This document shows, in pieces, positions 1 through 64,000 of a DNA stretch of 64,000 nt. Below the pieces are notes generated by a model. It had not been told where the DNA came from, ran no database searches, and worked only from the letters and a program-made list of their open reading frames with translations. The translations under genes and the position numbers were made by a program. The DNA is from Escherichia phage Barry: the sequence record LR880803; one strand, written 5' to 3'. Positions within the stretch are counted from its first letter, which is position 1; the number at the start of each line of letters is the position of its first letter.

Positions 1-2367
1 ATGCGCATGGTAAACGACCACGCAGAAGTGATTAAGAGTTCAACTTCTTTGGAGACATCTCAAGCACAGATTACAATGACACCTGAAATGTTCAGCCTTT
101 TGAGTTCAGGTGTATACACATTCAAAGAAAGGGCAGTGATTCGTGAACTGTCATGTAACGCAGTAGATGCTCAAAAAGAAGCTGGAAAAGAGAACATCCC
201 ATTCCATGTGCATTTACCTACTCGATTTGAGCCTTACTTTGAAGTCCGTGACTTTGGAACTGGTTTAACCCATGACAAAGTAATGAGTTTGTATCTGAAC
301 TATGGGGCTTCTACGAAGAATGACTCCAATGATTACATTGGTGCAATGGGTATCGGCTCAAAATCCCCATTTGCAATTGCTCAGTCATTCACAGTATCTA
401 GCTATGTTGATGGTGTTGTTAATAAGTACTCTGTTTACCTTGAGAATGGTATCCCTCAAGTAACTAAGCTTACTACCAACCCAACAAATGAACCCAATGG
501 TTTAGCTGTACGTGTGGCAGTTGCTGACCATCGTATTTCAAAGTTCTTTGAAGAGGCTGGTCACGTATACTCATACTTTGCTGTAAAACCAGAAAGTAAC
601 ATTGTATATGATGATGTATTAGCAGATATGAATGTCATTGCCCGTGAAGAGGGTGTTTATGATGCTATGATTCATAAGCAAAGCTGGCGTTCTAGTGGCA
701 ACAGGACAGAGTTTAATGTGGTGATGGGTAATATTGCCTACCCAGTGAACATGGAAGCATTACTTGGTGATGATTTCTTCAAAGTCTTGCCAGAGTTTTT
801 CCGTAGGAGCGTAGACCTTGTAAACATCTACATGCCTATTGGTTCAGTGGCTATTGCAGCTTCTCGTGAAGCATTGCAGATGAATGACACGACAAAAAAT
901 GTTATCATTGAGGCTACTAAAAAGATAACTGAAGCCATTACAAAGGATGTTATCAAGAAAGTTAACAACCAACCTACACTCATGGATGCTGCACAGGCTT
1001 ATGCTGAGTTACGTTTGAACTCACGAGAGATGTTTAATGCTGTGTGTCCAAAGCTAGAGTGGGGAGGCATTAAGCTTGATTCTCTGGAAGAAGAATTACT
1101 AAACATTCGTCGTGGGATTATCTACGCAGAAGACGGCTCAGTCATTTATGAACGTGACGGTAAAGGTAATATCAAGGTTGATAGGAACGGGAACAATATC
1201 CCTAAAGTGGATTATCTTTATAATCCAGTTGCTTATGTCAAGTTCAACTCTTTAGAGAGTAAGATTCGTGCAACAGCACTTTCCTACACTCAAGAGGCAA
1301 GTATGTTCAATATCTTTGGTGCAATGCGTAAAAGCCAAATTGAACAGTTTTTGTTCGTGATTAATGACCGTCGTAATAAAAATGGCACTGAGAAGACTGT
1401 AGGCCGCAATCAGATTCTGCGTGGTGCATGTCGAGACTATGCCAGTGAGTCAAGTCTGTTTCACAGATACAATGGTATTGTGTTTGTATTCTCGACTGAA
1501 AAAGATTTAGATGATTTAATCAATCTACACAAACTTGATAAAAGCTTGTTAAAGATTGTGAAAATGTCTGATAAGGAACACCATTACCAGCGCAAAGAAG
1601 CTGTAAGGGGTGTTGTAAAACTCTGGAAAGCTGTACCGGCAGAGGGTGTAGCCTCATACACAGAGGTGTCAGAAGACTTAGACACAATTGAAGAACCCCA
1701 GCTTTACATTAAGGCAGTAGGTGACACAGTTGATGGCGAATGCTTTTGCTCATCTCCAGAAGATGTAGCTAAGTCAGTTGCTAATTTTATAGGGAAGACA
1801 GTCTATGTTTTCCGAAAAGCAAATTGGAAAAAGATACCAGAAGACTGGATTGAAGTAGATGAGAAGCTCTTGAACGACAGCTTAACTGATGTTCACTGGA
1901 TTAATCATAACAGGTATATGACACGCATCTACATGAATGGTGTTCTTGACCTTACAAGCAGTTGGATTATTGCCAGAAACTTTACATTCAATAACAGGAA
2001 GATTTCTCGTGGTTATTGCTACTCACGAGATACTAGCAAAACTATCTTCCTAGAAGGTAACGAAGAGGCTGTAGAGGCAATTTTCGGTAAAATCCAGTAT
2101 GTTGCTGCACCATTTGCATACACTTACACTATTAGTGTGTTGAAGACTTTGAAAGAATGTCTTGACAATGATACAAAGCTTTACAAGAAAATTAAGAAAG
2201 CTGGCGACCGCATGGTTATTAAGTTGACAAACTACCTTTCAAAAAGAAAACAAGAAAACTTCTTGCTTTCCCATTTAGATTGGAATAAAGTGTCACCTAT
2301 TGAAGTGAGTAAGTTTTTAGGCTTTAATGTGAAATGTGTTCCAGAAGGTACAACAGTTTACGATTAA
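1..2367 (+). CDS. rIIA: rIIA-like protein with N-terminal GHKL (Hsp90/histidine-kinase type) ATPase fold; ORF begins at the window edge, so the true start may lie at or just upstream of position 1
   Basis: 788-aa ORF; GHKL N-box ELSCNAVDA, G1 box RDFGTGL, G2 box GAMGIGSKSPF; block order and surrounding residues (LLSSGVYTFKERAVIREL) match my recollection of T4 rIIA; followed by an rIIB homolog. Confidence 0.8.
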   Translation: MRMVNDHAEVIKSSTSLETSQAQITMTPEMFSLLSSGVYTFKERAVIRELSCNAVDAQKEAGKENIPFHVHLPTRFEPYFEVRDFGTGLTHDKVMSLYLNYGASTKNDSNDYIGAMGIGSKSPFAIAQSFTVSSYVDGVVNKYSVYLENGIPQVTKLTTNPTNEPNGLAVRVAVADHRISKFFEEAGHVYSYFAVKPESNIVYDDVLADMNVIAREEGVYDAMIHKQSWRSSGNRTEFNVVMGNIAYPVNMEALLGDDFFKVLPEFFRRSVDLVNIYMPIGSVAIAASREALQMNDTTKNVIIEATKKITEAITKDVIKKVNNQPTLMDAAQAYAELRLNSREMFNAVCPKLEWGGIKLDSLEEELLNIRRGIIYAEDGSVIYERDGKGNIKVDRNGNNIPKVDYLYNPVAYVKFNSLESKIRATALSYTQEASMFNIFGAMRKSQIEQFLFVINDRRNKNGTEKTVGRNQILRGACRDYASESSLFHRYNGIVFVFSTEKDLDDLINLHKLDKSLLKIVKMSDKEHHYQRKEAVRGVVKLWKAVPAEGVASYTEVSEDLDTIEEPQLYIKAVGDTVDGECFCSSPEDVAKSVANFIGKTVYVFRKANWKKIPEDWIEVDEKLLNDSLTDVHWINHNRYMTRIYMNGVLDLTSSWIIARNFTFNNRKISRGYCYSRDTSKTIFLEGNEEAVEAIFGKIQYVAAPFAYTYTISVLKTLKECLDNDTKLYKKIKKAGDRMVIKLTNYLSKRKQENFLLSHLDWNKVSPIEVSKFLGFNVKCVPEGTTVYD

Positions 2368-2446
2368 AGTGCTTGACAAGGGGCTTTGAAGCCCCTTAGA
2401 ATAGCCTCACAAAATGATTTATTAACTAACAAGAGAGAGTAATAAG

Positions 2447-3556
2447 ATGACTACTAAAACTAAAGCACAGATTGACGCAGAAATTTACAAACTGGTTAAA
2501 GAGGGTAAGCTGACTAAAACAGCTATTGCACAGAAATTTAACACCTCAACCCGTTCAGTCGGTCGTGCTGTAGAGCGTCATGAAGCAACCTTAAAAGGGA
2601 ATAAAAAGGCAACTTCTACACCAGCTACGAAGACTTTAAAGCAAGTTGCTAAGACCTTTAAAAAGAAATCTGACAAGCCAGTTAAAAAGGTTGTTAAAGA
2701 GGATGTACAGAAAGCTCCGGTAAATAAACTGCATGAAGCTATGCAGAATGGCAACCAGATTGAGTACATGATTACTGGTGACTCTGTTATCATGACTTTC
2801 GGTGCAGATTCTGAAATCGTTGAATCTACCCATCCGAACTACAAAGAAATCGTGATGGCTGTTGTATCCGGTGAGTATAAGAAAGCTTTCGAACTGATGA
2901 ACATTCGTAAGTCTATCGAAAACTTCACTCAGGGTGCTATCACCATCAAAGGTGACAAGTTATTCTACGGTGCTGTTGAGATGCGTTCTACTCTGGTTGA
3001 CCGTATTCTTCACATGATGAAGACTGGAGATAAGGGTTTTGAACGCCTTGTGATGTTCTTCGAAAAACTGATGGAAAACCCATCTAAAGATTCTGTAGAA
3101 CAACTTTGGGGATTCGTATCTCACCTTGATGTTGAAATTGATGAAGAAGGCTACATCATTGGTTGGAAGAAAGTCTCTACTCGTGAAGGCAAGCTGGTTG
3201 ACTCCCACACCTACAGAGTACCTAATGATTTGGGTAACATTGTAGAAATGCCACGTTGGATGGTTGATAATAACCGTAACGTGACTTGCTCTCAAGGTCT
3301 TCACGTTGGTGCTTGGGATTACGTTCGTTGCTTCTCAGGTGATACAATCCTGAAGGTTCGTGTCCATCCACGAGATGTTGTATCTGTTCCAACTGATTAC
3401 AACGATATGAAGATGCGTTCTTCTCGTTATGAAGTTGCAGCAATCGTTGATAATCAACGTAAAGTGCTGAAAGAATGGGATGGCAAGACTGAAGCTTTGC
3501 ATGTCATCGTTGGTACTGCTGGAGAACTTATCTCTCAACGTAAACGTGAAATCTAA
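2447..3556 (+). CDS. rIIB: rIIB-like protein
   Basis: 369-aa ORF directly after rIIA; C-terminal block KVRVHPRDVVSVPTDYNDMKMR and CSQGLHV resemble T4 rIIB as I recall it; SD GAGAG upstream. Confidence 0.75.
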   Translation: MTTKTKAQIDAEIYKLVKEGKLTKTAIAQKFNTSTRSVGRAVERHEATLKGNKKATSTPATKTLKQVAKTFKKKSDKPVKKVVKEDVQKAPVNKLHEAMQNGNQIEYMITGDSVIMTFGADSEIVESTHPNYKEIVMAVVSGEYKKAFELMNIRKSIENFTQGAITIKGDKLFYGAVEMRSTLVDRILHMMKTGDKGFERLVMFFEKLMENPSKDSVEQLWGFVSHLDVEIDEEGYIIGWKKVSTREGKLVDSHTYRVPNDLGNIVEMPRWMVDNNRNVTCSQGLHVGAWDYVRCFSGDTILKVRVHPRDVVSVPTDYNDMKMRSSRYEVAAIVDNQRKVLKEWDGKTEALHVIVGTAGELISQRKREI

Positions 3557-3573
3557 TAAGTAATTTCTTAAAA

Positions 3574-3596
3574 GGCTGCTTCGGCGGCCTTTTTTA
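3574..3596 (+). terminator. rho-independent terminator after rIIB
   Basis: hairpin GGCTGC-TTCG-GCGGCC followed by TTTTTTATTT. Confidence 0.6.
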
Positions 3597-3656
3597 TTTG
3601 TATTTTGTGCAGAGTGCTGTATAATTGTTGTCACGATAAACTAAACAGGAGAACCA

Positions 3657-4205
3657 ATGAAGAAATTGATTCTAGGTTTGTGCTTAATGTTTACAGCACA
3701 CTTATCTTACGCAGTTGACTGCCCAGAGCTATCAATTAGCCAAAAAGTAAACATGTTAAAAGCTTACCAGTATGGTGAGAATAACATGGGTAAAGGTTGG
3801 GGTATCACTCTAGCTGCTATAGCCTTACAAGAGTCAGAGTTAGGTCTGAAGGTAGAGAATAAAAAGACACATGACTATGGTATTTTCCAGAATCACTTGA
3901 AGACTGTTGTAAAGCGTAACAAAATTAGCCCTAATGTGGCTAAAAAGAAACTCTTAAGAGACTTTGATTATGCTGCGAAGGAAACGCACAAAGAACTTGA
4001 GTTTTGGACAAAGGTGCATGGTCAGCCAAAGTCAAAGAAGACTTTACAAAAAGTTTTAGCATCATATAATGCTGGGTATTCGTACAGAATCCCTAAAGCT
4101 AAGAAATATTCTCAAGATGTTTATAACAATATGAAAGTAATTGCTCAATGTGAATTTGCAACAAACATTTCTAAGGTAAACCATGAAAAAATTAAGAAAG
4201 TCTGA
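3657..4205 (+). CDS. secreted lytic-transglycosylase-like protein (SLT-type motif)
   Basis: N-terminal signal peptide MKKLILGLCLMFTAHLSYA; AIALQESELG and YGIFQ resemble the SLT catalytic Glu/Ser and GLMQ blocks; SD AGGAG upstream. Confidence 0.45.
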   Translation: MKKLILGLCLMFTAHLSYAVDCPELSISQKVNMLKAYQYGENNMGKGWGITLAAIALQESELGLKVENKKTHDYGIFQNHLKTVVKRNKISPNVAKKKLLRDFDYAAKETHKELEFWTKVHGQPKSKKTLQKVLASYNAGYSYRIPKAKKYSQDVYNNMKVIAQCEFATNISKVNHEKIKKV

Positions 4206-4878
4206 TGAAGTATTGTGCCATGCTTATGACTTACATCCTCATGAGTTAGGTCTTGATTCCTGTGTATGGACTCCAGAACAGTGCAGGGATTTTGAAGACA
4301 CCGCAAGAGAAGTTGTATGTTCACTTGAAGATTTCCACACATCAGAACCAATTGTGAACGTTGTGGACAAAAAGACTGGGAAATCCATAGGTGTAAAACA
4401 TGATAGCTTAGTCATAGTCAACAAAGACCTTGTAGAGAAAGGTAATCTTATCTTAGCAGATATTGATGGAGTTCTTACAAATTTTAATCACGAAGATTGT
4501 TCAACGGAATTGACTGACGGTTCATTCTCGCAGTATACCAATCTTCTTGATTCTGTAAGAGCAAAGCCGACGTATGTTTTCAATATCATTGATGCAATTG
4601 CTAATCATGCTGCTGTTGGACTCTTGACAGCGAGAGGCGAATCTCAGAGAATACCTACTGAGATGTTTTTAAGGCATAACACAGAGCATGACTACATGCT
4701 TTTTATGCGTGGTTTTGGGACTAACTCTATAAGTGCAGAAAGTTTGAAAGTGAGGATGATTCAGTCTTGCATTCTGCCTTACTTTAATATAGTATGTTTT
4801 ATAGAAGATACAGAGAAGAATGTGCAGAAGGTGAACAGAATCCTTCCACACATCAAAACCATGTTAGTTAAACATTGA
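4183..4878 (+). CDS. HAD-superfamily-like hydrolase (possible nucleotidase/phosphatase); start uncertain
   Basis: 231-aa ORF; motif LILADIDGVLTN fits HAD motif I DxDG(T/V); overlaps previous gene by 23 nt. Confidence 0.35.
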   Translation: MKKLRKSDEVLCHAYDLHPHELGLDSCVWTPEQCRDFEDTAREVVCSLEDFHTSEPIVNVVDKKTGKSIGVKHDSLVIVNKDLVEKGNLILADIDGVLTNFNHEDCSTELTDGSFSQYTNLLDSVRAKPTYVFNIIDAIANHAAVGLLTARGESQRIPTEMFLRHNTEHDYMLFMRGFGTNSISAESLKVRMIQSCILPYFNIVCFIEDTEKNVQKVNRILPHIKTMLVKH

Positions 4879-4888
4879 GAGAAAACTT

Positions 4889-5353
4889 ATGAACAATATC
4901 ATTACGGTAGCACTGGACGTTACGGCAAACAAATCTGAAGTAGTTCGTAACATTATCAAGAGCAACTTTGAGGGTAAAATCTTCCGTGCTGTCAATGTAA
5001 AAGCAGACGGCAACATCCGAGAGTATCGTGCTCTTTTGAATGTTAAGAAACACGTAAAAGGTTCTGGCTCAACGACAGCACACAAAGAAAACCTGATGAC
5101 CATCTATGATATGGGGATGGCTTCAGAATTAGGTGCTGAAGGTATCGTTAAAGAAGGTGCTCCGTATCGTTCTTTCAATCTGGAAACTGCTCTCATGCTT
5201 TCCTTTACAAGTGGTTCTAAAACAACTACTTATCTCTTTACTGATGCTGCAACGGTATCTGCTATCAAGGATAGCACTGTCAAAGCTGGGGTAGCTGCTG
5301 CTGCAAAAGCTTCTTCGATGGCTGCAAATGTCCTTGCTAAAGTCCTCGGTTAA
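4889..5353 (+). CDS. hypothetical protein
   Basis: 154-aa ORF, SD GAGAGAAAA upstream, followed by a terminator. Confidence 0.5.
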   Translation: MNNIITVALDVTANKSEVVRNIIKSNFEGKIFRAVNVKADGNIREYRALLNVKKHVKGSGSTTAHKENLMTIYDMGMASELGAEGIVKEGAPYRSFNLETALMLSFTSGSKTTTYLFTDAATVSAIKDSTVKAGVAAAAKASSMAANVLAKVLG

Positions 5354-5365
5354 GGTTAAGATACA

Positions 5366-5388
5366 GGCTCCTTCGGGAGCCTTTTTCA
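5366..5388 (+). terminator. rho-independent terminator
   Basis: hairpin GGCTCC-TTCG-GGAGCC followed by TTTTT. Confidence 0.6.
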
Positions 5389-5405
5389 TTTTAGGAGATT
5401 GTTAA

Positions 5406-5753
5406 ATGACATTTAAAGAGTTCTGTCAAGCCACTTTCATAATTGTTTTCTTAGTTGGGGCAGGTGTCTGGGGAGGATACTCTTACAGAGACTATCAAGT
5501 TGCTGAAACTGAGCTAAATAATCAAAAGCTCATAAGTGTTGCTAAAGATGCTTATCAGGAAGGATTAGCCACACTGAGCACCAATTACAAAAATGATTTG
5601 AAAGATGTGCTTGCTAAGAATAAGCATACAAAAGAGGTACTAACATATGAAAAAACTAAGCCAGAGTTTTATAATGTTTGTGTTACTGATAACTATGTCA
5701 GGGTGTTCAACGAACAAAGTGAGCAGTACATTCAAAAACTCCCAAGTAAGTGA
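5406..5753 (+). CDS. i-spanin-like protein (N-terminal TM helix then periplasmic helical region)
   Basis: N-terminal hydrophobic segment FIIVFLVGAGVWGG; its 3' end is overlapped out of frame by a lipoprotein ORF. Confidence 0.4.
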   Translation: MTFKEFCQATFIIVFLVGAGVWGGYSYRDYQVAETELNNQKLISVAKDAYQEGLATLSTNYKNDLKDVLAKNKHTKEVLTYEKTKPEFYNVCVTDNYVRVFNEQSEQYIQKLPSK

Positions 5754-5916
5754 GAGTGATAAGTACACTCAAGAAGAATCACGGTATATCATCAAAGGCA
5801 ACACAGGCAGTGATGTAGCAGCAGCCCTTGAGTTCTATCGTGACGGATTTTACCAGTGCACAATCAAAGCTAATAACCTTATTGACATGATTTTACTAGG
5901 GAATAAGCAGCAATGA
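5647..5916 (+). CDS. o-spanin-like outer-membrane lipoprotein (overlapped architecture)
   Basis: signal peptide with lipobox-like ITMSGC; Cys in C-terminal part; starts inside 5406..5753 in another frame. Confidence 0.4.
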   Translation: MKKLSQSFIMFVLLITMSGCSTNKVSSTFKNSQVSESDKYTQEESRYIIKGNTGSDVAAALEFYRDGFYQCTIKANNLIDMILLGNKQQ

Positions 5917-6182
5917 CAGAGAATCAAGATACTTTCTATGTAGAAGGTTACTTACTGTTACCACGACCAAAAGAAACTTATATGCGAATTGATTTCATAC
6001 CAACCATCATGGATAATGTGATGTGCCATATCTTTATGCAAGGTGTCACAGCACAACTTAAGCATGTTGGCAAAGAGTGCAAAATAAAGGTTGACACTCA
6101 TCCAGAAATCAAAGAAAATCACTACACATGGTTCTTACCAGACTCTAAAGAAATCTTAGCAGTTCTTAAAACGAGGAAGTAA
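5913..6182 (+). CDS. hypothetical protein
   Basis: 89-aa ORF, tightly coupled (start overlaps previous stop). Confidence 0.4.
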   Translation: MTENQDTFYVEGYLLLPRPKETYMRIDFIPTIMDNVMCHIFMQGVTAQLKHVGKECKIKVDTHPEIKENHYTWFLPDSKEILAVLKTRK

Positions 6183-6184
6183 CT

Positions 6185-6508
6185 ATGCAGATTAATGGAA
6201 GAGACTTTGTAGCCGTTTACTACGAGAAAGGTAAAGAAGTTGGCGTAGCACAAGTATCTTATGGCAATGGTAAGTGGCTATATGGAACAATCGCAGTAGT
6301 AGGAACAAGAAGTGATACAAAAACTTTTAAAGATTGTGTTGACCTTCTTGAAGAATCCATCCAGAATCATTGGTGTCTGATATGGATGACTGATAACGAA
6401 GTGATGGAGCGTTTCAAAAAGATTGATATCAACATTGACAGTATTGAGCATGTTGATTTATATGAGCTAACTGAGAAGGTAAACTATGAAAGCTCTAGAG
6501 GTAATTGA
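6185..6508 (+). CDS. hypothetical protein
   Basis: 107-aa ORF, SD GAGGAAG upstream. Confidence 0.4.
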   Translation: MQINGRDFVAVYYEKGKEVGVAQVSYGNGKWLYGTIAVVGTRSDTKTFKDCVDLLEESIQNHWCLIWMTDNEVMERFKKIDINIDSIEHVDLYELTEKVNYESSRGN

Positions 6509-6713
6509 CAAAGATACTGGAGAGGTCACGTCAGCATGTGTTTTTGTGAGTCACGACACAGTGATACCATTTTACAGCCTCGACAGTTTTAGTTTTACAG
6601 GGACAACTCCAGAGGAATACTTTGAAGACCTCACCTTTGCCAGAATCTCTATAGACACATTCTATAAATGCTTCTATGATGAAGGTAAAGAATTACGAGA
6701 AACTGAACTATAA
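6486..6713 (+). CDS. hypothetical protein
   Basis: 75-aa ORF, overlaps previous by 23 nt. Confidence 0.35.
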   Translation: MKALEVIDKDTGEVTSACVFVSHDTVIPFYSLDSFSFTGTTPEEYFEDLTFARISIDTFYKCFYDEGKELRETEL

Positions 6714-6725
6714 GGTATATATTAT

Positions 6726-6926
6726 ATGGCTGACTTCTGCAAAGACTGTTCTATCGAAATGTTCGGACGTGATACAGGTGACTTAAAAGGTCTTATCACT
6801 GAAGATGATTTTAAAGCTGGCTATGCAATGCCAGTAATCTGTGAAGGTTGTGGGTGCATCTGGGTAGACCATGAGGGGCAACGTGTAAAACCTTCAGAAG
6901 ATAAAGAATCTTGGGAGAGATGTTAA
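6726..6926 (+). CDS. small zinc-ribbon protein
   Basis: 66 aa with CxxC ... CxGCGC cysteine pairs. Confidence 0.4.
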   Translation: MADFCKDCSIEMFGRDTGDLKGLITEDDFKAGYAMPVICEGCGCIWVDHEGQRVKPSEDKESWERC

Positions 6927-7712
6927 ATGGGTATTGTAAAAATCATCAATGGCGATATCTTTGCCGCATTTGATAAAGGTAAGTTTGACATCATTGGTCA
7001 CGGTTGCAACTGTATGAATTTAATGGGTGCAGGTATCGCTGACAAGATTTCTAAACTTTACCCAAAAGCATATGAGACCGATACAGAAGTTTATCTATAT
7101 GCAGATGGTATAGGCCACAAACCCTGTGAAAATTTACTGGGTAATTTCTCTGTAGCACGTTTAAAACAAGGTCGAATAGCTAACCTTTACACTCAGCTTA
7201 AGACTGGTAAAGATGCCCGATACAGTGCTTTAGAATCATCTTTGAAACAGCTTAACAGATACTGTGAAGTTAACCAGTTGAAGAAAGTTGGTCTACCTAT
7301 GATTGGTGCAGGTATCGGTGGGCTAGACCCTCAAGCCGTCACAGTTATCATTAATCAGGTGATGAAGAGTGTAGATGTGTATCTGTATGTCTATGAAGGA
7401 GAGATGTACCACAAGTTACGCTCAGGTTGGAAGAACTACTGTGAACCAGAATACTTTGCAGGTGTAGTAACGTTCACAGACAATACAGTTACCCTCTTCA
7501 GACGAAGAAAAGGTAAGATACATCAAAGTAACCCTCCGGTTGAAAAGATGTCTCTGAGTAACGCTCTAGTTACCCACCTGTCGAAGAGCAATCACAGAAT
7601 TGCAGTAACATTTGGCAGTGATGCAGATACTTATATCTATGCAAGGACTGATGAGGGTATTGAGTTAATCTTCTCTTCACCAGAGCTTACCTTCTTAGAC
7701 GCAAAGAACTAA
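6927..7712 (+). CDS. macro-domain-like protein (putative ADP-ribose binding/processing) with extra C-terminal domain
   Basis: N-terminal INGDIF ... FDIIGHGCNCMNLMGAGIADKI resembles the macro domain GDIT ... DAIVNAAN..LxGGGGV block; motif-level only. Confidence 0.4.
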   Translation: MGIVKIINGDIFAAFDKGKFDIIGHGCNCMNLMGAGIADKISKLYPKAYETDTEVYLYADGIGHKPCENLLGNFSVARLKQGRIANLYTQLKTGKDARYSALESSLKQLNRYCEVNQLKKVGLPMIGAGIGGLDPQAVTVIINQVMKSVDVYLYVYEGEMYHKLRSGWKNYCEPEYFAGVVTFTDNTVTLFRRRKGKIHQSNPPVEKMSLSNALVTHLSKSNHRIAVTFGSDADTYIYARTDEGIELIFSSPELTFLDAKN

Positions 7713-7785
7713 GAAATTTCGTAGTATATTCACAATAGACTAAGCCTTTCTTATCTGGTAAATTTTTCAGGTAAGGAGGGCTTTT

Positions 7786-7966
7786 TCATTTCAGATTTGT
7801 GCAGGTAGAGTTCTGTAGAGAAATCTGTAGAGAGAATTTTAAACTCCAAAGAGAAAATTCATTTTCAAACTGTGCAGGTAATCTCCAAAGAGCTTTTTCA
7901 TTTTCAAAACGTGCAGACCCCGCTCAGGTCGGGCAAGAAAAATCATTTTAGAATTGTGCAGGTAGG
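7786..7966 (+). repeat. four direct copies of a ~24-bp motif (consensus TTTCATTTTCAAAnnGTGCAGGTA) in a 500-bp non-coding region
   Basis: copies near 7789, 7856, 7895 and 7941; CTGTAGAGA also occurs twice between them. Confidence 0.6.
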
Positions 7967-8140
7967 TGGGTGTAGGTGGGGCTGTCGCCATTTCTCACAA
8001 GGCTACCACATCTGAAAATAAAAGTCAACAGAAAAATTTGTAGCGGATTGAAAAATAATTCTTGATTGTAGTTCTGTTTTGTGGTAGTCGCGCGCACCCG
8101 TTTCATTACAATTTTTGCAAAAATATTTTTAAAATTCCTA

Positions 8141-8169
8141 TTGACTCTTTGAGTATGGTTATCTAATAT
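8141..8169 (+). promoter_or_regulatory. sigma70-like promoter upstream of the small-gene array
   Basis: TTGACT - 17 bp - TAATAT. Confidence 0.5.
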
Positions 8170-8219
8170 TTGCATCAGACGGGCAATCAAGCCCACTTCC
8201 TAAACTGGAGAATCTAAAA

Positions 8220-8426
8220 ATGCTTTACAGTCGCGAATTGATGGTTACAACTAACATTAACACAAAGGCAAAACGTTTTTACATGCAAATCTGTGGCGTA
8301 TGGTCCAGAATATCAGAAGCTGACTATTGCAACTATGTAGAAACGGCTATTAATTCGAATTGCTACCTTACAAGAAACACTAAGAAGTTTACAAGACAGA
8401 CAGCAATTTACTACTACGATAAATAA
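8220..8426 (+). CDS. hypothetical small protein
   Basis: 68-aa ORF with leader CTAAACTGGAGAATCTAAAAATG. Confidence 0.4.
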   Translation: MLYSRELMVTTNINTKAKRFYMQICGVWSRISEADYCNYVETAINSNCYLTRNTKKFTRQTAIYYYDK

Positions 8427-8512
8427 AGTACTTTACAAGGGGCTTATAGTTCGATAAAGTAAGCCCCAGATAAAGAGCTTTACTAACTAACCTTAAACTA
8501 GGAGATTCAAAA
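8426..8512 (+). repeat. leader cassette family A, copy 1 (hairpin GGGGCTTA...TAAGCCCC + SD)
   Basis: GTACTTTACAAGGGGCTTATAGTTCGATAAAGTAAGCCCCAGATAAAGAGCTTTAC...GGAGATTCAAAAATG; embedded TTTACA-17-TAAAGT. Confidence 0.7.
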
Positions 8513-8896
8513 ATGGCTTATCGTGCACCGAAATTCATCAACAAAGACAACTTTCGCAAAGTACTGGAGAAGTCACTTGATGAGAATTTTAAAGGCAATA
8601 TTATTGTTGTTCACGCATTCAATTTTAAGTATGATGTAAACGGGAATAGAATCAACCATTACACGGCAACCATGTTAGATGGTACACTATCAAGTGAAAA
8701 AGCCGTACTGAATGCACTAGCAGGACGCGGAAAAGTATTAGTAAGATGCGATAAGCGACGTTATCAGGGTGGCGCATATGGTTATGATGATGCTGTTTAT
8801 CATCTTGAAAATATGGGCTATAAAGTAGAAAAAGCTGGAGTATCGCAAATCATCGGGAGCGATGGTTATGTAACAATCTTCAAAATTAACGAATAA
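8513..8896 (+). CDS. hypothetical protein
   Basis: 127-aa ORF directly after cassette A. Confidence 0.5.
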   Translation: MAYRAPKFINKDNFRKVLEKSLDENFKGNIIVVHAFNFKYDVNGNRINHYTATMLDGTLSSEKAVLNALAGRGKVLVRCDKRRYQGGAYGYDDAVYHLENMGYKVEKAGVSQIIGSDGYVTIFKINE

Positions 8897-8982
8897 AGTA
8901 CTTTACAAGGGGCTTATAGTTCGATAAAGTAAGCCCCAGATAAAGAGCTTTACCACTAAATCCTAAATTGGAGAACTTAAAA
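8896..8982 (+). repeat. leader cassette family A, copy 2
   Basis: near-identical to copy 1. Confidence 0.7.
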
Positions 8983-9276
8983 ATGGCTATTATCAAAAAC
9001 GTTGTAATTGCTGCAAAAACTCGTGATGACGCTCGCGTTATGGCTAAAAAGTTATGCGGGAAAGTGGTTGACAATGGGAAAAAATCTGCTGTAAGATGGG
9101 GCGTAAAGGTTGATAAACAGTTGAAGTTAAAAAATTCACCGATAAACCTTTTTACATGTGTAAACACTATCGGGAAGACAAATGTATACACGAAAAAGGC
9201 ATACATTAGACGCGTAGCATTAACATCCCCCATTCGTACAATGAGAAGTTATGCAAAGCTGAAAAATAACCGATAA
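8983..9276 (+). CDS. hypothetical protein (MAIIKN...)
   Basis: ATG at 8983 follows the cassette SD; track ORF 8968 begins at an in-frame TTG inside the cassette. Confidence 0.5.
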   Translation: MAIIKNVVIAAKTRDDARVMAKKLCGKVVDNGKKSAVRWGVKVDKQLKLKNSPINLFTCVNTIGKTNVYTKKAYIRRVALTSPIRTMRSYAKLKNNR

Positions 9277-9363
9277 AGTACTTTACAAGGGGCTTAAAAG
9301 TTGATATCTTAAGCCCCAGATAAAGAGCTTTACCACTAAATCCTTAAACTAGGAGACTCAAAA
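9276..9363 (+). repeat. leader cassette family A, copy 3 (variant loop, stem preserved)
   Basis: GGGGCTTAA-aagttgatatc-TTAAGCCCC, a compensated 9-bp stem. Confidence 0.7.
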
Positions 9364-9660
9364 ATGAAATTATCGAATAAAGTTCGTGAAAATCTAAGCA
9401 AGTTACTCAACAAAATTGATTTTATCGAGACATCAAGAAATAATCATGATGTTATGGAATGGTTGCACGGCAAAATAAAAGGCCGTCGCGTAGTGATTTG
9501 CTTATGGAATAGTTGCAGGGAGTATAAAAAACCTGTATTGCAAGTAAATATTTATGATGATACTTTTAAAAGTCCAGTAAAGTCTAAAAGTGACTTATTA
9601 GAATCCTATGAGATAACTGTAAATGGCAAAGTATCACGTAAAGAGGAAACACCATGTTAA
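9364..9660 (+). CDS. hypothetical protein
   Basis: 98-aa ORF after cassette SD. Confidence 0.5.
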   Translation: MKLSNKVRENLSKLLNKIDFIETSRNNHDVMEWLHGKIKGRRVVICLWNSCREYKKPVLQVNIYDDTFKSPVKSKSDLLESYEITVNGKVSRKEETPC

Positions 9661-9986
9661 TGACTGGCATCACCGCAATCCTTGCCATTTTCGCGCTATA
9701 TAAGGCATATAAAGCCTATAATCTAGCAAATAAGGCAATCACGCAACAGGTCAATAATAGCCTTGTAATGAGCTTTCTGGAGCGTTTAAGTGATGAACAA
9801 ATAAAACGGTTAGAAATGAGCTTCAGATTTCAATCAAAAACTTATCAAATCAGCGACATTTTCAAAGATGATTTTCAGTTAGTCGATGATTATAATTCTC
9901 TGATAAATGCTTTAAATGTCAGTGACTTAAAAGACTACTACGCTGTAATTGTTCAAGAATTGAGCAAACGAAAAAATTTCTCTTGA
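9654..9986 (+). CDS. hypothetical small membrane protein
   Basis: 110 aa, N-terminal hydrophobic segment GITAILAIFALY; overlaps previous by 7 nt. Confidence 0.4.
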   Translation: MLMTGITAILAIFALYKAYKAYNLANKAITQQVNNSLVMSFLERLSDEQIKRLEMSFRFQSKTYQISDIFKDDFQLVDDYNSLINALNVSDLKDYYAVIVQELSKRKNFS

Positions 9987-10073
9987 TTTTGGTTTTTAAA
10001 ACAAGTAAATTACTAATCAACGGGAGGTAATAACCTCCCCACTAAGTAAAGTCCTTAAACTAGGAGATTCAAA
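9987..10073 (+). repeat. leader cassette family B, copy 1 (hairpin GGGAGG-TAATAA-CCTCCC + SD)
   Basis: TTGATTTTGGTTTTTAAAACAAGTAAATTACTAATCAACGGGAGGTAATAACCTCCCCACTAAGTAAAGTCCTTAAACTAGGAGATTCAAAATG. Confidence 0.7.
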
Positions 10074-10346
10074 ATGTACACTACTAACAACGGTCGCACC
10101 TTAAACGTAACCATTCGTCACTATGTGAACGGTGTAATGCACTTCGAAGATTTACAAGCCGAACAACATATCTTAGATTGGCAACTTGCAGGACTACAAA
10201 AAACTGCTACAGGATACGGGAAAAAGATTCCAACCAGTTGGAAAGTATACTACGAAGGCCGTTTGCGCAGAATTTATCAAGATGTATACAGCAATAGCGC
10301 AACAAGTTACATCATAGTAAAAGGTAAAAAGCTGCATTTAGTGTAA
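10074..10346 (+). CDS. hypothetical protein
   Basis: 90-aa ORF after cassette B. Confidence 0.5.
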   Translation: MYTTNNGRTLNVTIRHYVNGVMHFEDLQAEQHILDWQLAGLQKTATGYGKKIPTSWKVYYEGRLRRIYQDVYSNSATSYIIVKGKKLHLV

Positions 10347-10543
10347 AGTACTTTACAAGGGGCTTATAGTTCGATAAAGTAAGCCCCAGATAAAGAGCTT
10401 TACCACTAAATCCTAAAGCAATAGCGCAACAAGTTACATCATAGTAAAAGGTAAAAAGCTGCATTTAGTGTAAAGTACTTTACAAGGGGCTTATAGTTCG
10501 ATAAAGTAAGCCCCAGATAAAGAGCTTTACCACTAAATCCTAA
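10290..10543 (+). repeat. perfect tandem direct duplication, 2 x 127 bp (3' end of gene 10074..10346 plus cassette A)
   Basis: 10290..10416 and 10417..10543 are identical as read. Confidence 0.8.
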
Positions 10544-10559
10544 ATTGGAGAACTTAAAA

Positions 10560-10964
10560 ATGGCTATTAATAATCGCGAGTTGTCAATCTTAAAAGCACG
10601 TTTGACCGTTAACCGGATTAATGTTATTACGTCATCAGCACCGGACGAAACATTGCACAACATTATTGGGAAGATTCAAAGCGTTATCTTAGACGTTGAA
10701 AACGTAAAAAACTCATTGGCTGACGTTGCAGCAGGTATCACGCTAGACGGTGCACAATATGAAATGTCCGACATGTTAGGCAAATCTAAGGTAATGAATA
10801 AAGAGCTTGATTTGAAAATGTTTCGGTTTGCTGTTAAAGTGTGGCTATCTGTCGAGTATGACGCTAACTTTGCAATCGCTGACTTTTTCGCCACTTGGTT
10901 ACAACGTAATTTGACAAATCATGATTTTCGTGGTATCTGCGATGCAATTTACACAGAACTATAA
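10560..10964 (+). CDS. hypothetical protein (MAINNRELS...)
   Basis: ATG at 10560 after cassette SD; track ORF 10545 starts at an in-frame TTG. Confidence 0.5.
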   Translation: MAINNRELSILKARLTVNRINVITSSAPDETLHNIIGKIQSVILDVENVKNSLADVAAGITLDGAQYEMSDMLGKSKVMNKELDLKMFRFAVKVWLSVEYDANFAIADFFATWLQRNLTNHDFRGICDAIYTEL

Positions 10965-11065
10965 AAATTTCTCTTGATTTTGATTTTTAAAACAAGTAAA
11001 TTACTAATCAACGGGAGGTAATGACCTCCCCACTAAACAAAGTCCTTAAACTAGGAGATTCAAAA
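10965..11065 (+). repeat. leader cassette family B, copy 2
   Basis: same unit as 9987..10073, with GGGAGGTAATGACCTCCCC. Confidence 0.7.
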
Positions 11066-11269
11066 ATGGCTATTATTAACGGTTTAACCATTGAAACTAC
11101 ACACATCAAAGATATTAAAGTCGGTGATGTAGTTCTCTTTCACGGCGTAGAAAAAACCGTCACGGCGAAAGATATTACAGAAGACTCCTTCATGGGTAGG
11201 TCACTCTTCGGTGATTCTTATTGCTTAGGTTACCGTGCAGTTTTAAAAGTTGTAAAAAATAACCGATAA
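11066..11269 (+). CDS. hypothetical small protein (MAIINGL...)
   Basis: ATG at 11066 follows cassette SD; track ORF 11021 starts upstream inside the cassette. Confidence 0.45.
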   Translation: MAIINGLTIETTHIKDIKVGDVVLFHGVEKTVTAKDITEDSFMGRSLFGDSYCLGYRAVLKVVKNNR

Positions 11270-11354
11270 AGTACTTTACAAGGGGCTTATAGTTCGATAA
11301 AGTAAGCCCCAGATAAAGAGCTTTACCACTAAATCCTAAACTGGAGATTCTAAA
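11270..11354 (+). repeat. leader cassette family A, copy 6
   Basis: same unit as 8426..8512. Confidence 0.7.
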
Positions 11355-11897
11355 ATGAAATGCTTTCACGGTACTACCCAAGAAAATTTCCTCAACCTGA
11401 TTAATAACGGTGACAAGCCATCAGGTGCATGGAATTGTTCGGATATGGACGGCAATTTTTACGTGTACCCAGAAAATAAAATCTATGGCGACGATGAGGA
11501 AGAGATAATCTCTGAAGGTATCCAGCAAGCGTTAGGTAATGCCACTATTACGGCCGCTTTCCAGATGAAAACACAAAATATTGTTATCTTAGAACTTGAT
11601 ATCCCAGAGGATGACCTAAATGACGATTATTCTTGTGATAATATGTCTGGCGTAGCAAGTTTTACAGAATACTTCGATTTAAATTGGATTAAAAAGGTTT
11701 ACGTAACAGAGTTTAACGCTATGTATTCGCCTTTTTGTCTTCCTTCATTGGATAACCCAAATTTAAATTATCTTGATGAGTCTCTGGAGCTTCTTGCTAA
11801 AAGTGTCCAACAGTCGGACAGTATTCAGGTTTTTTGTGACATCATGGACACACTAACGGGAAACATCGCAGAAGAGGATTTAAAGAGCTTTTTCTAA
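11355..11897 (+). CDS. hypothetical acidic protein
   Basis: 180-aa ORF after cassette SD. Confidence 0.5.
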   Translation: MKCFHGTTQENFLNLINNGDKPSGAWNCSDMDGNFYVYPENKIYGDDEEEIISEGIQQALGNATITAAFQMKTQNIVILELDIPEDDLNDDYSCDNMSGVASFTEYFDLNWIKKVYVTEFNAMYSPFCLPSLDNPNLNYLDESLELLAKSVQQSDSIQVFCDIMDTLTGNIAEEDLKSFF

Positions 11898-11930
11898 AAA
11901 CCTATGCAATCGCCTTATAAACACTGATTA

Positions 11931-11949
11931 GCCCCTCACAGGGGCTTTT
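11931..11949 (+). terminator. rho-independent terminator
   Basis: GCCCCT-CACA-GGGGC followed by TTTT. Confidence 0.55.
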
Positions 11950-11963
11950 AAGAGGCTTAAATC

Positions 11964-12197
11964 ATGCTTACAACCGTTTATCTTATCCTTTCTATTTGTA
12001 ATGGTCATTCATGTGATTTTAAAGGGCTTGAGGAGTTTACAGGAAGTAAAGAAAATGCTGTTCAGGTCTGTCAGATAGCAAGGCAAGACTACCCCGCCAG
12101 TGATGACATACAATGTTACTTTAAGACAGAAGATGAAGATGGTATCTATTTCGATAGTGTAGACGGTCAATATGAAATAATTATAGAAAAAGACTAG
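11964..12197 (+). CDS. hypothetical small protein
   Basis: 77-aa ORF; weak SD. Confidence 0.35.
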   Translation: MLTTVYLILSICNGHSCDFKGLEEFTGSKENAVQVCQIARQDYPASDDIQCYFKTEDEDGIYFDSVDGQYEIIIEKD

Positions 12198-12287
12198 ACA
12201 AGCCTGATAAAAATCTGTAAATTACTAATCAACGGGGAGGGAATGACCTTCCCCACTAAACAAAATCCTAAACTGGAGATTCAAAAA
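12198..12287 (+). repeat. leader cassette family B, copy 3 (stem variant GGGGAGGG/CCTTCCCC)
   Basis: TGTAAATTACTAATCAACGGGGAGGGAATGACCTTCCCCACTAAACAAAATCCTAAACTGGAGATTCAAAAAATG. Confidence 0.7.
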
Positions 12288-12629
12288 ATGGCTTATGTAA
12301 CCGTAATTACTGATAAAGAGGGTTCATCTTGGTCAACTCAGGTTAGTGATAAGATGTCGCCTATGCAGTGCCTAAAATACTTTGAACAGTGGAACAAAGG
12401 CGAGGACACAAGCCCCTTTCAAGTGATGCAGATTATCCATGTAGACAATGAAGGGAAGAAAACGACTTTAAACAGCGAGTTCTATGCAACCCGATTTGAA
12501 ACGAGATGTAAAACGATGAAGTTATTACGTGAATCCGGTTATGCCCATATCGCCGCGTTAATCTGGGATGACCTGCTAAAAAGTCAGCGTATCAGCTATG
12601 TAAAACCTGAAAAAATATTCATCAGTTAA
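12288..12629 (+). CDS. hypothetical protein (MAYVTVITDKEG...)
   Basis: ATG at 12288 after cassette SD. Confidence 0.45.
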   Translation: MAYVTVITDKEGSSWSTQVSDKMSPMQCLKYFEQWNKGEDTSPFQVMQIIHVDNEGKKTTLNSEFYATRFETRCKTMKLLRESGYAHIAALIWDDLLKSQRISYVKPEKIFIS

Positions 12630-12650
12630 TCAATAACTTACAAAAAACTT

Positions 12651-12679
12651 TCAAAAAAGTATTGACAACGCCCCTTGAC
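12651..12679 (+). promoter_or_regulatory. candidate sigma70-like promoter (tandem TTGACA boxes)
   Basis: TTGACA-acgcccc-TTGACA ... TAGATT in a 220-bp gap. Confidence 0.3.
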
Positions 12680-12769
12680 ATTGGTAGATTTGTTCGAGGG
12701 GGTTTATCTAAAAGGGATTAACTTAAAAGATTCTTTATAGATAAACTTAAAAAATTGCTTGCAATCAGA

Positions 12770-12850
12770 TATCAAAACAAGTAAATTACTAATCAACGGG
12801 AGGTAATAGCCTCCCCACTAAACAAAGTCCTTAAACTAGGAGATTCAAAA
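12770..12850 (+). repeat. leader cassette family B, copy 4
   Basis: AAAACAAGTAAATTACTAATCAACGGGAGGTAATAGCCTCCCCACTAAACAAAGTCCTTAAACTAGGAGATTCAAAAATG. Confidence 0.7.
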
Positions 12851-13381
12851 ATGAACAAATTTCAAGCTATCAACTACATTCGCTCAAATGCTGTAATGTC
12901 TAAGCCTGTTAAAGATACCTATGAATTTCGCTGCAATGGGGTACACTTTGCAACCATCACTAAATCAGAAAACGGGGCTTATTACGTTCATCGTCGTAAT
13001 GTTGCAACCGTTGTAGTCTCTCACTTTATGCAAGCTGTAGCAGAGTTATTACCGCTATTCTTAGGGATTTACTTGGATGAGTGTAAAAACGTTCACAACC
13101 ACGTTAAAAACCTTTTAAACGGTTATAAAATGGCTTATGAACGTTCTATCAAGTCACTAAACAAGTTTTACAATGCACCTGCAAATACTGTTTCAATGGC
13201 TTATGATGTAAACGGTGAGTTAGTTAGTCTCTTTAAAGTGGAAGAGATTAAACTGTATAATTTACGTCCTAGTGGTTACTCTAAGACTCTTGGTGAAGGT
13301 TTAACGTTCAATATCAAGAACTTAGAAAAAACTTTAAAAGACATTGAAAAAGATATTGACGAGACACTTAAAAGTCTGTAA
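12851..13381 (+). CDS. hypothetical protein
   Basis: 176-aa ORF after cassette SD. Confidence 0.5.
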   Translation: MNKFQAINYIRSNAVMSKPVKDTYEFRCNGVHFATITKSENGAYYVHRRNVATVVVSHFMQAVAELLPLFLGIYLDECKNVHNHVKNLLNGYKMAYERSIKSLNKFYNAPANTVSMAYDVNGELVSLFKVEEIKLYNLRPSGYSKTLGEGLTFNIKNLEKTLKDIEKDIDETLKSL

Positions 13382-13447
13382 ATTGTCAATCAACGGGGAG
13401 GGAATGACCTTCCCCACTAAATAAAGTCCTAAACTGGAGTTATCAAG
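13376..13447 (+). repeat. leader cassette family B, copy 5
   Basis: stop codon of the upstream gene lies inside the unit (cTGTAAATTG...). Confidence 0.7.
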
Positions 13448-13711
13448 ATGGAAAACGTAGAATTAACCACACTTTTACAAATTGCAACCGACAAAGAAAA
13501 CGTAGCTTTATTTCACCGCATCGAAAGTGATTTGTTCAATGGTGAAATCATCAAAGAGTCTTACGAGGTTGTTGGATTCAAAGATGGTAAAACATTTGGA
13601 TTCTTTGACCTCGAAAAAGGCAACGCTGTTACAAAATATGATGTTTTATCTTGTGAGATTCTTACAAAATACAACGAAAAAAGGCTTGCAACATACGCCA
13701 ATATGCAGTAA
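13448..13711 (+). CDS. hypothetical small protein
   Basis: 87-aa ORF after cassette SD. Confidence 0.45.
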   Translation: MENVELTTLLQIATDKENVALFHRIESDLFNGEIIKESYEVVGFKDGKTFGFFDLEKGNAVTKYDVLSCEILTKYNEKRLATYANMQ

Positions 13712-13777
13712 ATTACTAATCAACGGGAGGCGATAACCTCCCCACTAAATAAAACCCTTAAACTAGGAGATTCAAAA
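13706..13777 (+). repeat. leader cassette family B, copy 6
   Basis: CAGTAAATTACTAATCAACGGGAGGCGATAACCTCCCCACTAAATAAAACCCTTAAACTAGGAGATTCAAAAATG. Confidence 0.7.
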
Positions 13778-14026
13778 ATGGCAACTATCCGCGCTACTGT
13801 TAACGAGTTCGGTTTTTCCTCTCTGGATGTTAAATTTGACATTGCAGGCACTGATAACGCCTTTGAAATGGTGAAAGGTCTTATCAGTCAGACCATCAAA
13901 GACTATAATCCTTCTGATGAGTTCTGGAAAGAAACAAAACAGGAAGTTCTCAAAGAGGGTTATTCTTATCACTATTGGGGTGAAAAAATTGTCTCTCTGT
14001 ACTACGACAAAGAAGGCACTAACTAA
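13778..14026 (+). CDS. hypothetical small protein
   Basis: 82-aa ORF after cassette SD; followed by terminator. Confidence 0.5.
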   Translation: MATIRATVNEFGFSSLDVKFDIAGTDNAFEMVKGLISQTIKDYNPSDEFWKETKQEVLKEGYSYHYWGEKIVSLYYDKEGTN

Positions 14027-14066
14027 ACGCCGCAGCGGGGCTAAATAGCCCCAGATACCTTTATAC

Positions 14067-14088
14067 AGCCCCTCACAGGGGCTTTTTT
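14067..14088 (+). terminator. rho-independent terminator closing the small-gene array
   Basis: AGCCCCT-CACA-GGGGC followed by TTTTTT; a second hairpin GGGGCTAAATAGCCCC lies just upstream. Confidence 0.6.
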
Positions 14089-14092
14089 ACGT

Positions 14093-15708
14093 CTATCCAA
14101 TCCTTATACAATCCCTTTCCTCACCTTTTCAGAATCTTATCAGACCTTAAAAGCAATAACTCTATAGTCTACTCTATAGCCTTTTATCAAATCAACTTAA
14201 ATATAAGCCAATAACCCCAGAAAGGGGATGGCCCACTTAAACGCTCTATAAAGCGCTATAACAACCTTATCAATCTAACTTAAGGGATTGCATTAACTCA
14301 CCCTTAAAAGCTCTTTACAGGGCTTTATAGAGGCTTAAAAGAATCTTATAAGGTTATGAGCTTTATTGTCTCGTTAGTATCTTGTGAATAGTTAAACAAT
14401 CCCCTTGATAGTCACTAAAAAGTATGTTATAGGGGCTATAAAGTTACTTCAAAGTTACGTAAAAGGGGCTATAAAGTTACGTAAATGCTAACCCCCTTAA
14501 CATTTTCTTAACAATTTCTTAACAATCCCTACATAGTTATGCTTGTTAGAGACTTGTTAGCCCCTTGTTAAATCTCTGTTAAAATCACGTAAAAGCCTTG
14601 TAAGAGTCTTTGACATAGCCTTAAAAGCTCCTGTAAAGCCCTATAAAGAGGTATCTGTACAGTTGGGTGATAGATACTAGGAAGAGACTTAAAAGAGCTT
14701 ATAAAGAGCTATAGAGAGCTTTTAAGAGGTATGTTTAAAGAATCACTAAGAAAGGAAAGGGAACGATAAGAAAGAAGTAGTGACCATGTTAATAGCTTGT
14801 TAAAAAGATTAAACACTTGTTAGAAACTTGTTAATTATCTTAATTGGTATTGTTACCAATCCCTACAAAATAACTCTTAAAAATTAACTTGTTAGCTCTT
14901 GTTAGTCATCTGTTAAGCCTCTGTAAAGACTATGTATCAACTATTAAGAAACTGTTAAGCCCTTGTTAGTTCTGTTAAGAATCTGTTAAGACCTTTGAAG
15001 AGTTGTTAAGAAGATGTGAGAGCTGTTAAGAGATTGTTAAGGATATTTTAAAATTTTGCAAAGTACTTGTAAGGGAGCTGTTAAGGGCTACCAAGCAGAT
15101 ATACATCCTAATCAGATATTTTTCAGTTCCTTCAAAGACCCTAAAAAATGACTTGATAGTCCTATTTTATAAAAATTTTAAGATTCTGAATAATTACCTA
15201 TACAGTCTTTTAAAAATACAGGTAGAAACAGGCTTATAAGATACCTTGTTAGTACCGTGTTAGACCTTGTGAGATAAGGTCTGTAAAGATATCCCTGTTA
15301 AGTTTGTTAAAACAGTCTATATAGAGGCTTAGTAATACCTAGTGAACACCTATAGAGAGTGTCATAGCTGACATAGAGATTAAGAGGTGTATAGGGGCTT
15401 CTAAGAGGGTATAGAGAGACGGTTAAGGTGATTGTATAGGTTGTTAAGAAGGCTTGTTAGAAGAGTGTTTAGAAGGCTTGTTAGAGGGCTTGTTAGAAGG
15501 GTTATACAGAAGGGCTATTAAGACCACTAGATAGTTACTAAGATACTATATAGTACTATATAACTATATATATAGAGAGTAAGATTAAGAAGGTTGTTAA
15601 GAAGGATAGATATTTTGTTCACATATAATGGTGACCCAGAGGTTGGGACAACCGATAAAATTTTATAAAAATTAAAAAGCCCCCAATTAAGGAGGCTCTT
15701 AAGATATT
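14093..15708. repeat. 1.6-kb ORF-free, AT-rich region packed with degenerate short motifs (CTTAAAAG, TATAAAGAGG, CTTGTTAG/CTGTTAAG, GGCTTGTTAGAAG)
   Basis: no ORF of 60 aa or more on either strand; lies between convergent + and - gene blocks. Confidence 0.6.
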
Positions 15709-16302
15709 TTAAATCAGTGTTTCCAGAACTGCCTTCAGTGATGACTTGGTTGTCTGATAAAAATGAGTAAATCCATTGTTGTTATCGAATATCTGCATCA
15801 TGATATCATCACCCTTGATTGGGTAAACTCGGATATCATAGTGAAAACCATTAAAGACACAAGAGCCATTACAGAATGCACTAAAGTCATCAACTGAGAT
15901 ATACTCTTCATGTCCTGTGATTTTTATACAAATGCCTTTACTTGGTCTCTTAGGGTTGATATCTTCCATCACAGACATACTCTGTCCACCAAGAGATACC
16001 ATAGTGACCACTTTACGGTTCTTCTGTTTAAAGTACATCTTAACTTTCTGCAAAGTGTCTTCATAGAACGGATAAGACCTTTCTACAAAGATTCCTTCAA
16101 GTGGCTCTTTACCATTTTCAACTTCTCTGTTATGCCGTACTGCAAAGATAATTTGTTCGAACCAGTCAAGATTTTCTTCGGAGAGTGCTTCTCGAATATC
16201 ACTCCAGTCAAGGACTAGGTAGTTACCTTCAACTTCTTTTAAGTTATCTTTTTCCATAGCTATCACACCATTATCGTAAAACTTGGTAGGCTGGTACTGC
16301 AA
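15709..16302 (-). CDS. hypothetical protein
   Basis: 197-aa ORF. Confidence 0.5.
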   Translation of the reverse strand: MQYQPTKFYDNGVIAMEKDNLKEVEGNYLVLDWSDIREALSEENLDWFEQIIFAVRHNREVENGKEPLEGIFVERSYPFYEDTLQKVKMYFKQKNRKVVTMVSLGGQSMSVMEDINPKRPSKGICIKITGHEEYISVDDFSAFCNGSCVFNGFHYDIRVYPIKGDDIMMQIFDNNNGFTHFYQTTKSSLKAVLETLI

Positions 16303-16735
16303 ACTTGTTGCTGTTGTTCTTAATAAGGTCTTCTTCTGTTACTAAGAATGTAATCCCACATAAGTGCGTATAGTGGCTGTCATACTCAAATATTTTAAGT
16401 AAATATTTACCATCATGATAGACAGATTCTACTACACCTTTTGCAACAATCTTTCCAGTCTTGAAATCTTTAAGAGGGTATGTATTACCGACTCTAGGGA
16501 CTGTTTTCATCTCAGGTTCTTTTAGCTTCTCACCAACTTCTACATCACCTAGCAAGTGAGAACTTTCAAAAGCTACATATTGCATATAAGCATCTGAGCA
16601 TTCCCAGATAAAACAATGTACAAGAGCCTTAGCAGCATGTCTTGAACAATTCAACTTATCACAAATCTCTTTGTACATTTCATCTTTAGTTGAGTTGTCA
16701 AGCATTGCTTTTTGAACGACTTCTTTAATTTTCAT
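16271..16735 (-). CDS. hypothetical protein
   Basis: 154-aa ORF. Confidence 0.5.
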   Translation of the reverse strand: MKIKEVVQKAMLDNSTKDEMYKEICDKLNCSRHAAKALVHCFIWECSDAYMQYVAFESSHLLGDVEVGEKLKEPEMKTVPRVGNTYPLKDFKTGKIVAKGVVESVYHDGKYLLKIFEYDSHYTHLCGITFLVTEEDLIKNNSNKFAVPAYQVLR

Positions 16736-16787
16736 TTCGCTACCTTCTAAGCTTCTACAAAGGGGCTATCAAGTAACCCCTAAGCTA

Positions 16788-17012
16788 TTACTCAGACTTT
16801 TCAGTCTTCTTATCGGATTTCTTACTAGTCTTCTTCTCAGCTTTCTGCTCAGGTTCCTTCTCAGAAGTTGCCTTAATAACCATATCAAGAAGCTCTGATA
16901 GGTCACTCTTCAGCAAAGTAACAGGCTGCTCATTGTAGAAGTTTTTGTCAAGATAAACTTTGAACTCTTCTATAGAAGGAAATCCAAAAATTGGTACAGG
17001 TGTCTTAATCAT
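16788..17012 (-). CDS. hypothetical small protein with Lys/Glu-rich tail
   Basis: 74-aa ORF. Confidence 0.4.
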   Translation of the reverse strand: MIKTPVPIFGFPSIEEFKVYLDKNFYNEQPVTLLKSDLSELLDMVIKATSEKEPEQKAEKKTSKKSDKKTEKSE

Positions 17013-17088
17013 TGCTTAGTCTCTCCATAGGCATCTTTTAAGATTGCCTTGTTAATCATTTCAGCGATTGCAAAACGAACACATACAG

Positions 17089-17592
17089 CTATAGTTGTAG
17101 GTTGCATTCTTTACTTACCTCTTCAAGTTTAATCTCCGAGTCCTTAAGTCGTTTCTTATGAACTCTGAATCTTAGTAGTGAGATAATGATACCAGCTAAA
17201 GGAACAGCATACAAGTACCATACATCATATACCTTTGCAGTAATCTGTGTGATAGTTAAATCTTGAGCTATGTAACTGATTGCTGATACGGCTAGTAATG
17301 TTGCTAAGAAGAAAACCAGTATCATAGCAATATTCAGACAACCTCTGGCATGGTATTCATGCTTAATGCACTTATTCTTCTCTTCAACAACCCTGTTGTA
17401 GTCATTTGTAAAGTCTCTGTAGAAAGCTTTCAAGTATTCTTGAGTGTAGCCTTCAAAGCAACCTGTACCGTACCAATAGTCACCACCAAAGTGTGCTATG
17501 ATACCGGTATCCCCATTTGGTTTGGTTACTCTCAAAGAGGTGTGATGACGAGTATCCTGATAATCTATCTTATATCTTTCTTCGTAAATCAT
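17089..17592 (-). CDS. hypothetical membrane protein
   Basis: 167 aa with central hydrophobic stretch MILVFFLATLLAVSAISYIA. Confidence 0.45.
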   Translation of the reverse strand: MIYEERYKIDYQDTRHHTSLRVTKPNGDTGIIAHFGGDYWYGTGCFEGYTQEYLKAFYRDFTNDYNRVVEEKNKCIKHEYHARGCLNIAMILVFFLATLLAVSAISYIAQDLTITQITAKVYDVWYLYAVPLAGIIISLLRFRVHKKRLKDSEIKLEEVSKECNLQL

Positions 17593-17807
17593 TTTCCAAT
17601 CCCTCTCAATCGTTTATTCCACTCAAGGTCAACAAGTCTTTGCAGGACTTTCCCTCTAGGTGTTACACCTTTTAAATCTGCATCGTAGCAACGGTAAAAG
17701 TCACCTTCAGCGTGTTTACCATAGCACTTTCTTATATTCTGACTTCTACGATATTGCTCTAACAGGGACAGTTTGTAGTAATCTTCAACTGTAGTTAGCT
17801 TTTTCAT
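17589..17807 (-). CDS. hypothetical small protein
   Basis: 72-aa ORF, start overlaps the stop of the downstream gene. Confidence 0.4.
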   Translation of the reverse strand: MKKLTTVEDYYKLSLLEQYRRSQNIRKCYGKHAEGDFYRCYDADLKGVTPRGKVLQRLVDLEWNKRLRGIGK

Positions 17808-17890
17808 TCTTTCACCACGAATCCTCTTAAGAAACTAAAAAGGGAACTACCTCTCGATAGCTCCCATCATAGTTAACATTGTATATTTGG

Positions 17891-18472
17891 TCAAGAGTAT
17901 TTTTTAGGCAGTAATGCGCTACGTTTGTTACTCTCTTCACTCAATAGTGCGATAAATTCGTCGCCTTTACCTTTCCACGGGCTGAATGAAGGGATATGTT
18001 CGCGGATAGCCTCAATCACTGTTTTAAGTGCTGTGTTCTTCATCCACCAATCAGAATCTGCTGATGCTACCACGTAGTATCCACCGTCATCAGTTAAAAT
18101 TGGCTCTGAAATACATGGTGAAATCAAAGTGGTGATGATTGAACCGTTGTTCATGTAGTATGTGCGCTTCATAACCTTTTCAAGAAGCTTGTGAAGGTCA
18201 CCAAACAGTGTTACAAGTTCTTTGTGGTCGATGTCTTTTTCGAGGCTTGCTCGGTACTTCAATAGTGCAGCATCAACCTCTCTGTCATTAAACTTGAAAT
18301 ATTGAACTTCATCAACAAGGCAAACACTGATATTGTTGACATTCATAGTCAACTTACAGACTTTTGCAGGAGAATTGATACTTGGTTGAAAAAGTGCAAC
18401 ACAACCTTCAATGTTCCCAAAATGTTGGACTAGTGTTACTTGTGGGGTAATATTCTGTTGCTCTTCGGACAT
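17891..18472 (-). CDS. hypothetical protein
   Basis: 193-aa ORF. Confidence 0.5.
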   Translation of the reverse strand: MSEEQQNITPQVTLVQHFGNIEGCVALFQPSINSPAKVCKLTMNVNNISVCLVDEVQYFKFNDREVDAALLKYRASLEKDIDHKELVTLFGDLHKLLEKVMKRTYYMNNGSIITTLISPCISEPILTDDGGYYVVASADSDWWMKNTALKTVIEAIREHIPSFSPWKGKGDEFIALLSEESNKRSALLPKKYS

Positions 18473-18816
18473 TATAGTTTCCTCATTAAATACTTTTTAA
18501 GTTGTGTGTTAGGTTTCTCAAAAACTTCTATAGAAGATATCTTGACAGATTCACCACGCATACCTGTGTGTTTGAATATATAGTACTCTAACATCCCTAT
18601 ATACTTTGCTGGTAAGTCATGTTTGACATACACCGTTACAGAATCTTCAAATTCAACAACCTTTGTACCATCTTTGTAGTTAAACTCTTTAGGATGGTTG
18701 TAGTTGTCGATGTCGTACATTAAAAAGAGTCTTTTCCGTTGCATATCAAGCTTATTGGTTAAAGACTCTTTGATGTCTGAGAAGTTTTTATACACTATGA
18801 CGTGGAGCTTACTCAT
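18472..18816 (-). CDS. hypothetical protein
   Basis: 114-aa ORF, translationally coupled. Confidence 0.45.
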   Translation of the reverse strand: MSKLHVIVYKNFSDIKESLTNKLDMQRKRLFLMYDIDNYNHPKEFNYKDGTKVVEFEDSVTVYVKHDLPAKYIGMLEYYIFKHTGMRGESVKISSIEVFEKPNTQLKKYLMRKL

Positions 18817-19102
18817 CGTTAAACTCTCTGACGAAGAAGTAGTTGACTTTATTATTACCTACCATAAGGTCAAAGCAGGTATTCTCAAAAGGTTTGTTGT
18901 AGGCATCATATGAAGTATACGTATCAGCTACTTGTTTAGTGTTGAGCTTTTTACTTGATGGATTTAAGAGGCCACCATACAGTTTCTTGATAGCCTCTTC
19001 TACAACAGACCAGATGATTTCGTCAGTAATTTCTTCGTACAGGTCAAGTTCACGCTCTAGTGAGAAGTCACAAATAGGGAAAACAACCTGTACTTTACTC
19101 AT
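18809..19102 (-). CDS. hypothetical protein
   Basis: 97-aa ORF. Confidence 0.45.
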   Translation of the reverse strand: MSKVQVVFPICDFSLERELDLYEEITDEIIWSVVEEAIKKLYGGLLNPSSKKLNTKQVADTYTSYDAYNKPFENTCFDLMVGNNKVNYFFVREFNDE

Positions 19103-19500
19103 TATCGAATAACCTGTGAGACTTGAATTGCTTCAGTTACTGACAAATCACCCACTTTCTCTTCTTTGATAAAAGTGAAGGTGAGTTCAACAGGCTCTTG
19201 CTCTTCTTGCTCAACTGGAACACCGTTAAGCTCATCAAAGATTGATTGAGTTGTCCAGTCTTCTCCACCATCTGGATAGTAGATTGCGTAAAGAGGGAAC
19301 TCTAAATCAAACCAACCAAATACAGGACAACCGTCTTCATCATCTCGTACTCGATGAAGTGTGCTTCCAGACCCTGTAAACTGAAGGAATAAATCTCCGT
19401 TGCACTTGTATATTACTGCGTCGGCAAAACCAATGTCTTCTCGACCATCATGACCAAATGTGTCCACCTTTACTTGGATATCTCTAACATCTTTATTCAT
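19102..19500 (-). CDS. hypothetical protein
   Basis: 132-aa ORF. Confidence 0.45.
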   Translation of the reverse strand: MNKDVRDIQVKVDTFGHDGREDIGFADAVIYKCNGDLFLQFTGSGSTLHRVRDDEDGCPVFGWFDLEFPLYAIYYPDGGEDWTTQSIFDELNGVPVEQEEQEPVELTFTFIKEEKVGDLSVTEAIQVSQVIR

Positions 19501-19891
19501 AAAAACCTCTCTCTGCTTGTTCGATTTTTGCTTTTAGAACTTCACACCGTTCAATGTGATATCTGGCTTCATGCTCATGTGTCGCCAAAGTTCTTTCAAG
19601 AATGGTTTTATAGTAACCTGCAAGTTGCTCTCTTGTCAATGGGTTCTCTGAAATAATATCGAGACCACTTTCACCTAGAGTATTAAACTGTCCATGCTCA
19701 TTTACATGGTAAGCTTCAAACTTGAATAAACCATTATTAGCAGACTCAATAGGTGATAGTTCAACCAACTCAACAGTAAACCTTGTATGTACCCTATCTC
19801 CAACTGTAACAACGTTACTTCCAATGATACGTACAAGCGAGCCGTTACGAGTGTACTTAAAAGTTCCAAAGTCACTAGCCCAAAGCTTCAT
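19493..19891 (-). CDS. hypothetical protein
   Basis: 132-aa ORF. Confidence 0.45.
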   Translation of the reverse strand: MKLWASDFGTFKYTRNGSLVRIIGSNVVTVGDRVHTRFTVELVELSPIESANNGLFKFEAYHVNEHGQFNTLGESGLDIISENPLTREQLAGYYKTILERTLATHEHEARYHIERCEVLKAKIEQAERGFYE

Positions 19892-19907
19892 AGTTTTCTC
19901 CTTAGAA

Positions 19908-19932
19908 AATAAAAAAGGCTCCCGAAGGAGCC
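19908..19932 (-). terminator. rho-independent terminator on - strand
   Basis: GGCTCC-CGAA-GGAGCC with an A-run on + strand, i.e. T-run 3' of the hairpin on - strand. Confidence 0.5.
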
Positions 19933-19942
19933 TATGAAGATA

Positions 19943-20407
19943 TTACTTTGGATATACACTGTCAAGATAAATGTCAGCTTCCATTCTACGTCTGTTTTTC
20001 AGACCGTTTGAAGTGACCTTCTTACCTTTGACTGTAACCTTGTTCCACCACTGCATAGCTTCTGCACAACCTACCTTATTACCGGCATTGTGGCGCTTGA
20101 TAAATGTAGAATCCTGCATAGCTGTGATACCGATGTTGTATGTTTCACTTACAAGTGCATCGAACTCATTCTGAGAAGTTGGAACCTTGATGGCTTTGTT
20201 CACTGCTGCAACGAACTTTTCAACATCTGCGAGAAGATACTGTTCAGCTTGTTCAGCAGTAATTTTCATACCCATCTTAACAGGTTTTCCGTCAATACGG
20301 ATTGTCCCATACCCAATTGTTGGGATTCCGGCAGAGTCTTCGTAAGCCTCTAACTTCAGACCTTCGAAGAACTTAATAGCATCTAAACCTTTTCTTGAGA
20401 GTTGCAT
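19943..20407 (-). CDS. endolysin, T4-lysozyme-like (GH24 muramidase)
   Basis: N-terminal EGLKLEAYEDSAGIPTIGYGT matches the catalytic Glu / (Y)xDxxGxxTIGYG signature of phage lysozymes. Confidence 0.8.
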   Translation of the reverse strand: MQLSRKGLDAIKFFEGLKLEAYEDSAGIPTIGYGTIRIDGKPVKMGMKITAEQAEQYLLADVEKFVAAVNKAIKVPTSQNEFDALVSETYNIGITAMQDSTFIKRHNAGNKVGCAEAMQWWNKVTVKGKKVTSNGLKNRRRMEADIYLDSVYPK

Positions 20408-21291
20408 TATGCCTCCCCTGCTGGATTAACTGTAACTGTTGCTGCATTAGATGTTACAGAGCCACCTGCACCAGTAACTACACAGGTGTAGCTTCCTGAA
20501 TCAGCAGCGGTTGCTCCTTCTTTGGTGTAGGTTGCAGTAGTTGCATCGAGGATGTCTTCCTCATCTTTCTTCCACTGATAACCTGTTGCACCTGTTGCCA
20601 CAACATTCAACGTTAAGGTCTCACCTTCATTGATTTCTTGATTGGTTGGCTGTTGAGTGATGACAGGAAGTGCATTCACAGTCACTGTTGCTGCATCTGA
20701 GGTAACACTTGTTCCACCCTCTCCAGATACAACACAAGTGTATGAACCAGCATCAGAAGGTGCTACTGACTGTTTTGTGTAAGTTGCAGAATTGGCACTA
20801 GGGATGTCCTCACCATCCTTCTTCCACTGATATCCAGTGGCGTTAGTTGCTAGAATGCTTAGAGTAAGTGTGCCACCCTCATTGACTGTTTGACCTGTCG
20901 GTTGCTGAGTAATTGCTGGTGGCTTAATAGCATCCTTCAACTTAGCATTCAACATTGAGAACGGCTTAACTCTTGCCAACCATTCACAGTAAATTGTGTC
21001 AACATCTTTACCATTGATGATTGCATACTGCAAATCCATGAAGAAATCAGCAGTTCTCATCTGTGCACCAACACTGTAAAGCAACTCATCACTAAATGGA
21101 ACTTTGTAGTCTGGTTTGTAGTCAAACTCCTCAACTTCTGCAATATCAGCTTCAGGCCAATACGAACTATAGGTAAGCGGTAAAATAGCCTCTTGATATG
21201 CTCTAAAATCATATCTCTTACCAGCTTTTACGTTTGCAATGAAGCCCTTCACAAACTCTTTGAAGTCTGGGTAAGTCTTTGCTTTAATCAT
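20407..21291 (-). CDS. protein with two tandem Ig-like domains; N-terminal domain paralogous to the upstream gene
   Basis: two ~90-aa repeats (ITQQPT.QTVNEG.TLTL...ATGYQWKKD.EDI...ATYTK...GSYTCVV.G) typical of Ig-like folds. Confidence 0.55.
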   Translation of the reverse strand: MIKAKTYPDFKEFVKGFIANVKAGKRYDFRAYQEAILPLTYSSYWPEADIAEVEEFDYKPDYKVPFSDELLYSVGAQMRTADFFMDLQYAIINGKDVDTIYCEWLARVKPFSMLNAKLKDAIKPPAITQQPTGQTVNEGGTLTLSILATNATGYQWKKDGEDIPSANSATYTKQSVAPSDAGSYTCVVSGEGGTSVTSDAATVTVNALPVITQQPTNQEINEGETLTLNVVATGATGYQWKKDEEDILDATTATYTKEGATAADSGSYTCVVTGAGGSVTSNAATVTVNPAGEA

Positions 21292-21659
21292 TTCTTTTTA
21301 GCCTCTAAATGTGCGTTTAGTCTAAAATAACCTTTGTGATGTGGAGATACATCACCAACAACAATACCTTTAACCTTATAACCCTTACCAATTACATACT
21401 GGATATCCATAAGGAATCTTCCAAGACCAACAATATGGAACATTGGATATAGTAGATTCTCAGAATCTGGAATATTGATTTCAGGTTTGTAGGTGCGTTG
21501 TTCGCTTGTTGGTGTAATATCTTCTTCAGGCCATTTGCTGAGTCTCCATGTCAAAGGTGTTGGGATAACATCATTAAGGTTGTACCTTTCACCATTTTGC
21601 ACGGAATTGATATAGGATTGTAGGAAGCAATAAAAGTCTTTTGCACTCTTAGCTTTCAT
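21288..21659 (-). CDS. paralog of the N-terminal domain of 20407..21291
   Basis: shared blocks KDF..F...I..V..G.RY and F.MD.QY.I..G between the two proteins. Confidence 0.5.
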   Translation of the reverse strand: MKAKSAKDFYCFLQSYINSVQNGERYNLNDVIPTPLTWRLSKWPEEDITPTSEQRTYKPEINIPDSENLLYPMFHIVGLGRFLMDIQYVIGKGYKVKGIVVGDVSPHHKGYFRLNAHLEAKKK

Positions 21660-21706
21660 TAAATATCCTTATAAATAGTTAAAGGGGCATCAGCCCCTAT
21701 TCACAC

Positions 21707-22297
21707 TTAAGCTTTAGTCTTAAGTAGGTTCTTAAGTTTTTTAAGATTCATACTCTCATCAAACTTAAAACCAAATCCATTGACATAATCAATGAACTCG
21801 GATTTCTTACTAAGTGACAATGCGTAACTCATATCAAAGTTCTTACTTGTTTCTGCGTCTGGACTAGAGTTCACATCAAATGAAATTTCTGTAGGTTCTT
21901 GCTTACTTTTTCTCATATTATCAGTCAACAAACATGTATAGTTTGCTGGATAGAAGTTTACACTACCATCAACGTAGCTGTACTTATTATTATGGATAAG
22001 GTTGGAAAATACCTTAAGGAATGTTTCTGAGTCGTGGCAAACAAGTTTGAATTGGCTGGACTCTCCAAGCGCAACTAATGAGTATGGACTTTCACTATCA
22101 AAGTCATAGTTTGGATTCGATGCCGTCACTGTTACACGCATCAAGTTATTAGCAATAGTCTTCTGTTTAAAAGAATTTTGAACATAGTGAAGACCCCGCT
22201 CACACTGACTGACTAGCTCTTTAAGTAGGTCATTTGCATATGGTGAGTTAATTGATACAGAGCCATCACTATTGTAATTAAAACTTACTGTTAACAT
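21707..22297 (-). CDS. hypothetical protein
   Basis: 196-aa ORF. Confidence 0.5.
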   Translation of the reverse strand: MLTVSFNYNSDGSVSINSPYANDLLKELVSQCERGLHYVQNSFKQKTIANNLMRVTVTASNPNYDFDSESPYSLVALGESSQFKLVCHDSETFLKVFSNLIHNNKYSYVDGSVNFYPANYTCLLTDNMRKSKQEPTEISFDVNSSPDAETSKNFDMSYALSLSKKSEFIDYVNGFGFKFDESMNLKKLKNLLKTKA

Positions 22298-22524
22298 TTT
22301 TCAGTTCTCCTGCGATTTATAATTTTGCTGCAATAGAGAAACGAAGTAAACTCACTGGAAGAAACCACTAAGTGTTGTTCACTAGATTGAGCCATTGCCC
22401 TGAAATACATTCCAGTCAAAGCATCATAGTGACTATTCTTTCCAATTGAGGTTATATAGCCATGACTCTTTGCAGTTTGATATAAGTCTATAATATCTGC
22501 GATTTCTAATTGGGAACTACACAT
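22291..22524 (-). CDS. hypothetical small protein
   Basis: 77-aa ORF. Confidence 0.35.
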   Translation of the reverse strand: MCSSQLEIADIIDLYQTAKSHGYITSIGKNSHYDALTGMYFRAMAQSSEQHLVVSSSEFTSFLYCSKIINRRRTEKC

Positions 22525-22916
22525 AGATAATCCTCTTGTCTTCTGTAATTTTGAAAGAACAGGTACAGACCAATTTCAGAGGATGAATAGTAGATTAATT
22601 CTACCCTTTTTGATTCCTTACAGTGATTGGTATTCTTACCTTTCTTCGGTTTATTTGATTTTCTCATTAAGTCTCCTTTGTAGAACAAGGCAGACCTACA
22701 GCTTTAAGTAAGATGGTACAGTAATCCATACAACAAGTCAAGAACTATTGCAAGTTAAAAAAGTTGTTGACAAAGTACTTGACAAGGTGTAGGCTTATAA
22801 ATACTTAGAAGATAACTTAAAAGGTTCCTCTAAAAAGGCTATTTAAACAGATATCTTTCTGGATATCTATCTTTTATCTTAAAAGCCTTTTAAGAGGTCT
22901 TATAAGAGGCATACCA

Positions 22917-23288
22917 ATGAAAAACAGAACAAACAAAGGCCAGTTTAAAAAAGGCCAGTCTGGAAACCCATCTGGAAGACCAAAAGGCTCTCGTAACAAA
23001 AGTTCACTCGTAAAAGCTCAACTGACCATTGATAATTCTGCTGAGTTTGCTGCAAAGTTGTTTGAGGCGATTGTTACAAGGGATGCTGCTAAGCTTGCAG
23101 AGTTCGGTTTGACGACTGACGATGTAAACCTGAAGTCGATGATGGAAGCTGGTAAAACTATCATGACCCACTCAGCAGGTGAGATGAAAGCGATTGCAGC
23201 AGACACTAAGAAAACCCCTGATAATGGTGGTCAAACCCAGACAGATAACAAACCAACGTTTTCTGCTGTAGCGACTCTCAAAAAATAA
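22917..23288 (+). CDS. hypothetical protein with basic Gly/Pro-rich N-terminus
   Basis: 123 aa; SD AAGAGG 8 nt upstream; N-terminal GQSGNPSGRPKGSRNK. Confidence 0.45.
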   Translation: MKNRTNKGQFKKGQSGNPSGRPKGSRNKSSLVKAQLTIDNSAEFAAKLFEAIVTRDAAKLAEFGLTTDDVNLKSMMEAGKTIMTHSAGEMKAIAADTKKTPDNGGQTQTDNKPTFSAVATLKK

Positions 23289-23369
23289 TTTTAAAAGGTG
23301 TTGACAGACTCTATAAAGTTGCTCTAAAGTCTGTCACATCAAACAACAAATGAGAGAAGAGAGTAAAAT

Positions 23370-24784
23370 ATGAGCGAATTATTTAAACATGCGCACCTTC
23401 ATGCAGGTCGAACTGAAAATGGTGCTGTAAACCATACTTCATCAATGTCTGCTCTAGTAAACTTTTACAAAGCTGCTGGTTCAAGCCGTAGCAATGTAGA
23501 AATCTTACCAGACCTGTTCTACAAAGCTTTGCGTGAGGATGTTGATGTTGCAGTTCGTATTTTACTGCATATGCGAGATGTACGAGAAGGTATGGGTGAG
23601 CGTAAAGCCTTCAGAACTGTTTTGCTTCAAGCAATTGAAGACAAAGTTTTAGAGCCTACACAGGTTCTTCGCATTATGGATAAGATTGCAGAACTTGGTC
23701 GTTTTGATGACTTCAAAATCTTCGTAGGTACTCGTTTCGAGACGGATGCCTTCAAACATTTAGAGGCAGCATTACTAGACCCTGCAACAGCAGGTTTGGC
23801 AGCTAAGTGGTTACCACGAGTCAAACCACGTCATAAGCAGTTTGTAAAACGTTTCTGCAAGTTTGCCAACTTGAGTGAGAAAGAGTACCGCACACTGTTA
23901 TCTGCACTGTCTGATACGGTTGAGCAAAAATCTCTGCTAATGAGTTTGGTAAGATTGACTACAGCAAGATTCCTTCACTCGCTGCTGCACGTTACCAAAA
24001 GCTCTTTAACCGCAAAGATGGAGAACGTTACAAAGCTTACATCGAATCACTCTCAAAGGGTGAGTCTAAGATTAACGCTGGTGCTGTTTATCCATACGAT
24101 GTGATTAAGTCTATCAAGCATGGTAATGCAGATGTTGCCAATGAGCAGTGGAAAGCACTACCAAACTGGATGGCAGAAGGTGAGAACATCTTGTGTATGA
24201 CTGATGTTTCAAGCTCAATGTCTTGGGTGAATCTTGGTTCAATCACTGCCCTTGATATTGGTGTATCACTTGCCTTGTATGTAGCAGAACGCAATACTGG
24301 TTGTTTTAAGAATGAGTTAATGGTTTACTCAACAAACCCTCACTTCATCGAACTGAGCGGTGATTTACGAAACCGTCATCGTCAGGTGATGCGTCATGTT
24401 GAATATGGCTCAACTAACTTACAAGCAGCTTTTGACCGTATTCTTGAGATAGGTAAAAGAAACAACTTGACTCAGAAAGATATGCCAAGTAAGCTTGTCA
24501 TCTTCTCCGATATGGAGTTCAATCAGGTTGATGGAGTTAACGGTCGTACAAACTTTGAAGCAATTCAGAGTAAGTACAAGAAAGCTGGATACGAAATGCC
24601 ACAACTGGTATTCTGGTACTTAGCAAACCGTAATGGTACTTGCGAAGTGTCTGTTAAGGATAACGGTGTAGCAATGGTATCTGGTTTCTCTCCAGCCACT
24701 TTAAAAGCTTTGCTTGGTGGTGAGAAGTTTGACCCAATCAGTGTAATGCTCAAAGCAGTAATGATTGACCGTTACATCTGGTAA
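23370..24784 (+). CDS. vWA-domain protein (MIDAS motif) read as two ORFs (23370..24104 and 24101..24784) because of a frameshift at an A5 run near 23926..23930
   Basis: downstream frame has DVSSS (DxSxS) and reads sensibly back to 23924; upstream ORF tail after ~23930 is low-complexity; one extra A would fuse them (...SDTVEQK-ISANEFGKIDYSK...). Confidence 0.5.
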
Positions 24785-24802
24785 AAAGTTTCAAAAAGGG
24801 TA

Positions 24803-24831
24803 TTGACAATGTGTTTGATACCCTTTAATAT
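24803..24831 (+). promoter_or_regulatory. strong sigma70-like promoter upstream of the tRNA island
   Basis: TTGACA - 17 bp - TAATAT. Confidence 0.55.
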
Positions 24832-24949
24832 GTTCTACATAGAAACGAAACGAGAGCTTTTCTAAGATACTGAAAAATATTTTAAAAAAGTTCTTGACAA
24901 TCACTAAAAAATAATGTTAAAGTGGTTACATAGAGTTTGAAAAGTTTAT

Positions 24950-25026
24950 CTCTGTTTAGCTCAGATTGGTAGAGCGTTCCGTTTGGGGCGGTAAGGCCGG
25001 AGGTTCAAGTCCTCCAACAGAGACCA
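24950..25026 (+). tRNA. tRNA, anticodon read as TGG (Pro)
   Basis: acceptor CTCTGTT/AACAGAG, T-arm GGAGG-TTCAAGT-CCTCC, CCA encoded. Confidence 0.6.
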
Positions 25027-25033
25027 AATTAAT

Positions 25034-25111
25034 GTTCCAGTAGACAAAATGGTATAGTCACCACTCTTTCAAAGTGGATATCTGAGGGTTCAAATCCCTT
25101 CTGGAACGCCA
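25034..25111 (+). tRNA. tRNA, anticodon TTC (Glu)
   Basis: acceptor GTTCCAG/CTGGAAC, anticodon stem CCACT/AGTGG loop CTTTCAA, CCA encoded. Confidence 0.65.
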
Positions 25112-25203
25112 GTTTTGACAGAAGACCAATTACAGCAAACTTAATCTTATTCATCTGAAGGTAAATCGGACAAAGAAGAGATTTGGTCTGGTCATTAAGA
25201 ATT

Positions 25204-25279
25204 GCGGGTATAGAGAAAGGGCGTCTCACATGTCTCATTAGCATGGTATCGGCAGGTTCGACTCCTGCACCCGCCTCCA
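25204..25279 (+). tRNA. tRNA-like, anticodon CAT (Met/Ile2 type); boundaries approximate
   Basis: T-arm GCAGG-TTCGACT-CCTGC, anticodon stem CATGT/GCATG loop CTCATTA; acceptor pairing imperfect. Confidence 0.45.
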
Positions 25280-25357
25280 ATTTTGCAGAAGACCGTATTC
25301 AGCAACAAAATACTTTTTTGCGGATAAAAGAAAAAACACGGTCTGGCAATGTATTAA

Positions 25358-25434
25358 GGTTAGGAAGCACATAAGGTATGTGCGGTCGCCTGTTAAGCGA
25401 ATGGCACAGGGTTCGAATCCCTGACTAACCGCCA
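25358..25434 (+). tRNA. tRNA, anticodon GTT (Asn)
   Basis: acceptor GGTTAGG/ACTAACC, T-arm CAGGG-TTCGAAT-CCCTG, CCA encoded. Confidence 0.6.
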
Positions 25435-25442
25435 AATTAAAT

Positions 25443-25530
25443 GTGTCGTTATCCCGTAGATGGTAGCGGTGGGGACTGTAAATCCCTTGTCATTGAGACT
25501 CGGTAGGTTCGACTCCTACACGGCACACCA
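25443..25530 (+). tRNA. class II tRNA (long variable arm), anticodon GTA (Tyr)
   Basis: 88 nt; acceptor GTGTCGT/ACGGCAC; T-arm GTAGG-TTCGACT-CCTAC; loop CTGTAAA. Confidence 0.65.
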
Positions 25531-25535
25531 ATAAA

Positions 25536-25612
25536 GGCTATGTAGTTTAACTGGAGAAAATACTCCCCTGTCACGGGAGATGATGTGAGTTCAAGTCTCA
25601 TCGTAGCCGCCA
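25536..25612 (+). tRNA. tRNA, anticodon GTC (Asp)
   Basis: acceptor GGCTATG/CGTAGCC, anticodon stem CTCCC/GGGAG loop CTGTCAC. Confidence 0.65.
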
Positions 25613-25634
25613 ATTTTGAGAGGGCTATTTAGCC

Positions 25635-25672
25635 CCTCCCTTAAAGAGTTCTTACGAGTATTCTTTAAGGGA
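25635..25672 (+). ncRNA. 12-bp perfect hairpin between tRNAs (possible processing signal or small RNA)
   Basis: CTCCCTTAAAGA-gttcttacgagtat-TCTTTAAGGGAG. Confidence 0.35.
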
Positions 25673-26042
25673 GCAGAAGACCAAATACAGCAAGAATGTA
25701 TGAAATTTCAAGCCAATTTAATTTTGAAAATTTAAAACTTGGTCTGGCTCAACAAATTTACAGAAGGCCGTTTACAGCAAAACTTAAACAATCTATTTCT
25801 CCGGTACAGAAAAGGCGAAGGTTCGATTCCTTCACTCGGCAGATGTCGAGTTGGTGTAATGGTAGCACTTAAGATGATAAACAACGGTCTGGTAATTACC
25901 TTTGTAGATAAGTTATTAAGCTTACTTGTGAGTATGCGACCACAAAGGGTGAATGGGTAAATTCTAGATTTAAACCCAAAAAAGGCACATCGCTACAGAC
26001 CTTAAGCAAGTCTGGGTAGCTTATCTACAAAGATAATTTAAT

Positions 26043-26118
26043 GGAAGTGTAGCAGAATGGTGATGCGGCAGACTTTTAATCTGACAGGCGATGGGTTCGA
26101 ATCCCTCCACTTCTACCA
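26043..26118 (+). tRNA. tRNA, anticodon TTT (Lys); weak T-stem
   Basis: acceptor GGAAGTG/CACTTCT, loop CTTTTAA, T-loop TTCGAAT, CCA encoded. Confidence 0.5.
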
Positions 26119-26122
26119 ATAT

Positions 26123-26199
26123 GGTTCAGTCGCAGATAAGGTAATGCAAGGGTCTCATAAGCCCTATGAATGTGGGTTCGATTCCCATCTGAACCTCCA
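26123..26199 (+). tRNA. tRNA, anticodon CAT (Met/fMet/Ile2 type)
   Basis: acceptor GGTTCAG/CTGAACC, loop CTCATAA, T-loop TTCGATT. Confidence 0.6.
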
Positions 26200-26200
26200 A

Positions 26201-26276
26201 GCTGGTATAGTTAAGAAGGTTATAACACTCCCCTGATAAGGGAACATCGGTGGTTCGATTCCACCTACCAGTACCA
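26201..26276 (+). tRNA. tRNA, anticodon GAT (Ile)
   Basis: acceptor GCTGGTA/TACCAGT, T-arm GGTGG-TTCGATT-CCACC, loop CTGATAA. Confidence 0.6.
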
Positions 26277-26290
26277 ATTTCAATAAAGTT

Positions 26291-26319
26291 GTTGACATTG
26301 AGATGTGACTACTTTATAG
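26291..26319 (+). promoter_or_regulatory. internal sigma70-like promoter in the tRNA island
   Basis: TTGACA - 17 bp - TATAGT. Confidence 0.5.
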
Positions 26320-26522
26320 TAACCTTAGTTTTCGTTGCGTAGCGTCTATTTTGCAAATTTAAAATAAATGCAAACGACAATGTTTTTCTGGCAGTAGCTT
26401 GATAGGCTAAACACCAGTGAGGTCTTCCAATCCCTCATCAAAGAATTTGGCGTACTCGCCCACGGTATGATTAATAAGGTGGGCATCTTTAAGGGCTTTC
26501 TAAGAGAGTCTTTAAAGATAAT

Positions 26523-26599
26523 GCACCCTTAGTTCAATTGGATAGAGCAACGGTCTTCTAAATCGTTAGTTACAGGTTCGAATCCTGTAGGGTGTACCA
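26523..26599 (+). tRNA. tRNA, anticodon TCT (Arg)
   Basis: acceptor GCACCCT/AGGGTGT, D-arm GTTCAATTGGATAGAGC, T-arm ACAGG-TTCGAAT-CCTGT. Confidence 0.65.
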
Positions 26600-26742
26600 A
26601 ATAGTTAGCAGATTACTTAGACGGCCTTAGCGGGTCTTCCTGTAGGGAGGTGGTCTGTATCTCATGTTTTCCAGAACATGTAAATAATCTGAGAAGAAGC
26701 TTGACAGTGTTGAGATAATACGGTAAGCTTCGAATTATAGTA

Positions 26743-26820
26743 TGGGACGATGTTAAGACTCTAAGGCATGAGCAACGGCCTCCAAAACCGTTTCAAAGGG
26801 GTTCAACTCCTCCGTCCCAT
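26743..26820 (+). tRNA. tRNA, anticodon CCA (Trp); CCA not encoded
   Basis: acceptor TGGGACG/CGTCCCA, loop CTCCAAA, T-loop TTCAACT. Confidence 0.55.
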
Positions 26821-26837
26821 GCTAAAGATTGTTTCGG

Positions 26838-26924
26838 AGAGAGTGGCGGTCAACGGAGACCAACCAGCCTTGAAAACTGGTGCTGCTGGAAACGGTACGG
26901 GTTCAACTCCTGCACTCTCTGCCA
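26838..26924 (+). tRNA. class II tRNA, anticodon TGA (Ser)
   Basis: 87 nt; acceptor AGAGAGT/ACTCTCT; loop CTTGAAA; long variable arm. Confidence 0.6.
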
Positions 26925-26948
26925 AAATAATTTTTAAGGTGGTGATTA

Positions 26949-27289
26949 TGAAGAAAGGTTCAGTAGGTGAAATTGCTACACAATTAGCTTTCCTCAAAAG
27001 AGGTTATGAAGTATATTCACCAGCTACAGATAATGCAAAGTATGACTTTCTAGTTCACAAAGATGGTTTGATTGAAACTGTTGAGGTAAAATCAACATCA
27101 GTCAAAAGAGGTGAACTTTGGAGAGTGCAACTGAAAAGAGTTCGTTCTAACAAGAATGAAAATAGAATAATGAATTTTGATAACTCTCAAGTTGATTACT
27201 TAGCTGTTTACATTGAACCACTTGATAAAGTCGTCATCTACAAAGCTAAAGATGTCAAGTCTAAGACTGAACTTAGCTTAAAGATTTAA
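26949..27289 (+). CDS. small PD-(D/E)xK-type nuclease-like protein embedded in the tRNA island (Hjc/resolvase-like motif order)
   Basis: ATG at 26949 behind strong SD AAGGTGGTGA; GEIATQLAFLKRGYEV ... YDFLV ... VEVKS matches the E...D...E-x-K arrangement; track ORF 26768..27289 upstream part overlaps tRNAs and is not coding. Confidence 0.45.
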
Positions 27290-27530
27290 AGCCAAGCTTC
27301 ATTCGGATGTCGCTTTGGTATCCCTCGTGTATTGTCGTACACTGTCAAAGCACCTAGTAGGTGTCACGGAGAAGAGATAATATCAAGCTCTCCAAAGGTT
27401 CTAGTCACCGGATTAAACAAGACTATGCAAAGACCTATTTAGGTCTTTTTAGAGGGCTTCTAAGGTTATTAGTCGCTTGTTGTGGAACCTTGTTGCTCAG
27501 GTTCTTAGAAGTTCTCTAAAAAGATTTAAT

Positions 27531-27607
27531 GCACCTATAGCCCAACTGGTAGAGGCAGCAGACTTAGAATCTGCTCAGTGTGAGTTCGAATCTCTCTAGG
27601 TGTACCA
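27531..27607 (+). tRNA. tRNA, anticodon read as TAG, short variable arm (identity uncertain)
   Basis: acceptor GCACCTA/TAGGTGT, anticodon stem GCAGA/TCTGC loop CTTAGAA, T-loop TTCGAAT. Confidence 0.5.
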
Positions 27608-27614
27608 AATTAAT

Positions 27615-27690
27615 GCAGGTGTAGCAAAATGGTTATGCGGCTGACTCTTAATCAGTAAGACGATGGGTTCAATTCCCTCCACCTGTACCA
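27615..27690 (+). tRNA. tRNA, anticodon read as CTT (Lys), paralog of 26043..26118
   Basis: acceptor GCAGGTG/CACCTGT, loop CTCTTAA. Confidence 0.5.
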
Positions 27691-27696
27691 AACAAT

Positions 27697-27772
27697 GGGG
27701 TCATAGTTTATATGGTTAAAATTCGAGTTTTGCAAACTTGGGAACTGAGTTCAATTCTCAGTGACTCCACCA
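27697..27772 (+). tRNA. tRNA, anticodon tentatively TGC (Ala)
   Basis: acceptor GGGGTCA/TGACTCC, T-arm CTGAG-TTCAATT-CTCAG. Confidence 0.5.
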
Positions 27773-27778
27773 ATTAGT

Positions 27779-27853
27779 GCATCCATAGTTTAAACGGGAA
27801 AATTACAGTCTTCCAAACTGAGGTTGAGGGTTCGATTCCCTCTGGATGCTCCA
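27779..27853 (+). tRNA. tRNA, anticodon TCC (Gly)
   Basis: acceptor GCATCCA/TGGATGC, T-arm GAGGG-TTCGATT-CCCTC, loop CTTCCAA. Confidence 0.6.
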
Positions 27854-27860
27854 AATTAAT

Positions 27861-27935
27861 GCTCCTATCGTATAATTGGTTATTACGGTTGCCTTGTAAG
27901 CAACTTATCAGGGTTCGAGTCCTTGTGGGAGCACC
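27861..27935 (+). tRNA. tRNA, anticodon TGT (Thr)
   Basis: acceptor GCTCCTA/TGGGAGC, anticodon stem GTTGC/GCAAC loop CTTGTAA. Confidence 0.65.
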
Positions 27936-27939
27936 AATT

Positions 27940-28028
27940 CAGAGGTCAAGTGAAAGACCGCTTTGAGTCAACTGAAGACCGTAACAAATTCCACGAAGTT
28001 GAGTTAGCGGCACAACTTCAGACCTCTT
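27940..28028 (+). ncRNA. structured inter-tRNA spacer (candidate small stable RNA or processing element)
   Basis: long-range complement CAGAGGTC ... GACCTCT enclosing inner hairpin GAAGTTG...CAACTTC. Confidence 0.3.
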
Positions 28029-28032
28029 TCAT

Positions 28033-28107
28033 ACTCGCTTAGTTTATATGGTAAAACATCACCCTTACAAGATGAAGAAAAAGGTTCAAGTCCTTTAGTG
28101 AGTACCA
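28033..28107 (+). tRNA. tRNA, anticodon TAC (Val)
   Basis: acceptor ACTCGCT/AGTGAGT, D-stem GTTT/AAAC, T-arm AAAGG-TTCAAGT-CCTTT, loop CTTACAA. Confidence 0.55.
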
Positions 28108-28108
28108 T

Positions 28109-28186
28109 GTTCCAGTATCCCAATTGGCAGAGGATGCAAGCTCAAACCTTGTATTAGTGACGGTTCGAATCCGTCTTGGAACACCA
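28109..28186 (+). tRNA. tRNA, anticodon read as CAA, short variable arm (identity uncertain)
   Basis: acceptor GTTCCAG/TTGGAAC, T-arm GACGG-TTCGAAT-CCGTC. Confidence 0.5.
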
Positions 28187-28191
28187 ATTTT

Positions 28192-28267
28192 GCAGGATTA
28201 GTTCAAATGGATAGAGCAACAGTCTACGAAGCTGTTAATAGGGGTTCGAATCCCTTATCCTGCGCCA
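28192..28267 (+). tRNA. tRNA, anticodon ACG (Arg)
   Basis: acceptor GCAGGAT/ATCCTGC, D-arm GTTCAAATGGATAGAGC, loop CTACGAA. Confidence 0.65.
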
Positions 28268-28286
28268 ATTTAAAGAGGCTATTTAG

Positions 28287-28844
28287 ATGAGATATTTGAA
28301 GTATGCTTCATGGATTTTCTTAGCTTTGTTAGAGCCATTTGCAGCAATCTTAGCAGTTATCTTAGCACCTTTTGTAGTTCCATTCTACAGTGAGAAGAAA
28401 GGACACTTACCTTTCGGGTTCAGATGGATGGAGACATATGACAACCCAATTGATGGTGATGAAGGTCACGTTAAAAGATGGGCTAATATTAGATGGATTG
28501 GTAAACTAGGTGTCTACATGCAAAGAGTCGGATGGCTCTGGAGAAACAAAGCTTATAACTTCTCTTACCATGTATTAGGAAGAGATGTAAGAGATGTTAC
28601 TAAGTGGAAAGGTAATATCAACGTAAGTTCTGACCCCGAAGATAATCAGACAGGTTATCTCCTAATGTGGAACAGTAATGCTTGGGGATTATTCGCTTTT
28701 ATCCCATCAATTAAAATCTTTGGTAAACAATTTTACTGGAGAATTTATATTGGATGGAAACTAAAAAGTGTTGTCCCAGAAGAAAGAGCATTCTCAAGGG
28801 AAAGAGTTATGTTGGCATTCTTTATTCATCCACTGAGAAAGTAA
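28287..28844 (+). CDS. hypothetical Trp-rich membrane protein embedded in the tRNA island
   Basis: 185 aa; SD AAAGAGG; N-terminal hydrophobic segment FLALLEPFAAILAVILAPFVVPF. Confidence 0.45.
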   Translation: MRYLKYASWIFLALLEPFAAILAVILAPFVVPFYSEKKGHLPFGFRWMETYDNPIDGDEGHVKRWANIRWIGKLGVYMQRVGWLWRNKAYNFSYHVLGRDVRDVTKWKGNINVSSDPEDNQTGYLLMWNSNAWGLFAFIPSIKIFGKQFYWRIYIGWKLKSVVPEERAFSRERVMLAFFIHPLRK

Positions 28845-28852
28845 AGATTTAA

Positions 28853-28928
28853 AGGGGATTAGTTTACAAGGTTAAAACCTCGGTCTTTGAAATCGAAGAA
28901 GTTGGTTCAATTCCAACATCCCCCGCCA
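28853..28928 (+). tRNA. tRNA, anticodon TTG (Gln); 1:72 mismatch
   Basis: T-arm GTTGG-TTCAATT-CCAAC, D-stem GTTT/AAAC, loop CTTTGAA. Confidence 0.55.
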
Positions 28929-28930
28929 AT

Positions 28931-29009
28931 GCTCCATTACTCCAATTGGCAGAGAGGCCAGACTTAAAATCTGTGTTATGTATCGGTTCGAATCCGATAT
29001 GGAGTACCA
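28931..29009 (+). tRNA. tRNA, anticodon read as TAA (identity uncertain)
   Basis: acceptor GCTCCAT/ATGGAGT, T-arm ATCGG-TTCGAAT-CCGAT, loop CTTAAAA. Confidence 0.5.
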
Positions 29010-29014
29010 AATTT

Positions 29015-29090
29015 AGCGGTATAGCATAACTGGCAATGCAGCAGCCTCTGAAGCTGTCCTATTAAGGTTCAAATCCTTATGCCGCTGCCA
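29015..29090 (+). tRNA. tRNA, anticodon CTG (Gln)
   Basis: acceptor AGCGGTA/TGCCGCT, D-stem GCAT/ATGC, loop CTCTGAA. Confidence 0.55.
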
Positions 29091-29121
29091 CTTCTAAGGA
29101 TTCTTGCGAGAGTCCTTAAAT

Positions 29122-29197
29122 GTGGCCTTATCATAAACGGTAATGACCCATGCTGTGAACATGGTCTATACGGGTTCAAATCCCGTAGGTCACCCCA
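29122..29197 (+). tRNA. tRNA, anticodon GTG (His)
   Basis: acceptor GTGGCCT/AGGTCAC, anticodon stem CCATG/CATGG loop CTGTGAA, T-arm ACGGG-TTCAAAT-CCCGT. Confidence 0.6.
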
Positions 29198-29203
29198 ATT
29201 TAT

Positions 29204-29279
29204 AGTCCAAGTAGCTTATATGGTTAAAGCGCGTGTCTGAAAAACATGAGAAGAGGGTTCAAATCCCACTGGACTACCA
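29204..29279 (+). tRNA. tRNA, anticodon GAA (Phe)
   Basis: D-stem GCTT/AAGC, loop CTGAAAA, T-loop TTCAAAT, CCA encoded; boundaries approximate. Confidence 0.55.
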
Positions 29280-29296
29280 ATTTCAAAGGTGCTTAA

Positions 29297-30030
29297 TGAA
29301 AGAGATGACAGAACAAGGTAAGGAGATTTTTAATCTCTTAAAAACTGGTAAAGGGTTCTCTAACCCGCTTATTACTGGTGCAGCAGTTCTCGGTGGAACC
29401 GTAGCTGCTTCTACATCACTTGTAAGCTCTATTAGTTCTGTAACAGACCCTACAATGAAGGAGAAACTTGTTGCTGCTGGACTTACAACAGTCCTTCTAA
29501 ACAGCTTTACAACAAGCCTTACAAGCACTACAGCAACTACTAAAACTCTGACAGACTACGGTCAAAAATCTATTGATGAGTTTTCATCACGTATGCAGGT
29601 AGCAAAGGGGTATTCCAATGTTATGGGTGCAGCAGGAGAACAAGTTGGTTGTACACCATTCAGTGGTATCATGGGTGTTGCTACAGAGTATGGTCAAAAA
29701 GCTATTGACATGATGAACAGTACACTAGATAGTGTTAATGGTGTGTTAAGTGACTTACAAGATGCTATTGATAAGGGTCTTGATACTGTTTCTGATTTAG
29801 CTAACCAAGCTGTCAGTAAGATTAATGAAGGTATTTCAAAGATTACAGCTTATGCAGATGAAGTTGTGCAGATGATTGAAGAAGAAGCTGCCCTTATTGC
29901 AGAGTACCTTAAAACGAATATCAATGGGTTCTTAGCAGGTATCTTACCAGACTGGTTTGACGATGCTTGTAAAACTGGTGTGATTGACACTATTGCAACA
30001 CCAGAAATGAAGAGCGCATTACAGAAATAA
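29297..30030 (+). CDS. hypothetical Ser/Thr/Ala-rich protein
   Basis: ATG at 29297 (MKEMTEQG...); track ORF start 29233 lies inside the preceding tRNA. Confidence 0.45.
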
Positions 30031-30031
30031 T

Positions 30032-30124
30032 GGAAGATTAACCCTAAAAGGTAAGGGAGCAGTTTGCTAAACTGCCAGTAGCTGAGAAATCGGTGTACCA
30101 GTTCAAGTCTGGTATCTTCCTCCA
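30032..30124 (+). tRNA. class II tRNA, anticodon GCT (Ser)
   Basis: 93 nt; acceptor GGAAGAT/ATCTTCC; anticodon stem GCAGT/ACTGC loop TTGCTAA; T-arm ACCAG-TTCAAGT-CTGGT. Confidence 0.65.
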
Positions 30125-30128
30125 ATTT

Positions 30129-30204
30129 GAATCCGTGACAGAAATGGATATGTGCCTGTCTGCAAAACAGGTTTATAAGGGTTCGAGTCCCTTCGGATTC
30201 TCCA
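30129..30204 (+). tRNA. tRNA, anticodon GCA (Cys)
   Basis: acceptor GAATCCG/CGGATTC, anticodon stem CCTGT/ACAGG loop CTGCAAA, T-arm AAGGG-TTCGAGT-CCCTT. Confidence 0.65.
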
Positions 30205-30241
30205 AGTTATTTTACTCTCTCTCAATTAAAATAATAATAAT

Positions 30242-30300
30242 GCCCTGCTATAAGTATTCTTCCTTTCGCTACCGAAGAGTATTTTTAGACAGGGCTTTTT
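30242..30300 (+). terminator. compound rho-independent terminator after the tRNA island
   Basis: outer stem GCCCTG...CAGGGC with inner hairpin, followed by TTTTT. Confidence 0.5.
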
Positions 30301-30367
30301 TACAGAGTTATACTTTATAAGAAGGCTTATACAGTATGTCTCTGACGTACATTGTGGTTTCTCCTTG

Positions 30368-30390
30368 ACGGTCTCTGTGCCGTCTTTTTT
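30368..30390 (+). terminator. rho-independent terminator
   Basis: GACGG-tctctgtg-CCGTC followed by TTTTTT. Confidence 0.55.
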
Positions 30391-30426
30391 AAGGAGAAAC
30401 ATGGTTAATTATTTGGAGAAAACATA

Positions 30427-30627
30427 ATGAGTGAGACCGTTTATAAAGAACTTTATGAAGCTAACAAAAAGCTAGAATTTATGCAGAACACTATCATGGC
30501 AATTGCAGATAGATTATCTGTAGCAACAGGTATTGATATCAAAGAAGCCTCTATGGATGCACTTCTTGATGCTGTTGATGCAAAGTTCGAAGTTAAGAAA
30601 GAAGAGACTGCTACAGACTCTGAATAA
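30427..30627 (+). CDS. hypothetical small acidic protein upstream of terminase
   Basis: 66-aa ORF. Confidence 0.3.
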   Translation: MSETVYKELYEANKKLEFMQNTIMAIADRLSVATGIDIKEASMDALLDAVDAKFEVKKEETATDSE

Positions 30628-30648
30628 TTCTATTTGCGGAGGTGCTTA

Positions 30649-32250
30649 ATGGACTTAAATGCTGTTAAGCAGAAGCGAGTGGAAGATGTTAGGAAAGTCC
30701 TAGCTGGAGAGTTGGGGCTTTCTGATGAAGTAAAAGAAATTATCAAATCATTCGGTAAAGACCCCTCTAAATTCCTTCCAACTCAAATTCTGACTTTATT
30801 AAGATACACACCAGACCAAGTTCGCCTTATCTTTAAATTGATGACTGATAAGAACTATGTAGCCCCTCAACCGGGTTCTCAAGAGGTCTTTTTAAACACT
30901 AATGCTGACTTGGTTCTTTATGGTGGTGCTGCTGGTGCTGGTAAAACTGCTGCATTGTTAATGGACTCTTTAAGATTTATTGAAGACCCTAACTATAATG
31001 CTGTATATTTCCGTCGAAATACAACACAGTTACAAGGTGGTTTATGGCCTGCTGCAAAGAAACTATTTGGTAAGTTTGGTGGGATTCCTCATGAGCAGAA
31101 AATGACTATCACATTCCCTTCTGGGGCGACTATCAAGTTTACCTATCTAGAACTTGAAAAGCACGCTGAAGGCCATCAGGGTATTGAATACTCAGCTATT
31201 TACTTTGACGAAGGTACACACTTCTCTGCTTCACAGATTTCATACCTACAAACCCGTCTACGTTCTGGTGCTGAAGGTGATTCATACATGAAGATTTCCA
31301 TGAACCCAGATAGAGACCACTTTATTTACGATTGGGTAGAACCATTCTTAGATGAAGAAGGTTACCCAGACCCTGAAAAGTGTGGTCGTATTCGTTGGTA
31401 TGTAATGAATGATGGTGTGATGGTTTCTGATTGGGAGAGAGACAAGATTCTTGAAATGTTCCCTCTTGAGATTCCTCAAACATACACCTTCATCTCTGGT
31501 ACGATTGATGATAACCCAATTCTTGACTTCTTAGAACCAAAGTATCGCGGTAAGCTTGAAAACAACACCCCTGTAAACGTTGCAAGACTTCGTTTCGGTA
31601 ACTGGAAGGCTCGTGCAGAAGGTTCAAACTACTGGCAAAGACAATGGTGTGAGATTGTTGATTCACTCCCAGAAGATATATTTGATGTTAGAGCATGGGA
31701 CTTAGCAGCAACTTTACCATCTGAGGTTAACCCTAATCCAGACTGGACAGCAGGTGTTAAGATGGGTAAATCTAAAAAAGACGGTTGCTATTATATCATT
31801 GATGTAGTAAGATTTAGAGATAGACCCTCTGGAGTCGAAACACAAATTAATTTGACTGCTGAAAGTGACGGTAAGCGAACTGGTATTTTTATCCCTCAAG
31901 ACCCAGGCGCTGCTGGTAAATCCTACGCAACATCCCTCATCAGGAAACTTGCTGAGAAAGGCTATCGTGCAAGAGCTAAACCAACAAATAAAGATAAAGT
32001 TACCCGATTTGCGGGGTTTTCTGCTGCTTCTGAAGCTGGACTTGTAAAAGTTTTGAGAGGTAGTTGGAACGAAGCTTATTTCCAAGAGCTTGAAGGCTTT
32101 TGTGGTGATGGCAAAACTAAAGATGACCAAGTGGATGCTACCAGTGATGCTTTCAACAGTCTTAACGAAGTTAAATTATTCAAGCCACCATCAATGGGTG
32201 CTCACACAGACTTAGTGAGGGGAAATCCATATGAGGGGCTTAGACGTTGA
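30649..32250 (+). CDS. terL: terminase large subunit
   Basis: Walker A LVLYGGAAGAGKTAALL, Walker B-like IYFDEGTHF; ATG at 30649 behind SD GGAGGTG; ~530 aa. Confidence 0.85.
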   Translation: MDLNAVKQKRVEDVRKVLAGELGLSDEVKEIIKSFGKDPSKFLPTQILTLLRYTPDQVRLIFKLMTDKNYVAPQPGSQEVFLNTNADLVLYGGAAGAGKTAALLMDSLRFIEDPNYNAVYFRRNTTQLQGGLWPAAKKLFGKFGGIPHEQKMTITFPSGATIKFTYLELEKHAEGHQGIEYSAIYFDEGTHFSASQISYLQTRLRSGAEGDSYMKISMNPDRDHFIYDWVEPFLDEEGYPDPEKCGRIRWYVMNDGVMVSDWERDKILEMFPLEIPQTYTFISGTIDDNPILDFLEPKYRGKLENNTPVNVARLRFGNWKARAEGSNYWQRQWCEIVDSLPEDIFDVRAWDLAATLPSEVNPNPDWTAGVKMGKSKKDGCYYIIDVVRFRDRPSGVETQINLTAESDGKRTGIFIPQDPGAAGKSYATSLIRKLAEKGYRARAKPTNKDKVTRFAGFSAASEAGLVKVLRGSWNEAYFQELEGFCGDGKTKDDQVDATSDAFNSLNEVKLFKPPSMGAHTDLVRGNPYEGLRR

Positions 32251-32266
32251 TAGCTAGGTGAGAAGA

Positions 32267-33733
32267 ATGGCAGATATTACAGAAACACAAGAAAGCTTAC
32301 CACCATTTAGAATGGGTGAAGTAGGTTCTTTGGGTCTGAAGGTTAAGAATGGAAGAATCTATGAAGAACCTCGTCAGGCACTAAGGTTCCCTGAAAGTAT
32401 TAAAACTTTCCAATTAATGATGCGTGACCCTGCTGTAGCAGCATCTGTAAATATTATTAAGATGTTTGTCAGAAAAGTCAACTGGAGATTTGTACCTCCA
32501 AAGGGAAAAGAGCAAGACCCTAAAATGCTTGAAAGAGCAGACTTCTTTAATTCTTTAATGGATGACATGGAGCATGATTGGGCAGATTTTATTAACTCTG
32601 TAATGTCATTCTGCACTTATGGGTTCTGTGTTAACGAGAAAGTTTATAAGAAGCGACAGGGCAAAAAAGGAAAGTACCAGTCAAAATTTGATGATGGTCT
32701 AATTGGATGGGCTAAATTACCAATCAGAAACCAATCAACACTTGATAAGTGGTATTTTGACGAAGACTTTAGAAGAGTTACTGGTGTTAGACAGAATCTG
32801 AGAAATGTTTCACATATTGCTGGAGCAATTAATCTTGGAGAAAGACCACTAACAAGAAAACTTCCACGAGCTAAATTCATGCTGTTTAAGTATGATGATG
32901 AATATGGAAACCCAGAAGGTCGTTCACCATTACTTAATGCTTATGTACCGTGGAAGTATAAAGTACAGATTGAAGAGTATGAAGCTGTTGGCGTTTCAAG
33001 AGACTTGGTAGGTATGCCAAAAATTGGGTTACCACCAGATTATCTGGATGAAAATGCAGAACCTGAAAAGAAAGCTTTCGTACAATACTGCAAAACTGTT
33101 GTTAACGATATGATTGCTAATGATAGAGCAGGTTTAATCTGGCCTAGATATATCGACCCAGATACTAAAGAGGATATTTTTGAGTTCTCATTAGTTTCTA
33201 GACAGGGTGCTAAAGCATACGACACAGGTTCTATTATTGACAGATATTCTAAGCAGATTATGATGGCGTTTATGTCAGATGTTCTTGCTATGGGTCAGTC
33301 AAAATATGGTTCATTCTCTCTTGCAGATTCTAAGACAAGCTTACTAGCAATGTCAGTAGATATTCTGCTGAAGCAAATTAAGAACGTAATTAACCGCGAT
33401 TTAGTTGCTCAGACTTATGCTCTTAATATGTGGGATGATGAAGAACATGTGCAAATCACATATGATGATATCGAAACTCCAGACCTTGAAGCAATTGGTT
33501 CTTATATCCAGAAGACTGTTGCAGTAGGTGCTTTGGAAGTTGACAAAGAGCTATCTAACAAGCTTAGAGAGCATATTGGTCTTCCTCCTGCTGATGAGTC
33601 TCAGCCAGTATCTGAAAAGCTTTCTCCAAATAGCCAAAGCCGCTCAGGAGATGGTTATAAGACCGCTGGAGAAGGTACTGCAAAGACACCTTCAGCGAAA
33701 GACCCAAGCACAGCAAATAAGGCAAATAAATAA
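32267..33733 (+). CDS. portal protein (by position and size)
   Basis: ~490-aa ORF directly after terminase; ATG at 32267 (track start 32258 is an in-frame GTG). Confidence 0.55.
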   Translation: MADITETQESLPPFRMGEVGSLGLKVKNGRIYEEPRQALRFPESIKTFQLMMRDPAVAASVNIIKMFVRKVNWRFVPPKGKEQDPKMLERADFFNSLMDDMEHDWADFINSVMSFCTYGFCVNEKVYKKRQGKKGKYQSKFDDGLIGWAKLPIRNQSTLDKWYFDEDFRRVTGVRQNLRNVSHIAGAINLGERPLTRKLPRAKFMLFKYDDEYGNPEGRSPLLNAYVPWKYKVQIEEYEAVGVSRDLVGMPKIGLPPDYLDENAEPEKKAFVQYCKTVVNDMIANDRAGLIWPRYIDPDTKEDIFEFSLVSRQGAKAYDTGSIIDRYSKQIMMAFMSDVLAMGQSKYGSFSLADSKTSLLAMSVDILLKQIKNVINRDLVAQTYALNMWDDEEHVQITYDDIETPDLEAIGSYIQKTVAVGALEVDKELSNKLREHIGLPPADESQPVSEKLSPNSQSRSGDGYKTAGEGTAKTPSAKDPSTANKANK

Positions 33734-34233
33734 TGGCTGAAGTTATCTCTATTTCAAATGCTACACGAGTGCATTCGTATAGAGGTGTTCTTATTATCAC
33801 TGACAAATTATCTGTAGAGGCTGGCTCAAGGGTTAGCCTTTCAGGTTATGTAAGTGATGGTGGAGCCTCTGACGTTTTCACTATTTGTAGGTTACTTGAT
33901 GCACCAATGAGTGGAAAACCGTTTATTTCAGGAAATTGTAGTGAAATTGTTAAAATTCCATTTGACAGTTCATGCCTTTTGGGTGTAAAGTTATATAACT
34001 GCGAGAATAAACGTATCAATGTTAATAGCATTGAAGCCGCTTTCATTACCCTCGACACTGCATTTCAATCTCCAATGACAGTTAATAAAGAAACAAACAG
34101 ACTTGAATACATTTTTTCACAAAATGATTACAAAGTACTTGTCAAAGGCAAAGTATATGATATGATTGTAAATGTGGTAGATGAATCTGGTAACCATTCA
34201 ACAGCCCTTAAACAAAAAGTAAGGTTTAATTAA
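33733..34233 (+). CDS. hypothetical head-module protein
   Basis: 166-aa ORF, translationally coupled. Confidence 0.4.
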   Translation: MAEVISISNATRVHSYRGVLIITDKLSVEAGSRVSLSGYVSDGGASDVFTICRLLDAPMSGKPFISGNCSEIVKIPFDSSCLLGVKLYNCENKRINVNSIEAAFITLDTAFQSPMTVNKETNRLEYIFSQNDYKVLVKGKVYDMIVNVVDESGNHSTALKQKVRFN

Positions 34234-34565
34234 TGGGAACATTAACTATTGATGGTAAGAATAAAATCCTCGCCACGCTAACCCCAACGACTATTATTTT
34301 ACACAATGTAGACCCAACGGCAGACCCTACAGCAAATAAGGTTACTCAGCCAGTGGCTATTTATTTTTCTGAACCGGATAATGGCTTAATTGCCTCAGAA
34401 GACACAGTTAATATTACTGTTCCAGCTTCTGCAACGGTCTCACACTATAGCTTGTGGGATGCTAACGATAAATGCGTGGCAACTGGTGCTCTTAGCAAAC
34501 CTCAATTCTTTGCTGAAGAAGGTATCTATGTTATCTCTTCAGTCTCTGTAGATTTAAACAAATAG
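34233..34565 (+). CDS. hypothetical head-module protein
   Basis: 110-aa ORF. Confidence 0.4.
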   Translation: MGTLTIDGKNKILATLTPTTIILHNVDPTADPTANKVTQPVAIYFSEPDNGLIASEDTVNITVPASATVSHYSLWDANDKCVATGALSKPQFFAEEGIYVISSVSVDLNK

Positions 34566-34576
34566 GGTGAGTAAAA

Positions 34577-35923
34577 ATGAGTTCGAATATCTTCAGACTT
34601 GCTGATAGATTATTCAACCAACCTTTACTAGCCACTGAATCATTAGCTCACTCAGCAGCAACTTATGTGAATAACAGATTGCTGGGTGATGTCCAAGCAG
34701 CAGTAAACTTTGATAAACCCAAAGGTGAAGCAAGAAGTCTTTTAAAAGTAAAAGATGACATTGCTATTATCCCTATTATGGGTGGTTTAACCCATCGTAT
34801 GACATTCATTGATGCAATGTGTACAGGTGGATTAAGCTCTTATGAAGGTTTGCGTAGAGGCTTTGACGAAGCTTTAGCAGATGAGTCAATCAAGACTATT
34901 GTTCTGCACATTGATTCTGGTGGTGGTGAAGCTTCAGGTTGCTTTGAATTAGCACGTCACATTATGGCTTCAAGAGGCCAAAAGAAAATTATTGCTTATG
35001 TAGATGAGTTCGCTTGTTCCGCTGCATACGCTCTTGCATCTTCTGCTGAAGAAATTATTGCATCACCAGATGCAGATGTTGGTTCTATTGGTGTAATTAT
35101 GGTTCATCAGGAATTAACTAAAGCATTTGAAAAGAATGGCGTGACAATTAACGTCATCAAAGCTGGTGAGTTTAAAGGTATGGGTTCACCATTCCAAGCA
35201 CTTTCAGAAGAAAGCAAAGAAAGACTTCAAAAGAGAATTAATGATACCTACGCAACCTTTACAGGTTTTGTAGCCGAATCTCGTAATCTCTCTGAAGAAG
35301 CTGTAAAGAATACTGAGGCGAATGTTTATTCTGCTCAGGAAGCTCTTGAACTTGGTTTAATTAACTCAATCATGTCTCAAGATGATTTCTTAAATTACTT
35401 ACAAGGTTCTGAAGAGGCTCCTGTAAGTTTAAACGTTAACAATTCAGGTGAAGAAATGACTGAACAAGAAAAGCAAGAACTAGAAGCTTTGCGTCTTCAG
35501 GTTGCTCAAATGAAAGCTAAAGAACAGGAAGCTGCTTTGTCAGATTTGACTAATAAGATTTCTGCTTCTGCTGAAGCTTTTGGGTTTGATGCAAAAGAAG
35601 CTGCAACGGCTATTTTAGGTGCTGGTCTTGATAACCCTCTGAGCGTTCTGTTTATGAATGCTATGGAAGGTGCTAACCAGAAACTTAATGAAACTATCGC
35701 GTCCCATGCTTCTGCAATGGAAGAAAAAGAATCAGAAATTACCAAGCTGAAAGAAACTGCTGGTGCTGTTCTTGAACATTCCAACGCTATGGAAGAAGTG
35801 GGTAATGACGGCGAAGCTGATTTGGTTGAAGAAGAAAAAGAACCAGCTAAGAATGCTTCCGAAGACACCGCTGAACAACGCAAACTGGCTCTCCAGAATG
35901 CTCTAAAATCTCTTATCAAATAA
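34577..35923 (+). CDS. prohead protease (S49/ClpP-like) fused to scaffold-like acidic coiled-coil C-terminus
   Basis: IVLHIDSGGGEASG and EFACSAAYALA blocks typical of S49 peptidases; C-terminal 180 aa rich in E/A/K. Confidence 0.7.
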   Translation: MSSNIFRLADRLFNQPLLATESLAHSAATYVNNRLLGDVQAAVNFDKPKGEARSLLKVKDDIAIIPIMGGLTHRMTFIDAMCTGGLSSYEGLRRGFDEALADESIKTIVLHIDSGGGEASGCFELARHIMASRGQKKIIAYVDEFACSAAYALASSAEEIIASPDADVGSIGVIMVHQELTKAFEKNGVTINVIKAGEFKGMGSPFQALSEESKERLQKRINDTYATFTGFVAESRNLSEEAVKNTEANVYSAQEALELGLINSIMSQDDFLNYLQGSEEAPVSLNVNNSGEEMTEQEKQELEALRLQVAQMKAKEQEAALSDLTNKISASAEAFGFDAKEAATAILGAGLDNPLSVLFMNAMEGANQKLNETIASHASAMEEKESEITKLKETAGAVLEHSNAMEEVGNDGEADLVEEEKEPAKNASEDTAEQRKLALQNALKSLIK

Positions 35924-35934
35924 GGAACACAATA

Positions 35935-36312
35935 ATGGCATATCAAGGTTTTACTAAGTTAGGTAACAGAGAACCTCTGAATGATATCATTCTTTGGGAA
36001 CAGATTACCCCAACAGGCCACTCTCGTAAAGAGTACACTCCGGTTGCTTCAACAGAATACCGTGTAGGTGAAGTTCTGAAAGCAGATGGTACTAAGGTAC
36101 AAGCTGGAGAAGAAGCCCAAGCAGACTCTGTATGTATCGTTAATTTCTACGCAGACCTGCAACTGTCTTATCATGGTCAGTTGAAAGTGGTAGGTATCCA
36201 CCGTGATGCAGAACTAAAAGACCTGCTGACTCTTGAATCAAGCGTTAATGCTGCTGAAGTCAAGAAAGCTCTGGCTGCTAAAGGTATTGATTTCGTACCA
36301 ACTGGCCTGTAA
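35935..36312 (+). CDS. hypothetical head protein (decoration candidate)
   Basis: 125-aa ORF between protease and capsid genes. Confidence 0.35.
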   Translation: MAYQGFTKLGNREPLNDIILWEQITPTGHSRKEYTPVASTEYRVGEVLKADGTKVQAGEEAQADSVCIVNFYADLQLSYHGQLKVVGIHRDAELKDLLTLESSVNAAEVKKALAAKGIDFVPTGL

Positions 36313-36345
36313 TAACAATAATAAGACATTCTGGAGAATTTTACA

Positions 36346-37452
36346 ATGTTGACTAATTCTGAAAAAAGCAGATTTTTACTTGCTGACCTGACTCGTGAAG
36401 TCCAGTCTATCCCAAACACTTATGGGTATATTTCCAACTTAGGTCTGTTCCGTTCAGCACCACAAACTCAGACAACCTTCCTGATGGACTTGACAGATTG
36501 GGATATCAGCTTGCTTGATGCTGTAGACCGCACTAGCCGTAAAGCTGAAACAAGTGCTCCTGAGCGTGTTCGTCAAATCAGCTTCCCAATGATGTACTTC
36601 AAGGAAGTTGAAAGCATTACTCCTGATGAGATTCAGGGTGTACGTCAGCCAGGTACTGCAAATGAACTAACCACTGAAGCTATCGTTCGTGCTAAGAAGC
36701 TGATGAAGATTCGCACCAAGTTCGATATTACTCGTGAGTTCTTGTTCATGCAAGCTCTGAAGGGTAAAGTTATCGACGCTAATGGTGTTCTGTACGCAGA
36801 CCTGTACAAACAGTTCGATGTAACTAAGAAGACTATCTACTTCGACCTTGACAATCCGAACTCTGATATTGATGCTCACATCGAAGACCTACGTATGCAC
36901 ATGGAAGACGAAGCTAAGACTGGTACTGTAATCAACGGTGAAGAGATTCACGTAGTTGTTGACAGAACTTTCTTCAGTAAACTTACCAAGCATCCGAAGA
37001 TTCGTGACGCATACCTTGCACAGCAGACTCCGCTGGCATGGCAACAGATTACTGGCTCTCTGAGAACTGGTGGTTCTGATGGTGTTCAGTCTCATATGAA
37101 CACGTTCTACTACGGTGGTGTTAAGTTTGTCCAGTACAACGGTAAGTTCAAAGACAAGCGCGGCAAGACCCATACTCTGGTTAGCATCGATGGTGTTACT
37201 CAGGATGGAACTGTAGGTGTAGGGCACGCTTTCCCTAACGTTTCTATGCTTGGTGAAGCAAACAACATCTTTGAAGTAGCTTACGCTCCATGTCCGAAGA
37301 TGGGCTACGCAAATACTCTGGGGCAGGAGTTGTACGTATTTGAATACGAAAAAGACCGTGATGAAGGTATTGACTTCGAAGCTCACTCTTACATGCTGCC
37401 ATACTGCACACGTCCTCAACTGCTGGTTGACGTTCGCTCAGACTCTGAGTAA
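36346..37452 (+). CDS. major capsid protein (by position and size)
   Basis: 368-aa ORF after protease/scaffold; SD GGAGAAT. Confidence 0.55.
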   Translation: MLTNSEKSRFLLADLTREVQSIPNTYGYISNLGLFRSAPQTQTTFLMDLTDWDISLLDAVDRTSRKAETSAPERVRQISFPMMYFKEVESITPDEIQGVRQPGTANELTTEAIVRAKKLMKIRTKFDITREFLFMQALKGKVIDANGVLYADLYKQFDVTKKTIYFDLDNPNSDIDAHIEDLRMHMEDEAKTGTVINGEEIHVVVDRTFFSKLTKHPKIRDAYLAQQTPLAWQQITGSLRTGGSDGVQSHMNTFYYGGVKFVQYNGKFKDKRGKTHTLVSIDGVTQDGTVGVGHAFPNVSMLGEANNIFEVAYAPCPKMGYANTLGQELYVFEYEKDRDEGIDFEAHSYMLPYCTRPQLLVDVRSDSE

Positions 37453-37474
37453 TGATAGGTAAGGAGGGTTATGA

Positions 37475-37924
37475 ATGTGTTATACAGGCGACCCAGCCAA
37501 TAACCCTCTTGATAGAGTAAGAATCCTCTGCACAGACACTAATAATGATGAAATTCTTATTGAGCAGTCTGTGCTAGAGTGGTTCTATCTAGAATCTGGA
37601 AAGGATGAAAAGAAAGCAGCCATCAAAGCTCTTAAATATTTACTCTTTCAAGTAGCCAAGATGGGAGATGAGAAGGTTGGTGGTGTTTATTTACGTAACT
37701 CTTCCAGATTCAAGTCTCTGAAAGCTGTTTATGACGACCTTGTTAAAAGCTCTGTTTCAGGACTACCCTATGCAGGTGGTATTAATCAGTGTGATATTGA
37801 CATGCGTCGTCAGAATCCTTGCTCTGTCAAGAAATACACAGAATATGGTGATGCTGCCAGATACGAAGGCAGAGATTACTGCAACCGTGTTAATGGCGTA
37901 TTTATTATCGAGCGAGATGAATAA
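37475..37924 (+). CDS. hypothetical head-tail joining protein
   Basis: 149-aa ORF, SD AAGGAGGG. Confidence 0.4.
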   Translation: MCYTGDPANNPLDRVRILCTDTNNDEILIEQSVLEWFYLESGKDEKKAAIKALKYLLFQVAKMGDEKVGGVYLRNSSRFKSLKAVYDDLVKSSVSGLPYAGGINQCDIDMRRQNPCSVKKYTEYGDAARYEGRDYCNRVNGVFIIERDE

Positions 37925-38406
37925 TGGTTAAAAGGGTTATTCACCCCGCTAGAGCAAAATTAGTCGGGGCTATGAAGAACTTGCAAACGGCTAATGCTCA
38001 AGTTGGGTATTTTCAAGAACAAGGTCAACATAGCTCTGGTTTTTCTTATCCTGCTTTAATGTATTTACAAGAAGTTATTGGGGTTCCTTCAGCTTCTGGT
38101 AAAGTATATCGTAGGTTGTTTGAAATCACTATGATGCTAAACAAACAGACCTTGTTAGAGCAGACTAAGAAGAATCTATATAAGCAACTTAGCAGTCTCA
38201 ACACAGACCCTTCAAATACCTTAGAAGCATTTGCAAAGAATGCTCAAAAGGCAATTAAAAGGGGTTTTGGTAATTCTGCTATCCTCCCTCCTAACGCACC
38301 TTCCACAGTCAAGAAAAAAGGCTTTAACGCACCTCTTGTTGAGACAGGTGACTTAAGGGATAACCTTGCTTATAAAATTTCTACTAAGAAGGGTATTAAG
38401 AAATGA
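37924..38406 (+). CDS. hypothetical head-tail joining protein
   Basis: 160-aa ORF. Confidence 0.4.
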   Translation: MVKRVIHPARAKLVGAMKNLQTANAQVGYFQEQGQHSSGFSYPALMYLQEVIGVPSASGKVYRRLFEITMMLNKQTLLEQTKKNLYKQLSSLNTDPSNTLEAFAKNAQKAIKRGFGNSAILPPNAPSTVKKKGFNAPLVETGDLRDNLAYKISTKKGIKK

Positions 38407-38804
38407 GACTCTTAAACAGACACAGCTTTGTAGTAAAGCGTAAAGTCTCTGAAGATGGTTATTATAATGATGATGGTGATTGGGTAGCTTCACAAGATAT
38501 TGTAGAGGTTAACTGTAAAGGTAATATCCAGCCATATATCAAAGGTTCTGTAAAGAACGGTACACAGATTGCTTTACCGGAAGGTATTAGACTTACCGAT
38601 ACAAGAATCCTGTATACCACATATAAGCTTAGAACTTCAGATGATGTAGAGTGGAATGAGTCTGATATTGTTATGATTGATGGTCATGAGTATGAAGTAT
38701 TTATGACTATGGATTGGTCACAGCAATTAGCCCATACGTCCCATTATGAATATATCATTATTAGAAGGGATAAAATGAATGCAGTTAGAAACAGCAGAAC
38801 TTGA
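38403..38804 (+). CDS. hypothetical head-tail joining protein
   Basis: 133-aa ORF. Confidence 0.4.
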   Translation: MRLLNRHSFVVKRKVSEDGYYNDDGDWVASQDIVEVNCKGNIQPYIKGSVKNGTQIALPEGIRLTDTRILYTTYKLRTSDDVEWNESDIVMIDGHEYEVFMTMDWSQQLAHTSHYEYIIIRRDKMNAVRNSRT

Positions 38805-39378
38805 AAAAGGTCTAGTTAGAACCTTAGTGGATGTTATTGGTCACAGATTAGCTCGTGATAAAAATAATAGGCCAAACGTAATTAGGGCTTACCCTTCTGA
38901 TAACTCAAATGACAAAGGTTTAAAACCTGACCAGCCATTTATCACCGTATATTGTCAAGATGCTGCAACACCTTATGGTTGGGTTCTTGATAAGTTTGTT
39001 GAGGATGATGTAGTTTGCTACAGAATTGCTTTTCAGATTCCTGTATTGATTACGGTAAATGGTAAAGGTGCTCACAGTATTATGCTTGAGCTTAAACAAC
39101 GATTAGAGATGAGTTCAGTCAGAGATTTAATCCTTGAAGAAACAGGAGCTACAGTACTAGACACTGGAGCTATCCCGAATGACTATACTTATCTCAATAC
39201 AGATTTCGAAAATTCTGCGCCTCTTGTTGTAACTCTTGTAAAAAACTCAGTCCTGAAAGATGAACGCGGAAGTATTATTGAGCGTGTCATTGTTGATGGT
39301 GAGTTGGTTTATGAAGAAGGACAAGAGCCACCAGAATATACTATCCATCTAGATGTAGACTCCAAAGGGGTAAAATAA
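38779..39378 (+). CDS. hypothetical tail completion protein
   Basis: 199-aa ORF. Confidence 0.4.
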   Translation: MQLETAELEKGLVRTLVDVIGHRLARDKNNRPNVIRAYPSDNSNDKGLKPDQPFITVYCQDAATPYGWVLDKFVEDDVVCYRIAFQIPVLITVNGKGAHSIMLELKQRLEMSSVRDLILEETGATVLDTGAIPNDYTYLNTDFENSAPLVVTLVKNSVLKDERGSIIERVIVDGELVYEEGQEPPEYTIHLDVDSKGVK

Positions 39379-40731
39379 ATGTGGAATCCAATTGTTAATG
39401 TAGATATTACATTGAACACCGCAGGAACTACAAGAGAAGGTTTTGGTTTGCCACTATTCTTAGCTTCAACAGATAACTTTGAAGAAAGAGTACGTGGTTA
39501 CACTTCCTTAACTGAAGTTGCTGAAGATTTCGATGAAAACTCTGCTGCATATAAGGCTGCTAAACAACTTTGGAGTCAGACTCCTAAAGTAACTCAGCTT
39601 TATATTGGTAGACGTGCTATGCAGTACACTGTATCAATTCCTGATGCCGTTACCGAAAGTACAGACTACTCAATTACTGTAGCTGTTGGCGGTGGAATTT
39701 CTCAACCATACCAGTACACAGCACAAGATTCAGACACTGCTGAGGTAGTGTTGCAACAGTTTAAAACACAGATTGAAGCTGACCCAACAATCAAAGATAA
39801 GGTTTCTGTGAATGTAACTGGTAGCAATGGCTCTGCCACAATGATTATTACCAAAGCTGGTGATAATGACTTTGTGAAAGTAACAACCACAGCACAGACT
39901 GTATATATTGCAAGTACAACTGCCGATACAGCAGCAACTGCTCTGGCAGCTATCGAAGCTTATTCTACCGACTGGTATTTCATTGCAGCAGAAGACAGAA
40001 CTCAACAGTTTGTCTTAGCAATGGCTTCTGAGATTCAGGCTCGCAAGAAAATCTTCTTTACAGCTAACTCGGATGTAACAGCACTGCAAGGCACAGAACT
40101 AGCCAGTGCAAATGATGTTCCAGCACAGCTTGCTAAGAATATGTACACTCGTACAGTTTGCTTGTGGCATCACGCAGCAGCAGAAGATTACCCAGAGATG
40201 GCATACATTGCTTATGGTGCTCCATATGATGCAGGTTCAATTGCTTGGGGTAATGCTCAGCTAACTGGTGTAGCAGCTTCTCTACAACCATCTAATCAGA
40301 GACCTCTGACAAGTATTCAGAAGTCTGCTTTAGATGTACGTCACTGTAACTTTATTGACCTTGATGGTGGTGTTCCAGTGGTTCGTAGAGGGATTACTTC
40401 TGGTGGGGAATGGATTGATATCGTCCGTGGTGTTGACTGGTTAGAATCAGACCTGAAAACTTCTCTGAGAGACTTGCTAATTAACCAGAAGGGTGGTAAG
40501 ATTACTTATGATGATACTGGTATTACCCGTATTCGTCAAGTCATTGAAACCTCTCTGCAAAGAGCAGTCAACAGAAACTTCCTGTCATCTTACACAGTTA
40601 ATGTTCCTAAAGCCTCTCAAGTTGCTTTAGCAGACAAGAAAGCGCGTATCCTAAAAGATGTTACCTTCGCAGGTATCTTAGCAGGGGCTATCTTGGATGT
40701 TGACTTGAAAGGTACAGTGGCTTACGAATAA
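39379..40731 (+). CDS. tail sheath protein (by position and size)
   Basis: 450-aa ORF immediately before a ~150-aa tube-like gene, terminator and tape-measure gene. Confidence 0.5.
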   Translation: MWNPIVNVDITLNTAGTTREGFGLPLFLASTDNFEERVRGYTSLTEVAEDFDENSAAYKAAKQLWSQTPKVTQLYIGRRAMQYTVSIPDAVTESTDYSITVAVGGGISQPYQYTAQDSDTAEVVLQQFKTQIEADPTIKDKVSVNVTGSNGSATMIITKAGDNDFVKVTTTAQTVYIASTTADTAATALAAIEAYSTDWYFIAAEDRTQQFVLAMASEIQARKKIFFTANSDVTALQGTELASANDVPAQLAKNMYTRTVCLWHHAAAEDYPEMAYIAYGAPYDAGSIAWGNAQLTGVAASLQPSNQRPLTSIQKSALDVRHCNFIDLDGGVPVVRRGITSGGEWIDIVRGVDWLESDLKTSLRDLLINQKGGKITYDDTGITRIRQVIETSLQRAVNRNFLSSYTVNVPKASQVALADKKARILKDVTFAGILAGAILDVDLKGTVAYE

Positions 40732-40746
40732 TAGAGGTAAATTGGA

Positions 40747-41193
40747 ATGGCTATGTATCAGCAATATTCCCCTAAAGACGTTGTATGTAGCTGGAACGGC
40801 ATTGCTATTGAAGGCTTTGCTCCAGACTCATTCTTGCGTCTACAGAGAACATCACCACTTGTGACACCAGTTGTTGGTGCAGGTGGTCAGGTTGCTCTGA
40901 CAAGAAATGCAGACAAGACAGGCACTATTGAGATTGAGTTAATGCAGACTTCTCTCTCTAACCAGATGCTTTCTGCAATTCAAGCTAAACAAGACAATAT
41001 GGAACTTGAAGAAGATATCTCTTCTAACTTCGTAATCTACGACCCATCAGGCTCTGTTCTGGCAACTGGTATTAACGCTTGGTTGCAGGAGTTACCACAG
41101 ATTGAACTTGGTCGTGACCAGAACTCTAAAACTTGGATTTTTGGTTGTGAGAAGTTAGACTACACTTCTACAATTCCAGCGTCAAGTGTTTAA
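40747..41193 (+). CDS. tail tube protein (by position and size)
   Basis: 148-aa ORF followed by a strong terminator. Confidence 0.5.
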   Translation: MAMYQQYSPKDVVCSWNGIAIEGFAPDSFLRLQRTSPLVTPVVGAGGQVALTRNADKTGTIEIELMQTSLSNQMLSAIQAKQDNMELEEDISSNFVIYDPSGSVLATGINAWLQELPQIELGRDQNSKTWIFGCEKLDYTSTIPASSV

Positions 41194-41205
41194 TAAATCC
41201 TATAA

Positions 41206-41238
41206 GGGGGAGACTTTAAAAGGTCTTCCCCTTTTTTG
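41206..41238 (+). terminator. rho-independent terminator after the tube gene
   Basis: GGGGGAGACTTTAAAAGGTCTTCCCC followed by TTTTTTG. Confidence 0.6.
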
Positions 41239-41266
41239 TTTCTTTTAAAAGTATTAAGGAATCACA

Positions 41267-41665
41267 ATGAAAACAGAATCTAGAGTAATTAATGGTAAGA
41301 AAGTAAATATCGTTCTGCTTGGGGCAAGAGATGGTATTAAGATGTCTATGAAGTTGGGTAAAATTGTTGTTCCAACCTTTGCACAGATGCTATCAAGTCT
41401 GACTGACAAGGATAAGAAAGAAGCTCCAATGGTTCCATTTAAAGAACTTGTTGAAGCTTGTTTTGACAGAATTGAAGAAATTAACCTTGAAGAGATGGCA
41501 ACCCTGTTATTTCAAGGGGCAACTGTTGATGACTTCCCACTTAATATTGATACGTACTTCCAAGCAAACTACGGTGAATTTATTGATTACCTAGCATTTG
41601 CGCTGGAGGCAAACTTCGGAAGTTTTTTCGAAGCAAGCATTTTCAAAAGCCTAACTTCTCAGTAA
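41267..41665 (+). CDS. tail assembly chaperone candidate
   Basis: 132-aa ORF directly upstream of the tape-measure gene. Confidence 0.4.
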   Translation: MKTESRVINGKKVNIVLLGARDGIKMSMKLGKIVVPTFAQMLSSLTDKDKKEAPMVPFKELVEACFDRIEEINLEEMATLLFQGATVDDFPLNIDTYFQANYGEFIDYLAFALEANFGSFFEASIFKSLTSQ

Positions 41666-41667
41666 AC

Positions 41668-41906
41668 ATGGGTAATACTCTACAGACACCACTGACTGAT
41701 GCTGCTGTAGAGGCAACCTATGAAGAAGCAGACGAGATGAAATTTGTGCTTGCTATTTATGGTATGGAAGGGTGTAAAGAAACACTTGACCAACTCTTTG
41801 CTATGACATTCTCTGATTTATTATCATTGAGACAATTTCTTGAGATTCAGAGGTCGTATAAAGAGGAAATTGCTTACAACGAACTTAGAAGAGCAGGAAA
41901 AATGTA

Positions 41907-41907
<1 letters not shown>
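41668..41907 (+). CDS. tail assembly chaperone candidate (second ORF)
   Basis: 79-aa ORF. Confidence 0.35.
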
Positions 41908-49923
<8,016 letters not shown>

Positions 49924-49925
49924 TA

Positions 49926-51074
49926 ATGGCAGTAGGTGAAATTCAAATTAGTGCCTTGCCTCAAGCAGCCTTACCAATTGACCTTAGTGATATCTTCCAT
50001 CTTAAACAGGGTATCGAGGATAAGAGATGTACTCTTGAGCAATTACTTGCCCCACACTCAAGCCTAAGAAATAATCCTCATGGTGTTACTAAGACACAAA
50101 TTGGTTTAGATAACGTTATTAATGCTCTACAGTTAGTTGCTGAAAATAACTTATCAGACATTGTTAATGTAGCTGAGGCAAGAGCAAATCTACAGATTAT
50201 GTCTTCAGAAGAGGTTAATAATCTTATTCAACAACATATTGATGATAAGAGCAACCCACACAACACCACTAAGGCACAGGTTGGGTTAAGTAATGTTCAG
50301 AACTGGGTGACATCTAACCTTTATAATGAGGATGCAGATAAGTATGCTACAGCAAGAGCAGTAAATAACTTGTACAAGGCTGTTCAGGCTTCTTATCCAG
50401 TAGGTACTATCCATCTCTCTATGAATCCTGCAAACCCTTCTACATATTTAATTTGTGGAGGTACTTGGGAGTTAGTTTCAAAAGGAAGAGCACTTGTAGG
50501 TTATGATAGTGCTTCTAGGCCAGTTGGTTCAACGTTTGGTTCGCAGACTACTGCACTGACAGTTAACAACATTCCTGCACATACTCACTCAGTATACGTC
50601 ACTGGTGGTGGTCACACACACGGTGCAACGGCCTCTATCAGTGCTTTTGACTACGGTACTAAAGGGACTACAACGTTTGACTATGGAACAAAGACTGTAT
50701 CTACTTATGACTATGGTAACAGAACAACCAGTGCTGCTGGTTTAACACAAACAACATTCATTAATCGTGGTTATGCTGATGGTGGTTGGAGAGGTTTATC
50801 AGTTGAGGGGGCAAGCTATGACCCAAGAGCTACGCTGACAACAGCTAACAACCACACTCACTCTGTAGCAATTGGTGCGCATAATCACACAGTTGGTATT
50901 GGTGCTCATAGCCATTCTGTTGCAATTGGTTCCCACAACCACTCAGCAACAGTAACAGTAACCGGAGCAGGTGAGCATTCGCACTCTGGCACAACTGGCA
51001 CAACTGGTTCTGGTCAAGCATTTAGCGTTGAACAGCCATCCTTCGTATTGTATGTATGGCAGAGAACAGCTTAA
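49926..51074 (+). CDS. tail fiber protein with His-box (HxH) receptor-binding tip
   Basis: repeated HTHS/HNHT/HSHS/HNHS motifs; C-terminus GSGQAFSVEQPSFVLYVWQRTA shared with the next fiber. Confidence 0.65.
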   Translation: MAVGEIQISALPQAALPIDLSDIFHLKQGIEDKRCTLEQLLAPHSSLRNNPHGVTKTQIGLDNVINALQLVAENNLSDIVNVAEARANLQIMSSEEVNNLIQQHIDDKSNPHNTTKAQVGLSNVQNWVTSNLYNEDADKYATARAVNNLYKAVQASYPVGTIHLSMNPANPSTYLICGGTWELVSKGRALVGYDSASRPVGSTFGSQTTALTVNNIPAHTHSVYVTGGGHTHGATASISAFDYGTKGTTTFDYGTKTVSTYDYGNRTTSAAGLTQTTFINRGYADGGWRGLSVEGASYDPRATLTTANNHTHSVAIGAHNHTVGIGAHSHSVAIGSHNHSATVTVTGAGEHSHSGTTGTTGSGQAFSVEQPSFVLYVWQRTA

Positions 51075-51084
51075 TTTCTTTACA

Positions 51085-51104
51085 GGGGCTTTATAGCCCC
51101 TTTT
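51085..51104 (+). terminator. rho-independent terminator
   Basis: GGGGCTTTATAGCCCC followed by TTTT. Confidence 0.5.
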
Positions 51105-51120
51105 AAGAGGAAAATTTATA

Positions 51121-53472
51121 ATGGCAGATTACAAGTTGAGTGAATTAAACTCAATTGATACAATTCGTTCAGACGACCTTCTTCATGTCAGGGTTAAAAA
51201 GAGACCTGAAATGCTGGGTGATGAAGACCGTCGAATGACCTATCAAGACTTCTTAGCATCTTTTAAACTAGAAAGGTTTGTCCAGATTGCTGGTAGCACT
51301 ATGACGGGTGACTTAGGAATTGTCAAGTTACTTTATGGTGGTAAGGCAGTATTTGACCCTACAGGTTCTTCTGAGATTACTATGGGGGATGTTTTAAAGG
51401 CTTTTAAAATCAATGCAAATGGTCTTAAACTAACTATTGCAGATGCTTCAAGGTCTGCAACTGTTTACCATACTCTTAATAAGCCAAGCCCTAATGAACT
51501 TGGGATGAGAACTAATGAAGAGAATGATGCAAGATATGCAAGGTTGGCTGTAACAAACACATTCTCTAGAAATCAGAACATTCAAAGTGATGGTAATGCA
51601 CTTCGCCTTAGAAACCAGATTGCAAATAATGCACAATACATTGAGGGTGTAAACCTAGATGGTTCAGCTAGATGGTGGGTTGGTATTGGTAGCAATGGCG
51701 AGGATGCAGTAAGCCTGTATAACAGCAAATACAACTCAGCAGTGATTGTTGCAAGCAATATCTCTGTTAATAAGTCTTTAGCAATCACTGGTCAAGTTCA
51801 GCCTTCTGACTTCTCTAACTTAGATGCTAGATACTTTACTCAGACAGCAGCTAATCAGAGATTTGCGCAGTTAGTTGGTAATAATACCTTCAGTGGTTTA
51901 AACACATTCAGTAATAATGTTAATGTGAACTCTGATGGTGCTGCTATCATTCTAAAAAATAAAACGGCCAATGATACTCTGTTCATCCTAGCAAGAGACA
52001 GTGAAAACAATAATTTGTGGTATATTGGTAAAGGTGATGTAACCTCTAATATCACGATTTATGATTATAATGGTGACACTTCTATTAAATTAAACGCGTC
52101 TGGTGTAACATTTAATAAGGGTGTAAAAATCACTGGTCAAGTACAACCTTCTGATTGGACTAACATTGACTCTCGTTATGTTCTTATTGGTTCATACGCA
52201 AATCTTGCTAAGAAGAATGAAGCTAACACATTCACTTTACAGCAGAATATTCAATCTGATGGTGAAGCATTAAGAATCTACAGCAAGGCTCAGAATAATT
52301 CTTCTTACATTGTTGGTAAGAATACTGATAACACAAATAAGTGGTTTATCGGTTGTGGTACTAATGGTTCTGGTACGGCATCATTCCATAACTACTTGAC
52401 TGGTGCAAGACTCGATTTAGCTGACGAAATTCTTCTGTCTAAATCTCTACAGATTACTGGACAGGTAAAACCTTCTGATTGGTCTAACTTAGATGCTAGA
52501 TACTTCACTCAGTCAGCAGCTAATCAGAGATTCATGGTTGCAGGTTCTACAGGAGAAGCTACAGAGCAGAATGCAGATGGTGTGGCATGGAACGCTAAAA
52601 CAGGCTTATATAATGTAACATCACCAAATGGTGATTACACATCACTTGTATTTCAAATGTATCAGGGAGTGTCCTCTTCTACTGCCTGTGCGCAACTAAA
52701 GTTCCAGTATAAAAATGGTGGGATGTGGTACAGAACATCTGTAGACAGTAAAGGTTTTGAGGCTAAGTGGTCTAAGGTTTACACAGAGGCTCAGAAACCA
52801 ACCCCTTCAGAGCTTGGTGCATACACTAAAGCTGAAACTGACCAGAAGATTGCACAGGCAGTAAGTGACTCTACAGACCTTAACAAAATCTATCCAGTGG
52901 GTATTGTGACGTGGTTTAACAGTAATGTTAACCCTAATACAGCACTGCCTGGTCTAACTTGGACGTATCTGAACAATGGTGTTGGTAGAACTATCAGAAT
53001 TGCAGCAGCAAACGGTTCAGATGTTGCTACAACTGGTGGTTCAGACTCTGTGACGTTAGCTGTTGGGAACTTGCCTTCACACACTCACAGTTTTTCTGCG
53101 ACTACCTCATCGTTTGACTACGGAACAAAAAACACTAACACGACTGGTGCTCACACACACTCTGTAAGTGGTTCTACTTCATCTGCTGGTAACCACAACC
53201 ACGCTATCTCGTGGATTGGTCAGAACTCTACACACTATTCTGGTGGTGGTGGTGGTAAAATCGGTACAGGTCCGGGTTACACTGATGCTGCTGGTGCGCA
53301 CACCCACACAATCTCTGGTACTGCTACTTCTGCTGGTAACCATGCTCACAGTGTTGGTATTGGTGCTCACAGTCATACAGTTAGTGGTAACACTGGTGGT
53401 ACAGGTTCTGGTTCAGCATTTAGTGTTACTAACCAGTTCTATAAGTTAATGGCTTGGGTGAGAACTGCTTAA
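51121..53472 (+). CDS. long tail fiber protein with three internal ~120-aa repeats and His-box tip
   Basis: three repeats ending ITGQV(Q/K)PSD(F/W)(S/T)N(L/I)D(A/S)RY; C-terminal HTHS/NHNH/HTHT/NHAH/HSHT motifs and [22 protein letters not shown]. Confidence 0.7.
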
Positions 53473-53551
53473 TCCCTTGTTGACTGATTGTTAAGATGGT
53501 GTTAATATTCTTTATGGGTATTCTCACCATCTTGGCTGATGAGGTGATTAA

Positions 53552-53746
53552 ATGCCTACAATCCTAGCAATTCTTCTAAAAAATCTAGGTAGTTTCTTCT
53601 GGAAACTCATTTTATCCCTTCTGAGTGAATACATGATTGAGAAAGTGTTCTTTAAGCTTGCAAGATACCTTGCGAGTAAAACAGACACACCTATTGATGA
53701 TGAGTTCGTAGATAACTTAGAAAGAGCTTTTAAGGGGGAGAAATAA
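53552..53746 (+). CDS. small hydrophobic protein (holin-like candidate)
   Basis: 64 aa; N-terminal hydrophobic segment, charged C-terminus. Confidence 0.3.
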   Translation: MPTILAILLKNLGSFFWKLILSLLSEYMIEKVFFKLARYLASKTDTPIDDEFVDNLERAFKGEK

Positions 53747-54118
53747 ATGAAGTGGCTAGAGGAAGCTTTTAAAAATAATATTGGTGCAATTGTAGTTGGT
53801 ATTTTTAGTGTTATCGGGATGTATACCACTATGCAAGTTTCAAGTGGTAAGCAAGAAGTGTCTGTCACAACAAAGTTACAGCAGCTAGATAATTATTCCA
53901 AAAGTAACTATTCAGCTATTCGTGATTTACAGTCTGACATGAGACTGATTCAGCTAGGGATGGAGAACCAGAAAGTCCAGTTAGAGAATGTTAAGGGTGA
54001 GAATGCGAAACTTACCAAAACTCTTGATAAATTCTCTGACAGTGTGAACAATCTGGCCCAATCAGTATCAGCCTTGCAAGCTATTACTGAAAAGAACACA
54101 AAGAATACTGAAAAATAA
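53747..54118 (+). CDS. membrane-anchored coiled-coil protein
   Basis: 123 aa; TM segment IGAIVVGIFSVIGMY then heptad-like region. Confidence 0.35.
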   Translation: MKWLEEAFKNNIGAIVVGIFSVIGMYTTMQVSSGKQEVSVTTKLQQLDNYSKSNYSAIRDLQSDMRLIQLGMENQKVQLENVKGENAKLTKTLDKFSDSVNNLAQSVSALQAITEKNTKNTEK

Positions 54119-54126
54119 AATTTTAA

Positions 54127-54157
54127 GGCTCCCGTAAAAAGGAGCCTTTTTGTTTTT
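54127..54157 (+). terminator. rho-independent terminator between convergent blocks
   Basis: GGCTCCC-gtaaaaa-GGGAGCC followed by TTTTTGTTTTT. Confidence 0.6.
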
Positions 54158-55055
54158 ACTTACCTACTGACAGAGGTGCTTCAATCTTCCCTGCATGTTG
54201 GTAGTTGTTAATACCACCAATAAAATCACTTGCAGTAAGATGTTTCAGGTCACTTAAAGTATTAAGTGGTAGACCAATCTCAAAAGTTGGTGCATGGAAC
54301 TCTTCATTGTTCATCAGTTCATAAACCTGTTTCATATGGTTCTGATAAATCTGAGTATCCCCAAAGACACCTATCAAGTACCGTGGAGTGTATCCAGTCA
54401 TCTTACAAAGAACTTCTAAGATGAAACCATAAGACGCAATATTAAACGGAAGTCCTAAAAAGGTGTCTACTGAACGTTGATACCACTGTAAGTCAACTTC
54501 ACCCTCATTAGTGATATAAATCTGAAACAGAACATGACAAGGTGCTAAAGCCATTGAGTTTGCTGCAATATCTGCTGCATTCCAAGCATTAACAAGCATG
54601 TAACGGTCTGTGATATCACCCTTCATCTTCGTTACTAAGGTCTCTAGCTGGTCTACAACACAACCATTATGACCCTCAAAGTTTCTCCACTGAACCCCGT
54701 AGATTCTCCCACCTGCATCTTCTAACCAGTCTTGTTCAGAAGAATAATTAGAACTTAACCAGCGTTTAAAATCATCTGACCAGATAGTCCATCGTTCCCC
54801 ATCATTTTCACCCCAAGTACGGTAACGGAGTTCACCAAGCTTATTCTCACCATTCAGGAACCATAAAGCTTCCCCAATAACTTGCCTTGTAAACACCTGT
54901 TTAGATGTTAAGAGTGGGAAACCAGTACGCATATCAAAACGAAACTTAGGTGGAGCAAATGCAGAGATAACATCTCCAGTTCGTGTAGTACGCAGTTCAC
55001 CGACTGATAAAACATGGTTCAGGATATTTTTATAACTTGAATCTGCTTGTGACAT
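54156..55055 (-). CDS. thyA: thymidylate synthase
   Basis: ALAPCHVLFQIYI ... LQWYQRSVDTFLGLPFNIASYGFIL matches the ThyA active-site Cys-His block and the QRSxD/LG(L/V)PFNIASY block. Confidence 0.9.
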   Translation of the reverse strand: MSQADSSYKNILNHVLSVGELRTTRTGDVISAFAPPKFRFDMRTGFPLLTSKQVFTRQVIGEALWFLNGENKLGELRYRTWGENDGERWTIWSDDFKRWLSSNYSSEQDWLEDAGGRIYGVQWRNFEGHNGCVVDQLETLVTKMKGDITDRYMLVNAWNAADIAANSMALAPCHVLFQIYITNEGEVDLQWYQRSVDTFLGLPFNIASYGFILEVLCKMTGYTPRYLIGVFGDTQIYQNHMKQVYELMNNEEFHAPTFEIGLPLNTLSDLKHLTASDFIGGINNYQHAGKIEAPLSVGK

Positions 55056-55056
55056 A

Positions 55057-55602
55057 TCAAAAGTGTCCTTTTACTTGTGGAACATAAATTTCAAAGGTTG
55101 CTTTACCATCATCTGAGGGTCTTGACTGCACCTTTGCAAATACACGGCTATCATACAGCTTATCAAAGAAGTTTTCAAAAGGTAAATACACAGTGGCCTC
55201 TTCAGTAACTTTATGGAAAACTGTATGGAAAACTACACCAGCATACGGCAAAGCATCGACAAGAACACCTGCACCACCAATTACAAAGATATCTTCATCA
55301 ATAGAGCTATCAAGATACTTCAAAAATGCTCCAAAGGACTCTTTACTAGCCTTAGCATACATTACATCGTCTTTGTCAAAGTCTATACCCAAATATGGAA
55401 CAGAGTTCGTTAAGACGAGGTTTGTACGTTCTGGTAATGGTTTACTACCCAGAGTCTTAAAAGTCTCATTACCCATAACTACCAAGTTGTCTTTAGTGAG
55501 TCTCTTAAACTCTTGCATATCTTGCTTATGTCGAGGCCACGGCATACCAGTTGGAGTACCAAACTCCCCTTTTTCACCACTTGCAAAGATTAATTTAATC
55601 AT
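55057..55602 (-). CDS. frd: dihydrofolate reductase
   Basis: MIKLIFA..EKGEFG.PTGMPW ... LVVMGNETFKTLG fits the DHFR N-terminal GxxGxLPW and VxMGRKT-like blocks; adjacent to thyA. Confidence 0.8.
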   Translation of the reverse strand: MIKLIFASGEKGEFGTPTGMPWPRHKQDMQEFKRLTKDNLVVMGNETFKTLGSKPLPERTNLVLTNSVPYLGIDFDKDDVMYAKASKESFGAFLKYLDSSIDEDIFVIGGAGVLVDALPYAGVVFHTVFHKVTEEATVYLPFENFFDKLYDSRVFAKVQSRPSDDGKATFEIYVPQVKGHF

Positions 55603-55859
55603 TTTGTAAACCCTTTCTTAATAAACCAGTTGATAACAATCTTCAAAGCTTTATTGCTATGGTAGACTAAGTGTGGTGTAGGTTGGTATGAACCATAAGC
55701 CCAGAAAGCAATGATTTCATTACATCCTGTACACCTTGTACTCTCTTCAGCAATATGACCGTTGACTATTTCACTTACCTCACCTTGTAAGTCTGTACAT
55801 CCACAATGTGGACATCGGATAGGTGTTCCATCAGACTCATAGCAGTGTTCAATTTTCAT
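55599..55859 (-). CDS. small zinc-ribbon protein
   Basis: CPHCGC ... CTGC cysteine pairs. Confidence 0.4.
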   Translation of the reverse strand: MKIEHCYESDGTPIRCPHCGCTDLQGEVSEIVNGHIAEESTRCTGCNEIIAFWAYGSYQPTPHLVYHSNKALKIVINWFIKKGFTK

Positions 55860-56375
55860 TTACTTAACCTCAAAAACTGGCTCAAGAACCAATATAAAGT
55901 CTACACAGTCATCTTCTTCATCCAGAATACCATCAAAGTTCTTAGGAACGAAGTCGAAGAGACTCATAACAAAACAGTCAGAAGTGACCTTGATAGTTCC
56001 TCCTATGTTCTCTACAGTTAACACTGTACGACTTTCTTTTACCTCCCTCAGAAGATTACCCACAAAGTCATCTAAGAAGTACTTCATCAATGACTTAAAA
56101 CCTTTAGGATAATCTGTACCAGAGTATGTTTCAATCTGTGGTACAAGCTTAACATTTATACTAGTCTTTGTTAAGAACGTTTTAGAGAACATACTATCAG
56201 GTAACTTACAAACAGTCTTTCCAGTACCTTCATGTTCAATCTCAACAAAACCAGCTTCATCGCCACATGTAACTATTTTAAAAGATGCTTCATTCTCATA
56301 CTGTGAAGCCATAAACTTTTTAAGCATCTCTTTAAGGAAATCTGCATGAGCATCTTGTAAGTAGACATCAATCAT
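55860..56375 (-). CDS. hypothetical protein
   Basis: 171-aa ORF. Confidence 0.45.
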   Translation of the reverse strand: MIDVYLQDAHADFLKEMLKKFMASQYENEASFKIVTCGDEAGFVEIEHEGTGKTVCKLPDSMFSKTFLTKTSINVKLVPQIETYSGTDYPKGFKSLMKYFLDDFVGNLLREVKESRTVLTVENIGGTIKVTSDCFVMSLFDFVPKNFDGILDEEDDCVDFILVLEPVFEVK

Positions 56376-56388
56376 AGTTAATCACCTA

Positions 56389-56748
56389 TTATGGGAACAG
56401 ACACTTAATGTCATCGTTTTTGAAAACGAAACTTGTGTAGTTGTGACCATCAACATCCAACCAAACAGCCTGAACATCTACACCATCAAGATTCTGGTAA
56501 AGCTCTTTAATGAAGTGGTCTTTCACAAACTGACTGCTAGTGGTTTCCAGCTTGATGTTTGAGATTGCTGAACCTACAGCCATATAACCCATGACACGTT
56601 TCTTCTCAGTATGCTTAATCTTACCATCTTTGTAAGCCATAATGAGATTGGAGAGAATCTTCACACCATAATACTTTTCAAGGTGAGTAGGTACACCGTA
56701 AAAGCCTAATGCGAAGTTTTCAGAGTGGATAATGTTTTCACGTTTCAT
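56389..56748 (-). CDS. hypothetical protein
   Basis: 119-aa ORF. Confidence 0.45.
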   Translation of the reverse strand: MKRENIIHSENFALGFYGVPTHLEKYYGVKILSNLIMAYKDGKIKHTEKKRVMGYMAVGSAISNIKLETTSSQFVKDHFIKELYQNLDGVDVQAVWLDVDGHNYTSFVFKNDDIKCLFP

Positions 56749-56749
56749 A

Positions 56750-57079
56750 TTAATCTGCCAACCTTAAATTAAAATTAACACCAAATTTTTCACATACTTC
56801 CAACATATACTCAAGGGAGACATTACCAGTGAGATGAATTATGTTGGACACACGAGCCTGAGAGATACCACAAATTTTAGCAACTTGCTCTTGAGAAAGA
56901 CCTCTGGATTTAATCTCTCTCTTAAAACGATGTGCAACGAAGTCTCTCATTTCGTCTACATCCATTGGACAAATATAACTCTCCATTTCAGCCTCTCTAT
57001 CAGCCTCCCAATCATCTTGTGGGGCATAAGGGTCAAAAACCTCATTCATCTTTCTTCTTCCGTTTGCGTGAAGTATCAA
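56750..57079 (-). CDS. helix-turn-helix DNA-binding protein (XRE-like)
   Basis: C-terminal LSQEQVAKICGISQARVSNI is a typical HTH. Confidence 0.5.
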   Translation of the reverse strand: MILHANGRRKMNEVFDPYAPQDDWEADREAEMESYICPMDVDEMRDFVAHRFKREIKSRGLSQEQVAKICGISQARVSNIIHLTGNVSLEYMLEVCEKFGVNFNLRLAD

Positions 57080-57254
57080 TTAATGAGTCTATGTTAGTAG
57101 CCCTGACCTTTTCACGTTCATCGTTAAGATAATCGTCAAGAGCCTTTTCAATCTGTGAATCATCTTGACAGATAACTGTAAAGACTGTAAAGCCGTCTGT
57201 ATCGTCAATTATCTTACCATAACCGCTTCTGGGATGTAACTTTTTAAGAGCCAT
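57042..57254 (-). CDS. hypothetical small protein
   Basis: 70-aa ORF, overlaps neighbour by 38 nt. Confidence 0.3.
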   Translation of the reverse strand: MALKKLHPRSGYGKIIDDTDGFTVFTVICQDDSQIEKALDDYLNDEREKVRATNIDSLIDTSRKRKKKDE

Positions 57255-57255
57255 A

Positions 57256-57639
57256 TCAAATACCTGTGCAGCTTCTGTTTTCTAAGAAATACTCAACACC
57301 ATACATAGCTTTTTGCATCAAATCTTCTTTAAACTGGATACGGTGGTTGAGCATAGCCTGTACATCAATATCATCACGGTGCTTCTCTTTAATGTTTGCA
57401 GATTGCAGGAAATACTCTGCAAGAACACGATATTGATAGTCAGTCACCTTATCAGTCATCTCTGTCAAAGATTCTTCAGAGATTGGTTTAAGTAGCTCAC
57501 CATTAGCTAGAGCAACACCTTTAACAATCTGGCAAGTGTCTTCTGGAACACCTGATAAGTCCACATTTGGGAGTTCTGTTGCATTGACTGGTAAATTCAT
57601 TGCCATAACCATTGCAGCAGCTAATAAAATCTTTTTCAT
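57256..57639 (-). CDS. secreted protein
   Basis: signal peptide MKKILLAAAMVMAMNLPVNA. Confidence 0.45.
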   Translation of the reverse strand: MKKILLAAAMVMAMNLPVNATELPNVDLSGVPEDTCQIVKGVALANGELLKPISEESLTEMTDKVTDYQYRVLAEYFLQSANIKEKHRDDIDVQAMLNHRIQFKEDLMQKAMYGVEYFLENRSCTGI

Positions 57640-57717
57640 AATGACCTCAAAGTTATATTAAATTTTGTATTACATTGAGTATAAAAATAAGCTATAACAC
57701 CTGACTTGTCAACAGAT

Positions 57718-57850
57718 TTTATAGCTTATTTGGCAGATTTTTTATAAGGCTACTGCCATCCTTCCATACCTTACCTTACCACACCTAACCATACCTAACC
57801 AAACTACACCATACAATACCTTGTTAAAAGACCCTCTTAAAGACCTTTTA
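57718..57850 (-). repeat. GT-rich degenerate repeat tract on the transcribed strand (GGTAWGG units), copy 1
   Basis: + strand CCATACCTTACCTTACCACACCTAACCATACCTAACC; ~75% identical to 58976..59125. Confidence 0.6.
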
Positions 57851-57875
57851 AAAAGGAGCCTCCGAAGAGGCTGCC
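57851..57875 (-). terminator. rho-independent terminator (- strand)
   Basis: AGCCTC-CGAA-GAGGCT with T-run on - strand (+ strand CCTTTTAAAAAGG). Confidence 0.5.
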
Positions 57876-57883
57876 TAGTCAAC

Positions 57884-58324
57884 TTAGAAAGGTTTTCTAC
57901 GTTGCTTGTTAATGTTAGCTTTCATAGCAGCTAAATGGTTTTGCTGTTCAATTAGTCGTGAACGTTCTTGATGGCTAAGTGCCATAGTGTTCACATTCTC
58001 AATTGCTTGAGTGGCTTGCTTTAAAGCTCGACCAATCTTACCAGACATTTTACGTTTTGCAATAGTTGCTTGATGCTTAGGTTCAACCACACGATAACCA
58101 ACACCCATTGAAGCAACCAGATAAATCTTCTCTTCTTTAAGAAGCTTCTCAATAAACTTCTCAAGTCGGTTTAGACGTGTAAGCGCATAAGCCTTCATTT
58201 CATCTTCGTACTTAACAATGTCACCTTGATAAGTTGGCTTCACAATACCTAAGAAGGTGTCCATCTCAGAATGTGATACAGTGTCACCGTAACTAAACTT
58301 TGCTGCTAATGCTTTCGTATTCAT
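57884..58324 (-). CDS. hypothetical protein
   Basis: 146-aa ORF. Confidence 0.45.
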   Translation of the reverse strand: MNTKALAAKFSYGDTVSHSEMDTFLGIVKPTYQGDIVKYEDEMKAYALTRLNRLEKFIEKLLKEEKIYLVASMGVGYRVVEPKHQATIAKRKMSGKIGRALKQATQAIENVNTMALSHQERSRLIEQQNHLAAMKANINKQRRKPF

Positions 58325-58326
58325 AA

Positions 58327-58932
<606 letters not shown>

Positions 58933-58975
58933 TTAGTTGATTGTTAAGTTGTTTGTAAAGAACCCTCAACAGAAG

Positions 58976-59125
58976 ACTCTTTAGAAACTTGGTAGATTTT
59001 TAACGTGGCTACTACCATCCACCCATACCTCACATCACCATACCATACCTGACCGGACCTAACCAAACTCCACAGCACCATACATCACATCACACAACCT
59101 TATTAAAAGACCCTGTTTAAAGACC
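58976..59125 (-). repeat. GT-rich degenerate repeat tract, copy 2
   Basis: shares the GGCTACT.CCATCC ... AAAGACCTTTTAAAAAGG frame with copy 1. Confidence 0.6.
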
Positions 59126-59159
59126 TTTTAAAAAGGTAAGTCTCATTTTAATGTAGCTG

Positions 59160-59235
59160 AGACTAACTACCCATACCAAACAGCACCGCACTATGCCTTA
59201 CCCCACCTCACCGAGCCTCGCCCCACATCACTTAA
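59160..59235 (-). repeat. third C/A-rich (+ strand) tract with GGGG runs on - strand
   Basis: CCCATACCAAACAGCACCGCACTATGCCTTACCCCACCTCACCGAGCCTCGCCCCACATCAC. Confidence 0.4.
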
Positions 59236-59480
59236 AAAACCCTTTTCAAAGACTCTTAAGTGATGTTGGTGAGTACCCGTTGGTTTATGCTGCTCAGTAT
59301 ACTCACCAAATTTTCTATGTCAACAACTTTTTATAAAAAAGTTCTGATAGCTATATGTGTCACGAAACAAAAGATTGTAAACAAGACACCTATTGCAAAA
59401 GATGTGTCCAAAAGCTTACTTGCAACGTATGACAATACAAAGACAACCAGTATAAACAGAATGACTGTACTGAACATAGT

Positions 59481-60617
59481 TTATTCATAATCCCTAATAA
59501 CTAGCCCTACAGGGAACTGTAAAGACCCCTTACGAGTCATCTTCTGGAACTGAACCGTTAAAGGTTTCCCGATAAACTCTTCAGGGTGTTCAGCAAGATA
59601 CTGTTTCTTCTCGTGACTAGTCTTCCATGAAACATCTACAAAGACGTTAGGAAGAGTCTCTACAACGAACTTACCATGACCACGCTTATCGGTCTTGACA
59701 CCAGTCACTTTAAACTCTTCAGTGTGCATCTTCTTGTGCTTAATCAAGAAGTATGAACGGTGACAACACTCATAGAAGGAGTCTTCAGAGATTGAACGGT
59801 ACATTGCACCTTCAAACTTAGATTCAACCCACTTATCATGAGCTTCATCAAACTCTTCCCAAGAATTTACACGGATAGTCTGTACAGGAACAACTCTACA
59901 GGTATCCCCAAGCTCAACAATAGGTGAGTTATCAATAACTTCACGACGTTCAGGCCAAGATTTTGAATTGTCGCAGATATCATACCAGTAGAATTTAAGA
60001 AGGTGACGGTCTGGATTGTCAGCATTCTTAATCATAGACACAATATCTTCTAAGTCCCAACCATGAGCATAAATCTCACCATCAAAGTCTTCGACTTGTG
60101 GATGCAATTTAAGCAACAAAAGCAAATCTGGGATTAGTTCTGCTGGGACGTTGTAAATAGTATTCTCACGAGAATAAGCCGTGAAGCTAACTAAATCAGC
60201 ATCTCTTGAGATTCTACAACGTACACCATCAAGTTTTGGTTGAGCATCAGCAGGGAACTTCAGATACTTTGCATGACTAACCTTTGCAGCATCATGAGCA
60301 AGCTGTACACCTACCTTCTCAGTATTCTGTGCAGACTCTTTTGTGTAAGCATAACCTTTACGGTCAACTTGCTTTTTATACTTAGCAGCAACTTCAAAGA
60401 GAGCTTGCTGTTCAGCGTTACGCTCATTCTTTTTACCGATGTTCTTAGGCTCTGCTGTATACTCTTCAAACATCATCTTGCCATTTTCTTTACCATAGGT
60501 TGTAATAACTTTGTCACCTATAGCACCGCATGACCAGATGTTGAAGGAACCGTCTTTATTTTGTTTGTACAGTGTTGTCATTTTTAACCTCTGAGTGATA
60601 CCAAGAGTTGCAAGCAT
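59481..60617 (-). CDS. ATP-dependent DNA ligase
   Basis: adenylation motif I KLDGVR (KxDG) in KFPADAQPKLDGVRC; 378 aa. Confidence 0.7.
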   Translation of the reverse strand: MLATLGITQRLKMTTLYKQNKDGSFNIWSCGAIGDKVITTYGKENGKMMFEEYTAEPKNIGKKNERNAEQQALFEVAAKYKKQVDRKGYAYTKESAQNTEKVGVQLAHDAAKVSHAKYLKFPADAQPKLDGVRCRISRDADLVSFTAYSRENTIYNVPAELIPDLLLLLKLHPQVEDFDGEIYAHGWDLEDIVSMIKNADNPDRHLLKFYWYDICDNSKSWPERREVIDNSPIVELGDTCRVVPVQTIRVNSWEEFDEAHDKWVESKFEGAMYRSISEDSFYECCHRSYFLIKHKKMHTEEFKVTGVKTDKRGHGKFVVETLPNVFVDVSWKTSHEKKQYLAEHPEEFIGKPLTVQFQKMTRKGSLQFPVGLVIRDYE

Positions 60618-60774
60618 TACATGCGTAAAGCTCTAAGTCATTTTTATCCGGTTTATGAAAACAGTTTGCTCCGCAGTGGCAACGAAATGGCTTTCCACCA
60701 ACTGTCAGGACGAAGGACTGAATCTTTCCATCAGGAGTTCGTACAGCATTTTTATGCTTATCTTCTTTGTTCAT
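60556..60774 (-). CDS. small zinc-finger protein
   Basis: CHCGANC ... CNACNSWYH. Confidence 0.35.
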   Translation of the reverse strand: MNKEDKHKNAVRTPDGKIQSFVLTVGGKPFRCHCGANCFHKPDKNDLELYACNACNSWYHSEVKNDNTVQTK

Positions 60775-61028
60775 TTCCTCTTACCACCAATCTCTACGTC
60801 AATAACTTGAACATCGCCAGCAACATCAAACTTATGAATGATGCTTTCCACAGTGTAAGTCCAATCCTCAATGCGAACCAACTCACCTTCTCGTGGGACG
60901 ATTGGATTACGTTGAGCTACCGTTGTAGTGGAGTGAACAACATCATAACGATAGATATAGTTTACTAATACTTCCATCGTTAAAACCTCACTCAATAACC
61001 GTAGTATGTGATTGACCATTTTTGCCAT
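60771..61028 (-). CDS. hypothetical protein
   Basis: 85-aa ORF. Confidence 0.4.
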   Translation of the reverse strand: MAKMVNHILRLLSEVLTMEVLVNYIYRYDVVHSTTTVAQRNPIVPREGELVRIEDWTYTVESIIHKFDVAGDVQVIDVEIGGKRK

Positions 61029-61248
61029 AGCTATAAGATGTTGTTGTTTGAGAATTTGGACATCTTACAACAACAATATCTCTACTTATAGCATCACCAT
61101 GTAACTTGTACACTCTGCAATCTTGCATCTCTGGTGGGAGGCTGTAAGAAGCATTCTTATCTTCATAAGAAGGGTTGCAGCCAGATAGAAAAATAACACC
61201 AAGTGCAATTACTGCTTTCCACATAATACTCATCCTATTACTGTTCAC
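60988..61248 (-). CDS. lipoprotein
   Basis: signal peptide with lipobox FLSGC. Confidence 0.4.
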   Translation of the reverse strand: MNSNRMSIMWKAVIALGVIFLSGCNPSYEDKNASYSLPPEMQDCRVYKLHGDAISRDIVVVRCPNSQTTTSYSYGKNGQSHTTVIE

Positions 61249-61483
61249 GATGTTCTACTTCTCTGTATGTGCGTCGGTAGTTTATGATAAGAGGTGCTAA
61301 TTCATTGCTTTTAACATTTGAACGTAACAGTTGCCAGTCAAAACCTTTAGCAACCCTCCCATATAAATTAAATAACTTTACTTTACGTTTCATTTTTTGG
61401 TATCCCCAATATTCAGAAGTTAATATTAATACGTTCGCCCTTAAGGACTCCTGTGCGGTCTCTTGCAATCTTACCGTCAACAA
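61238..61483 (-). CDS. hypothetical basic protein (start uncertain)
   Basis: 81-aa ORF; overlaps the next ORF by 70 nt, so one of the two is probably shorter. Confidence 0.3.
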   Translation of the reverse strand: MLTVRLQETAQESLRANVLILTSEYWGYQKMKRKVKLFNLYGRVAKGFDWQLLRSNVKSNELAPLIINYRRTYREVEHREQ

Positions 61484-61640
61484 TAAGAATATGTGCAGAC
61501 CTTAAAGAATCATGATTAAAACCTTTTACGAACTTACTAGGCATCACTACAATAAGCATCTCCTGAATCAACTCTGGAGTATAACAATTGTTGTGAAGTT
61601 GCTGAATAACGTCTGCAAGTGTCATTTTTGATGTCTCCAA
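61413..61640 (-). CDS. hypothetical small protein
   Basis: 75-aa ORF. Confidence 0.3.
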   Translation of the reverse strand: METSKMTLADVIQQLHNNCYTPELIQEMLIVVMPSKFVKGFNHDSLRSAHILIVDGKIARDRTGVLKGERININF

Positions 61641-61831
61641 TACTCAATATCAATAAGTTCTTGTGCAATGCTTTTTAGATTACCTTTCAAGAAAACCTTC
61701 TCAGAACCTGAAAGAGATGAATTGTCAATTAACCTGTTCATTCTCTCAAACAACTTCTGCTTACGGTTCTTGATAGTTTCCTTTGAAGCACCTTTCATCA
61801 TCGCTGCATGGGTTCTTCCACGGTGGCTCAT
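61622..61831 (-). CDS. hypothetical small basic protein
   Basis: 69-aa ORF. Confidence 0.35.
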   Translation of the reverse strand: MSHRGRTHAAMMKGASKETIKNRKQKLFERMNRLIDNSSLSGSEKVFLKGNLKSIAQELIDIEYWRHQK

Positions 61832-61892
61832 AAGCCCTCCTATATAAGATATAGTATAAGGTACTCTTCCCTGAGCACCTTGTCAATACTAA

Positions 61893-62452
61893 TCAGTGTA
61901 CCTCATACCAGCTTTTACCAACCTTACCAGTACCTGTAACAAGTGTTTCTTTCTTAAGACCTAAGTTCTTAGAAGCTTGTCCATAATACCAGTCAGTAAC
62001 TGCCTTCACCTCTGCCGTCATACTTTCTGGGCATTCCCAACTTGTCTCGTCGTGATAGGAGCACAATAAACGAGCACCTATAGCTGGTTTACGACCGTTC
62101 AACTTCATCAAACCTTCGTCAATCATACGACGGCAAGCAAGGTTAATTGCTTCATTCTGAACCTGCGCCTCACTACCCATAAGTGTGTAATTCAATAACT
62201 TATGTGGAGATTTACACCATAACCACGCTCCAGCGACCTGAATGTACCCACCCTTAGCGATTGCAGCACTCTTGCCGAAAACCTCTTCTAATGCCTTCTT
62301 AGTGGCCTTAAAATCGGCTTCTAAGTTATCAAGTAGTTTCTTAATCTTTGGTAGACGCATATAGTAGGTCTGCTTAGTCAATGCACCTTCCTCTGTAGAA
62401 GCTGCCTTAATGGTTTTGGCAAACTTCTCATCACCTGCACCGAACAATACAT
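61893..62452 (-). CDS. family A DNA polymerase, 3' exon (second half of motif B through motif C)
   Basis: begins (V)LFGAGDEKFAKT, the T7-type continuation of motif B; contains motif C YHDE. Confidence 0.7.
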
Positions 62453-63258
62453 CTGGTCAATACACTCGCAAGGTGTACCAGTTCTCTTATGAACTTCTCC
62501 GCATTTCTACGGAGTGTCGGACTATATCACGTAGTAGTAATACTACCGTTGCACTTGGGAATGGTCATTAGCTTACCACCCTACTCTACTCAGTTCATAC
62601 ATTAAGTATGCTTTTCGATAGTCTCTGAACGTTTCTCTGTTAGGAACTCTAAAATACTATTATTTACTAAGGTATGCAATTGCTCTCTTCATGTTCTCTA
62701 TACTATCTGAGAACAGCCCAAGACCTCTGTTACAGTTGTGACACAGCATACCTCTTACCTGTCCTGTTTTGTGGTCATGGTCAACAACCAGCTTGGCTTT
62801 ATGTCTTGAACCATCCATGATAAAACCTTCACCACCGCAGATTTGACACTTGTGACCACACTTACTTAGTAACTCTTCGACCTCTTCTCTTTCTAAGCCG
62901 TAAGTCCTTAAGTAATAGTTCTTTACCCTTCCCTTTTCTCCACAAGCAGAACTGCAATACGTCTGTCTTGCTGTTCTAGGTGTAAACTGGTTATTGCAAC
63001 TTGGACATATTTTCTCTATGACACGACTTGCTGCTCTTCTGTCTACTTCAAGAACGCAGTTTCTACAACGTTTTTGATTGTACTGATATGGCTTAAACTC
63101 TTCGCCACATCTGGAACAAACTCTTTCTTTATAACCTGCCATTGTCTCTCTCCCATTTCTACTATAGGAGTCCTAACAGAGACTTCGCTGCTGATTACCA
63201 TATCTTTTAAGACTTAGGCTTCCAGCAATTCACAACGTTTTACATGCGCCACTGACGC
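62453..63258 (-). mobile_element. putative group I intron in the DNA polymerase gene, carrying an HNH endonuclease ORF; splice sites approximate
   Basis: motif B split between ...RKKAKNGIY (upstream) and LFGAGDEK (downstream); upstream frame hits a stop 14 codons after IY; 800-bp insert with free-standing ORF. Confidence 0.6.
62660..63142 (-). CDS. HNH homing endonuclease (intron-encoded)
   Basis: HNH core VVDHDHKTGQVRGMLCHNCNRGLG plus N-terminal Cys-rich zinc-binding repeats. Confidence 0.8.
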   Translation of the reverse strand: MAGYKERVCSRCGEEFKPYQYNQKRCRNCVLEVDRRAASRVIEKICPSCNNQFTPRTARQTYCSSACGEKGRVKNYYLRTYGLEREEVEELLSKCGHKCQICGGEGFIMDGSRHKAKLVVDHDHKTGQVRGMLCHNCNRGLGLFSDSIENMKRAIAYLSK

Positions 63259-64000
63259 ATAGATACCATTCTTAGCCTTCTTACGGCCTTTAGTTATCTC
63301 GTGAAGGAGTTCCTCATCCTGTGTCTCTCTACAACGGATAATATCTTCTTCTTTGTTCAATGCAAAATAGATACTGTTAAGTGTATGCGCATCAGTACCT
63401 GTGTAGACTTCATACAAATCATTATCAGCATCGTAACGACAATATTTATCAGCCTCTGGATTTAGGTACTTATCAAGATGCTTGCAGTAGTATCGTCCAT
63501 CATCCTGTTTAGTGAACTCTACAAACTCTTTACCTTCAGTTACCGCTTTGGTGAAGTCTTTATCACCCATAAAGTTACACAGTAAAACAAGCTGTGCAGA
63601 GTTCTGGTCAACTGAAACGATATTAGTCCCTTCCTCACAAATCCACACCTCCCTCATAGGTGCTCCATAGACAGCAGCACCAGACGGTACGTTTACAATA
63701 CCATATTGTGTCATACGTCCAGTTGAAGTACCAAACACCATTGCACCAGCACTAAGGCGACCATCTGGACGAATCTGGTTCAACCAACCTTTTTCATCAT
63801 CCTTTGAGTTCTCAATAGTTCTGCGTCGGTGCATCAAAGTATAGTACTTAGCAATCTTCTGTCCAAGTTCACCTTCAATCGTATCATAAGATGATTCAGT
63901 AAGTTTTGGTGAAGTACGGATTAAGCAAGGCTCAAGCAAATCTGTGTACTTCTTCACAGACCAGTTATGCTCAATGTACTGTACACCTTCATGTTCAACA
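63259..64000 (-). CDS. family A DNA polymerase, 5' exon (partial; continues beyond window end)
   Basis: frame is open to the window edge; DQNSAQLVLL resembles motif A; ends with first half of motif B RKKAKNGIY. Confidence 0.65.

What the first reader, a model, noticed from the sequence alone, without database searches (positions are those of the whole stretch)
6927..7712. Macro-domain-like protein among the early genes
Seen: N-terminal INGDIF...FDIIGHGCNCMNLMGAGIADKI parallels the macro-domain GDIT...DAIVNAAN..LxGGGGV nucleotide-binding block, followed by ~110 extra residues. Established: macro domains bind or hydrolyse ADP-ribose derivatives. Inference: possible counter to ADP-ribosylation-based or NAD-derived-signal host immunity, or a role in NAD salvage.
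Basis: partly seen in the sequence, partly recalled or inferred. Interest (0 to 1): 0.45.

Follow-up and report, generated by a model that had tools for sequence, protein, structure and literature searches.

The report
Felix O1 macrodomain, likely anti-DarT enzyme
This Felix O1-type phage gene encodes a genuine macrodomain (ADP-ribose-removing) enzyme related to phage T4's recently named anti-DarT factor AdfM, so it most likely strips ADP-ribose off phage DNA to escape the bacterial DarTG2 defence, and it carries an extra C-terminal module of unknown function that characterised relatives lack.

Summary
Window 6927..7712 (+) is a 261-aa ORF. Residues 1-156 are a macrodomain (Pfam PF01661 above its cut-off; AlphaFold pLDDT 91.7; Foldseek TM 0.83-0.87 to TARG1 and DarG). 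Residues 157-261 are an extra, confidently folded β-rich module.

The window is a Felix O1-like phage. The gene is Felix O1 ORF13, annotated "phosphatase" or "macro domain protein" in over 200 phage records.

The macrodomain is 35% identical (E=4e-25) over its full length to T4 Tk.4, also called AdfM. A knockout of that gene sensitises T4 to DarTG2.

The active site is the Gln type. Family-invariant H25, N28, Q90, G127 and G129 match the residues required in Streptomyces SCO6735, a proven thymidine-ADP-ribose DNA hydrolase. It lacks the lysine of DarG, TARG1 and PhiKZ AdfM.

Best explanation (about 0.55, inferred by homology): a DNA de-ADP-ribosylase that counters DarT2-type defence.

Verdict: a new architectural variant of a known kind, of modest interest.

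The parts
6914..6917 (+). Shine-Dalgarno-like GGAG, six intervening bases before the start codon. The upstream 66-aa ORF's stop codon (TAA, 6924-6926) directly abuts the ATG.
   Evidence: Read directly from the sequence and the ORF list.
6927..7712 (+). Complete coding sequence, 261 aa plus stop. Ortholog of Felix O1 ORF13 (NP_944801, annotated 'phosphatase').
   Evidence: ORF; 96.4% nucleotide identity to Felix O1 7130..7915, with matches in 205 phage records. PHROG 335, E=4.7e-111 over the full length.
6927..7394 (+). Macrodomain, residues 1-156, belonging to the T4 Tk.4/AdfM lineage.
   Evidence: Pfam and PDB sequence matches; 35% identity to T4 Tk.4, E=4e-25; confident model with TM 0.83-0.87 to TARG1 and DarG.
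6999..7010 (+). H25-G-C-N28 motif. N28 is the conserved macrodomain asparagine, equivalent to SCO6735 N27 and PhiKZ AdfM N23. H25 is equivalent to SCO6735 H24 and TARG1 H32.
   Evidence: H25 and N28 are invariant in 24 and 27 family sequences. Aligned. Roles taken from PMC9411070 and PMC13309987.
7023..7040 (+). Loop 1, M33-G-A-G-I-A38, the glycine-rich loop that binds the distal ribose and phosphate.
   Evidence: M33, G36 and A38 are invariant. The loop aligns with MGAGIA of TARG1 and MGKGIA of DarG.
7182..7196 (+). N86-L-Y-T-Q90 motif. Q90 occupies the column of the catalytic lysine of TARG1 (K84) and DarG (K80), which is the position of the essential Gln85 of SCO6735.
   Evidence: N86, L87, T89 and Q90 are invariant across the family, T4 Tk.4 included. 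The Gln85 role comes from PMC9411070.
7296..7322 (+). Loop 2, P124-M-I-G-A-G-I-G-G132, the phosphate-binding loop. G131 sits where TARG1 has its catalytic D125.
   Evidence: P124, G127 and G129 are invariant.
7395..7427 (+). Connecting helix, residues 157-167.
   Evidence: DSSP on the model gives helix 158-167.
7428..7709 (+). C-terminal module, residues 168-261, with six β-strands and one short helix. It has no known relative and is found only fused to this macrodomain clade.
7742..7793 (+). Terminator-like hairpin (17 pairs) followed by a T-rich tail, 30 nt after the stop codon. It probably ends this transcription unit.
   Evidence: This is a consensus scan only; function was not shown.

Best explanation
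The gene encodes a two-domain counter-defence enzyme.

The N-terminal macrodomain (residues 1-156) binds the ADP-ribose that a host DarT2-type toxin attaches to thymidines in single-stranded phage DNA. It hydrolyses the ribose-base bond and so restores a replicable template.

Catalysis would follow the Gln-type mechanism described for SCO6735. In that mechanism Q90, held in place by N28, positions the distal ribose and a water network. This differs from the lysine mechanism of DarG and TARG1.

The gene sits in the rIIA/rIIB/PNKP-side block, which is presumed to be early, so the enzyme could be present before replication starts.

The C-terminal module (residues 168-261) is an accessory domain specific to Felix O1-like phages and of unknown role.

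Shown here: fold, family, active-site residues, homology to T4 Tk.4/AdfM, distribution and architecture. Inferred: the substrate (dT-ADP-ribose on DNA), the target system (DarTG2) and the expression timing.
For: 1. It is a macrodomain by sequence and by fold.
2. It is homologous over its full length to T4 Tk.4 (35% identity, E=4e-25) and falls in the same PHROG 335. The tk.4 gene was the single HIDEN-SEQ hit under DarTG2, and a clean knockout sensitises T4 to DarTG2 (bioRxiv 10.1101/2025.11.20.689424).
3. The only subfamily models that match in NCBIfam and PADLOC are DarG (47.8 bits and E=2.8e-13). That score is higher than T4 Tk.4 itself reaches (30.3 bits).
4. Family-invariant H25, N28, Q90, G127 and G129 correspond to SCO6735 H24, N27, Q85, G126 and G128. 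SCO6735 Q85A is inactive, N27S is nearly inactive and G128E has much reduced activity. The enzyme cleaves dT-ADP-ribose on DNA and rescues DarT toxicity (PMC9411070). The family profile hits SCO6735 (5e3b) at 8e-15.
5. A more distant phage macrodomain in the same PHROG, PhiKZ gp104, removes DarT2-made ADP-ribose from DNA in vitro (PMC13309987).
6. The gene is nearly universal in the clade (242 records with the fusion against about 253 with a terminase ≥90% identical). Its position is syntenic even in relatives at 32-35% overall identity. That pattern indicates sustained selection.
Against: - No experiment on this protein or any Felix O1-like ortholog was found.
- The link rests on 35% identity to T4 Tk.4. 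The Tk.4 evidence is genetic and comes from a preprint; hydrolysis by Tk.4 itself was inferred, not shown.
- Macrodomains of this Poa1p/TARG1-like group also act on proteins, on O-acetyl-ADP-ribose and on ADP-ribose-1''-phosphate, so substrate cannot be read from sequence.
- SCO6735's DNA-positioning K34 is A35 here (MGAGIA).
- The equivalence to SCO6735 residues is transitive, through TARG1, DarG and the paper's statement. The direct alignment to 5e3b was not displayed.
- The protein scores far below the DarG equivalog cut-off (47.8 against 250 bits).
Confidence: 0.55

Rival explanations
1. The protein is an ADP-ribosyl hydrolase acting on a substrate other than DarT2-modified DNA. Candidates are ADP-ribosylated host or phage proteins, ADP-ribosylated RNA (as made by CmdT-type defence toxins), or DNA modified by another ADP-ribosyltransferase. 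The C-terminal module would supply the target specificity.
For: - SCO6735 and TARG1 also de-modify proteins.
- The fast-evolving, lineage-specific C-module could redirect the enzyme to a different target than single-domain T4 AdfM.
- Identity to Tk.4 is only 35%.
Against: No ADP-ribosyltransferase gene was noticed nearby in the annotated Felix O1 record. The only experimentally linked phenotypes for members of this PHROG are anti-DarT2.
Confidence: 0.22
2. The protein is a small-molecule enzyme, as the database label 'phosphatase' implies. It would be an ADP-ribose-1''-phosphate phosphatase (Poa1p-like) or an O-acetyl-ADP-ribose deacetylase. It might feed free ADP-ribose into the phage's NAD salvage, or clear a by-product of 2'-phosphotransferase-type RNA repair.
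For: - The family profile matches yeast Poa1p (6lfu 2.5e-14; Foldseek TM 0.76-0.77).
- From my own recollection of the Poa1p sequence, not verified with a tool, the H-x-C-N-C motif resembles Poa1p's.
- Felix O1 encodes nadV and a prs-like gene.
- A PNKP-like gene lies about 2 kb upstream (window 4183..4878), and this arrangement is kept in distant relatives.
- One relative, P0026, fuses this macro clade to a 'cyclic-phosphate processing receiver' domain.
- In Vibrio phage K460 the macro gene adjoins a ribose-phosphate pyrophosphokinase gene (H141).
Against: - Appr-1''-p phosphatase activity is a common in-vitro side activity of macrodomains (general knowledge).
- No Tpt1/KptA-type 2'-phosphotransferase was seen in the annotation.
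- The NAD genes are not adjacent.
- T4-type PNKP repair does not generate Appr>p (established knowledge of the T4 Pnkp/Rnl1 pathway).
- The T4 homolog's only known phenotype is DarTG2 resistance.
Confidence: 0.13
3. The protein neutralises a toxin mainly by binding rather than by catalysis. It would act as an antitoxin mimic that sequesters DarT2 or another host protein, and the macrodomain would serve mostly as a binding surface.
For: - Catalytically dead SCO6735, DarG and TARG1 still inhibit DarT by interaction.
- ICP1 AdfB is reported to act through direct interaction.
- DarG2 has a second, DarT2-binding domain, and this protein has an extra, fast-evolving module.
Against: Every residue needed for catalysis is invariant across the family, including the single-domain members. 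That argues that enzyme activity is under selection. The C-module shows no similarity to the DarG C-terminal domain.
Confidence: 0.1

Closest known systems
T4 Tk.4 = AdfM (anti-DarT factor, macrodomain), bioRxiv 10.1101/2025.11.20.689424
   Same: 35% identity over the whole 155-aa protein (E=4e-25). Same PHROG 335. Same motifs: HGCNC, MG(A/S)G(I/V)A, NLYTQ and P-x-IGAGIG. Both come from virulent enterobacterial myophages.
   Different: T4 Tk.4 is a single domain. This protein adds a helix and a module of about 95 aa (residues 157-261) that T4-like phages lack. The genomic neighbourhood also differs: T4 has tk.4 beside vs, while here the gene lies downstream of rIIB and PNKP.
Streptomyces coelicolor SCO6735 (PDB 5e3b), a Gln-type ALC1-like macrodomain and thymidine-ADP-ribose DNA hydrolase (PMC9411070)
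   Same: Gln occupies the DarG-K80/TARG1-K84 position, with conserved His, Asn and two loop glycines. The profile match is E=8e-15.
   Different: SCO6735 is a bacterial chromosomal single-domain protein. Its K34 has no equivalent here (A35). The glycine after the Gln sits at +4 here and at +2 in SCO6735. SCO6735 has no C-terminal module.
DarG2 antitoxin (Thermus 5m31/5m3e, M. tuberculosis 5m3i; NCBIfam NF048014)
   Same: Closest named subfamily model. Foldseek TM 0.76-0.83. Both have a two-domain layout with an N-terminal macrodomain and a C-terminal accessory domain.
   Different: DarG2's catalytic Lys is replaced by Gln. The score is 47.8 bits against a 250-bit cut-off, and only the macro part of the model matches. 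The C-terminal domains are unrelated. There is no adjacent darT gene.
PhiKZ gp104 AdfM (PMC13309987)
   Same: A phage macrodomain in the same PHROG. It is biochemically shown to remove DarT2 ADP-ribose from DNA, and its conserved Asn (N23) aligns with N28 here.
   Different: Only 23% identity (E=3e-4). It is a true DarG-type macrodomain with Lys (FPTK; E=9e-25 to M. tuberculosis DarG; 137.8 bits on the DarG model). It is single-domain and is imported into the phage nucleus.
Human TARG1/OARD1 (4j5r/4j5s) and yeast Poa1p (6lfq)
   Same: These are the best sequence and structure matches in the PDB. The ADP-ribose-binding loops are shared.
   Different: The TARG1 K84/D125 dyad is Q90/G131 here. 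Poa1p's best-scoring profile stretch covers only the N-terminal ~117 positions. Those enzymes act on protein-linked ADP-ribose or small molecules in eukaryotes.

Membership tests
Macro domain (Pfam PF01661) | Sequence match to the family model above the curated threshold | tested here: met
   32.4 bits against a gathering cut-off of 22, E=1e-7, profile positions 2-117 of 118.
Macro domain (Pfam PF01661) | Three-layer α/β/α macro fold | tested here: met
   AF2 model with pLDDT 91.7. Foldseek against the PDB gives 237 hits at E≤1e-3; the 50 hits listed were macrodomain structures or designed proteins built on one. TARG1 gives TM 0.83-0.87 and DarG 0.83.
Macro domain (Pfam PF01661) | Two glycine-rich ADP-ribose-binding loops and the conserved Asn | tested here: met
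   MGAGIA (33-38), IGAGIGG (126-132) and N28 are invariant or nearly invariant and align to the same loops in TARG1 and DarG.
Macro domain (Pfam PF01661) | Binds ADP-ribose | not testable with these tools
   Needs ITC, a thermal-shift assay or a co-crystal.
AdfM, T4 Tk.4 type | Homology to T4 Tk.4 over the whole domain | tested here: met
   35% identity, E=4e-25, residues 3-157 against 1-151. Same PHROG 335.
AdfM, T4 Tk.4 type | Single-domain protein of about 155 aa | tested here: not met
   261 aa with an added C-terminal module.
AdfM, T4 Tk.4 type | Required for phage growth on DarTG2-carrying hosts | not testable with these tools
   Needs plaque assays of a deletion mutant. No such data for Felix O1-like phages were found in the literature library.
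AdfM, T4 Tk.4 type | Removes DarT2-made ADP-ribose from DNA | not testable with these tools
   Shown only for PhiKZ gp104 and for bacterial SCO6735. For T4 Tk.4 it was inferred.
DarG2 antitoxin (NCBIfam NF048014) | Full-length equivalog score (≥250 bits) | tested here: not met
   47.8 bits, and only profile positions 4-153 of 338 match. PADLOC DarG matches positions 18-146 of 329.
DarG2 antitoxin (NCBIfam NF048014) | Catalytic lysine (Thermus K80) | tested here: not met
   Q90 occupies that column.
DarG2 antitoxin (NCBIfam NF048014) | C-terminal DarT-binding domain | tested here: not met
DarG2 antitoxin (NCBIfam NF048014) | Encoded next to a darT toxin gene | tested here: not met
   The neighbours are small phage ORFs with no Pfam match.
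TARG1/OARD1 | Lys84/Asp125 catalytic dyad | tested here: not met
   Q90 and G131 occupy those columns.
SCO6735-type (Gln) ALC1-like macrodomain | Gln at the K80/K84-equivalent position, with the conserved Asn and His and the two loop glycines | tested here: met
   H25, N28, Q90, G127 and G129 are invariant. Equivalence to SCO6735 H24, N27, Q85, G126 and G128 is by transitivity, through the TARG1 and DarG alignments and the paper's own statement. The profile hit to 5e3b is E=8e-15. The direct residue alignment to 5e3b was not displayed.
SCO6735-type (Gln) ALC1-like macrodomain | DNA-positioning lysines K34 and K89 | tested here: inconclusive
   By spacing, the K34 equivalent is A35. K92 and K95 lie near Q90 in Felix-type sequences but are not conserved across the family.
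Poa1p-like ADP-ribose-1''-phosphate phosphatase | Poa1p catalytic and binding residues (H23, S30 and F152, as named in PDB entry titles) and phosphatase activity | not tested
   The profile matches 6lfu at 2.5e-14, with the best-scoring stretch covering profile positions 1-117, and Foldseek TM is 0.76-0.77. The residue alignment was not displayed, and the Poa1p paper is not in the library. The activity needs an assay.

The most novel reading that the evidence does not exclude
The C-terminal module (residues 168-261) is a new toxin-recognition or target-recognition domain with no known relative. It would make the Felix O1 protein a complete two-mode 'orphan antitoxin': the macrodomain erases ADP-ribose from DNA, while the fast-evolving module binds and blocks DarT2 (or another host ADP-ribosyltransferase), or tethers the enzyme to the replisome. 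That would be a convergent analogue of DarG2's second domain, invented independently in phages.
Probability: 0.2. Interest if true: 0.55.

Novelty: new variant of a known kind. Interest (0 to 1): 0.35.

Why it matters
DarTG systems block phage DNA replication by ADP-ribosylating DNA. Phage-encoded erasers (AdfN, AdfM) were described only in 2025-2026, and only for T4-like phages and chimalliviruses.

If this assignment holds, three things follow. The whole Felix O1/Moogle group would carry a near-core anti-DarT2 gene; this group includes widely used Salmonella and E. coli typing and biocontrol phages. The 'phosphatase' label in over 200 GenBank records would be misleading. The Gln-type mechanism known from one Streptomyces enzyme would turn out to be the common version in phages, since the macrodomain matches 2,819 phage records.

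The conserved orphan C-terminal module is a concrete handle for asking how phage erasers acquire specificity or a second mode of toxin neutralisation.

Tried and rejected
- **Exhaustive profile search with the C-module.** About 65 weak multi-stretch hits turned out to be PQQ/BamB-type β-propeller blades. I treat this as a β-hairpin sequence-pattern resemblance, not homology. P0033 (114 aa) looked like a standalone C-module, but it starts inside the macrodomain's last strand, so it is a truncated gene call.
- **Conserved partner gene.** The abutting upstream 66-aa CxxC…CxxC ORF is not robustly conserved in distant relatives. None of the six neighbouring ORFs has a Pfam match.
- **NAD-salvage linkage.** The NAD genes exist in Felix O1 but are far from this gene.
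- **Generic DNA-binding role for the C-module.** I consider this unlikely, because its net charge ranges from −5 to +4 across the family.
- **RNA elements around the gene.** No Rfam match reached significance in 5000-9500.
- **Domain interface.** It could not be analysed because model coordinates are not exposed (one search lists /data). Only pTM 0.89 suggests a fixed arrangement of the two domains.
- **Direct residue alignment to SCO6735 (5e3b) and Poa1p.** It could not be displayed, because five TARG1 sequence variants fill the alignment slots. Baiting with PhiKZ AdfM and with DarG retrieved the DarG sequences but not 5e3b.

Full report
**1. What is there**

Window 6927..7712 (+) is an ATG-started ORF of 261 aa. 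It has a GGAG ribosome-binding motif at 6914-6917, and its ATG directly follows the stop codon of a 66-aa upstream ORF.

The window is a Felix O1-like myophage. The gene matches 205 phage records by megablast, almost all of them Felixounavirus. It is 98.6% identical to phage LinBro and 96.4% identical to Felix O1 positions 7130..7915 (ORF13, NP_944801). Those records label it 'phosphatase', 'putative phosphatase', 'macro domain protein', 'O-acetyl-ADP-ribose deacetylase' or 'hypothetical protein'.

**2. The macrodomain is real**

- Pfam Macro (PF01661) matches above its curated threshold: 32.4 bits against 22, E=1e-7, nearly the whole model.
- The protein is a full-length member of PHROG 335 (E=4.7e-111).
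- A profile of 24 family members matches solved macrodomains: TARG1 at 2e-17, M. tuberculosis DarG at 1.3e-16, S. coelicolor SCO6735 at 8e-15, yeast Poa1p at 2.5e-14 and Thermus DarG at 6.7e-14.
- An AlphaFold2 model built on 27 homologs is confident throughout (mean pLDDT 91.7, pTM 0.89). Foldseek places residues 1-156 on TARG1 (target TM 0.83-0.87), Thermus DarG (0.83), BT1257 (0.82) and Poa1p (0.76-0.77).

It is not met.

**3. Which macrodomain**

The only subfamily models that respond are DarG, in NCBIfam (47.8 bits) and in PADLOC (E=2.8e-13). Both matches cover only the macro half of the model and fall far below the equivalog cut-off of 250 bits.

The Felix O1 record's own note ('17.5 kDa protein in tk-vs intergenic region') points to T4 Tk.4. 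I fetched that gene and compared it directly. The result is 35% identity over the whole T4 protein, E=4e-25, and Tk.4 falls in the same PHROG.

Tk.4 was recently renamed AdfM. In a T4 transposon library it was the single gene depleted on a DarTG2 host, and a clean knockout sensitised T4 to DarTG2. Enzymatic removal of ADP-ribose was inferred there, not shown (bioRxiv 10.1101/2025.11.20.689424).

A second group gave the same name to PhiKZ gp104, which does remove DarT2-made ADP-ribose from an oligonucleotide in vitro; its N23A mutant has reduced activity (PMC13309987). PhiKZ gp104 is a different lineage. It is a DarG-type macrodomain (E=9e-25 to M. tuberculosis DarG; 137.8 bits on the DarG model) and only 23% identical to the protein studied here.

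**4. Active site**

Across 24 and 27 family members the invariant residues are H25, G26, N28, C29, M33, G36, A38, P46, G72, N86, L87, T89, Q90, P124, G127 and G129.

In the alignments with TARG1, both DarGs and PhiKZ AdfM:

| Residue here | Aligns with |
|---|---|
| Q90 | Catalytic lysine: TARG1 K84, DarG K80, PhiKZ 'FPTK' |
| G131 | TARG1 D125 |
| N28 | Conserved macrodomain Asn: PhiKZ N23, TARG1 S35 |

So the protein is neither a DarG-type nor a TARG1-type catalyst.

The precedent for this active site is SCO6735. It has Gln85 at exactly that position. Q85A and Q85E are inactive, N27S is nearly inactive and G128E has much reduced activity. The enzyme hydrolyses thymidine-linked ADP-ribose on DNA, rescues DarT toxicity, and also inhibits DarT by interaction (PMC9411070).

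H25, N28, Q90, G127 and G129 map onto SCO6735 H24, N27, Q85, G126 and G128, with the same H-x-x-N spacing. SCO6735's DNA-positioning K34 is not conserved (A35 here). T4 Tk.4 carries the same NLYTQ motif. The genetically validated T4 AdfM is therefore also a Gln-type enzyme.

**5. The extra C-terminal module**

Residues 157-261 form a helix (158-167), six β-strands and a short helix. Block-mean pLDDT is 85-94 across residues 161-260 in the full-length model, and the β-core reaches 82-89 when the module is modelled alone.

The module has no detectable relative:
- It has no Pfam match.
- The only Foldseek hit among viral predicted structures is its own ortholog in phage SUSP2.
- An exhaustive profile search of 1.84 billion representative proteins finds it only in the same macro-fusion family. 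The other hits there are weak matches to PQQ-type β-propeller blades, which I regard as a sequence-pattern coincidence.
- It does not match the C-terminal DarT-binding half of the DarG profiles.

Among deposited phages the fusion occurs in 242 records, nearly all of them phages of Escherichia, Salmonella, Shigella and Citrobacter, i.e. Felix O1-, Moogle- and SUSP-like phages. About 253 records carry a terminase ≥90% identical to this one. The fusion is therefore close to a core gene of that clade.

More distant two-domain relatives (32-41% overall identity) keep the same rIIB … PNKP-like … macro synteny. T4-like and other phages have the macrodomain only. The macrodomain alone matches 2,819 phage records.

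The module diverges roughly twice as fast as the macrodomain:

| Relatives | Macrodomain identity | C-module identity |
|---|---|---|
| Closer group (63-69% overall identity) | 76-81% | 44-53% |
| Distant two-domain relatives | 38-53% | 16-24% |

Its net charge varies from −5 to +4. That argues against a generic nucleic-acid-binding role. It is compatible with a rapidly co-evolving protein-protein interface, or with weak constraint.

**6. Context**

The gene lies at the end of a co-directional block: rIIA, rIIB, a PNKP-like gene (window 4183..4878) and several small ORFs without family matches. A terminator-like hairpin follows at 7742-7783, and then about 500 nt with no convincing ORF.

Felix O1 carries NAD-salvage genes (nadV, a prs-like gene, 'NAD synthetase') at 71-85 kb, which is not adjacent. 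No Rfam family matches near the gene.

**7. Interpretation**

The best-supported mechanism is a Gln-type DNA ADP-ribosylglycohydrolase. It would remove DarT2-made ADP-ribose from thymidines in phage single-stranded DNA and so allow replication in hosts carrying DarTG2.

The fold, the residues, the homology, the distribution and the architecture are shown. The substrate and the target system are inferred from a 35%-identical genetically characterised homolog and from a biochemically characterised enzyme with the same active-site type. I put this at about 0.55.

The rivals are:
- another ADP-ribosylated substrate (0.22);
- small-molecule 'phosphatase' or deacetylase activity, possibly linked to NAD or RNA-repair metabolism (0.13);
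- neutralisation mainly by binding (0.10).

No publication in the searchable library links DarTG to Felix O1-like phages.

**8. Novelty and score**

The macrodomain identity is already in public annotation, and phage anti-DarT macrodomains are now a known kind. What is not described is the two-domain architecture with an orphan, clade-specific, fast-evolving C-terminal module. The protein also belongs to the Gln-type lineage, not the DarG-type lineage.

I rate it a new variant of a known kind, with interest 0.35. The most novel reading not excluded is that the C-module is an independently invented toxin-binding or targeting domain. I give that a probability of about 0.2 and an interest of 0.55 if true.

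Noticed in passing
window 24950-30204: A cluster of 26 tRNA genes on the + strand. The annotated Felix O1 record lists 22. The extras here include a second tRNA-Met(cat), tRNA-Arg(tct), tRNA-Ser(tga) and tRNA-Ser(gct).
   Followed up: no
window 7713-8219: About 500 nt after the macro gene has no convincing ORF; it is also unannotated in Felix O1 between ORF13 and ORF15. It starts with a 17-pair terminator-like hairpin (7742-7783) and ends with a promoter-like TTGACT-17-TAATAT (8141-8169) ahead of the ORF at 8220. There is no significant Rfam match.
   Followed up: partly
window 6726-6926: A 66-aa ORF with a CxxC…CxxC zinc-ribbon-like pattern whose stop codon abuts the macro start codon. A 63-aa ORF with a similar cysteine pattern overlaps the macro start in distant relative L005, but the corresponding ORF in L004 is unrelated. 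It has no Pfam match.
   Followed up: partly
window 4183-4878; L004 3565-4227; L005 3675-4361: A PNKP-like (HAD phosphatase / polynucleotide kinase) gene sits 2-2.5 kb upstream of the macro gene. The rIIB … PNKP-like … macro order is conserved even in relatives at 32-35% overall identity.
   Followed up: no
protein P0026 (339 aa, metagenomic): A member of the same macro clade (NLYTQ, IGAGIGG) is fused to a different C-terminal domain, Pfam PF20274 'cyclic-phosphate processing receiver domain'. This clade has therefore acquired accessory domains more than once.
   Followed up: no
literature: T4 Tk.4 (L002 4923-5390, − strand) versus PhiKZ gp104: Two groups gave the name 'AdfM' to two distinct macrodomain lineages: Gln-type T4 Tk.4 (NLYTQ) and Lys-type, DarG-like PhiKZ gp104 (FPTK). 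PHROG 335 lumps both together.
   Followed up: yes
hit H141, Vibrio phage K460 (OZ196711) 83767-84186: In this phage the homologous macro gene lies next to a gene annotated as ribose-phosphate pyrophosphokinase. This could hint at a link to NAD/ADP-ribose recycling in some lineages.
   Followed up: no
Felix O1 NC_005282 70861-71361, 82324-83205, 83723-85504 (L006): The Felix O1 type carries 'NAD synthetase', a ribose-phosphate pyrophosphokinase-like gene and nadV (nicotinamide phosphoribosyltransferase). This is a likely NAD-reconstitution counter-defence set that is separate from the macro gene. It lies beyond the part of the Felix O1 genome that the window appears to correspond to.
   Followed up: no
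window 7440-7530 (residues ~172-201): The first β-hairpins of the C-module (EPEYFAGVVTFTDNTVTLFRRRKGKIHQS) give weak, repeated matches to blades of PQQ/BamB-type β-propellers (pattern sPavvdGvvyvgs.dg.vyAl…tGk..Ws). This is probably pattern convergence, not homology.
   Followed up: partly

Follow-up and report, generated by a model that had tools for sequence, protein, structure and literature searches.

Four direct repeats upstream of the small-gene block of Felix O1-like phages: a putative protein-binding array and candidate replication origin

Introduction

What is the function of the direct repeats in the 507-bp non-coding region upstream of the small genes of Escherichia phage Barry? The question arose from a stretch of 64,000 nucleotides of this phage (sequence record LR880803; called the window in the following, with position 1 as its first letter), for which an original prediction had proposed that four repeats within positions 7713–8219 are iterons or binding sites for a phage or host DNA-binding protein, as part of an early regulatory hub or a replication origin. 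Felix O1-like phages have long been used as agents for Salmonella typing and biocontrol, and with Bas63 a genetic model is emerging. In the Felix O1 genome paper, other repeats of at least 24 bp are listed, but not these, and temporal regulation is reported as not understood (PMC3185647). A literature search yielded neither a published description of the repeats nor one of iterons or origins in the Felix O1 group, and no RNA-seq of Felixounavirus was found in the literature. The repeats are newly described here; the array that they form is a familiar type of element rather than a new type.

Results

The window is that of a Felixounavirus, with Escherichia phage LinBro as the closest record (99.5% identity in a megablast of positions 7000–9000); the same search matched 249 phage records, every one of which is Felix O1-like. 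As in most Felixounavirus records, the window starts with rIIA. Positions 7713–8219 are the exact intergenic gap between the stop of the macro-domain gene at 7712 and the next ATG at 8220, and no larger non-coding gap occurs in the LinBro annotations examined if the terminal region is set aside. The macro-domain gene (6927–7712) encodes a protein of 261 aa with a Pfam Macro domain, which is elsewhere annotated as ‘phosphatase’ or Tk.4, and the more distant macro-domain loci L085 and L086 are without a comparable non-coding region. On the other side, the first small gene (8220–8426, plus strand; 68 aa, phrog_5293) has the Shine-Dalgarno sequence CTAAACTGGAG in its 5′ UTR, whereby UTR and gene together span 8177–8426. 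It is the first gene of a plus-strand small-gene block that reaches to about 14026. In many relatives this gene is replaced by others, also among phages that retain the array; BLAST coverage of the locus ends at about 8183 in many phages. The rIIA to macro-domain operon is closed by an intrinsic terminator on the plus strand (7742–7793), for which the terminator scan gave a hairpin at 7742–7783 and a T-run at 7784–7793. This terminator is annotated as rho-independent at the homologous place in ASO1B and KhF1 and is kept in the Felix, Moogle, and Susp lineages. Its T-run doubles as the 5′ flank of the first repeat, an overlap that the original prediction had missed.

The description of the region as about 500 bp of non-coding DNA upstream of the small genes was borne out, since it is bounded by the stop at 7712 and the ATG at 8220 without a conserved ORF in between. 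ORFs have been annotated over the repeats, namely ‘ORF14’ of Felix O1 (8042–8254) and minus-strand ORFs in Mordin, Sf13, and mistaenkt. However, the ORFs at this place differ in strand, frame, and length among the phages and are broken in the window, and a protein-coding gene was therefore rejected. In most lineages the period of the repeats is not divisible by three.

Four head-to-tail repeats, all on the plus strand, are present at 7785–7808, 7858–7880, 7896–7919, and 7942–7964, as had been predicted. They have the common core TCATTT-N7-GTGCAG, with GTGCA at 7799, 7872, 7911, and 7956. The predicted unit of about 24 bp had to be extended: the repeats are real, but the shared unit is longer, about 34–38 nt, and a repeat search of the region returned one four-copy family of 28 nt or three copies of 38 nt. 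The proposed spacing of 40–66 bp did not hold, as the start-to-start distances are 73, 39, and 45 bp and the gaps 49, 15, and 22 bp. Scored with a weight matrix, repeat 1 (7775–7808; core TCATTTCAGATTTGTGCAG at 7786–7804, then GTA) reaches 45.4 bits, repeat 2 (7848–7881; core TCATTTTCAAACTGTGCAG at 7859–7877) 43.9 bits, repeat 3 (7887–7920; core TCATTTTCAAAACGTGCAG at 7898–7916) 40.1 bits, and repeat 4 (7932–7965; core TCATTTTAGAATTGTGCAG at 7943–7961) 36.7 bits, all on the plus strand. The 3′ flank of repeat 3 varies (GACC, GAGA, or GATA). Across 64 distinct copies from relatives, TCATTT and GTGCAG, 7 nt apart, are the two invariant blocks; their centers are about 13 bp apart, which would place both halves on one side of the helix. 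The 73-bp interval between repeats 1 and 2 harbors a 12-nt tandem duplication on the plus strand (7807–7833; AGAGTTCTGTAG and AGAAATCTGTAG), within which CTGTAGAGA occurs twice, at 7813–7821 and 7825–7833, again as originally noted. The duplication is kept within Felixounavirus only, and Mooglevirus has a different sequence at this place. A CRISPR-like mini-array with repeats of 28–37 nt and unique spacers of 30–40 nt was also considered and rejected, because the repeats are imperfect and the gaps of 15–49 nt are conserved.

The array is unique in the genome. The motif TYATTT-N7-GTGCA has five matches in the 64-kb window, where 0.16 were expected, and none of the shuffles reached five. Four of these matches constitute the array, and the remaining one, at 3594, is a terminator/promoter look-alike; it was rejected as a fifth site, since it scores 13.8 bits, which is at noise level, and belongs to the rIIB terminator followed by a real, separate TATAAT promoter. 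GTGCAGGTA occurs five times against 0.36 expected, whereby the two copies outside the array, at 7027 and 7306, are codons of macro-domain GAGI motifs. With a 34-nt weight matrix, the four sites score 37–45 bits, whereas the next best site in the genome of about 86 kb (the 64-kb window, completed with 22 kb of LinBro sequence) reaches 13.8 bits and the best shuffle 12.8 bits. In the complete genome of phiEa21-4 the same four sites are the only matches, with 39–46 bits versus 13.3 bits for the next best. Inverted half-site operators were not found elsewhere in the genome, and the repeat search gave no significant inverted repeats in the region. A class of promoters as an explanation for the repeats was rejected, as the motif is present at one locus only and no copy has a −10-like hexamer at the proper distance. 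Inspection by eye for sigma70, sigmaE, and sigma54 promoters led to the same result: a −10 is absent, the sigmaE-like spacing is 18 instead of 16, and the features are not in all copies. BLAST of the region against plasmids (PLSDB) and E. coli genomes gave no match.

Scanning the genome and its relatives for the motif, the check that the original prediction had named, located the array at the syntenic place and in the same orientation in four Ounavirinae genera plus a fifth lineage. Four copies with the same order, orientation, and place occur in Felix O1, Mordin/Sf13, mistaenkt, and phiEa21-4/Coenus, with a spacing of 75/41/45 in Mooglevirus (Mordin, Sf13), 73/39/45 in Suspvirus (mistaenkt), and 37/37/39 in Kolesnikvirus of Erwinia (phiEa21-4, Coenus). 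The array is also present in about 30 IMG/VR contigs. The fifth lineage, which comprises the wastewater metagenome contigs L037 and L148 (85–88 kb), has five to six partly degenerate copies in two clusters. In Si3-type phages, a mosaic junction at copy 3 leaves the array with three copies, and a VpaE1-like contig carries the variant GTGTAG in copy 2. In pairwise alignments between genera, the array shows 76–88% identity, compared to 64–71% for the flanking coding sequences and about 35% for the spacer behind copy 4; of the 507-bp query, the array alone shows DNA similarity to Erwinia phages. The gaps between the repeats are conserved across genera as well and have the word CTCCAAAGAG in common. 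The 3′ extension of the core differs by lineage, with all copies changed together: it is GTGCAGGTA (GGTA) in the Felix-like phages and GTGCATAG (TAGR) in Kolesnikvirus and L037. This concerted, lineage-specific change argues for a binder that is encoded by the phage and co-evolves with its sites. The array is under strong purifying selection for sequence and spacing, and outside the termini no other non-coding element is as well conserved.

As a whole, the region has a fixed order of operon terminator, four sites, spacer, AT-rich block, and strong sigma70 promoter. The spacer (7966–8019) is variable, with about 35% identity between genera and a length that is kept; it occurs as two unrelated alleles, and in both of them AAAGTCAA comes 65 nt after the repeat-4 GTGCA. 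Alignment of one allele to the reverse complement of the other was no better than that of shuffles, and an invertible segment was thus rejected. The following AT-rich block (8020–8095, plus strand) shows 76–92% identity across genera and holds the −35-like hexamer TTGATT at 8063–8068 without an acceptable −10. In 28 unique loci, this −35-like TTGAYT is always found 41 nt past AAAGTCAA, and the distance to the proximal −35 is constant as well, at about 120 nt. Between copy 4 and the AT-rich block there are 65 nt in the Felix-like phages and 55–61 nt in Moogle-, Susp-, and VpaE1-like loci. Inter-repeat distances barely vary among the 28 distinct loci, and the 73/39/45 spacing is invariant in Felix-like phages despite substitutions in the spacers. 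That the length of the spacer is constrained and not its sequence argues that repeats, AT-rich block, and promoter act as one module. The AT tract that comes next (8096–8140, plus strand) has the highest AT content of the region (20% GC at 8110–8169) and lies in the 99.4th–99.7th percentile of low duplex stability in the window, whose least stable DNA is at 15100–15600; it is either a promoter tract of the UP-element type or a candidate unwinding region. The predicted promoter TTGACT-17-TAATAT was recovered at 8141–8169 on the plus strand, where ASO1B has an annotated promoter at the same position. It is of the sigma70 type and serves the first gene of the small-gene block, and equivalent promoters are present in Mordin, phiEa21-4, and L037.

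Candidates from phage and host were considered as binders of the repeats. The neighboring genes were rejected, since the flanking proteins are without hits to DNA-binding families and their PHROGs lack an assigned function, and the first gene downstream is exchanged between phages in which the array is retained. The only annotated HTH regulator (56750–57049 in the window, HTH_3) corresponds to bas63_0035, for which start-codon and frameshift mutants are viable in Bas63 (10.64898/2026.04.18.719102), and the complete genome of phiEa21-4 contains no homologue of it. Being dispensable in the one phage and absent from the other, this regulator is unlikely as the binder and is not a universal binder of the array. 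A scan for DnaA, IHF, Fis, CRP, and GATC sites gave no consensus site within 7713–8219. Compared to the DnaA box TTWTNCACA, the repeats of the window (ACCTGCACA) have three mismatches, and those of Kolesnikvirus (CTATGCACA or TTATGCACG) one mismatch each.

Discussion

From their sequence features, the four repeats very likely constitute a cis-acting protein-binding array, since they are unique, asymmetric, bipartite, and of the same orientation, are under selection for both sequence and spacing, and change in concert within lineages. A protein would thus bind to the array, and on the basis of the concerted lineage-specific change this protein is probably encoded by the phage. The proposal of iterons or protein-binding sites therefore stands as far as syntenic retention, uniqueness, and conservation above the flanking genes are concerned; it gained no backing with regard to an initiator or universal regulator, neither of which was identified, nor from GC skew, which gave no origin signal.

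Three other explanations for the repeats are far less probable. If the repeats acted in RNA, as protein-binding sites in a read-through transcript, as a dedicated non-coding RNA, or as a regulatory RNA, this would go along with the positive RT-PCR over Felix O1 8042–8254, which covers repeats 2–4 and is maximal at 25 min (PMC3185647). However, that RT-PCR was not strand-specific and is compatible with terminator read-through, the best Rfam hits have E values of 0.23–0.85 and lie far under the gathering scores, folding is no better than that of shuffles on either strand (z-scores of −0.5 and −0.7), and a promoter or terminator that delimits an RNA within the array was not found. On the basis of Rfam and folding, a structured RNA was rejected, and we consider any function in RNA unlikely. 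It is still harder to believe that the array is a functionless relic of decayed tandem duplications of a terminator/promoter module, although copy 1 and its flank resemble the rIIB terminator-promoter module at 3583–3625 and the T-runs of the repeats look like terminator tails: the conservation across genera exceeds that of the adjacent coding DNA, copy number, order, and spacing are all kept, the copies change in a concerted manner within lineages, and none of the four has a usable −10. The least probable interpretation, in effect already refuted, is a packaging or terminus signal, i.e., a pac/terminase site or the boundary of a direct terminal repeat. Felix-like phages have short direct terminal repeats, e.g., 581 bp in Pr103Blw (PMC8303462) and 608 bp in UAB_Phi87 (PMC4837284), lengths that are comparable to the 507-bp gap, and the KhF1 record as well as several IMG/VR contigs break in the region or just past it. 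Against this, the 581-bp repeats of Pr103Blw, where they are annotated, and of D4, identical at both record ends, correspond to 14492–15092 of the window, about 6.5 kb downstream. The contig breaks coincide with the hypervariable spacer, at which strain variants part, and the end copies of KhF1 share only 90% identity, which suggests that mixed strains gave rise to an artefact in the assembly.

Almost as probable as the origin that we favor below is that the repeats serve as an operator or boundary array, in which the bound protein would control one or more early promoters 105–340 bp downstream by looping or wrapping, or would act as an insulator. In the latter form, a roadblock may reinforce the terminator and thereby uncouple the expression of the terminal early block from that of the rII–macro-domain operon. 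In fact, the intrinsic terminator on one side and the first early-block promoter on the other enclose the array exactly, the T-run of the terminator is shared with copy 1, and the distances from the array to the AT-rich block and to the −35 are conserved, as phase-dependent regulation predicts. By RT-PCR in Felix O1, ORFs 16 and 20–22, which lie downstream, peak at 5 min, and ORFs 1–10, which lie upstream, as well as ‘ORF14’ peak at 25 min (PMC3185647). This puts the array at a boundary of temporal classes, and the ‘ORF14’ product means that the repeat DNA is transcribed, probably by terminator read-through. On the other hand, the sites are direct instead of inverted repeats and are located far upstream of the promoter without overlap, and the sole annotated HTH regulator is absent from Kolesnikvirus, which retains the array. 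At least six other promoter cassettes of small genes are without a site, so that the array cannot be a general switch of early genes. A further explanation that we regard as quite improbable, and which is drawn from an analogy to phage T5, is that the array causes a pause in DNA entry: the right end would enter first, and the array would form the inner edge of the first-expressed block of about 7 kb, possibly by being bound by a membrane-associated host protein (e.g., DnaA) or by a virion or early protein. The distance between the array and position 15092, at which the terminal repeat has its right end, is 7.1–7.3 kb, which corresponds to about 8.3% of an 86.5-kb genome, and the injection-stop signal of T5 is located at 7.9% of the genome in a conserved non-coding repeat region (10.1101/866236). 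Between the array and the end lies a block of small genes that have sigma70 promoters and of which some are maximal at 5 min, and in phiEa21-4 the array is similarly 7.7–8 kb from a TGTTAR-dense, presumed terminal region. Furthermore, the Kolesnikvirus repeats are one mismatch away from a DnaA box, and TTATGCACA was counted as the DnaA-box consensus in T5 (10.1101/866236). However, the 8% position may be coincidence, and the window's own repeats are three mismatches away from such a box. Like the array, the iss of T5 (repeat region 3 of the left terminal repeat) consists of non-coding repeats that are better conserved than the neighboring genes, lies where a terminal block of small early genes has its inner limit, about 8% from the genome end, and contains DnaA-box-like words, which also occur in some Ounavirinae lineages. 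It differs in that it takes up about 1 kb, is built of nested inverted repeats and palindromes in which eight DnaA boxes are paired, and is part of a 10-kb terminal repeat, whereas the array has four simple direct repeats outside a 581-bp terminal repeat, and analogues of A1/A2 were not identified. Moreover, a two-step DNA transfer has been demonstrated for T5.

We lean toward the array being an iteron-type replication origin of the phage, with a probability of about 0.35, and favor this narrowly over the control of early promoters or of a boundary. In such an origin, a sequence-specific, probably phage-encoded DNA-binding protein would occupy the asymmetric bipartite sites, and filling of the four sites of the same orientation would give rise to a nucleoprotein complex with an effect on the AT-rich DNA and the promoters beside it. 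The AT-rich block would then open, aided by transcription from the neighboring promoter or promoters, and the T7-like primase-helicase would be loaded there. Plasmid and lambdoid iterons are characteristically arranged head to tail and are bound by monomers that contact the DNA with two domains, and the asymmetric site of about 19 bp fits such a monomer. Compared to iterons as at least three direct repeats of about 17–22 bp, the array has four 19-nt bipartite cores on the plus strand at one locus. The lambda origin with its four O-protein sites and the origins of the plasmids F, P1, R6K, pSC101, and RK2 likewise have a few head-to-tail repeats at a single locus beside an AT-rich stretch, and iteron origins depend on nearby transcription. 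The context found here is similar, as direct repeats, AT-rich block, 20% GC tract, and strong promoter lie side by side, and in L037 about 200 bp of AT-rich DNA, in which TTAACM words recur in 11-bp phase, come after the repeats. In contrast, the regular spacing of about 22 bp of iteron origins is not seen, the distances being 37–45/73 bp without helical phasing, and the array is without DnaA boxes and without an adjacent or recognizable initiator gene of the Rep or O type.

With respect to the replication proteins, the LinBro annotation lists primase/helicase, polymerase, ligase, and exonuclease, whereby the primase-helicase is T7-like and the polymerase belongs to family A. A replication-initiation protein is not among the PHROG-based annotations of LinBro, which include many small proteins without assigned function. 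T7-type replisomes usually start at a promoter and AT-rich DNA without iterons. The origins of T7 (phi1.1A/B) and T4 (oriF, oriG) are thus the second point of comparison: the phage shares the T7-like primase-helicase and the family-A polymerase, and the module likewise comprises one promoter, or perhaps a tandem pair, and an AT-rich tract in between. However, the origins of T7 and T4 do not depend on an array of iterons, and in the module the repeats and not the promoter are conserved best. GC skew has no switch at the array and simply tracks gene orientation; as it follows transcription, it is uninformative with regard to an origin. The ‘ORF14’ RT-PCR peak at 25 min is rather late for an origin, although it is equally compatible with read-through. 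The same phage has further short direct repeats that are confined to non-coding DNA, the TGTTAR/YTAACA arrays at 14492–15600. These differ from the array in that they are words of 6–7 nt in strict 11-bp phase, with dozens of copies in both orientations at the borders of the terminal repeat, and have no sequence in common with TCATTT-N7-GTGCAG. In L037, a distance of 20 bp separates words of the TTAACM type from the neighboring bipartite repeats. A competing candidate for an origin is the terminal non-coding region with its dozens of phased TGTTAR words.

If the array is indeed an origin, the phage would combine a T7-like replisome with an origin of the iteron type while having no recognizable initiator, which would imply an undiscovered family of initiators. 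With much lower probability, and by analogy, the array may partition the Ounavirinae chromosome in such a way that genome entry or early accessibility pauses until the products of the terminal small genes have been made; this would constitute a staged genome delivery in a family of contractile-tailed phages that is used in diagnostics and therapy. Engineered phages could keep the array, or it could deliberately be moved. Since it is unique in the genome and easily mutated, the array offers a concrete handle on the origin or early switch, on the binding protein, and on phage engineering, and it makes the question of origin or early switch in the Felix O1-like phages directly testable.

Phased Words in the Terminal-Repeat Region as a Rival Origin Candidate

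The array of four direct GTGCA repeats (core TCATTT-N7-GTGCAG), for which a role as replication origin is tentatively favored, has a rival candidate for this function in the region at 14026-15709. This region is a convergent, non-coding stretch of 1.7 kb. It contains the direct terminal repeat, which was placed at 14492-15092 by homology, and is dense in short words at 11-bp phase. Three copies of YTAACA (14497-14519) are followed by four copies of TGTTAR (14544-14577), which are inverted relative to YTAACA and show the same phase, by 15 further TGTTAR copies at 14787-15079, and by additional phased words up to 15595. An equal density of such words was found at 17104-17404 in the Erwinia phage phiEa21-4. 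Probably, the phased words represent terminase, end or replication sites. The same word class is present in a fifth lineage, represented by the wastewater metagenomic contigs L037 and L148: at 5616-5733 of L037 (reverse complement), and also in L148, GTGCA repeats are followed after 20 bp by four TTAACM words at an exact 11-bp phase and then by ~200 bp of AT-rich DNA, whereby these TTAACM words are of one class with the words bordering the terminal repeat of the window.

Spacer Alleles, Record Ends, and Gene Calls at the Array

The spacer after repeat 4 (7966-8019) and its homologous spacers occur as two unrelated alleles of equal length. The allele of Felix O1 and the Moogle and Susp lineages carries a polypyrimidine run on the + strand, which creates a canonical G-quadruplex motif, GGGGGGAGGGGGAGTAAGAGGGGGAGAGGGG, on the - strand, whereas the allele of the window carries a weaker, two-tetrad G-quadruplex motif on the + strand. 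In KhF1 (KT184313), a 377-bp segment corresponding to window ~7770-8143 is present at both record ends, and several IMG/VR contigs end 100-200 bp past the array (sample 3300045988: L020, L031, L040, L055, L059, L067, L068, L073, and L078). The two KhF1 copies share just 90% identity with one another. Most likely, neither the KhF1 ends nor the contig ends are physical genome ends, and assembly from mixed populations broke off there at the hypervariable spacer. Small ORFs have been annotated over the array (LinBro CDS0099-0101, window ~7800-8170; Mordin gp014; Sf13 gp58; mistaenkt_18). Their strand and frame vary among public records, and in the absence of conservation these ORFs are probably annotation errors rather than genes.

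Other Genes and the Small-Gene Block

The sole annotated transcriptional regulator is a 99-aa HTH_3 protein (56750-57049, - strand), which is bas63_0035. It is reported to trigger the DRT7 defense system, with viable knock-out escape mutants (10.64898/2026.04.18.719102). The protein is found in the Felix, Moogle, and Susp lineages, and phiEa21-4 has no homologue of it. At 23370-24104 (DUF2828) and 24101-24784 (DUF7788 with VWA domain) the window has two overlapping ORFs, whose counterpart in LinBro is one 471-aa "RNA-binding protein" CDS; a frameshift, pseudogene formation or an error in sequencing might explain the split in this genome.

The small-gene block downstream of the array is assembled from two kinds of recurring cassettes. 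A promoter-like TTTACA-17-TAAAGT cassette with a hairpin, GGGGCTTA/TAAGCCCC, across spacer and -10 occurs in six near-identical copies (8432, 8902, 9282, 10352, 10479, and 11275), and a fixed 5' UTR cassette, CCTTAAACTAGGAGATTCAAAAATG, likewise in six (8493, 9344, 10055, 11046, 12831, and 13758). Both correspond to the 57-bp repeats of the Felix O1 genome paper (PMC3185647), and they likely act as linkers at which recombination shuffles genes.

A Look-Alike of Repeat 1 Behind rIIB

At 3583-3625, the rIIB terminator precedes TTATTTGTATTTTGTGCAG and a TATAAT (3620). The segment resembles repeat 1 together with its terminator, but is a bona fide promoter context, which is kept in Felix-like loci. 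It suggests that the array may descend from a terminator-promoter junction.

What the first reader, a model, noticed from the sequence alone, without database searches (positions are those of the whole stretch)
8141..14092. Array of about 14 small genes, each behind one of two conserved hairpin-plus-SD leader cassettes
Seen: cassette A (six copies) and cassette B (six copies) both end in ...CCTAAACTAGGAGATTCAAAAATG, and each carries a hairpin whose stem is kept by compensatory changes (GGGAGG/CCTCCC versus GGGGAGGG/CCTTCCCC; GGGGCTTA/TAAGCCCC versus GGGGCTTAA/TTAAGCCCC), which argues for selection on structure. Cassette A also holds TTTACA-17-TAAAGT. The genes behind them are 68-180 aa with no motif I recognise. 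Inference: a modular early-gene locus (host takeover or anti-defence candidates) whose leader acts as promoter and/or RNA-processing or translational operator; the GGAG inside every SD recalls the T4 RegB target.
Basis: partly seen in the sequence, partly recalled or inferred. Interest (0 to 1): 0.75.

Follow-up and report, generated by a model that had tools for sequence, protein, structure and literature searches.

The report
Portable promoter–hairpin cassettes shuffling phage genes
A Felix O1-like phage places 14 small accessory genes behind two families of ready-made "stop-to-start" spacers, each with a host-type promoter, an RNA hairpin and a standard ribosome site. The spacers resemble the PeSL cassettes of T4-like phages, appear to let genes be swapped in and out between relatives, and have not been described for this phage group.

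Summary
The window is a Felixounavirus. Between 8141 and 13780 (+ strand only) there are 6 type-A and 7 type-B intergenic cassettes ahead of 12 of the 14 small genes.

Across 27 relatives (about 120 A and 100 B copies), both types show a sigma-70 promoter signature:
- Type A: TTTACA-17-TAnnnT.
- Type B: TTGnnn-17-TAAATT.

The fixed positions hold even where the surrounding sequence is unrelated.

In A the promoter sits inside a 20-bp three-tier hairpin that starts at the upstream stop codon. That hairpin shows compensatory swaps and many G·U pairs but almost no A·C pairs, which points to an RNA structure on the + strand. In B the hairpin lies 2–3 nt after the predicted transcript start.

Gene content shuffles at the cassettes: 78% of homology breakpoints fall in the 21% of sequence they occupy. 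The same gene can carry either cassette type.

No RegB homologue exists in this phage group. The array genes are dispensable in a SUSP1 knock-down screen. One gene has an ADP-ribosyltransferase-like fold, and one is a virion protein in Felix O1.

Best reading: PeSL-like mobile regulatory cassettes in a new phage lineage, with two new architectures. The roles of the hairpins remain inferred.

The parts
7744..7786 (+). Intrinsic terminator that closes the upstream unit (after the Macro-domain gene 6927-7712). Equivalent to Felix O1 t13.
   Evidence: the t13 sequence is in PMC3185647 Table 2.
8141..8222 (+). First promoter cassette, a diverged type B. It has TTGACT (8141-8146), a 17-nt spacer, TAATAT (8164-8169), hairpin GGGC-AATCAA-GCCC (8181-8194), SD 8207-8210 and ATG 8220.
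   Evidence: Model R2 scores it 30.8 bits, E 0.0016. In relatives the same slot holds a canonical B hairpin (L002:11214-11312).
8220..8426 (+). Gene b (68 aa, PHROG 5293). It is present or absent among relatives.
8424..8515 (+). Type-A cassette 1. Stop TAA 8424; -35 TTTACA 8432-8437; -10 TAAAGT 8455-8460; inner stem 8439-8447/8460-8467; outer stem ends at 8483; SD 8501; ATG 8513.
8513..8896 (+). Gene c (127 aa, PHROG 4495). It sits behind an A cassette here and behind a B cassette in many relatives.
8894..8985 (+). Type-A cassette 2. -35 at 8902-8907; -10 at 8925-8930; hairpin 8909-8937; SD 8970; ATG 8983.
8983..9276 (+). Gene d (97 aa, PHROG 5089). It ends in KNNR-stop, the same tail as gene i. 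It is duplicated in L024.
   Evidence: (D10/D15).
9274..9366 (+). Type-A cassette 3, a variant. Stem GGGGCTTAA/TTAAGCCCC; -10 TATCTT at 9305-9310; SD 9352; ATG 9364.
9364..9986 (+). Genes e (9364-9660, 98 aa) and f (9654-9986, 110 aa). They overlap by 7 nt and have no cassette between them. The 3' end of f encodes the UP-like A/T tract and the -35 of the next B cassette.
9983..10076 (+). Type-B cassette 1. TTGATT 9983-9988, 17-nt spacer, TAAATT 10006-10011, ACTAATCAAC, hairpin GGGAGG-TAATAA-CCTCCC 10022-10040, SD 10063, ATG 10074. The predicted start is at A 10019/10020.
10074..10346 (+). Gene g (90 aa, PHROG 3436).
10287..10540 (+). A 127-bp tandem duplication (two copies, 99% identical). Each copy holds the last 57 nt of gene g plus a type-A promoter and hairpin. 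The first A copy (10344-10416) lacks an SD and ATG. The junction is CCTAAA|GCAATAG.
   Evidence: (D1). It is absent from all relatives: 19 loci break at 10417, and adrianh has a single copy.
10471..10562 (+). Type-A cassette 5 (complete). -35 at 10479; -10 at 10502; hairpin 10486-10514; SD 10547; ATG 10560.
10560..10964 (+). Gene h (134 aa, PHROG 4327).
10974..11068 (+). Type-B cassette 2. TTGATT 10974, TAAATT 10997, hairpin 11013-11031, SD 11054, ATG 11066.
   Evidence: The homologous site is annotated as a sigma-70-like promoter in phage AYO145A.
11066..11269 (+). Gene i (67 aa, PHROG 3623). It is absent from some relatives.
11267..11357 (+). Type-A cassette 6. -35 at 11275; -10 at 11298; hairpin 11282-11310; SD 11343; ATG 11355.
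11355..11897 (+). Gene j (180 aa, PHROG 3303), a candidate ADP-ribosyltransferase/Tpt1-like fold with conserved H5-G-T, Y36/Y38 and E80.
11930..11949 (+). Terminator-like hairpin AGCCCCTCACAGGGGCTTTT, identical to the one at 14067. It splits the array into two read-through blocks.
   Evidence: (D18).
11964..12197 (+). Gene k (77 aa, PHROG 4640). It has no cassette and its own weak SD.
12195..12290 (+). Type-B cassette 3. TAGACA 12195 (its TAG is the stop codon of gene k), TAAATT 12218, hairpin GGGGAGGG/CCTTCCCC 12234-12254 with one G·U, SD 12275, ATG 12288.
12288..12629 (+). Gene l (113 aa, PHROG 4318). It sits behind a B cassette here and behind an A cassette in L004, L024, L025 and L027.
12662..12690 (+). 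An additional strong sigma-70-like promoter, TTGACA-17-TAGATT, in the long spacer before cassette B4.
   Evidence: The homologous site is annotated as a promoter in AYO145A.
12759..12853 (+). Type-B cassette 4. TTGCAA 12759, TAAATT 12782, hairpin 12798-12816, SD 12839, ATG 12851.
12851..13381 (+). Gene m (176 aa, PHROG 4725). Its last codons contain the -35 TTGACG, and its stop codon TAA is the start of the -10 TAAATT of the next cassette.
13356..13450 (+). Type-B cassette 5. -35 at 13356-13361 (inside gene m), -10 at 13379-13384, hairpin 13395-13415, SD 13436, ATG 13448.
13448..13711 (+). Gene n (87 aa, PHROG 7022). It is absent from several relatives. Its stop codon is again the TAA of the next -10 box.
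13686..13780 (+). Type-B cassette 6. TTGCAA 13686 (inside gene n), TAAATT 13709, hairpin 13725-13743, SD 13766, ATG 13778.
13778..14026 (+). Gene o (82 aa, PHROG 4559), the homologue of Felix O1 gp23 (Felix01p049). That 9.7-kDa protein was detected in Felix O1 virions by mass spectrometry.
14067..14086 (+). Intrinsic terminator that ends the array (equivalent to Felix O1 t23).

Best explanation
The array is the hyperplastic accessory-gene region of a Felix O1-like phage. It is built from two families of portable "stop-codon-to-start-codon" regulatory cassettes that work like the PeSL (promoter-early stem-loop) cassettes of T4-like phages.

Each cassette gives the gene behind it three things.

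(1) A host sigma-70 promoter: type A is TTTACA-N17-TAnnnT, and type B is TTGnnn-N17-TAAATT.

(2) An RNA stem-loop.

(3) A standardised A-rich leader with the SD segment CCT(T)AAAYT(A)GGAG, 8-9 nt before the ATG.

Because every gene carries the same flanks, recombination between cassettes can delete, insert, duplicate or re-pair genes without breaking their expression. The two types share their last 35 nt or so, so A and B can also recombine with each other.

The two hairpins sit differently relative to the promoter, so they probably act differently.

In type B the predicted start is the invariant AA of ATCAAC. The GGGAGG/CCUCCC hairpin would then begin 2-3 nt from the 5' end. That geometry is known to protect E. 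coli mRNAs from 5'-end-dependent decay, as in the ompA-type 5' stem-loop. This step is inferred.

In type A the promoter lies inside a 20-bp three-tier hairpin that begins at the upstream stop codon. The predicted start is the invariant A just after the 3' arm. The hairpin would therefore exist only in read-through RNA from upstream. There it most likely marks and protects the 3' end of the upstream cistron, or is cut by a double-strand-specific RNase in the way T7 early RNA is cut. This step is also inferred.

Shown here: the anatomy, the promoter-type conservation, structural selection on the + strand, breakpoint clustering, and confinement to one locus.

Inferred: promoter activity, start sites and the roles of the hairpins.
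For: Identity and context:
- The window is a Felixounavirus. 251 phage records match the region.
- Cassettes occur only in this roughly 6-kb array, both in the window and in the complete adrianh genome.

Promoters:
- Type A, 123 copies in 23 genomes: the -35 TTTACA is invariant. The hexamer 17 nt downstream is TAnnnT in about 116 of 123 copies, with 11 different middles. It lies in the hairpin loop, and only its TA is invariant there.
- Type B, about 100 copies: at least six unrelated upstream contexts, some of them coding sequence, all keep TTG at -35 and T, A, T of the -10 at 17-nt spacing.
- Stop codons are embedded in the -35 or -10 boxes.
- AYO145A annotators independently called one B promoter.
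- The Felix O1 '39-bp repeat' is TTGACA-N17-TAAATT (PMC3185647).

Structure:
- Folds of -21 to -24 kcal/mol, z -4.6 to -6.1, for A.
- Inner-stem positions 7-9 swap between U-A/A-U/C-G. Position 5 is C-G in 19 and U·G in 23 distinct variants, with one A·C in the whole stem.
- On the model-based alignment, 96.3% of cells are paired and the covariation score is 0.110 against 0.062±0.004 in shuffles (0 of 500 reach it). The outer pair is G-C 62 / U-A 10.
- B stems show G·U in 14 of 27 variants and never A·C.

Modularity:
- Genes r, w, u, G, D, J, K, v and H come and go.
- Genes c, j and l are found behind either cassette type.
- Gene d is duplicated in one relative.
- 130 of 167 BLAST segment ends (73 of 101 distinct positions) fall in cassettes that cover 21% of the region.
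- An 'empty' cassette exists in L024.
- Cassettes at different positions in one genome (0.855 identity) are more alike than positional counterparts across clades (0.825).

Expression and dispensability:
- Felix O1 ORFs 16, 20, 21 and 22 peak at 5 min.
- All SUSP1 array genes are 'Not Fit' in CRISPRi-ART.

The PeSL definition matches in most respects (PMC2839356, PMC4122927).
Against: - No transcript 5' or 3' ends are available for any Felix O1-like phage, so promoter activity and start sites are predictions.
- The -10 hexamers are only 4/6 matches to consensus. The neutral consensus scan is only modestly enriched in this AT-rich region (29 sites against 19.8±4.5 expected).
- Felix O1 ORFs 14, 17, 19 and 23 peaked at 25 min rather than 5 min, though by end-point RT-PCR.
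- The middle helix of type A never varies and overlaps the -35, so it says nothing about structure.
- Type-B covariation consists only of G-C/G·U changes and length changes.
- Neither hairpin is followed by a U tract. The terminator role shown for RB49 PeSLs therefore cannot simply be transferred.
- Breakpoint clustering could be inflated because BLAST segments tend to end in repeats and because the genomes are related.
- Top-strand single-stranded DNA would tolerate G·T in the same way, so RNA versus ssDNA is not fully resolved.
Confidence: 0.68

Rival explanations
1. The type-A element is mainly an intercistronic RNA-processing site of the T7 early RNase III kind. Long read-through transcripts would be cut in the internal loop of the three-tier hairpin. 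That leaves the upper stem as a protective 3' end for the upstream mRNA. It also releases a downstream mRNA whose 5' end (A-GAUAAAGAG...) matches that of transcripts started at the embedded promoter.
For: - The hairpin has 20 bp arranged as lower stem (6+5 bp), a 3x3 internal loop and a 9-bp upper stem. It starts exactly at the stop codon.
- The outer helix is 97% paired, with a G-C to U-A swap in 10 distinct sequences, and U·G is the majority at one pair.
- The 3' strand AGATAAAGAG is invariant although it lies downstream of the promoter.
- There is no terminator between 7786 and 11930, so read-through RNA must contain these hairpins.
- T7 early spacers likewise carry a repeated conserved hairpin next to minor E. 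coli promoters (the RNase III site positions are from my memory of Dunn & Studier 1983).
Against: - There is no sequence similarity to T7 sites and no cleavage data.
- A ribosome terminating at the embedded UAA would melt the lower stem.
- The lower-stem 5' strand is also the -35 box and the stop codon, which could explain its conservation.
- This reading does not exclude the promoter or shuffling roles. It is a refinement rather than a true alternative.
Confidence: 0.25
2. The hairpins are transcription terminators or attenuators, exactly as shown for RB49 PeSLs. Each gene would then be an insulated mono-cistronic unit.
For: - PeSL stem-loops (GGGG...CCCC) terminated transcription in reporter assays (PMC2839356).
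- The cassettes here have G-run/C-run stems and sit right after stop codons.
Against: - No U tract follows either hairpin. The terminator scan finds only 7744, 14067 and, weakly, 11930.
- The type-B hairpin lies downstream of its own promoter, so it would terminate the very transcript it heads.
- The type-A loop is 11-13 nt, which is unfavourable for intrinsic termination.
Confidence: 0.15
3. The conserved palindromes act at the DNA level as operators. TAAAG-nn-CTTTA occurs twice in type A, about 50 bp apart, flanking the promoter. A phage-encoded dimeric regulator, such as the XRE-type HTH protein at window 56753-57049, would bind them to shut the array off after the early phase.
For: - Two 12-bp inverted repeats bracket the -35 and the +3..+16 region. 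Both are nearly invariant.
- The phage encodes a small HTH protein annotated as a transcriptional regulator.
- Whichard et al. state that temporal control in Felix O1 is unexplained.
Against: - The observed covariation links the 5' half of site 1 with the 3' half of site 2 (G-C to U-A). This is what a hairpin predicts, not two independent palindromes.
- The strong G·U over A·C asymmetry is not expected for duplex DNA recognition.
- Type B has no such palindromes.
Confidence: 0.12
4. The leaders are targets of a RegB-like endoribonuclease that cleaves GGAG in early Shine-Dalgarno sequences.
For: Every cassette has GGAG in its SD, and the genes are probably early.
Against: - GGAG is the generic SD core.
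- T4 RegB has no detectable homologue in the window or in the complete adrianh genome (tblastn at E<=10 finds nothing).
- The 1,138 phage records with RegB hits have T4-like genome sizes in every row shown.
Confidence: 0.03
5. The imperfect palindromes are recombination sites for a dedicated recombinase or nuclease, making the array an integron-like gene-capture system. They would be neither ordinary homology patches nor RNA elements.
For: - An array of small ORFans, each followed by a roughly 60-nt imperfect palindrome, resembles integron cassettes with attC sites.
- Breakpoints cluster in the elements.
- The PeSL authors also speculated about a specific DNA-binding protein.
- G·T tolerance would also fit folded top-strand ssDNA.
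Against: - No integrase or tyrosine recombinase is annotated in the complete relative genome.
- No attC core (GTTRRRY/RYYYAAC) is visible in the cassette sequence (read directly).
- The cassettes carry their own promoters, unlike integron cassettes.
- Breakpoints are spread along the whole cassette rather than at one crossover point.
Confidence: 0.05

Closest known systems
PeSL (promoter-early stem-loop) mobile regulatory cassettes of T4-like phages RB49/phi1, PST/T4 and nt-1/KVP40 (Arbiol et al. 2010, PMC2839356; Comeau et al. 2014, PMC4122927)
   Same: [quoted passage not shown]
- A sigma-70-type early promoter with 17-nt spacing. The PST/T4 -35 TTTACW is the same as type A's TTTACA.
- A GGGG...CCCC stem-loop.
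- An SD and start codon at the 3' end.
- Clustering in a hyperplastic region of small ORFans.
- Insertions, deletions and replacements between close relatives that break at the cassettes.
   Different: - The host lineage is Ounavirinae, not Straboviridae.
- Two distinct cassette families coexist and share only their 3' third.
- The stem-loop is not upstream of the promoter. It encloses the promoter (A) or follows the start site (B).
- No U tract follows the hairpins, so a terminator role is doubtful.
- Type A has an extended three-tier hairpin.
- Mini-circles and promoter or terminator activity are untested here.
T7 early-region RNase III processing sites (R0.3, R0.5, R1, R1.1, R1.3), which lie beside minor E. 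coli promoters B and C
   Same: - Repeated, mutually similar hairpins in the spacers between early genes of a read-through transcript.
- Promoters lie in the same spacers.
- The lower stem / internal loop / upper stem layout is comparable to type A.
   Different: - No sequence similarity.
- Cleavage is unproven here.
- The T7 spacers are not known as gene-shuffling linkers.
- In type A the promoter lies inside the hairpin.
5'-terminal stabilising stem-loops of E. coli mRNAs (ompA-type; Emory, Bouvet & Belasco 1992, cited from memory)
   Same: In type B, a stable hairpin is predicted to begin 2-3 nt from the transcript's 5' end, followed by an unstructured A-rich leader and the SD.
   Different: The start site is not mapped. 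The hairpin here is a purine-arm/pyrimidine-arm (GGGAGG/CCUCCC) stem that resembles an SD/anti-SD pair. A stabilising effect is untested.
Integron gene cassettes with attC sites
   Same: A tandem array of small, mostly unknown genes, each associated with an imperfect palindromic element of about 60 nt. Gene content varies between relatives.
   Different: - No integrase.
- No attC core motifs.
- The cassettes carry their own promoters and SDs.
- The elements sit between the stop and the start and are part of the mRNA leader.
The 57-bp and 39-bp 'direct repeats' listed for Felix O1 (Whichard et al. 2010, PMC3185647)
   Same: They are the same sequences. The 57-bp repeat is the core of type A. 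The 39-bp repeat is the type-B promoter (TTGACA-N17-TAAATT-ACACATCAAC).
   Different: They were reported only as repeats between genes 15/16, 19/20, 18/19 and 20/21. No promoter, hairpin or shuffling interpretation was given. The paper stated that promoters and temporal control in this region were unknown.

Membership tests
PeSL cassettes (T4-like phages) | [quoted passage not shown] | tested here: met
   All six A copies start at the stop codon. B copies embed the stop codon in the -35 or -10 box. All copies end at the ATG.
PeSL cassettes (T4-like phages) | A sigma-70-like early promoter (-35, about 17 nt, -10). | tested here: met
   This is a sequence-level test only. TTTACA is invariant and TAnnnT is kept in about 95% of 123 A copies. 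TTG and TA...T are fixed in about 97 of 100 B copies despite unrelated spacers. Promoter activity was not measured.
PeSL cassettes (T4-like phages) | A stable stem-loop, typically G-run/C-run. | tested here: met
PeSL cassettes (T4-like phages) | The stem-loop lies just upstream of the promoter and acts as a terminator or attenuator. | tested here: not met
   The position differs: the hairpin encloses the -10 in A and follows the predicted start in B. No U tract follows either hairpin. Termination itself cannot be tested with these tools.
PeSL cassettes (T4-like phages) | The cassettes flank variable ORFans in a hyperplastic region, and indels between relatives break at them. | tested here: met
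   Module map. 78% of breakpoints fall in 21% of the sequence. An empty cassette exists.
PeSL cassettes (T4-like phages) | Formation of cassette-plus-ORF mini-circles during infection. | not testable with these tools
   This needs inverse PCR or long reads from infected cells.
PeSL cassettes (T4-like phages) | Occurs in T4-like myoviruses. | tested here: not met
   The window and all relatives are Ounavirinae (Felixounavirus, Suspvirus).
Rho-independent terminator | A GC-rich hairpin followed directly by a U tract. | tested here: not met
   The scan finds terminators only at 7742-7783 and 14067-14083 on the + strand. The cassette hairpins are followed by AGATAAAG or ACTAAA.
RNase III processing site (T7 early type) | About two turns of interrupted double helix in an intercistronic spacer of a read-through early transcript. 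| tested here: met
   For type A only: 20 bp in three tiers. No terminator lies upstream within the block.
RNase III processing site (T7 early type) | Specific cleavage by host RNase III. | not testable with these tools
   This needs an rnc mutant comparison or in-vitro cleavage.
RegB target sites (T4) | The phage encodes the RegB endoribonuclease. | tested here: not met
   tblastn of T4 RegB against the window and the complete adrianh genome gives no hit at E<=10. Hits in the phage collection have T4-like genome sizes in every row shown.
Integron attC cassette array | An adjacent tyrosine-recombinase integrase, attC core sites and promoterless cassettes. | tested here: not met
   No integrase is annotated in the complete relative genome. 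No GTTRRRY/RYYYAAC is visible in the cassette sequence. Each cassette has its own promoter.
5'-terminal stabilising stem-loop | The hairpin begins within a few nucleotides of the primary 5' end and prolongs mRNA half-life. | tested here: inconclusive
   The geometry fits if transcription starts at the invariant AA, 8-9 nt after the -10. Neither the start site nor the half-life is known.
Rfam families | A match to any curated RNA family. | tested here: not met
   Only two sub-threshold chance hits (E 0.63 and 0.94) in 7600-16500.

The most novel reading that the evidence does not exclude
The type-A unit is a dual-coded 62-nt element. At the DNA level it is a sigma-70 promoter. At the RNA level, in read-through transcripts, it is a processing and stability hairpin. 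It would be arranged so that promoter-initiated and processed mRNAs acquire the same 5' end and the same standard leader. Together with type B, it would form a phage-borne, recombinase-free 'plug-and-play' gene-capture platform. That platform would have arisen in Ounavirinae independently of the PeSLs of T4-like phages. It would deliver, among other things, an ADP-ribosyltransferase-like enzyme and a virion-packaged small protein.
Probability: 0.2. Interest if true: 0.7.

Novelty: new variant of a known kind. Interest (0 to 1): 0.5.

Why it matters
Felix O1-like phages are widely used for Salmonella and E. coli typing, biocontrol and therapy. Their transcription programme is essentially unknown. 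The 2010 genome paper could not find promoters for this region or explain its temporal control.

This analysis gives 13 concrete promoter predictions with nucleotide-level start sites. It also gives a rationale for why gene content in this region differs between otherwise near-identical phages.

It extends the PeSL idea, in which standard regulatory linkers double as recombination handles for accessory genes, beyond T4-like phages. That suggests such cassettes are a general, convergent solution for rapid turnover of host-adaptation genes.

For engineering, the cassettes mark natural, expression-ready insertion sites, and the array genes are dispensable on laboratory hosts. The ADP-ribosyltransferase-like gene j, next to a Macro-domain gene, is a specific lead for host takeover or counter-defence.

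Tried and rejected
- RegB hypothesis: I fetched T4 regB and searched the phage collection and, locally, the window plus a complete relative genome. There is no homologue in Felix O1-like phages. Rejected.
- Known RNA families: the Rfam scan was empty.
- Intrinsic terminators at the cassettes: no U tracts.
- Distant relatives L029/L030 (anchor 41% identical): different gene context, no analogous cassette array. The system is clade-restricted.
I replaced it with a strict model-based alignment and my own outside-in pairing counts.
- SUSP1 gp010 and gp024, validated as important in CRISPRi-ART, turned out to be structural-module genes, not array genes.
- Pfam gave nothing for any of the 14 proteins. 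PHROGs gave only 'unknown function' families.
- The T7 RefSeq record lacks RNase III site annotation. The T7 comparison therefore rests on folding the spacers and on remembered site positions.
- The PhageMaP Bas63 paper names counter-defence genes, but I could not map its gene numbers onto the array, so I did not use it.
- Antisense promoter in type A: inspection of the reverse complement shows no credible -35/-10 pair.
- Transposon or MITE reading: there are no terminal inverted repeats or target duplications, the orientation is strict, and placement is exactly stop-to-start.

Full report
WHAT THE WINDOW IS. The 6-kb region matches 251 phage records, nearly all named as Escherichia, Salmonella, Shigella or Citrobacter phages of the Felix O1 group, at 88-95% identity. 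The annotated relatives AYO145A, adrianh and SUSP1 are Ounavirinae. The region lies between a Macro-domain gene (6927-7712; Pfam Macro E 1e-7) with its terminator (7744-7786) and a terminator at 14067-14086. It corresponds to Felix O1 genes 14-23.

CHECK OF THE OBSERVATION.

Type A has six copies, each starting at the stop codon of the upstream gene (8424, 8894, 9274, 10344, 10471, 11267). Type B has six clear copies (-35 boxes at 9983, 10974, 12195, 12759, 13356, 13686). A seventh, diverged copy heads the array at 8141-8222 and was recovered by the type-B covariance model.

Twelve of the 14 ORFs (67-180 aa) sit directly behind a cassette. Gene f overlaps gene e, and gene k follows a terminator-like hairpin at 11930-11949. 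Motif and model searches find the cassettes nowhere else in the 64-kb window or in the complete 88-kb genome of phage adrianh, and only on the + strand.

Whichard et al. (2010) had listed the cores of both elements in Felix O1 as 57-bp and 39-bp 'direct repeats'. They gave no interpretation and stated that promoters and temporal control there were unknown (PMC3185647).

ANATOMY. In type A the unit reads TAA-AGTAC-TTTACA-N-GGGGCTTA(T)-loop-(A)TAAGCCCC-AGATAAAGAGCTTTAC-CACTAAATCC-TAAAYTGGAG-N8-ATG. The TAA is the stop codon. TTTACA lies exactly 17 nt before a TAnnnT hexamer that sits in the loop and 3' arm. As RNA, the whole 59 nt from the stop codon folds into a three-tier hairpin: 6 bp, an A/A mismatch, 5 bp, a 3x3 internal loop, then 9 bp with an 11-nt loop. 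The energy is -21.5 to -24.6 kcal/mol and z is -3.5 to -6.1.

In type B the unit reads TTGnnn-N17-TAAATT-ACTAATCAAC-GGGAGG-loop-CCTCCC-CACTAAAYAAAGTCCTTAAACTAGGAG-N8-ATG. The hairpin energy is -13.6 to -17.9 kcal/mol. Stop codons of upstream genes are embedded in the -35 box (TGA in TTGATT, TAG in TAGACA) or are the TAA of the -10 TAAATT.

The last 35 nt or so (CACTAAA...CCT(T)AAAYT(A)GGAG...AAAATG) are shared by both types.

COMPARATIVE EVIDENCE FOR PROMOTERS. I fetched 29 loci anchored on the Macro-domain gene. Those whose anchor is at least 63% identical carry the array, and L027 is SUSP1.

Among 123 type-A copies (76-82 distinct), TTTACA is invariant. The hexamer at 17-nt spacing is TAnnnT in about 116, with eleven different middles (TAAAGT, TATCTT, TAAGAT, TAGTAT, TATGAT, TACCTT...). 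Most of the rest fit an 18-nt spacer. Within the otherwise variable loop, only that TA is invariant.

Among about 100 type-B copies, the sequence upstream of the -10 falls into at least six unrelated families, some of them coding sequence of the upstream gene. Even so, T and G of TTG at -35, and T, A, T of the -10, stay fixed at 17-nt spacing.

This pattern is the signature of sigma-70 promoters: the contact bases are conserved, and the spacer is free in sequence but fixed in length. It is hard to explain otherwise. One B promoter and the extra promoter at 12662-12690 were independently annotated in AYO145A. Promoter activity itself is not shown here.

COMPARATIVE EVIDENCE FOR STRUCTURE. For the type-A inner stem, positions 1-4 are invariant G-C. 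Position 5 is C-G in 19 and U·G in 23 distinct variants. Positions 7, 8 and 9 show true swaps: U-A 34 / A-U 10; A-U 32 / U-A 8; and five pair types at position 9. Only one A·C occurs in the whole stem.

On a covariance-model alignment of 122 copies, 96.3% of cells pair. The covariation score is 0.110 against 0.062±0.004 in column shuffles (0 of 500 reach it), and it exceeds all slid-register controls. The outer helix has one pair with G-C 62 / U-A 10 / G·U 3, and another pair where U·G is the majority. The middle helix (CUUUA/UAAAG) never varies and overlaps the -35, so it is uninformative.

The tool warns that related sequences can beat shuffles without any structure. The argument therefore rests mainly on the multiple pair types and on the G·U over A·C asymmetry. 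That asymmetry favours a structure on the + strand (RNA, or less likely top-strand ssDNA) over a duplex-DNA palindrome.

For type B the stem always has a purine 5' arm and a pyrimidine 3' arm. Variation is G-C to G·U (14 of 27 variants have a G·U, none an A·C) plus coupled lengthening of both arms. This is consistent with RNA pairing but is weak as covariation.

In the shared SD segment, CCT...TGGAG (175 copies) and CCTT...TAGGAG (96 copies) never occur in mixed form. A 3-4-bp SD-masking stem would explain this, but the two sites are only 5 nt apart, so linkage by descent is an equally good explanation.

WHERE THE HAIRPINS SIT RELATIVE TO PREDICTED STARTS. With the usual 7-9-nt distance from the -10, type-A transcripts should start at the invariant A just after the 3' arm (for example 8468 or 8938). 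They would then lack the hairpin, which would exist only in RNA reading through from upstream.

Type-B transcripts should start at the invariant AA of ATCAAC (for example 10019/10020). That would put the hairpin 2-3 nt from the 5' end.

There is no intrinsic terminator between 7786 and 11930, or between 11949 and 14067, so read-through RNA carrying the type-A hairpins must exist.

From established knowledge, a 5'-terminal stem-loop protects E. coli mRNA from 5'-end-dependent decay, and T7 early RNA is cut at repeated intercistronic hairpins by RNase III. On that basis I infer a 5' stabiliser role for B and a 3'-end protection or processing role for A. Folding the T7 early spacers shows the same general idea of a repeated conserved hairpin beside minor host promoters, but there is no sequence similarity. 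These roles are hypotheses.

EVIDENCE FOR MODULAR SHUFFLING. I clustered the ORFs of 25 loci into families and labelled each with its leader type.
- Genes r, w, u, G, D, J, K, v and H are present in some phages and absent in others.
- Genes b, i and n also come and go.
- Gene d is duplicated in L024.
- Genes c, j and l are found behind type A in some genomes and behind type B in others.

In BLAST comparisons of window 7713-14100 with 26 relatives, 130 of 167 internal segment ends (73 of 101 distinct positions) fall inside cassettes that occupy 21% of the sequence (binomial p about 4e-55, though the data are not independent).

L024 contains an 'empty' cassette whose ATG is fused directly to the CTTTACA of the next cassette. 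The window itself carries a 127-bp tandem duplication of [3' end of gene g + type-A promoter and hairpin] that none of the relatives has.

Cassette homology also extends a few codons into the flanking genes. Genes d and i share the tail KNNR-stop, and genes d, h and i start with ATGGCTATTA.

Type-A cassettes at different positions in one genome are more alike (0.855) than positional counterparts in the other clade (0.825, against 0.812 for non-counterparts). Positional ancestry has thus been largely erased, as expected if cassettes exchange sequence.

WHAT THE GENES ARE. None of the 14 proteins matches Pfam. Each matches one PHROG of unknown function, so they are conserved coding genes.

In Felix O1, ORFs 16, 20, 21 and 22 of this block peak at 5 min, and ORFs 14, 17, 19 and 23 peak at 25 min, by end-point RT-PCR.

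All 17 SUSP1 array genes (agp095-agp111) are 'Not Fit' in the CRISPRi-ART screen (PMC11879866 supplement). They are therefore dispensable on a laboratory host. This holds even though the guides target the near-identical ribosome-site regions and may hit several genes at once (that last point is my inference).

Gene o corresponds to Felix O1 gp23, a 9.7-kDa protein found in virions.

RIVALS. The RegB idea fails its defining test, because these phages have no RegB homologue. A terminator role, as shown for RB49 PeSLs, is doubtful because no U tract follows the hairpins and the B hairpin follows its own promoter.

A DNA-operator reading of the two TAAAG-nn-CTTTA palindromes remains possible, and a small HTH protein is encoded at 56753-57049. 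It is disfavoured by the cross-palindrome covariation and the G·U asymmetry.

An integron-like, enzyme-driven capture system is not excluded. However, there is no integrase, there are no attC cores, and breakpoints are scattered along the cassette.

COMPARISON WITH WHAT IS KNOWN. The closest described system is the PeSL of T4-like phages. PeSLs share the stop-to-ATG span, the sigma-70 early promoter, the G-run/C-run stem-loop, the SD and ATG at the 3' end, the location among variable ORFans and the breakpoints at the cassettes.

The differences here are the lineage (Ounavirinae), two coexisting architectures, the position of the hairpin (enclosing or following the promoter rather than preceding it), the lack of terminator features and the three-tier hairpin of type A.

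No paper in the searchable library links PeSLs with Felix O1-like phages, and Felixounavirus genome papers do not interpret these elements. I therefore classify this as a new variant of a known kind.

VERDICT. Interest is moderate at 0.5. This is a well-supported extension of an existing concept, with concrete, testable start-site and processing predictions, plus a side lead on an ADP-ribosyltransferase-like early gene.

Noticed in passing
[not shown]
   Followed up: partly
window 13778-14026 (+): The last array gene (82 aa) is the homologue of Felix O1 gp23, a 9.7-kDa protein detected in purified virions by mass spectrometry. A small virion-packaged product of an accessory-gene array recalls the T4 internal proteins, but this was not tested.
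   Followed up: partly
window 10287-10540 (+): A 127-bp tandem duplication (99% identical) of the 3' end of gene g plus a type-A promoter and hairpin. It is unique to this phage among 27 relatives. The junction CCTAAA|GCAATAG has only 1-3 nt of microhomology. The result is two tandem type-A promoters ahead of gene h.
   Followed up: yes
L024 7348-7492: An 'empty' cassette: a complete type-A unit whose ATG runs straight into the CTTTACA of the next type-A unit. Window gene b begins ATGCTTTACA, the same 7-mer as the -35 box. This suggests precise gene loss through that short repeat.
   Followed up: partly
window 14100-16400: About 2.3 kb without credible ORFs, between the array and the convergent minus-strand unit. 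It is packed with short direct repeats (CTTGTTAG, TGTTAAG, TATAAAG/TATAGAG families at 11-12-nt and 33-nt periods). Phage adrianh annotates a repeat_region there. It is possibly a replication origin or a protein-binding array.
   Followed up: no
window 7786-7965 (+): Three to four copies of TCATTTT(C)ARANTGTGCAGGTA, spaced 73-84 nt apart, in the 430-nt non-coding stretch between the terminator at 7744-7786 and the first array promoter at 8141.
   Followed up: no
window 2362-2400 (+): A look-alike of type A outside the array: TAAAGTGC-TTGACA-A-GGGGCTTTGAAGCCCC-TTAGAAT. Here a short G/C hairpin fills the spacer between a consensus -35 and a -10-like hexamer.
   Followed up: no
window 56753-57049 (-): A 99-aa protein with a C-terminal XRE/Cro-type helix-turn-helix motif (...GLSQEQVAKICGISQARVSNIIN...), annotated in relatives as a transcriptional regulatory protein. 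It is a candidate binder of the TAAAG-nn-CTTTA palindromes or a regulator of early shut-off.
   Followed up: no
window 11930-11949 and 14067-14086 (+): Two identical 20-nt terminator hairpins (AGCCCCTCACAGGGGCTTTT). One splits the array and the other ends it. This is another repeated regulatory module in the same locus.
   Followed up: partly
window 8198-13769, SD segments of all cassettes: Two forms of the ribosome-site segment occur: CCT-AAAYT-GGAG and CCTT-AAACT-AGGAG. The extra T and the extra A always occur together (175 against 96 copies across genomes, none mixed). Together they lengthen a small SD-masking stem from 3 to 4 bp.
   Followed up: partly

What the first reader, a model, noticed from the sequence alone, without database searches (positions are those of the whole stretch)
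10290..10543. Perfect 127-bp tandem duplication spanning a gene 3' end plus a leader cassette
Seen: 10290..10416 and 10417..10543 are identical as read, each being the last 57 bp of gene 10074..10346 plus cassette A. Perfect identity implies a very recent event, or an assembly artifact. If real, it is direct evidence that the cassettes act as recombination or slippage substrates that shuffle the array. It also creates the spurious antisense ORF 10439..10663.
Basis: seen in the sequence. Interest (0 to 1): 0.5.

Follow-up and report, generated by a model that had tools for sequence, protein, structure and literature searches.

The report
Untrimmed assembler overlap, not a duplication
The perfect 127-bp tandem repeat is really in the sequence, but it is almost certainly a leftover SPAdes k-mer overlap that became internal when the circular-looking phage assembly was re-opened at the rIIA gene, so it says nothing about how this phage shuffles its genes.

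Summary
10290-10416 and 10417-10543 are identical, and this is the only long perfect tandem repeat in the window. The window is Escherichia phage Barry, a Felix O1-like myovirus.

The biological reading is not supported. [quoted passage not shown] Window base 1 is the ATG of rIIA, where this phage group is opened "by precedent". The genuine 581-613-bp terminal repeat of relatives maps once, internally, at 14492-15092. So the record is a circularised, rotated assembly.

All relatives examined carry one copy. Deleting either copy restores their 273-bp gene, 86-bp spacer and 405-bp gene exactly. The junction is absent from every collection searched. The left edge lies in unique coding DNA with only 1 nt of microhomology, so the event is not cassette-to-cassette. 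The right edge is, to the base, where two cassette copies stop being identical, a likely assembly-graph branch point. A relative, REP12, carries an untrimmed 77-bp end overlap that is itself such a cassette.

Artefact probability about 0.93. Only reads or PCR can close it. Interest is low.

The parts
10290..10416 (.). Copy 1 of the 127-bp unit: last 57 bp of the 90-aa gene plus the first 70 bp of the intergenic cassette A
10417..10543 (.). Copy 2, identical to copy 1. The 10416/10417 junction is the inferred join of the original contig's end to its start.
   Evidence: The 24-mer across the junction is absent from the viral, genome and metagenome collections. The best 25 of 247 matching GenBank phage records all match the junction query only as two pieces.
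10074..10346 (+). 90-aa early gene (phrog_3436, unknown function). It is intact, because copy 1 completes it.
   Evidence: The 273-bp orthologues in adrianh, heid and LinBro are followed by an 86-bp spacer.
10560..10964 (+). 134-aa early gene (phrog_4327, unknown function). It is intact and keeps a complete cassette A upstream.
   Evidence: 405-bp orthologues in relatives.
10472..10562 (+). Complete cassette A: TTTACA-N17-TAAAGT promoter-like site, GGGGCTTA..TAAGCCCC hairpin, GGAG and ATG. The copy at 10345-10417 is the same cassette cut off by the junction.
11268..11347 (+). Neighbouring cassette A copy. Its exact identity with copy 10472 ends at the base equivalent to 10544, which is the right limit of the duplication.
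   Evidence: This is also the cassette that forms REP12's 77-bp untrimmed end overlap.
8425..9344 (+). Three further cassette A copies (8425-8483, 8895-8985, 9275-9344). The 8895 copy is identical to the 10472 copy over about 100 nt.
1..2367 (+). rIIA. Window base 1 is its ATG and coincides with base 1 of several curated Felixounavirus records, showing the record was re-opened after assembly.
   Evidence: The convention is stated in PMC3185647 and PMC4591319.
14492..15092 (.). Equivalent of the genuine direct terminal repeat of relatives (581 bp in D4, 613 bp in SeKF_63). Here it is present once and internal, so the assembly ran through a collapsed terminal repeat.
   Evidence: A 581-bp DTR was found by PhageTerm in Pr103Blw (PMC8303462).
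10312..10464 (-). 50-aa antisense ORF, the only ORF that crosses the junction. It is spurious.

Best explanation
The 127-bp tandem repeat is an assembly and curation artefact. The phage (Escherichia phage Barry, a Felixounavirus) has a linear genome with direct terminal repeats of about 600 bp. Short-read assembly collapses these, so the genome looks circular. A de Bruijn assembler then emits the circle as a linear contig whose first and last k bases are the same; for SPAdes with long reads k = 127. The contig was cut near a cassette A. This is probably because the cassettes are the main dispersed repeats, and reads linking two copies (rare recombinants or library chimeras) create a graph branch exactly where the copies diverge. 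The submitter then re-opened the sequence at the rIIA start codon, the convention for this group, by joining the old end to the old start without trimming the overlap. That placed two adjacent identical 127-mers inside the record. Shown here: the exact length, the re-opening at rIIA, the collapsed internal terminal repeat, single copy in all relatives examined, a unique junction, the boundary anatomy, and the same kind of untrimmed overlap in a relative. Inferred: the assembler and its k, the manual join, and the reads that would create the branch point.
For: (1) The length is exactly 127 bp at 100% identity and the copies abut. 127-bp artificial overlaps at SPAdes contig ends are documented in PMC5923482. 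In U136B the 127 bp were removed before re-opening (PMC8104045). In AXL1 a 127-bp duplication at the assembly ends was not confirmed by PCR and Sanger sequencing (PMC9206674). Repeats of about 79 bp sat inside 7 of 10 re-oriented short-read phage assemblies, and Sanger sequencing showed most to be artefacts (PMC10438801).
(2) Window base 1 is the rIIA ATG and equals base 1 of the VpaE1, JK55, FO1a, FG1m and FM4b records. Opening at rIIA is the stated convention.
(3) The genuine terminal repeats of D4 (581 bp) and SeKF_63 (613 bp) map to window 14492-15092, once and internally.
(4) The ten relatives aligned differ from the window by one clean 127-bp gap. 184 of 214 matching phage records cover at least 80% of the 627-bp query. 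Every listed match is either about 500 bp long (627-127) or about 1150 bp because BLAST joined neighbouring cassette matches; heid and LinBro, inspected from the latter group, are single copy.
(5) The junction was found nowhere else.
(6) The right limit of the repeat (10544) is the last base at which cassette copies 10472 and 11268 are identical.
(7) REP12 (OQ174511.1) has first 77 bases equal to last 77 bases. 77 is a SPAdes k, and that 77-mer is a cassette A copy ending 3 nt from the same cassette position. KEP3 has a 44-bp end overlap beside the same cassette.
Against: At k = 127 the cassettes (100 nt or less of exact identity) are not graph repeats in themselves. A cut exactly at a cassette divergence point therefore needs minority linking reads, or else is a coincidence of roughly 2-3%. 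Two related genomes carry perfect tandem duplications of non-k-mer length in the same array: SP116 with 90 bp and Michonne with 430 bp. Real duplications here therefore cannot be dismissed a priori.
Confidence: 0.93

Rival explanations
1. This is a real, very recent tandem duplication produced by illegitimate recombination or replication slippage. It is tolerated because it leaves both flanking genes intact and simply gives the 134-aa gene two tandem promoter and hairpin cassettes.
For: Both genes stay intact. Perfect singleton tandem duplications also occur in this array in SP116 (90 bp) and Michonne (430 bp), and like this one they end at the edge of cassette identity. The hairpin (-18 kcal/mol, z = -2.8) could in principle stall replication.
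Against: A real event would have to be exactly 127 bp by coincidence, which I estimate (not computed) at under 1% for a broad length distribution. Only 1 nt of microhomology lies at the edges. It was not seen in any relative. The record shows every precondition of the artefact. The two comparators are themselves unverified singletons, and at least one comes from a SPAdes assembly re-opened at rIIA.
Confidence: 0.05
2. This is the product of homologous, PeSL-type recombination between cassette copies, in the form of unequal crossing-over or mini-circle reintegration.
For: The region is an array of promoter plus stem-loop cassettes flanking small genes of unknown function. This resembles the PeSL arrays of T4-type phages, which do mediate indels (PMC2839356, PMC4122927).
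Against: PeSL events have both crossovers inside cassettes and yield a gene plus a chimeric cassette. Here the left edge is 55-57 bp inside unique coding sequence, and the unit holds only a gene fragment. Unequal exchange between the nearest cassette A copies would duplicate 796 bp or more, not 127 bp.
Confidence: 0.01
3. The repeat is the phage's true terminal redundancy (direct terminal repeat), internalised by concatenating the ends.
For: Felixounaviruses do have direct terminal repeats.
Against: Those repeats are 581-613 bp and map to window 14492-15092, about 4 kb away. In the window that region is single copy.
Confidence: 0.01

Closest known systems
k-mer-length terminal overlap of de Bruijn assemblers on circular or terminally redundant genomes (SPAdes, 127 bp)
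   Same: Exact length 127, perfect identity, and a phage genome that assembles as a circle because its terminal repeat collapses. The literature describes the same overlap, its removal before re-opening, and its disproof by PCR.
   Different: Here the overlap is not at the record ends. It sits 10.3 kb inside, because the sequence was rotated to start at rIIA. The closest published parallel is the set of internal repeats of about 79 bp in re-oriented przondovirus assemblies.
PeSL (promoter-early stem-loop) cassettes of T4-type phages and their modular shuffling
   Same: The surrounding array has the same design. Conserved intergenic units carry a sigma-70-like promoter, a GGGG...CCCC hairpin and a ribosome-binding site, and they flank small genes of unknown function in a variable early region.
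   Different: This is a different phage subfamily (Ounavirinae), and the hairpin sits between the -35 and -10 hexamers. The 127-bp repeat itself lacks the hallmark of PeSL exchange, which is both crossovers inside cassettes.
Untrimmed end overlaps in other Felixounavirus records (REP12 OQ174511.1, 77 bp; KEP3 PP047753.1, 44 bp)
   Same: Same genus, and the same cassette family lies at the contig cut. In REP12 the overlap equals a SPAdes k value.
   Different: In those records the overlap remains at the two record ends, because they were not re-opened.

Membership tests
Assembler k-mer end overlap internalised by re-opening | Repeat length equals the assembler's largest k (SPAdes: 127), with perfect identity and abutting copies | tested here: met
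   127 bp, 100% identity, tandem. The 127-bp SPAdes overlap is documented.
Assembler k-mer end overlap internalised by re-opening | The record was rotated relative to the raw contig | tested here: met
   Window base 1 is the rIIA ATG and equals base 1 of five other curated records. The convention is stated.
Assembler k-mer end overlap internalised by re-opening | The genome assembled as a circle, with the terminal repeat collapsed and internal | tested here: met
   The DTR-equivalent 14492-15092 is present once, internally.
Assembler k-mer end overlap internalised by re-opening | Removing one copy restores the architecture of relatives, and the junction is unique to this record | tested here: met
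Assembler k-mer end overlap internalised by re-opening | No sequencing reads span the junction, and depth is not doubled | not testable with these tools
   No read data are available.
Assembler k-mer end overlap internalised by re-opening | Documented use of SPAdes (or another assembler) with k = 127 for this genome | not testable with these tools
   The source was identified as Escherichia phage Barry, but no paper describing its assembly was found.
PeSL-type cassette-mediated rearrangement | Both breakpoints lie inside homologous cassettes, leaving a chimeric cassette | tested here: not met
   The left breakpoint lies in unique coding DNA 57 bp before the stop codon. The edges share 1 nt of homology.
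PeSL-type cassette-mediated rearrangement | The mobilised unit is a whole ORF plus a cassette | tested here: not met
   The unit holds only the last 57 bp of a gene plus 70 bp of cassette.
PeSL-type cassette-mediated rearrangement | Sigma-70-like promoter plus stem-loop cassettes flank small genes in a variable region | tested here: met
   This is true of the surrounding array, not of the duplication. TTTACA-N17-TAAAGT occurs at five cassettes, with a hairpin of -18 kcal/mol and the copy list. Promoter and terminator activity was not tested.
Phage direct terminal repeat | Position and length match the termini of relatives | tested here: not met
   Relatives have 581-613-bp repeats at window 14492-15092.
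Microhomology-mediated or slippage tandem duplication | Short direct repeat at the two edges of the duplicated segment | tested here: not met
   Only one matching base (A at 10290 and 10544), which is chance level.

The most novel reading that the evidence does not exclude
The repeat is real and belongs with the SP116 (90 bp) and Michonne (430 bp) duplications. All three end exactly at the edge of cassette identity, which would point to an unrecognised duplication process in Ounavirinae early regions that is directed at cassette edges and does not depend on homology. Examples would be a break or template switch at the end of the promoter-hairpin cassette. A weaker version is compatible with the artefact reading: the contig broke at that exact base because the phage stock contained minority cassette-to-cassette recombinants, as PeSL mini-circle formation would produce.
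Probability: 0.05. Interest if true: 0.45.

Novelty: not a real feature. Interest (0 to 1): 0.08.

Why it matters
The main value is database hygiene. The record is the exemplar of the ICTV species Felixounavirus barry and probably carries 127 spurious bases, so the true length would be 87,566 rather than 87,693 bp. At least one relative (REP12) keeps an untrimmed 77-bp overlap. Repeats of this kind look like fresh duplications at regulatory cassettes and can mislead studies of repeat-driven phage evolution. Perfect tandem repeats of length 55, 77, 99 or 127 in rotated phage genomes should be treated as artefacts until reads say otherwise. The surrounding PeSL-like cassette array in Felix O1-type phages is the biologically interesting object, but this repeat is not evidence about its dynamics.

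Tried and rejected
- Exact-protein look-ups for the two flanking genes and the tail fibre found no sibling assembly of this phage. The only hit was LinBro, which has one copy.
- The 24-mer across the junction gave nothing in the viral, genome or metagenome collections.
- A fuzzy-regex catalogue of the cassettes timed out and was replaced by blastn-short.
- Rfam found nothing credible in 7.7-16 kb; both hits had E > 0.5 and scored far below gathering thresholds.
- Literature searches for phage Barry found no description of its assembly.
- The terminal-repeat explanation was tested and rejected.
- I considered whether an arbitrary assembler cut landing in a cassette (about 3% by my estimate) argued for a real event. 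I set this aside after finding that REP12's and KEP3's contig ends lie in or next to the same cassette family, and that the right edge is an exact cassette divergence point.
- heid and garuso were checked for end overlaps and have none.

Full report
**Observation.** Positions 10290-10416 and 10417-10543 are identical base for base. Tandem Repeats Finder reports period 127, 2.0 copies, 100% matches and score 510. No other repeat of period 40 or more exists in the 64-kb window. Period-127 identity extends one further base, to 10544. Each unit is the last 57 bp of the 90-aa gene 10074-10346 plus the first 70 bp of the 86-bp spacer that precedes the 134-aa gene 10560-10964.

One side claim is wrong. 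The 74-aa antisense ORF 10439-10663 is unchanged when one copy is deleted. Only the 50-aa antisense ORF 10312-10464 crosses the junction.

**What the window is.** The window is a Felix O1-like myovirus. Eight of ten window proteins match exactly to Escherichia phage Barry (CAD51603xx, 87,693-bp record), and the 783-aa tail fibre is unique to it. Barry is the exemplar of the species Felixounavirus barry. The repeat lies in the early region downstream of rIIA/rIIB. This is a run of small genes of unknown function (phrog_3436 and phrog_4327 for the two flanking genes), separated by two families of conserved intergenic cassettes.
- Cassette A has a promoter-like TTTACA-N17-TAAAGT with a GGGGCTTA..TAAGCCCC hairpin between and over the hexamers (-18 kcal/mol, z = -2.8), then GGAG and ATG.
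- It occurs at 8425, 8895, 9275, 10345 (cut by the junction), 10472 and 11268, with up to about 100 nt of exact identity between copies.
- In design the array resembles the PeSL cassettes of T4-type phages (PMC2839356, PMC4122927).

**Comparison with relatives.** In adrianh, heid and LinBro the orthologous 273-bp gene is followed by an 86-bp spacer and the 405-bp gene. An alignment with ten relatives shows the window differs by one clean 127-bp insertion; removing either copy restores their architecture exactly. Of 214 GenBank phage records matching the 627-bp region, 184 cover at least 80% of it. Every listed match is either about 500 bp long (627 minus 127), or about 1150 bp because BLAST joined matches to neighbouring cassettes. 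Two of the latter, heid and LinBro, were inspected and carry one copy. A 100-bp query centred on the junction matched only as two pieces in every one of the 25 listed records, out of 247 that matched. The 24-mer across the junction is absent from the viral, genome and metagenome collections. The duplication is therefore private to this record.

**Why it is most likely an artefact.**
- *Length.* It is exactly 127 bp, the largest k-mer SPAdes uses. [quoted passage not shown] For U136B 127-bp terminal repeats were removed before the genome was re-opened (PMC8104045). For AXL1 a 127-bp duplication at the assembly ends was not confirmed by PCR and Sanger sequencing (PMC9206674). Elek et al. found repeats of about 79 bp inside 7 of 10 re-oriented short-read phage assemblies, and Sanger sequencing showed most to be artefacts (PMC10438801).
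- *The record was rotated after assembly.* Window base 1 is the ATG of rIIA and coincides with base 1 of the VpaE1, JK55, FO1a, FG1m and FM4b records. The Felix O1 paper and the Michonne announcement state that these genomes are opened at rIIA for annotation, "by precedent".
- *The assembly behaved as a circle.* The genuine direct terminal repeats of relatives are 581 bp in D4 and 613 bp in SeKF_63, each measured as record start equal to record end. A 581-bp repeat was found by PhageTerm in Pr103Blw. They map to window 14492-15092, where they occur once and internally. This also removes the idea that the 127-bp repeat is the terminal redundancy.
- *The boundaries do not fit a biological mechanism.* The left edge lies in unique coding sequence, the two edges share one base, and no chimeric cassette is formed. 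PeSL-type exchanges have both crossovers inside cassettes and move a whole gene plus a cassette.
- *The right edge fits an assembly graph.* The last base of period-127 identity (10544) is exactly the last base at which cassette copy 10472 is identical to copy 11268: "...CCTAAA|T" against "...CCTAAA|C". A de Bruijn graph branches at that position if any reads link the two copies.
- *The same thing is visible, un-rotated, in the genus.* In REP12 (OQ174511.1) the first 77 bases equal the last 77 bases. 77 is the top SPAdes k for 150-bp reads. That 77-mer is a cassette A copy (window 11260-11336) ending 3 nt from the same cassette position. KEP3 has a 44-bp end overlap right beside the same cassette. 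heid and garuso have none.

**Caveats.**
- No reads are available and no description of Barry's assembly was found, so the assembler is inferred from the length.
- At k = 127 the cassettes are too short to be graph repeats in themselves. A cut at the exact divergence point therefore implies minority linking reads (rare cassette-to-cassette recombinants or library chimeras), or a coincidence of a few percent. This step is inference.
- Two related records carry perfect tandem duplications of non-k-mer length in the same array. SP116 has a 90-bp duplication of a whole cassette B. Michonne has a 430-bp duplication of cassette, 85-aa gene and next cassette, annotated as two identical genes. Both end exactly after the shared ATG, the edge of cassette identity. 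Each is confined to its own record and RefSeq twin. Michonne came from SPAdes 3.5.0 on 250-bp reads and was re-opened at rIIA. They may be join artefacts of another kind or real events, and I could not decide between these. They keep a small probability alive for a real duplication here.

**Weighing.** These likelihoods are my own rough estimates, not computed values.
- A real duplication being exactly 127 bp has a likelihood well under 1%; an untrimmed SPAdes overlap being 127 bp has a likelihood of order one half.
- The rotation to rIIA, the collapsed terminal repeat, the branch-point edge and the REP12 precedent all point the same way.
- I put the artefact at about 0.93, a real illegitimate duplication at about 0.05, and the cassette-homology and terminal-repeat explanations at about 0.01 each.

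**Verdict.** The repeat is in the sequence, but it is very probably not a feature of the phage. It gives no evidence that the cassettes shuffle the array. Interest is low. The useful outcomes are a probable correction to a species-exemplar record (87,566 rather than 87,693 bp), a flag on REP12 and KEP3, and a simple decisive test: junction-spanning reads, or a 224-bp versus 351-bp amplicon across 10250-10600.

Noticed in passing
window 8400-13800: An array of two conserved intergenic cassette families separates small early genes of unknown function. Cassette A has a TTTACA-N17-TAAAGT promoter-like site with a GGGGCTTA..TAAGCCCC hairpin plus an SD sequence. Cassette B has a promoter-like site plus a GGGAGG..CCTCCC hairpin plus an SD sequence. 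The design is PeSL-like. Cassette A is recognisable in Mooglevirus (Michonne, Mordin), and a junction query made of two cassette A-type copies matched 287 phage records, including 29 Erwinia phages. The Felix O1 genome paper does not describe these cassettes as such.
   Followed up: partly
window 14492-15092: This noncoding region corresponds to the genuine direct terminal repeat of relatives (D4 581 bp, SeKF_63 613 bp) and is present once here. Short tandem repeats lie in and just beyond it: an 11-mer x2.8 at 14496, an 11/20-mer array at 14682-14732, a 31-mer x3.2 at 14944 and a 12-mer x4.9 at 15441. It is probably the packaging and terminus region, where early-gene transcription on the + strand meets genes on the - strand.
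   Followed up: partly
OQ174511.1 (REP12) record ends, L041/L042; PP047753.1 (KEP3), L043/L044: The REP12 record has an untrimmed 77-bp overlap between its two ends, which is a cassette A copy. KEP3 has a 44-bp overlap just downstream of the same cassette. Both look like assembler leftovers in deposited 'complete' genomes.
   Followed up: yes
L008 10778-10957 (Salmonella phage SP116, KP010413 12717-12896): A perfect 90-bp tandem duplication of a whole cassette B up to and including the ATG, with a third identical copy at L008 9914-10003. It is found only in this record and its RefSeq copy. Whether it is real or an artefact is undecided.
   Followed up: partly
L030 7008-7867 (Citrobacter phage Michonne, KT001916, about 82.2-83.0 kb): A perfect 430-bp tandem duplication of cassette A, an 85-aa gene and the next cassette, annotated as two identical genes (CPT_Michonne127 and 128). 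Its junction joins the ATG at the end of one cassette to the -35 region of another with no homology. It is a singleton. The assembly was SPAdes 3.5.0, re-opened at rIIA.
   Followed up: partly
window 24950-30204: A cluster of 26 tRNA genes on the + strand, typical of Felixounavirus.
   Followed up: no
window 50868-50946, 53334-53373, 57764-57821: Imperfect short tandem repeats (27-, 21- and 20/25-nt units). The first two lie inside the 382-aa and 783-aa tail-fibre genes. The 783-aa tail fibre (51121-53472) is unique to phage Barry in the protein collection.
   Followed up: no
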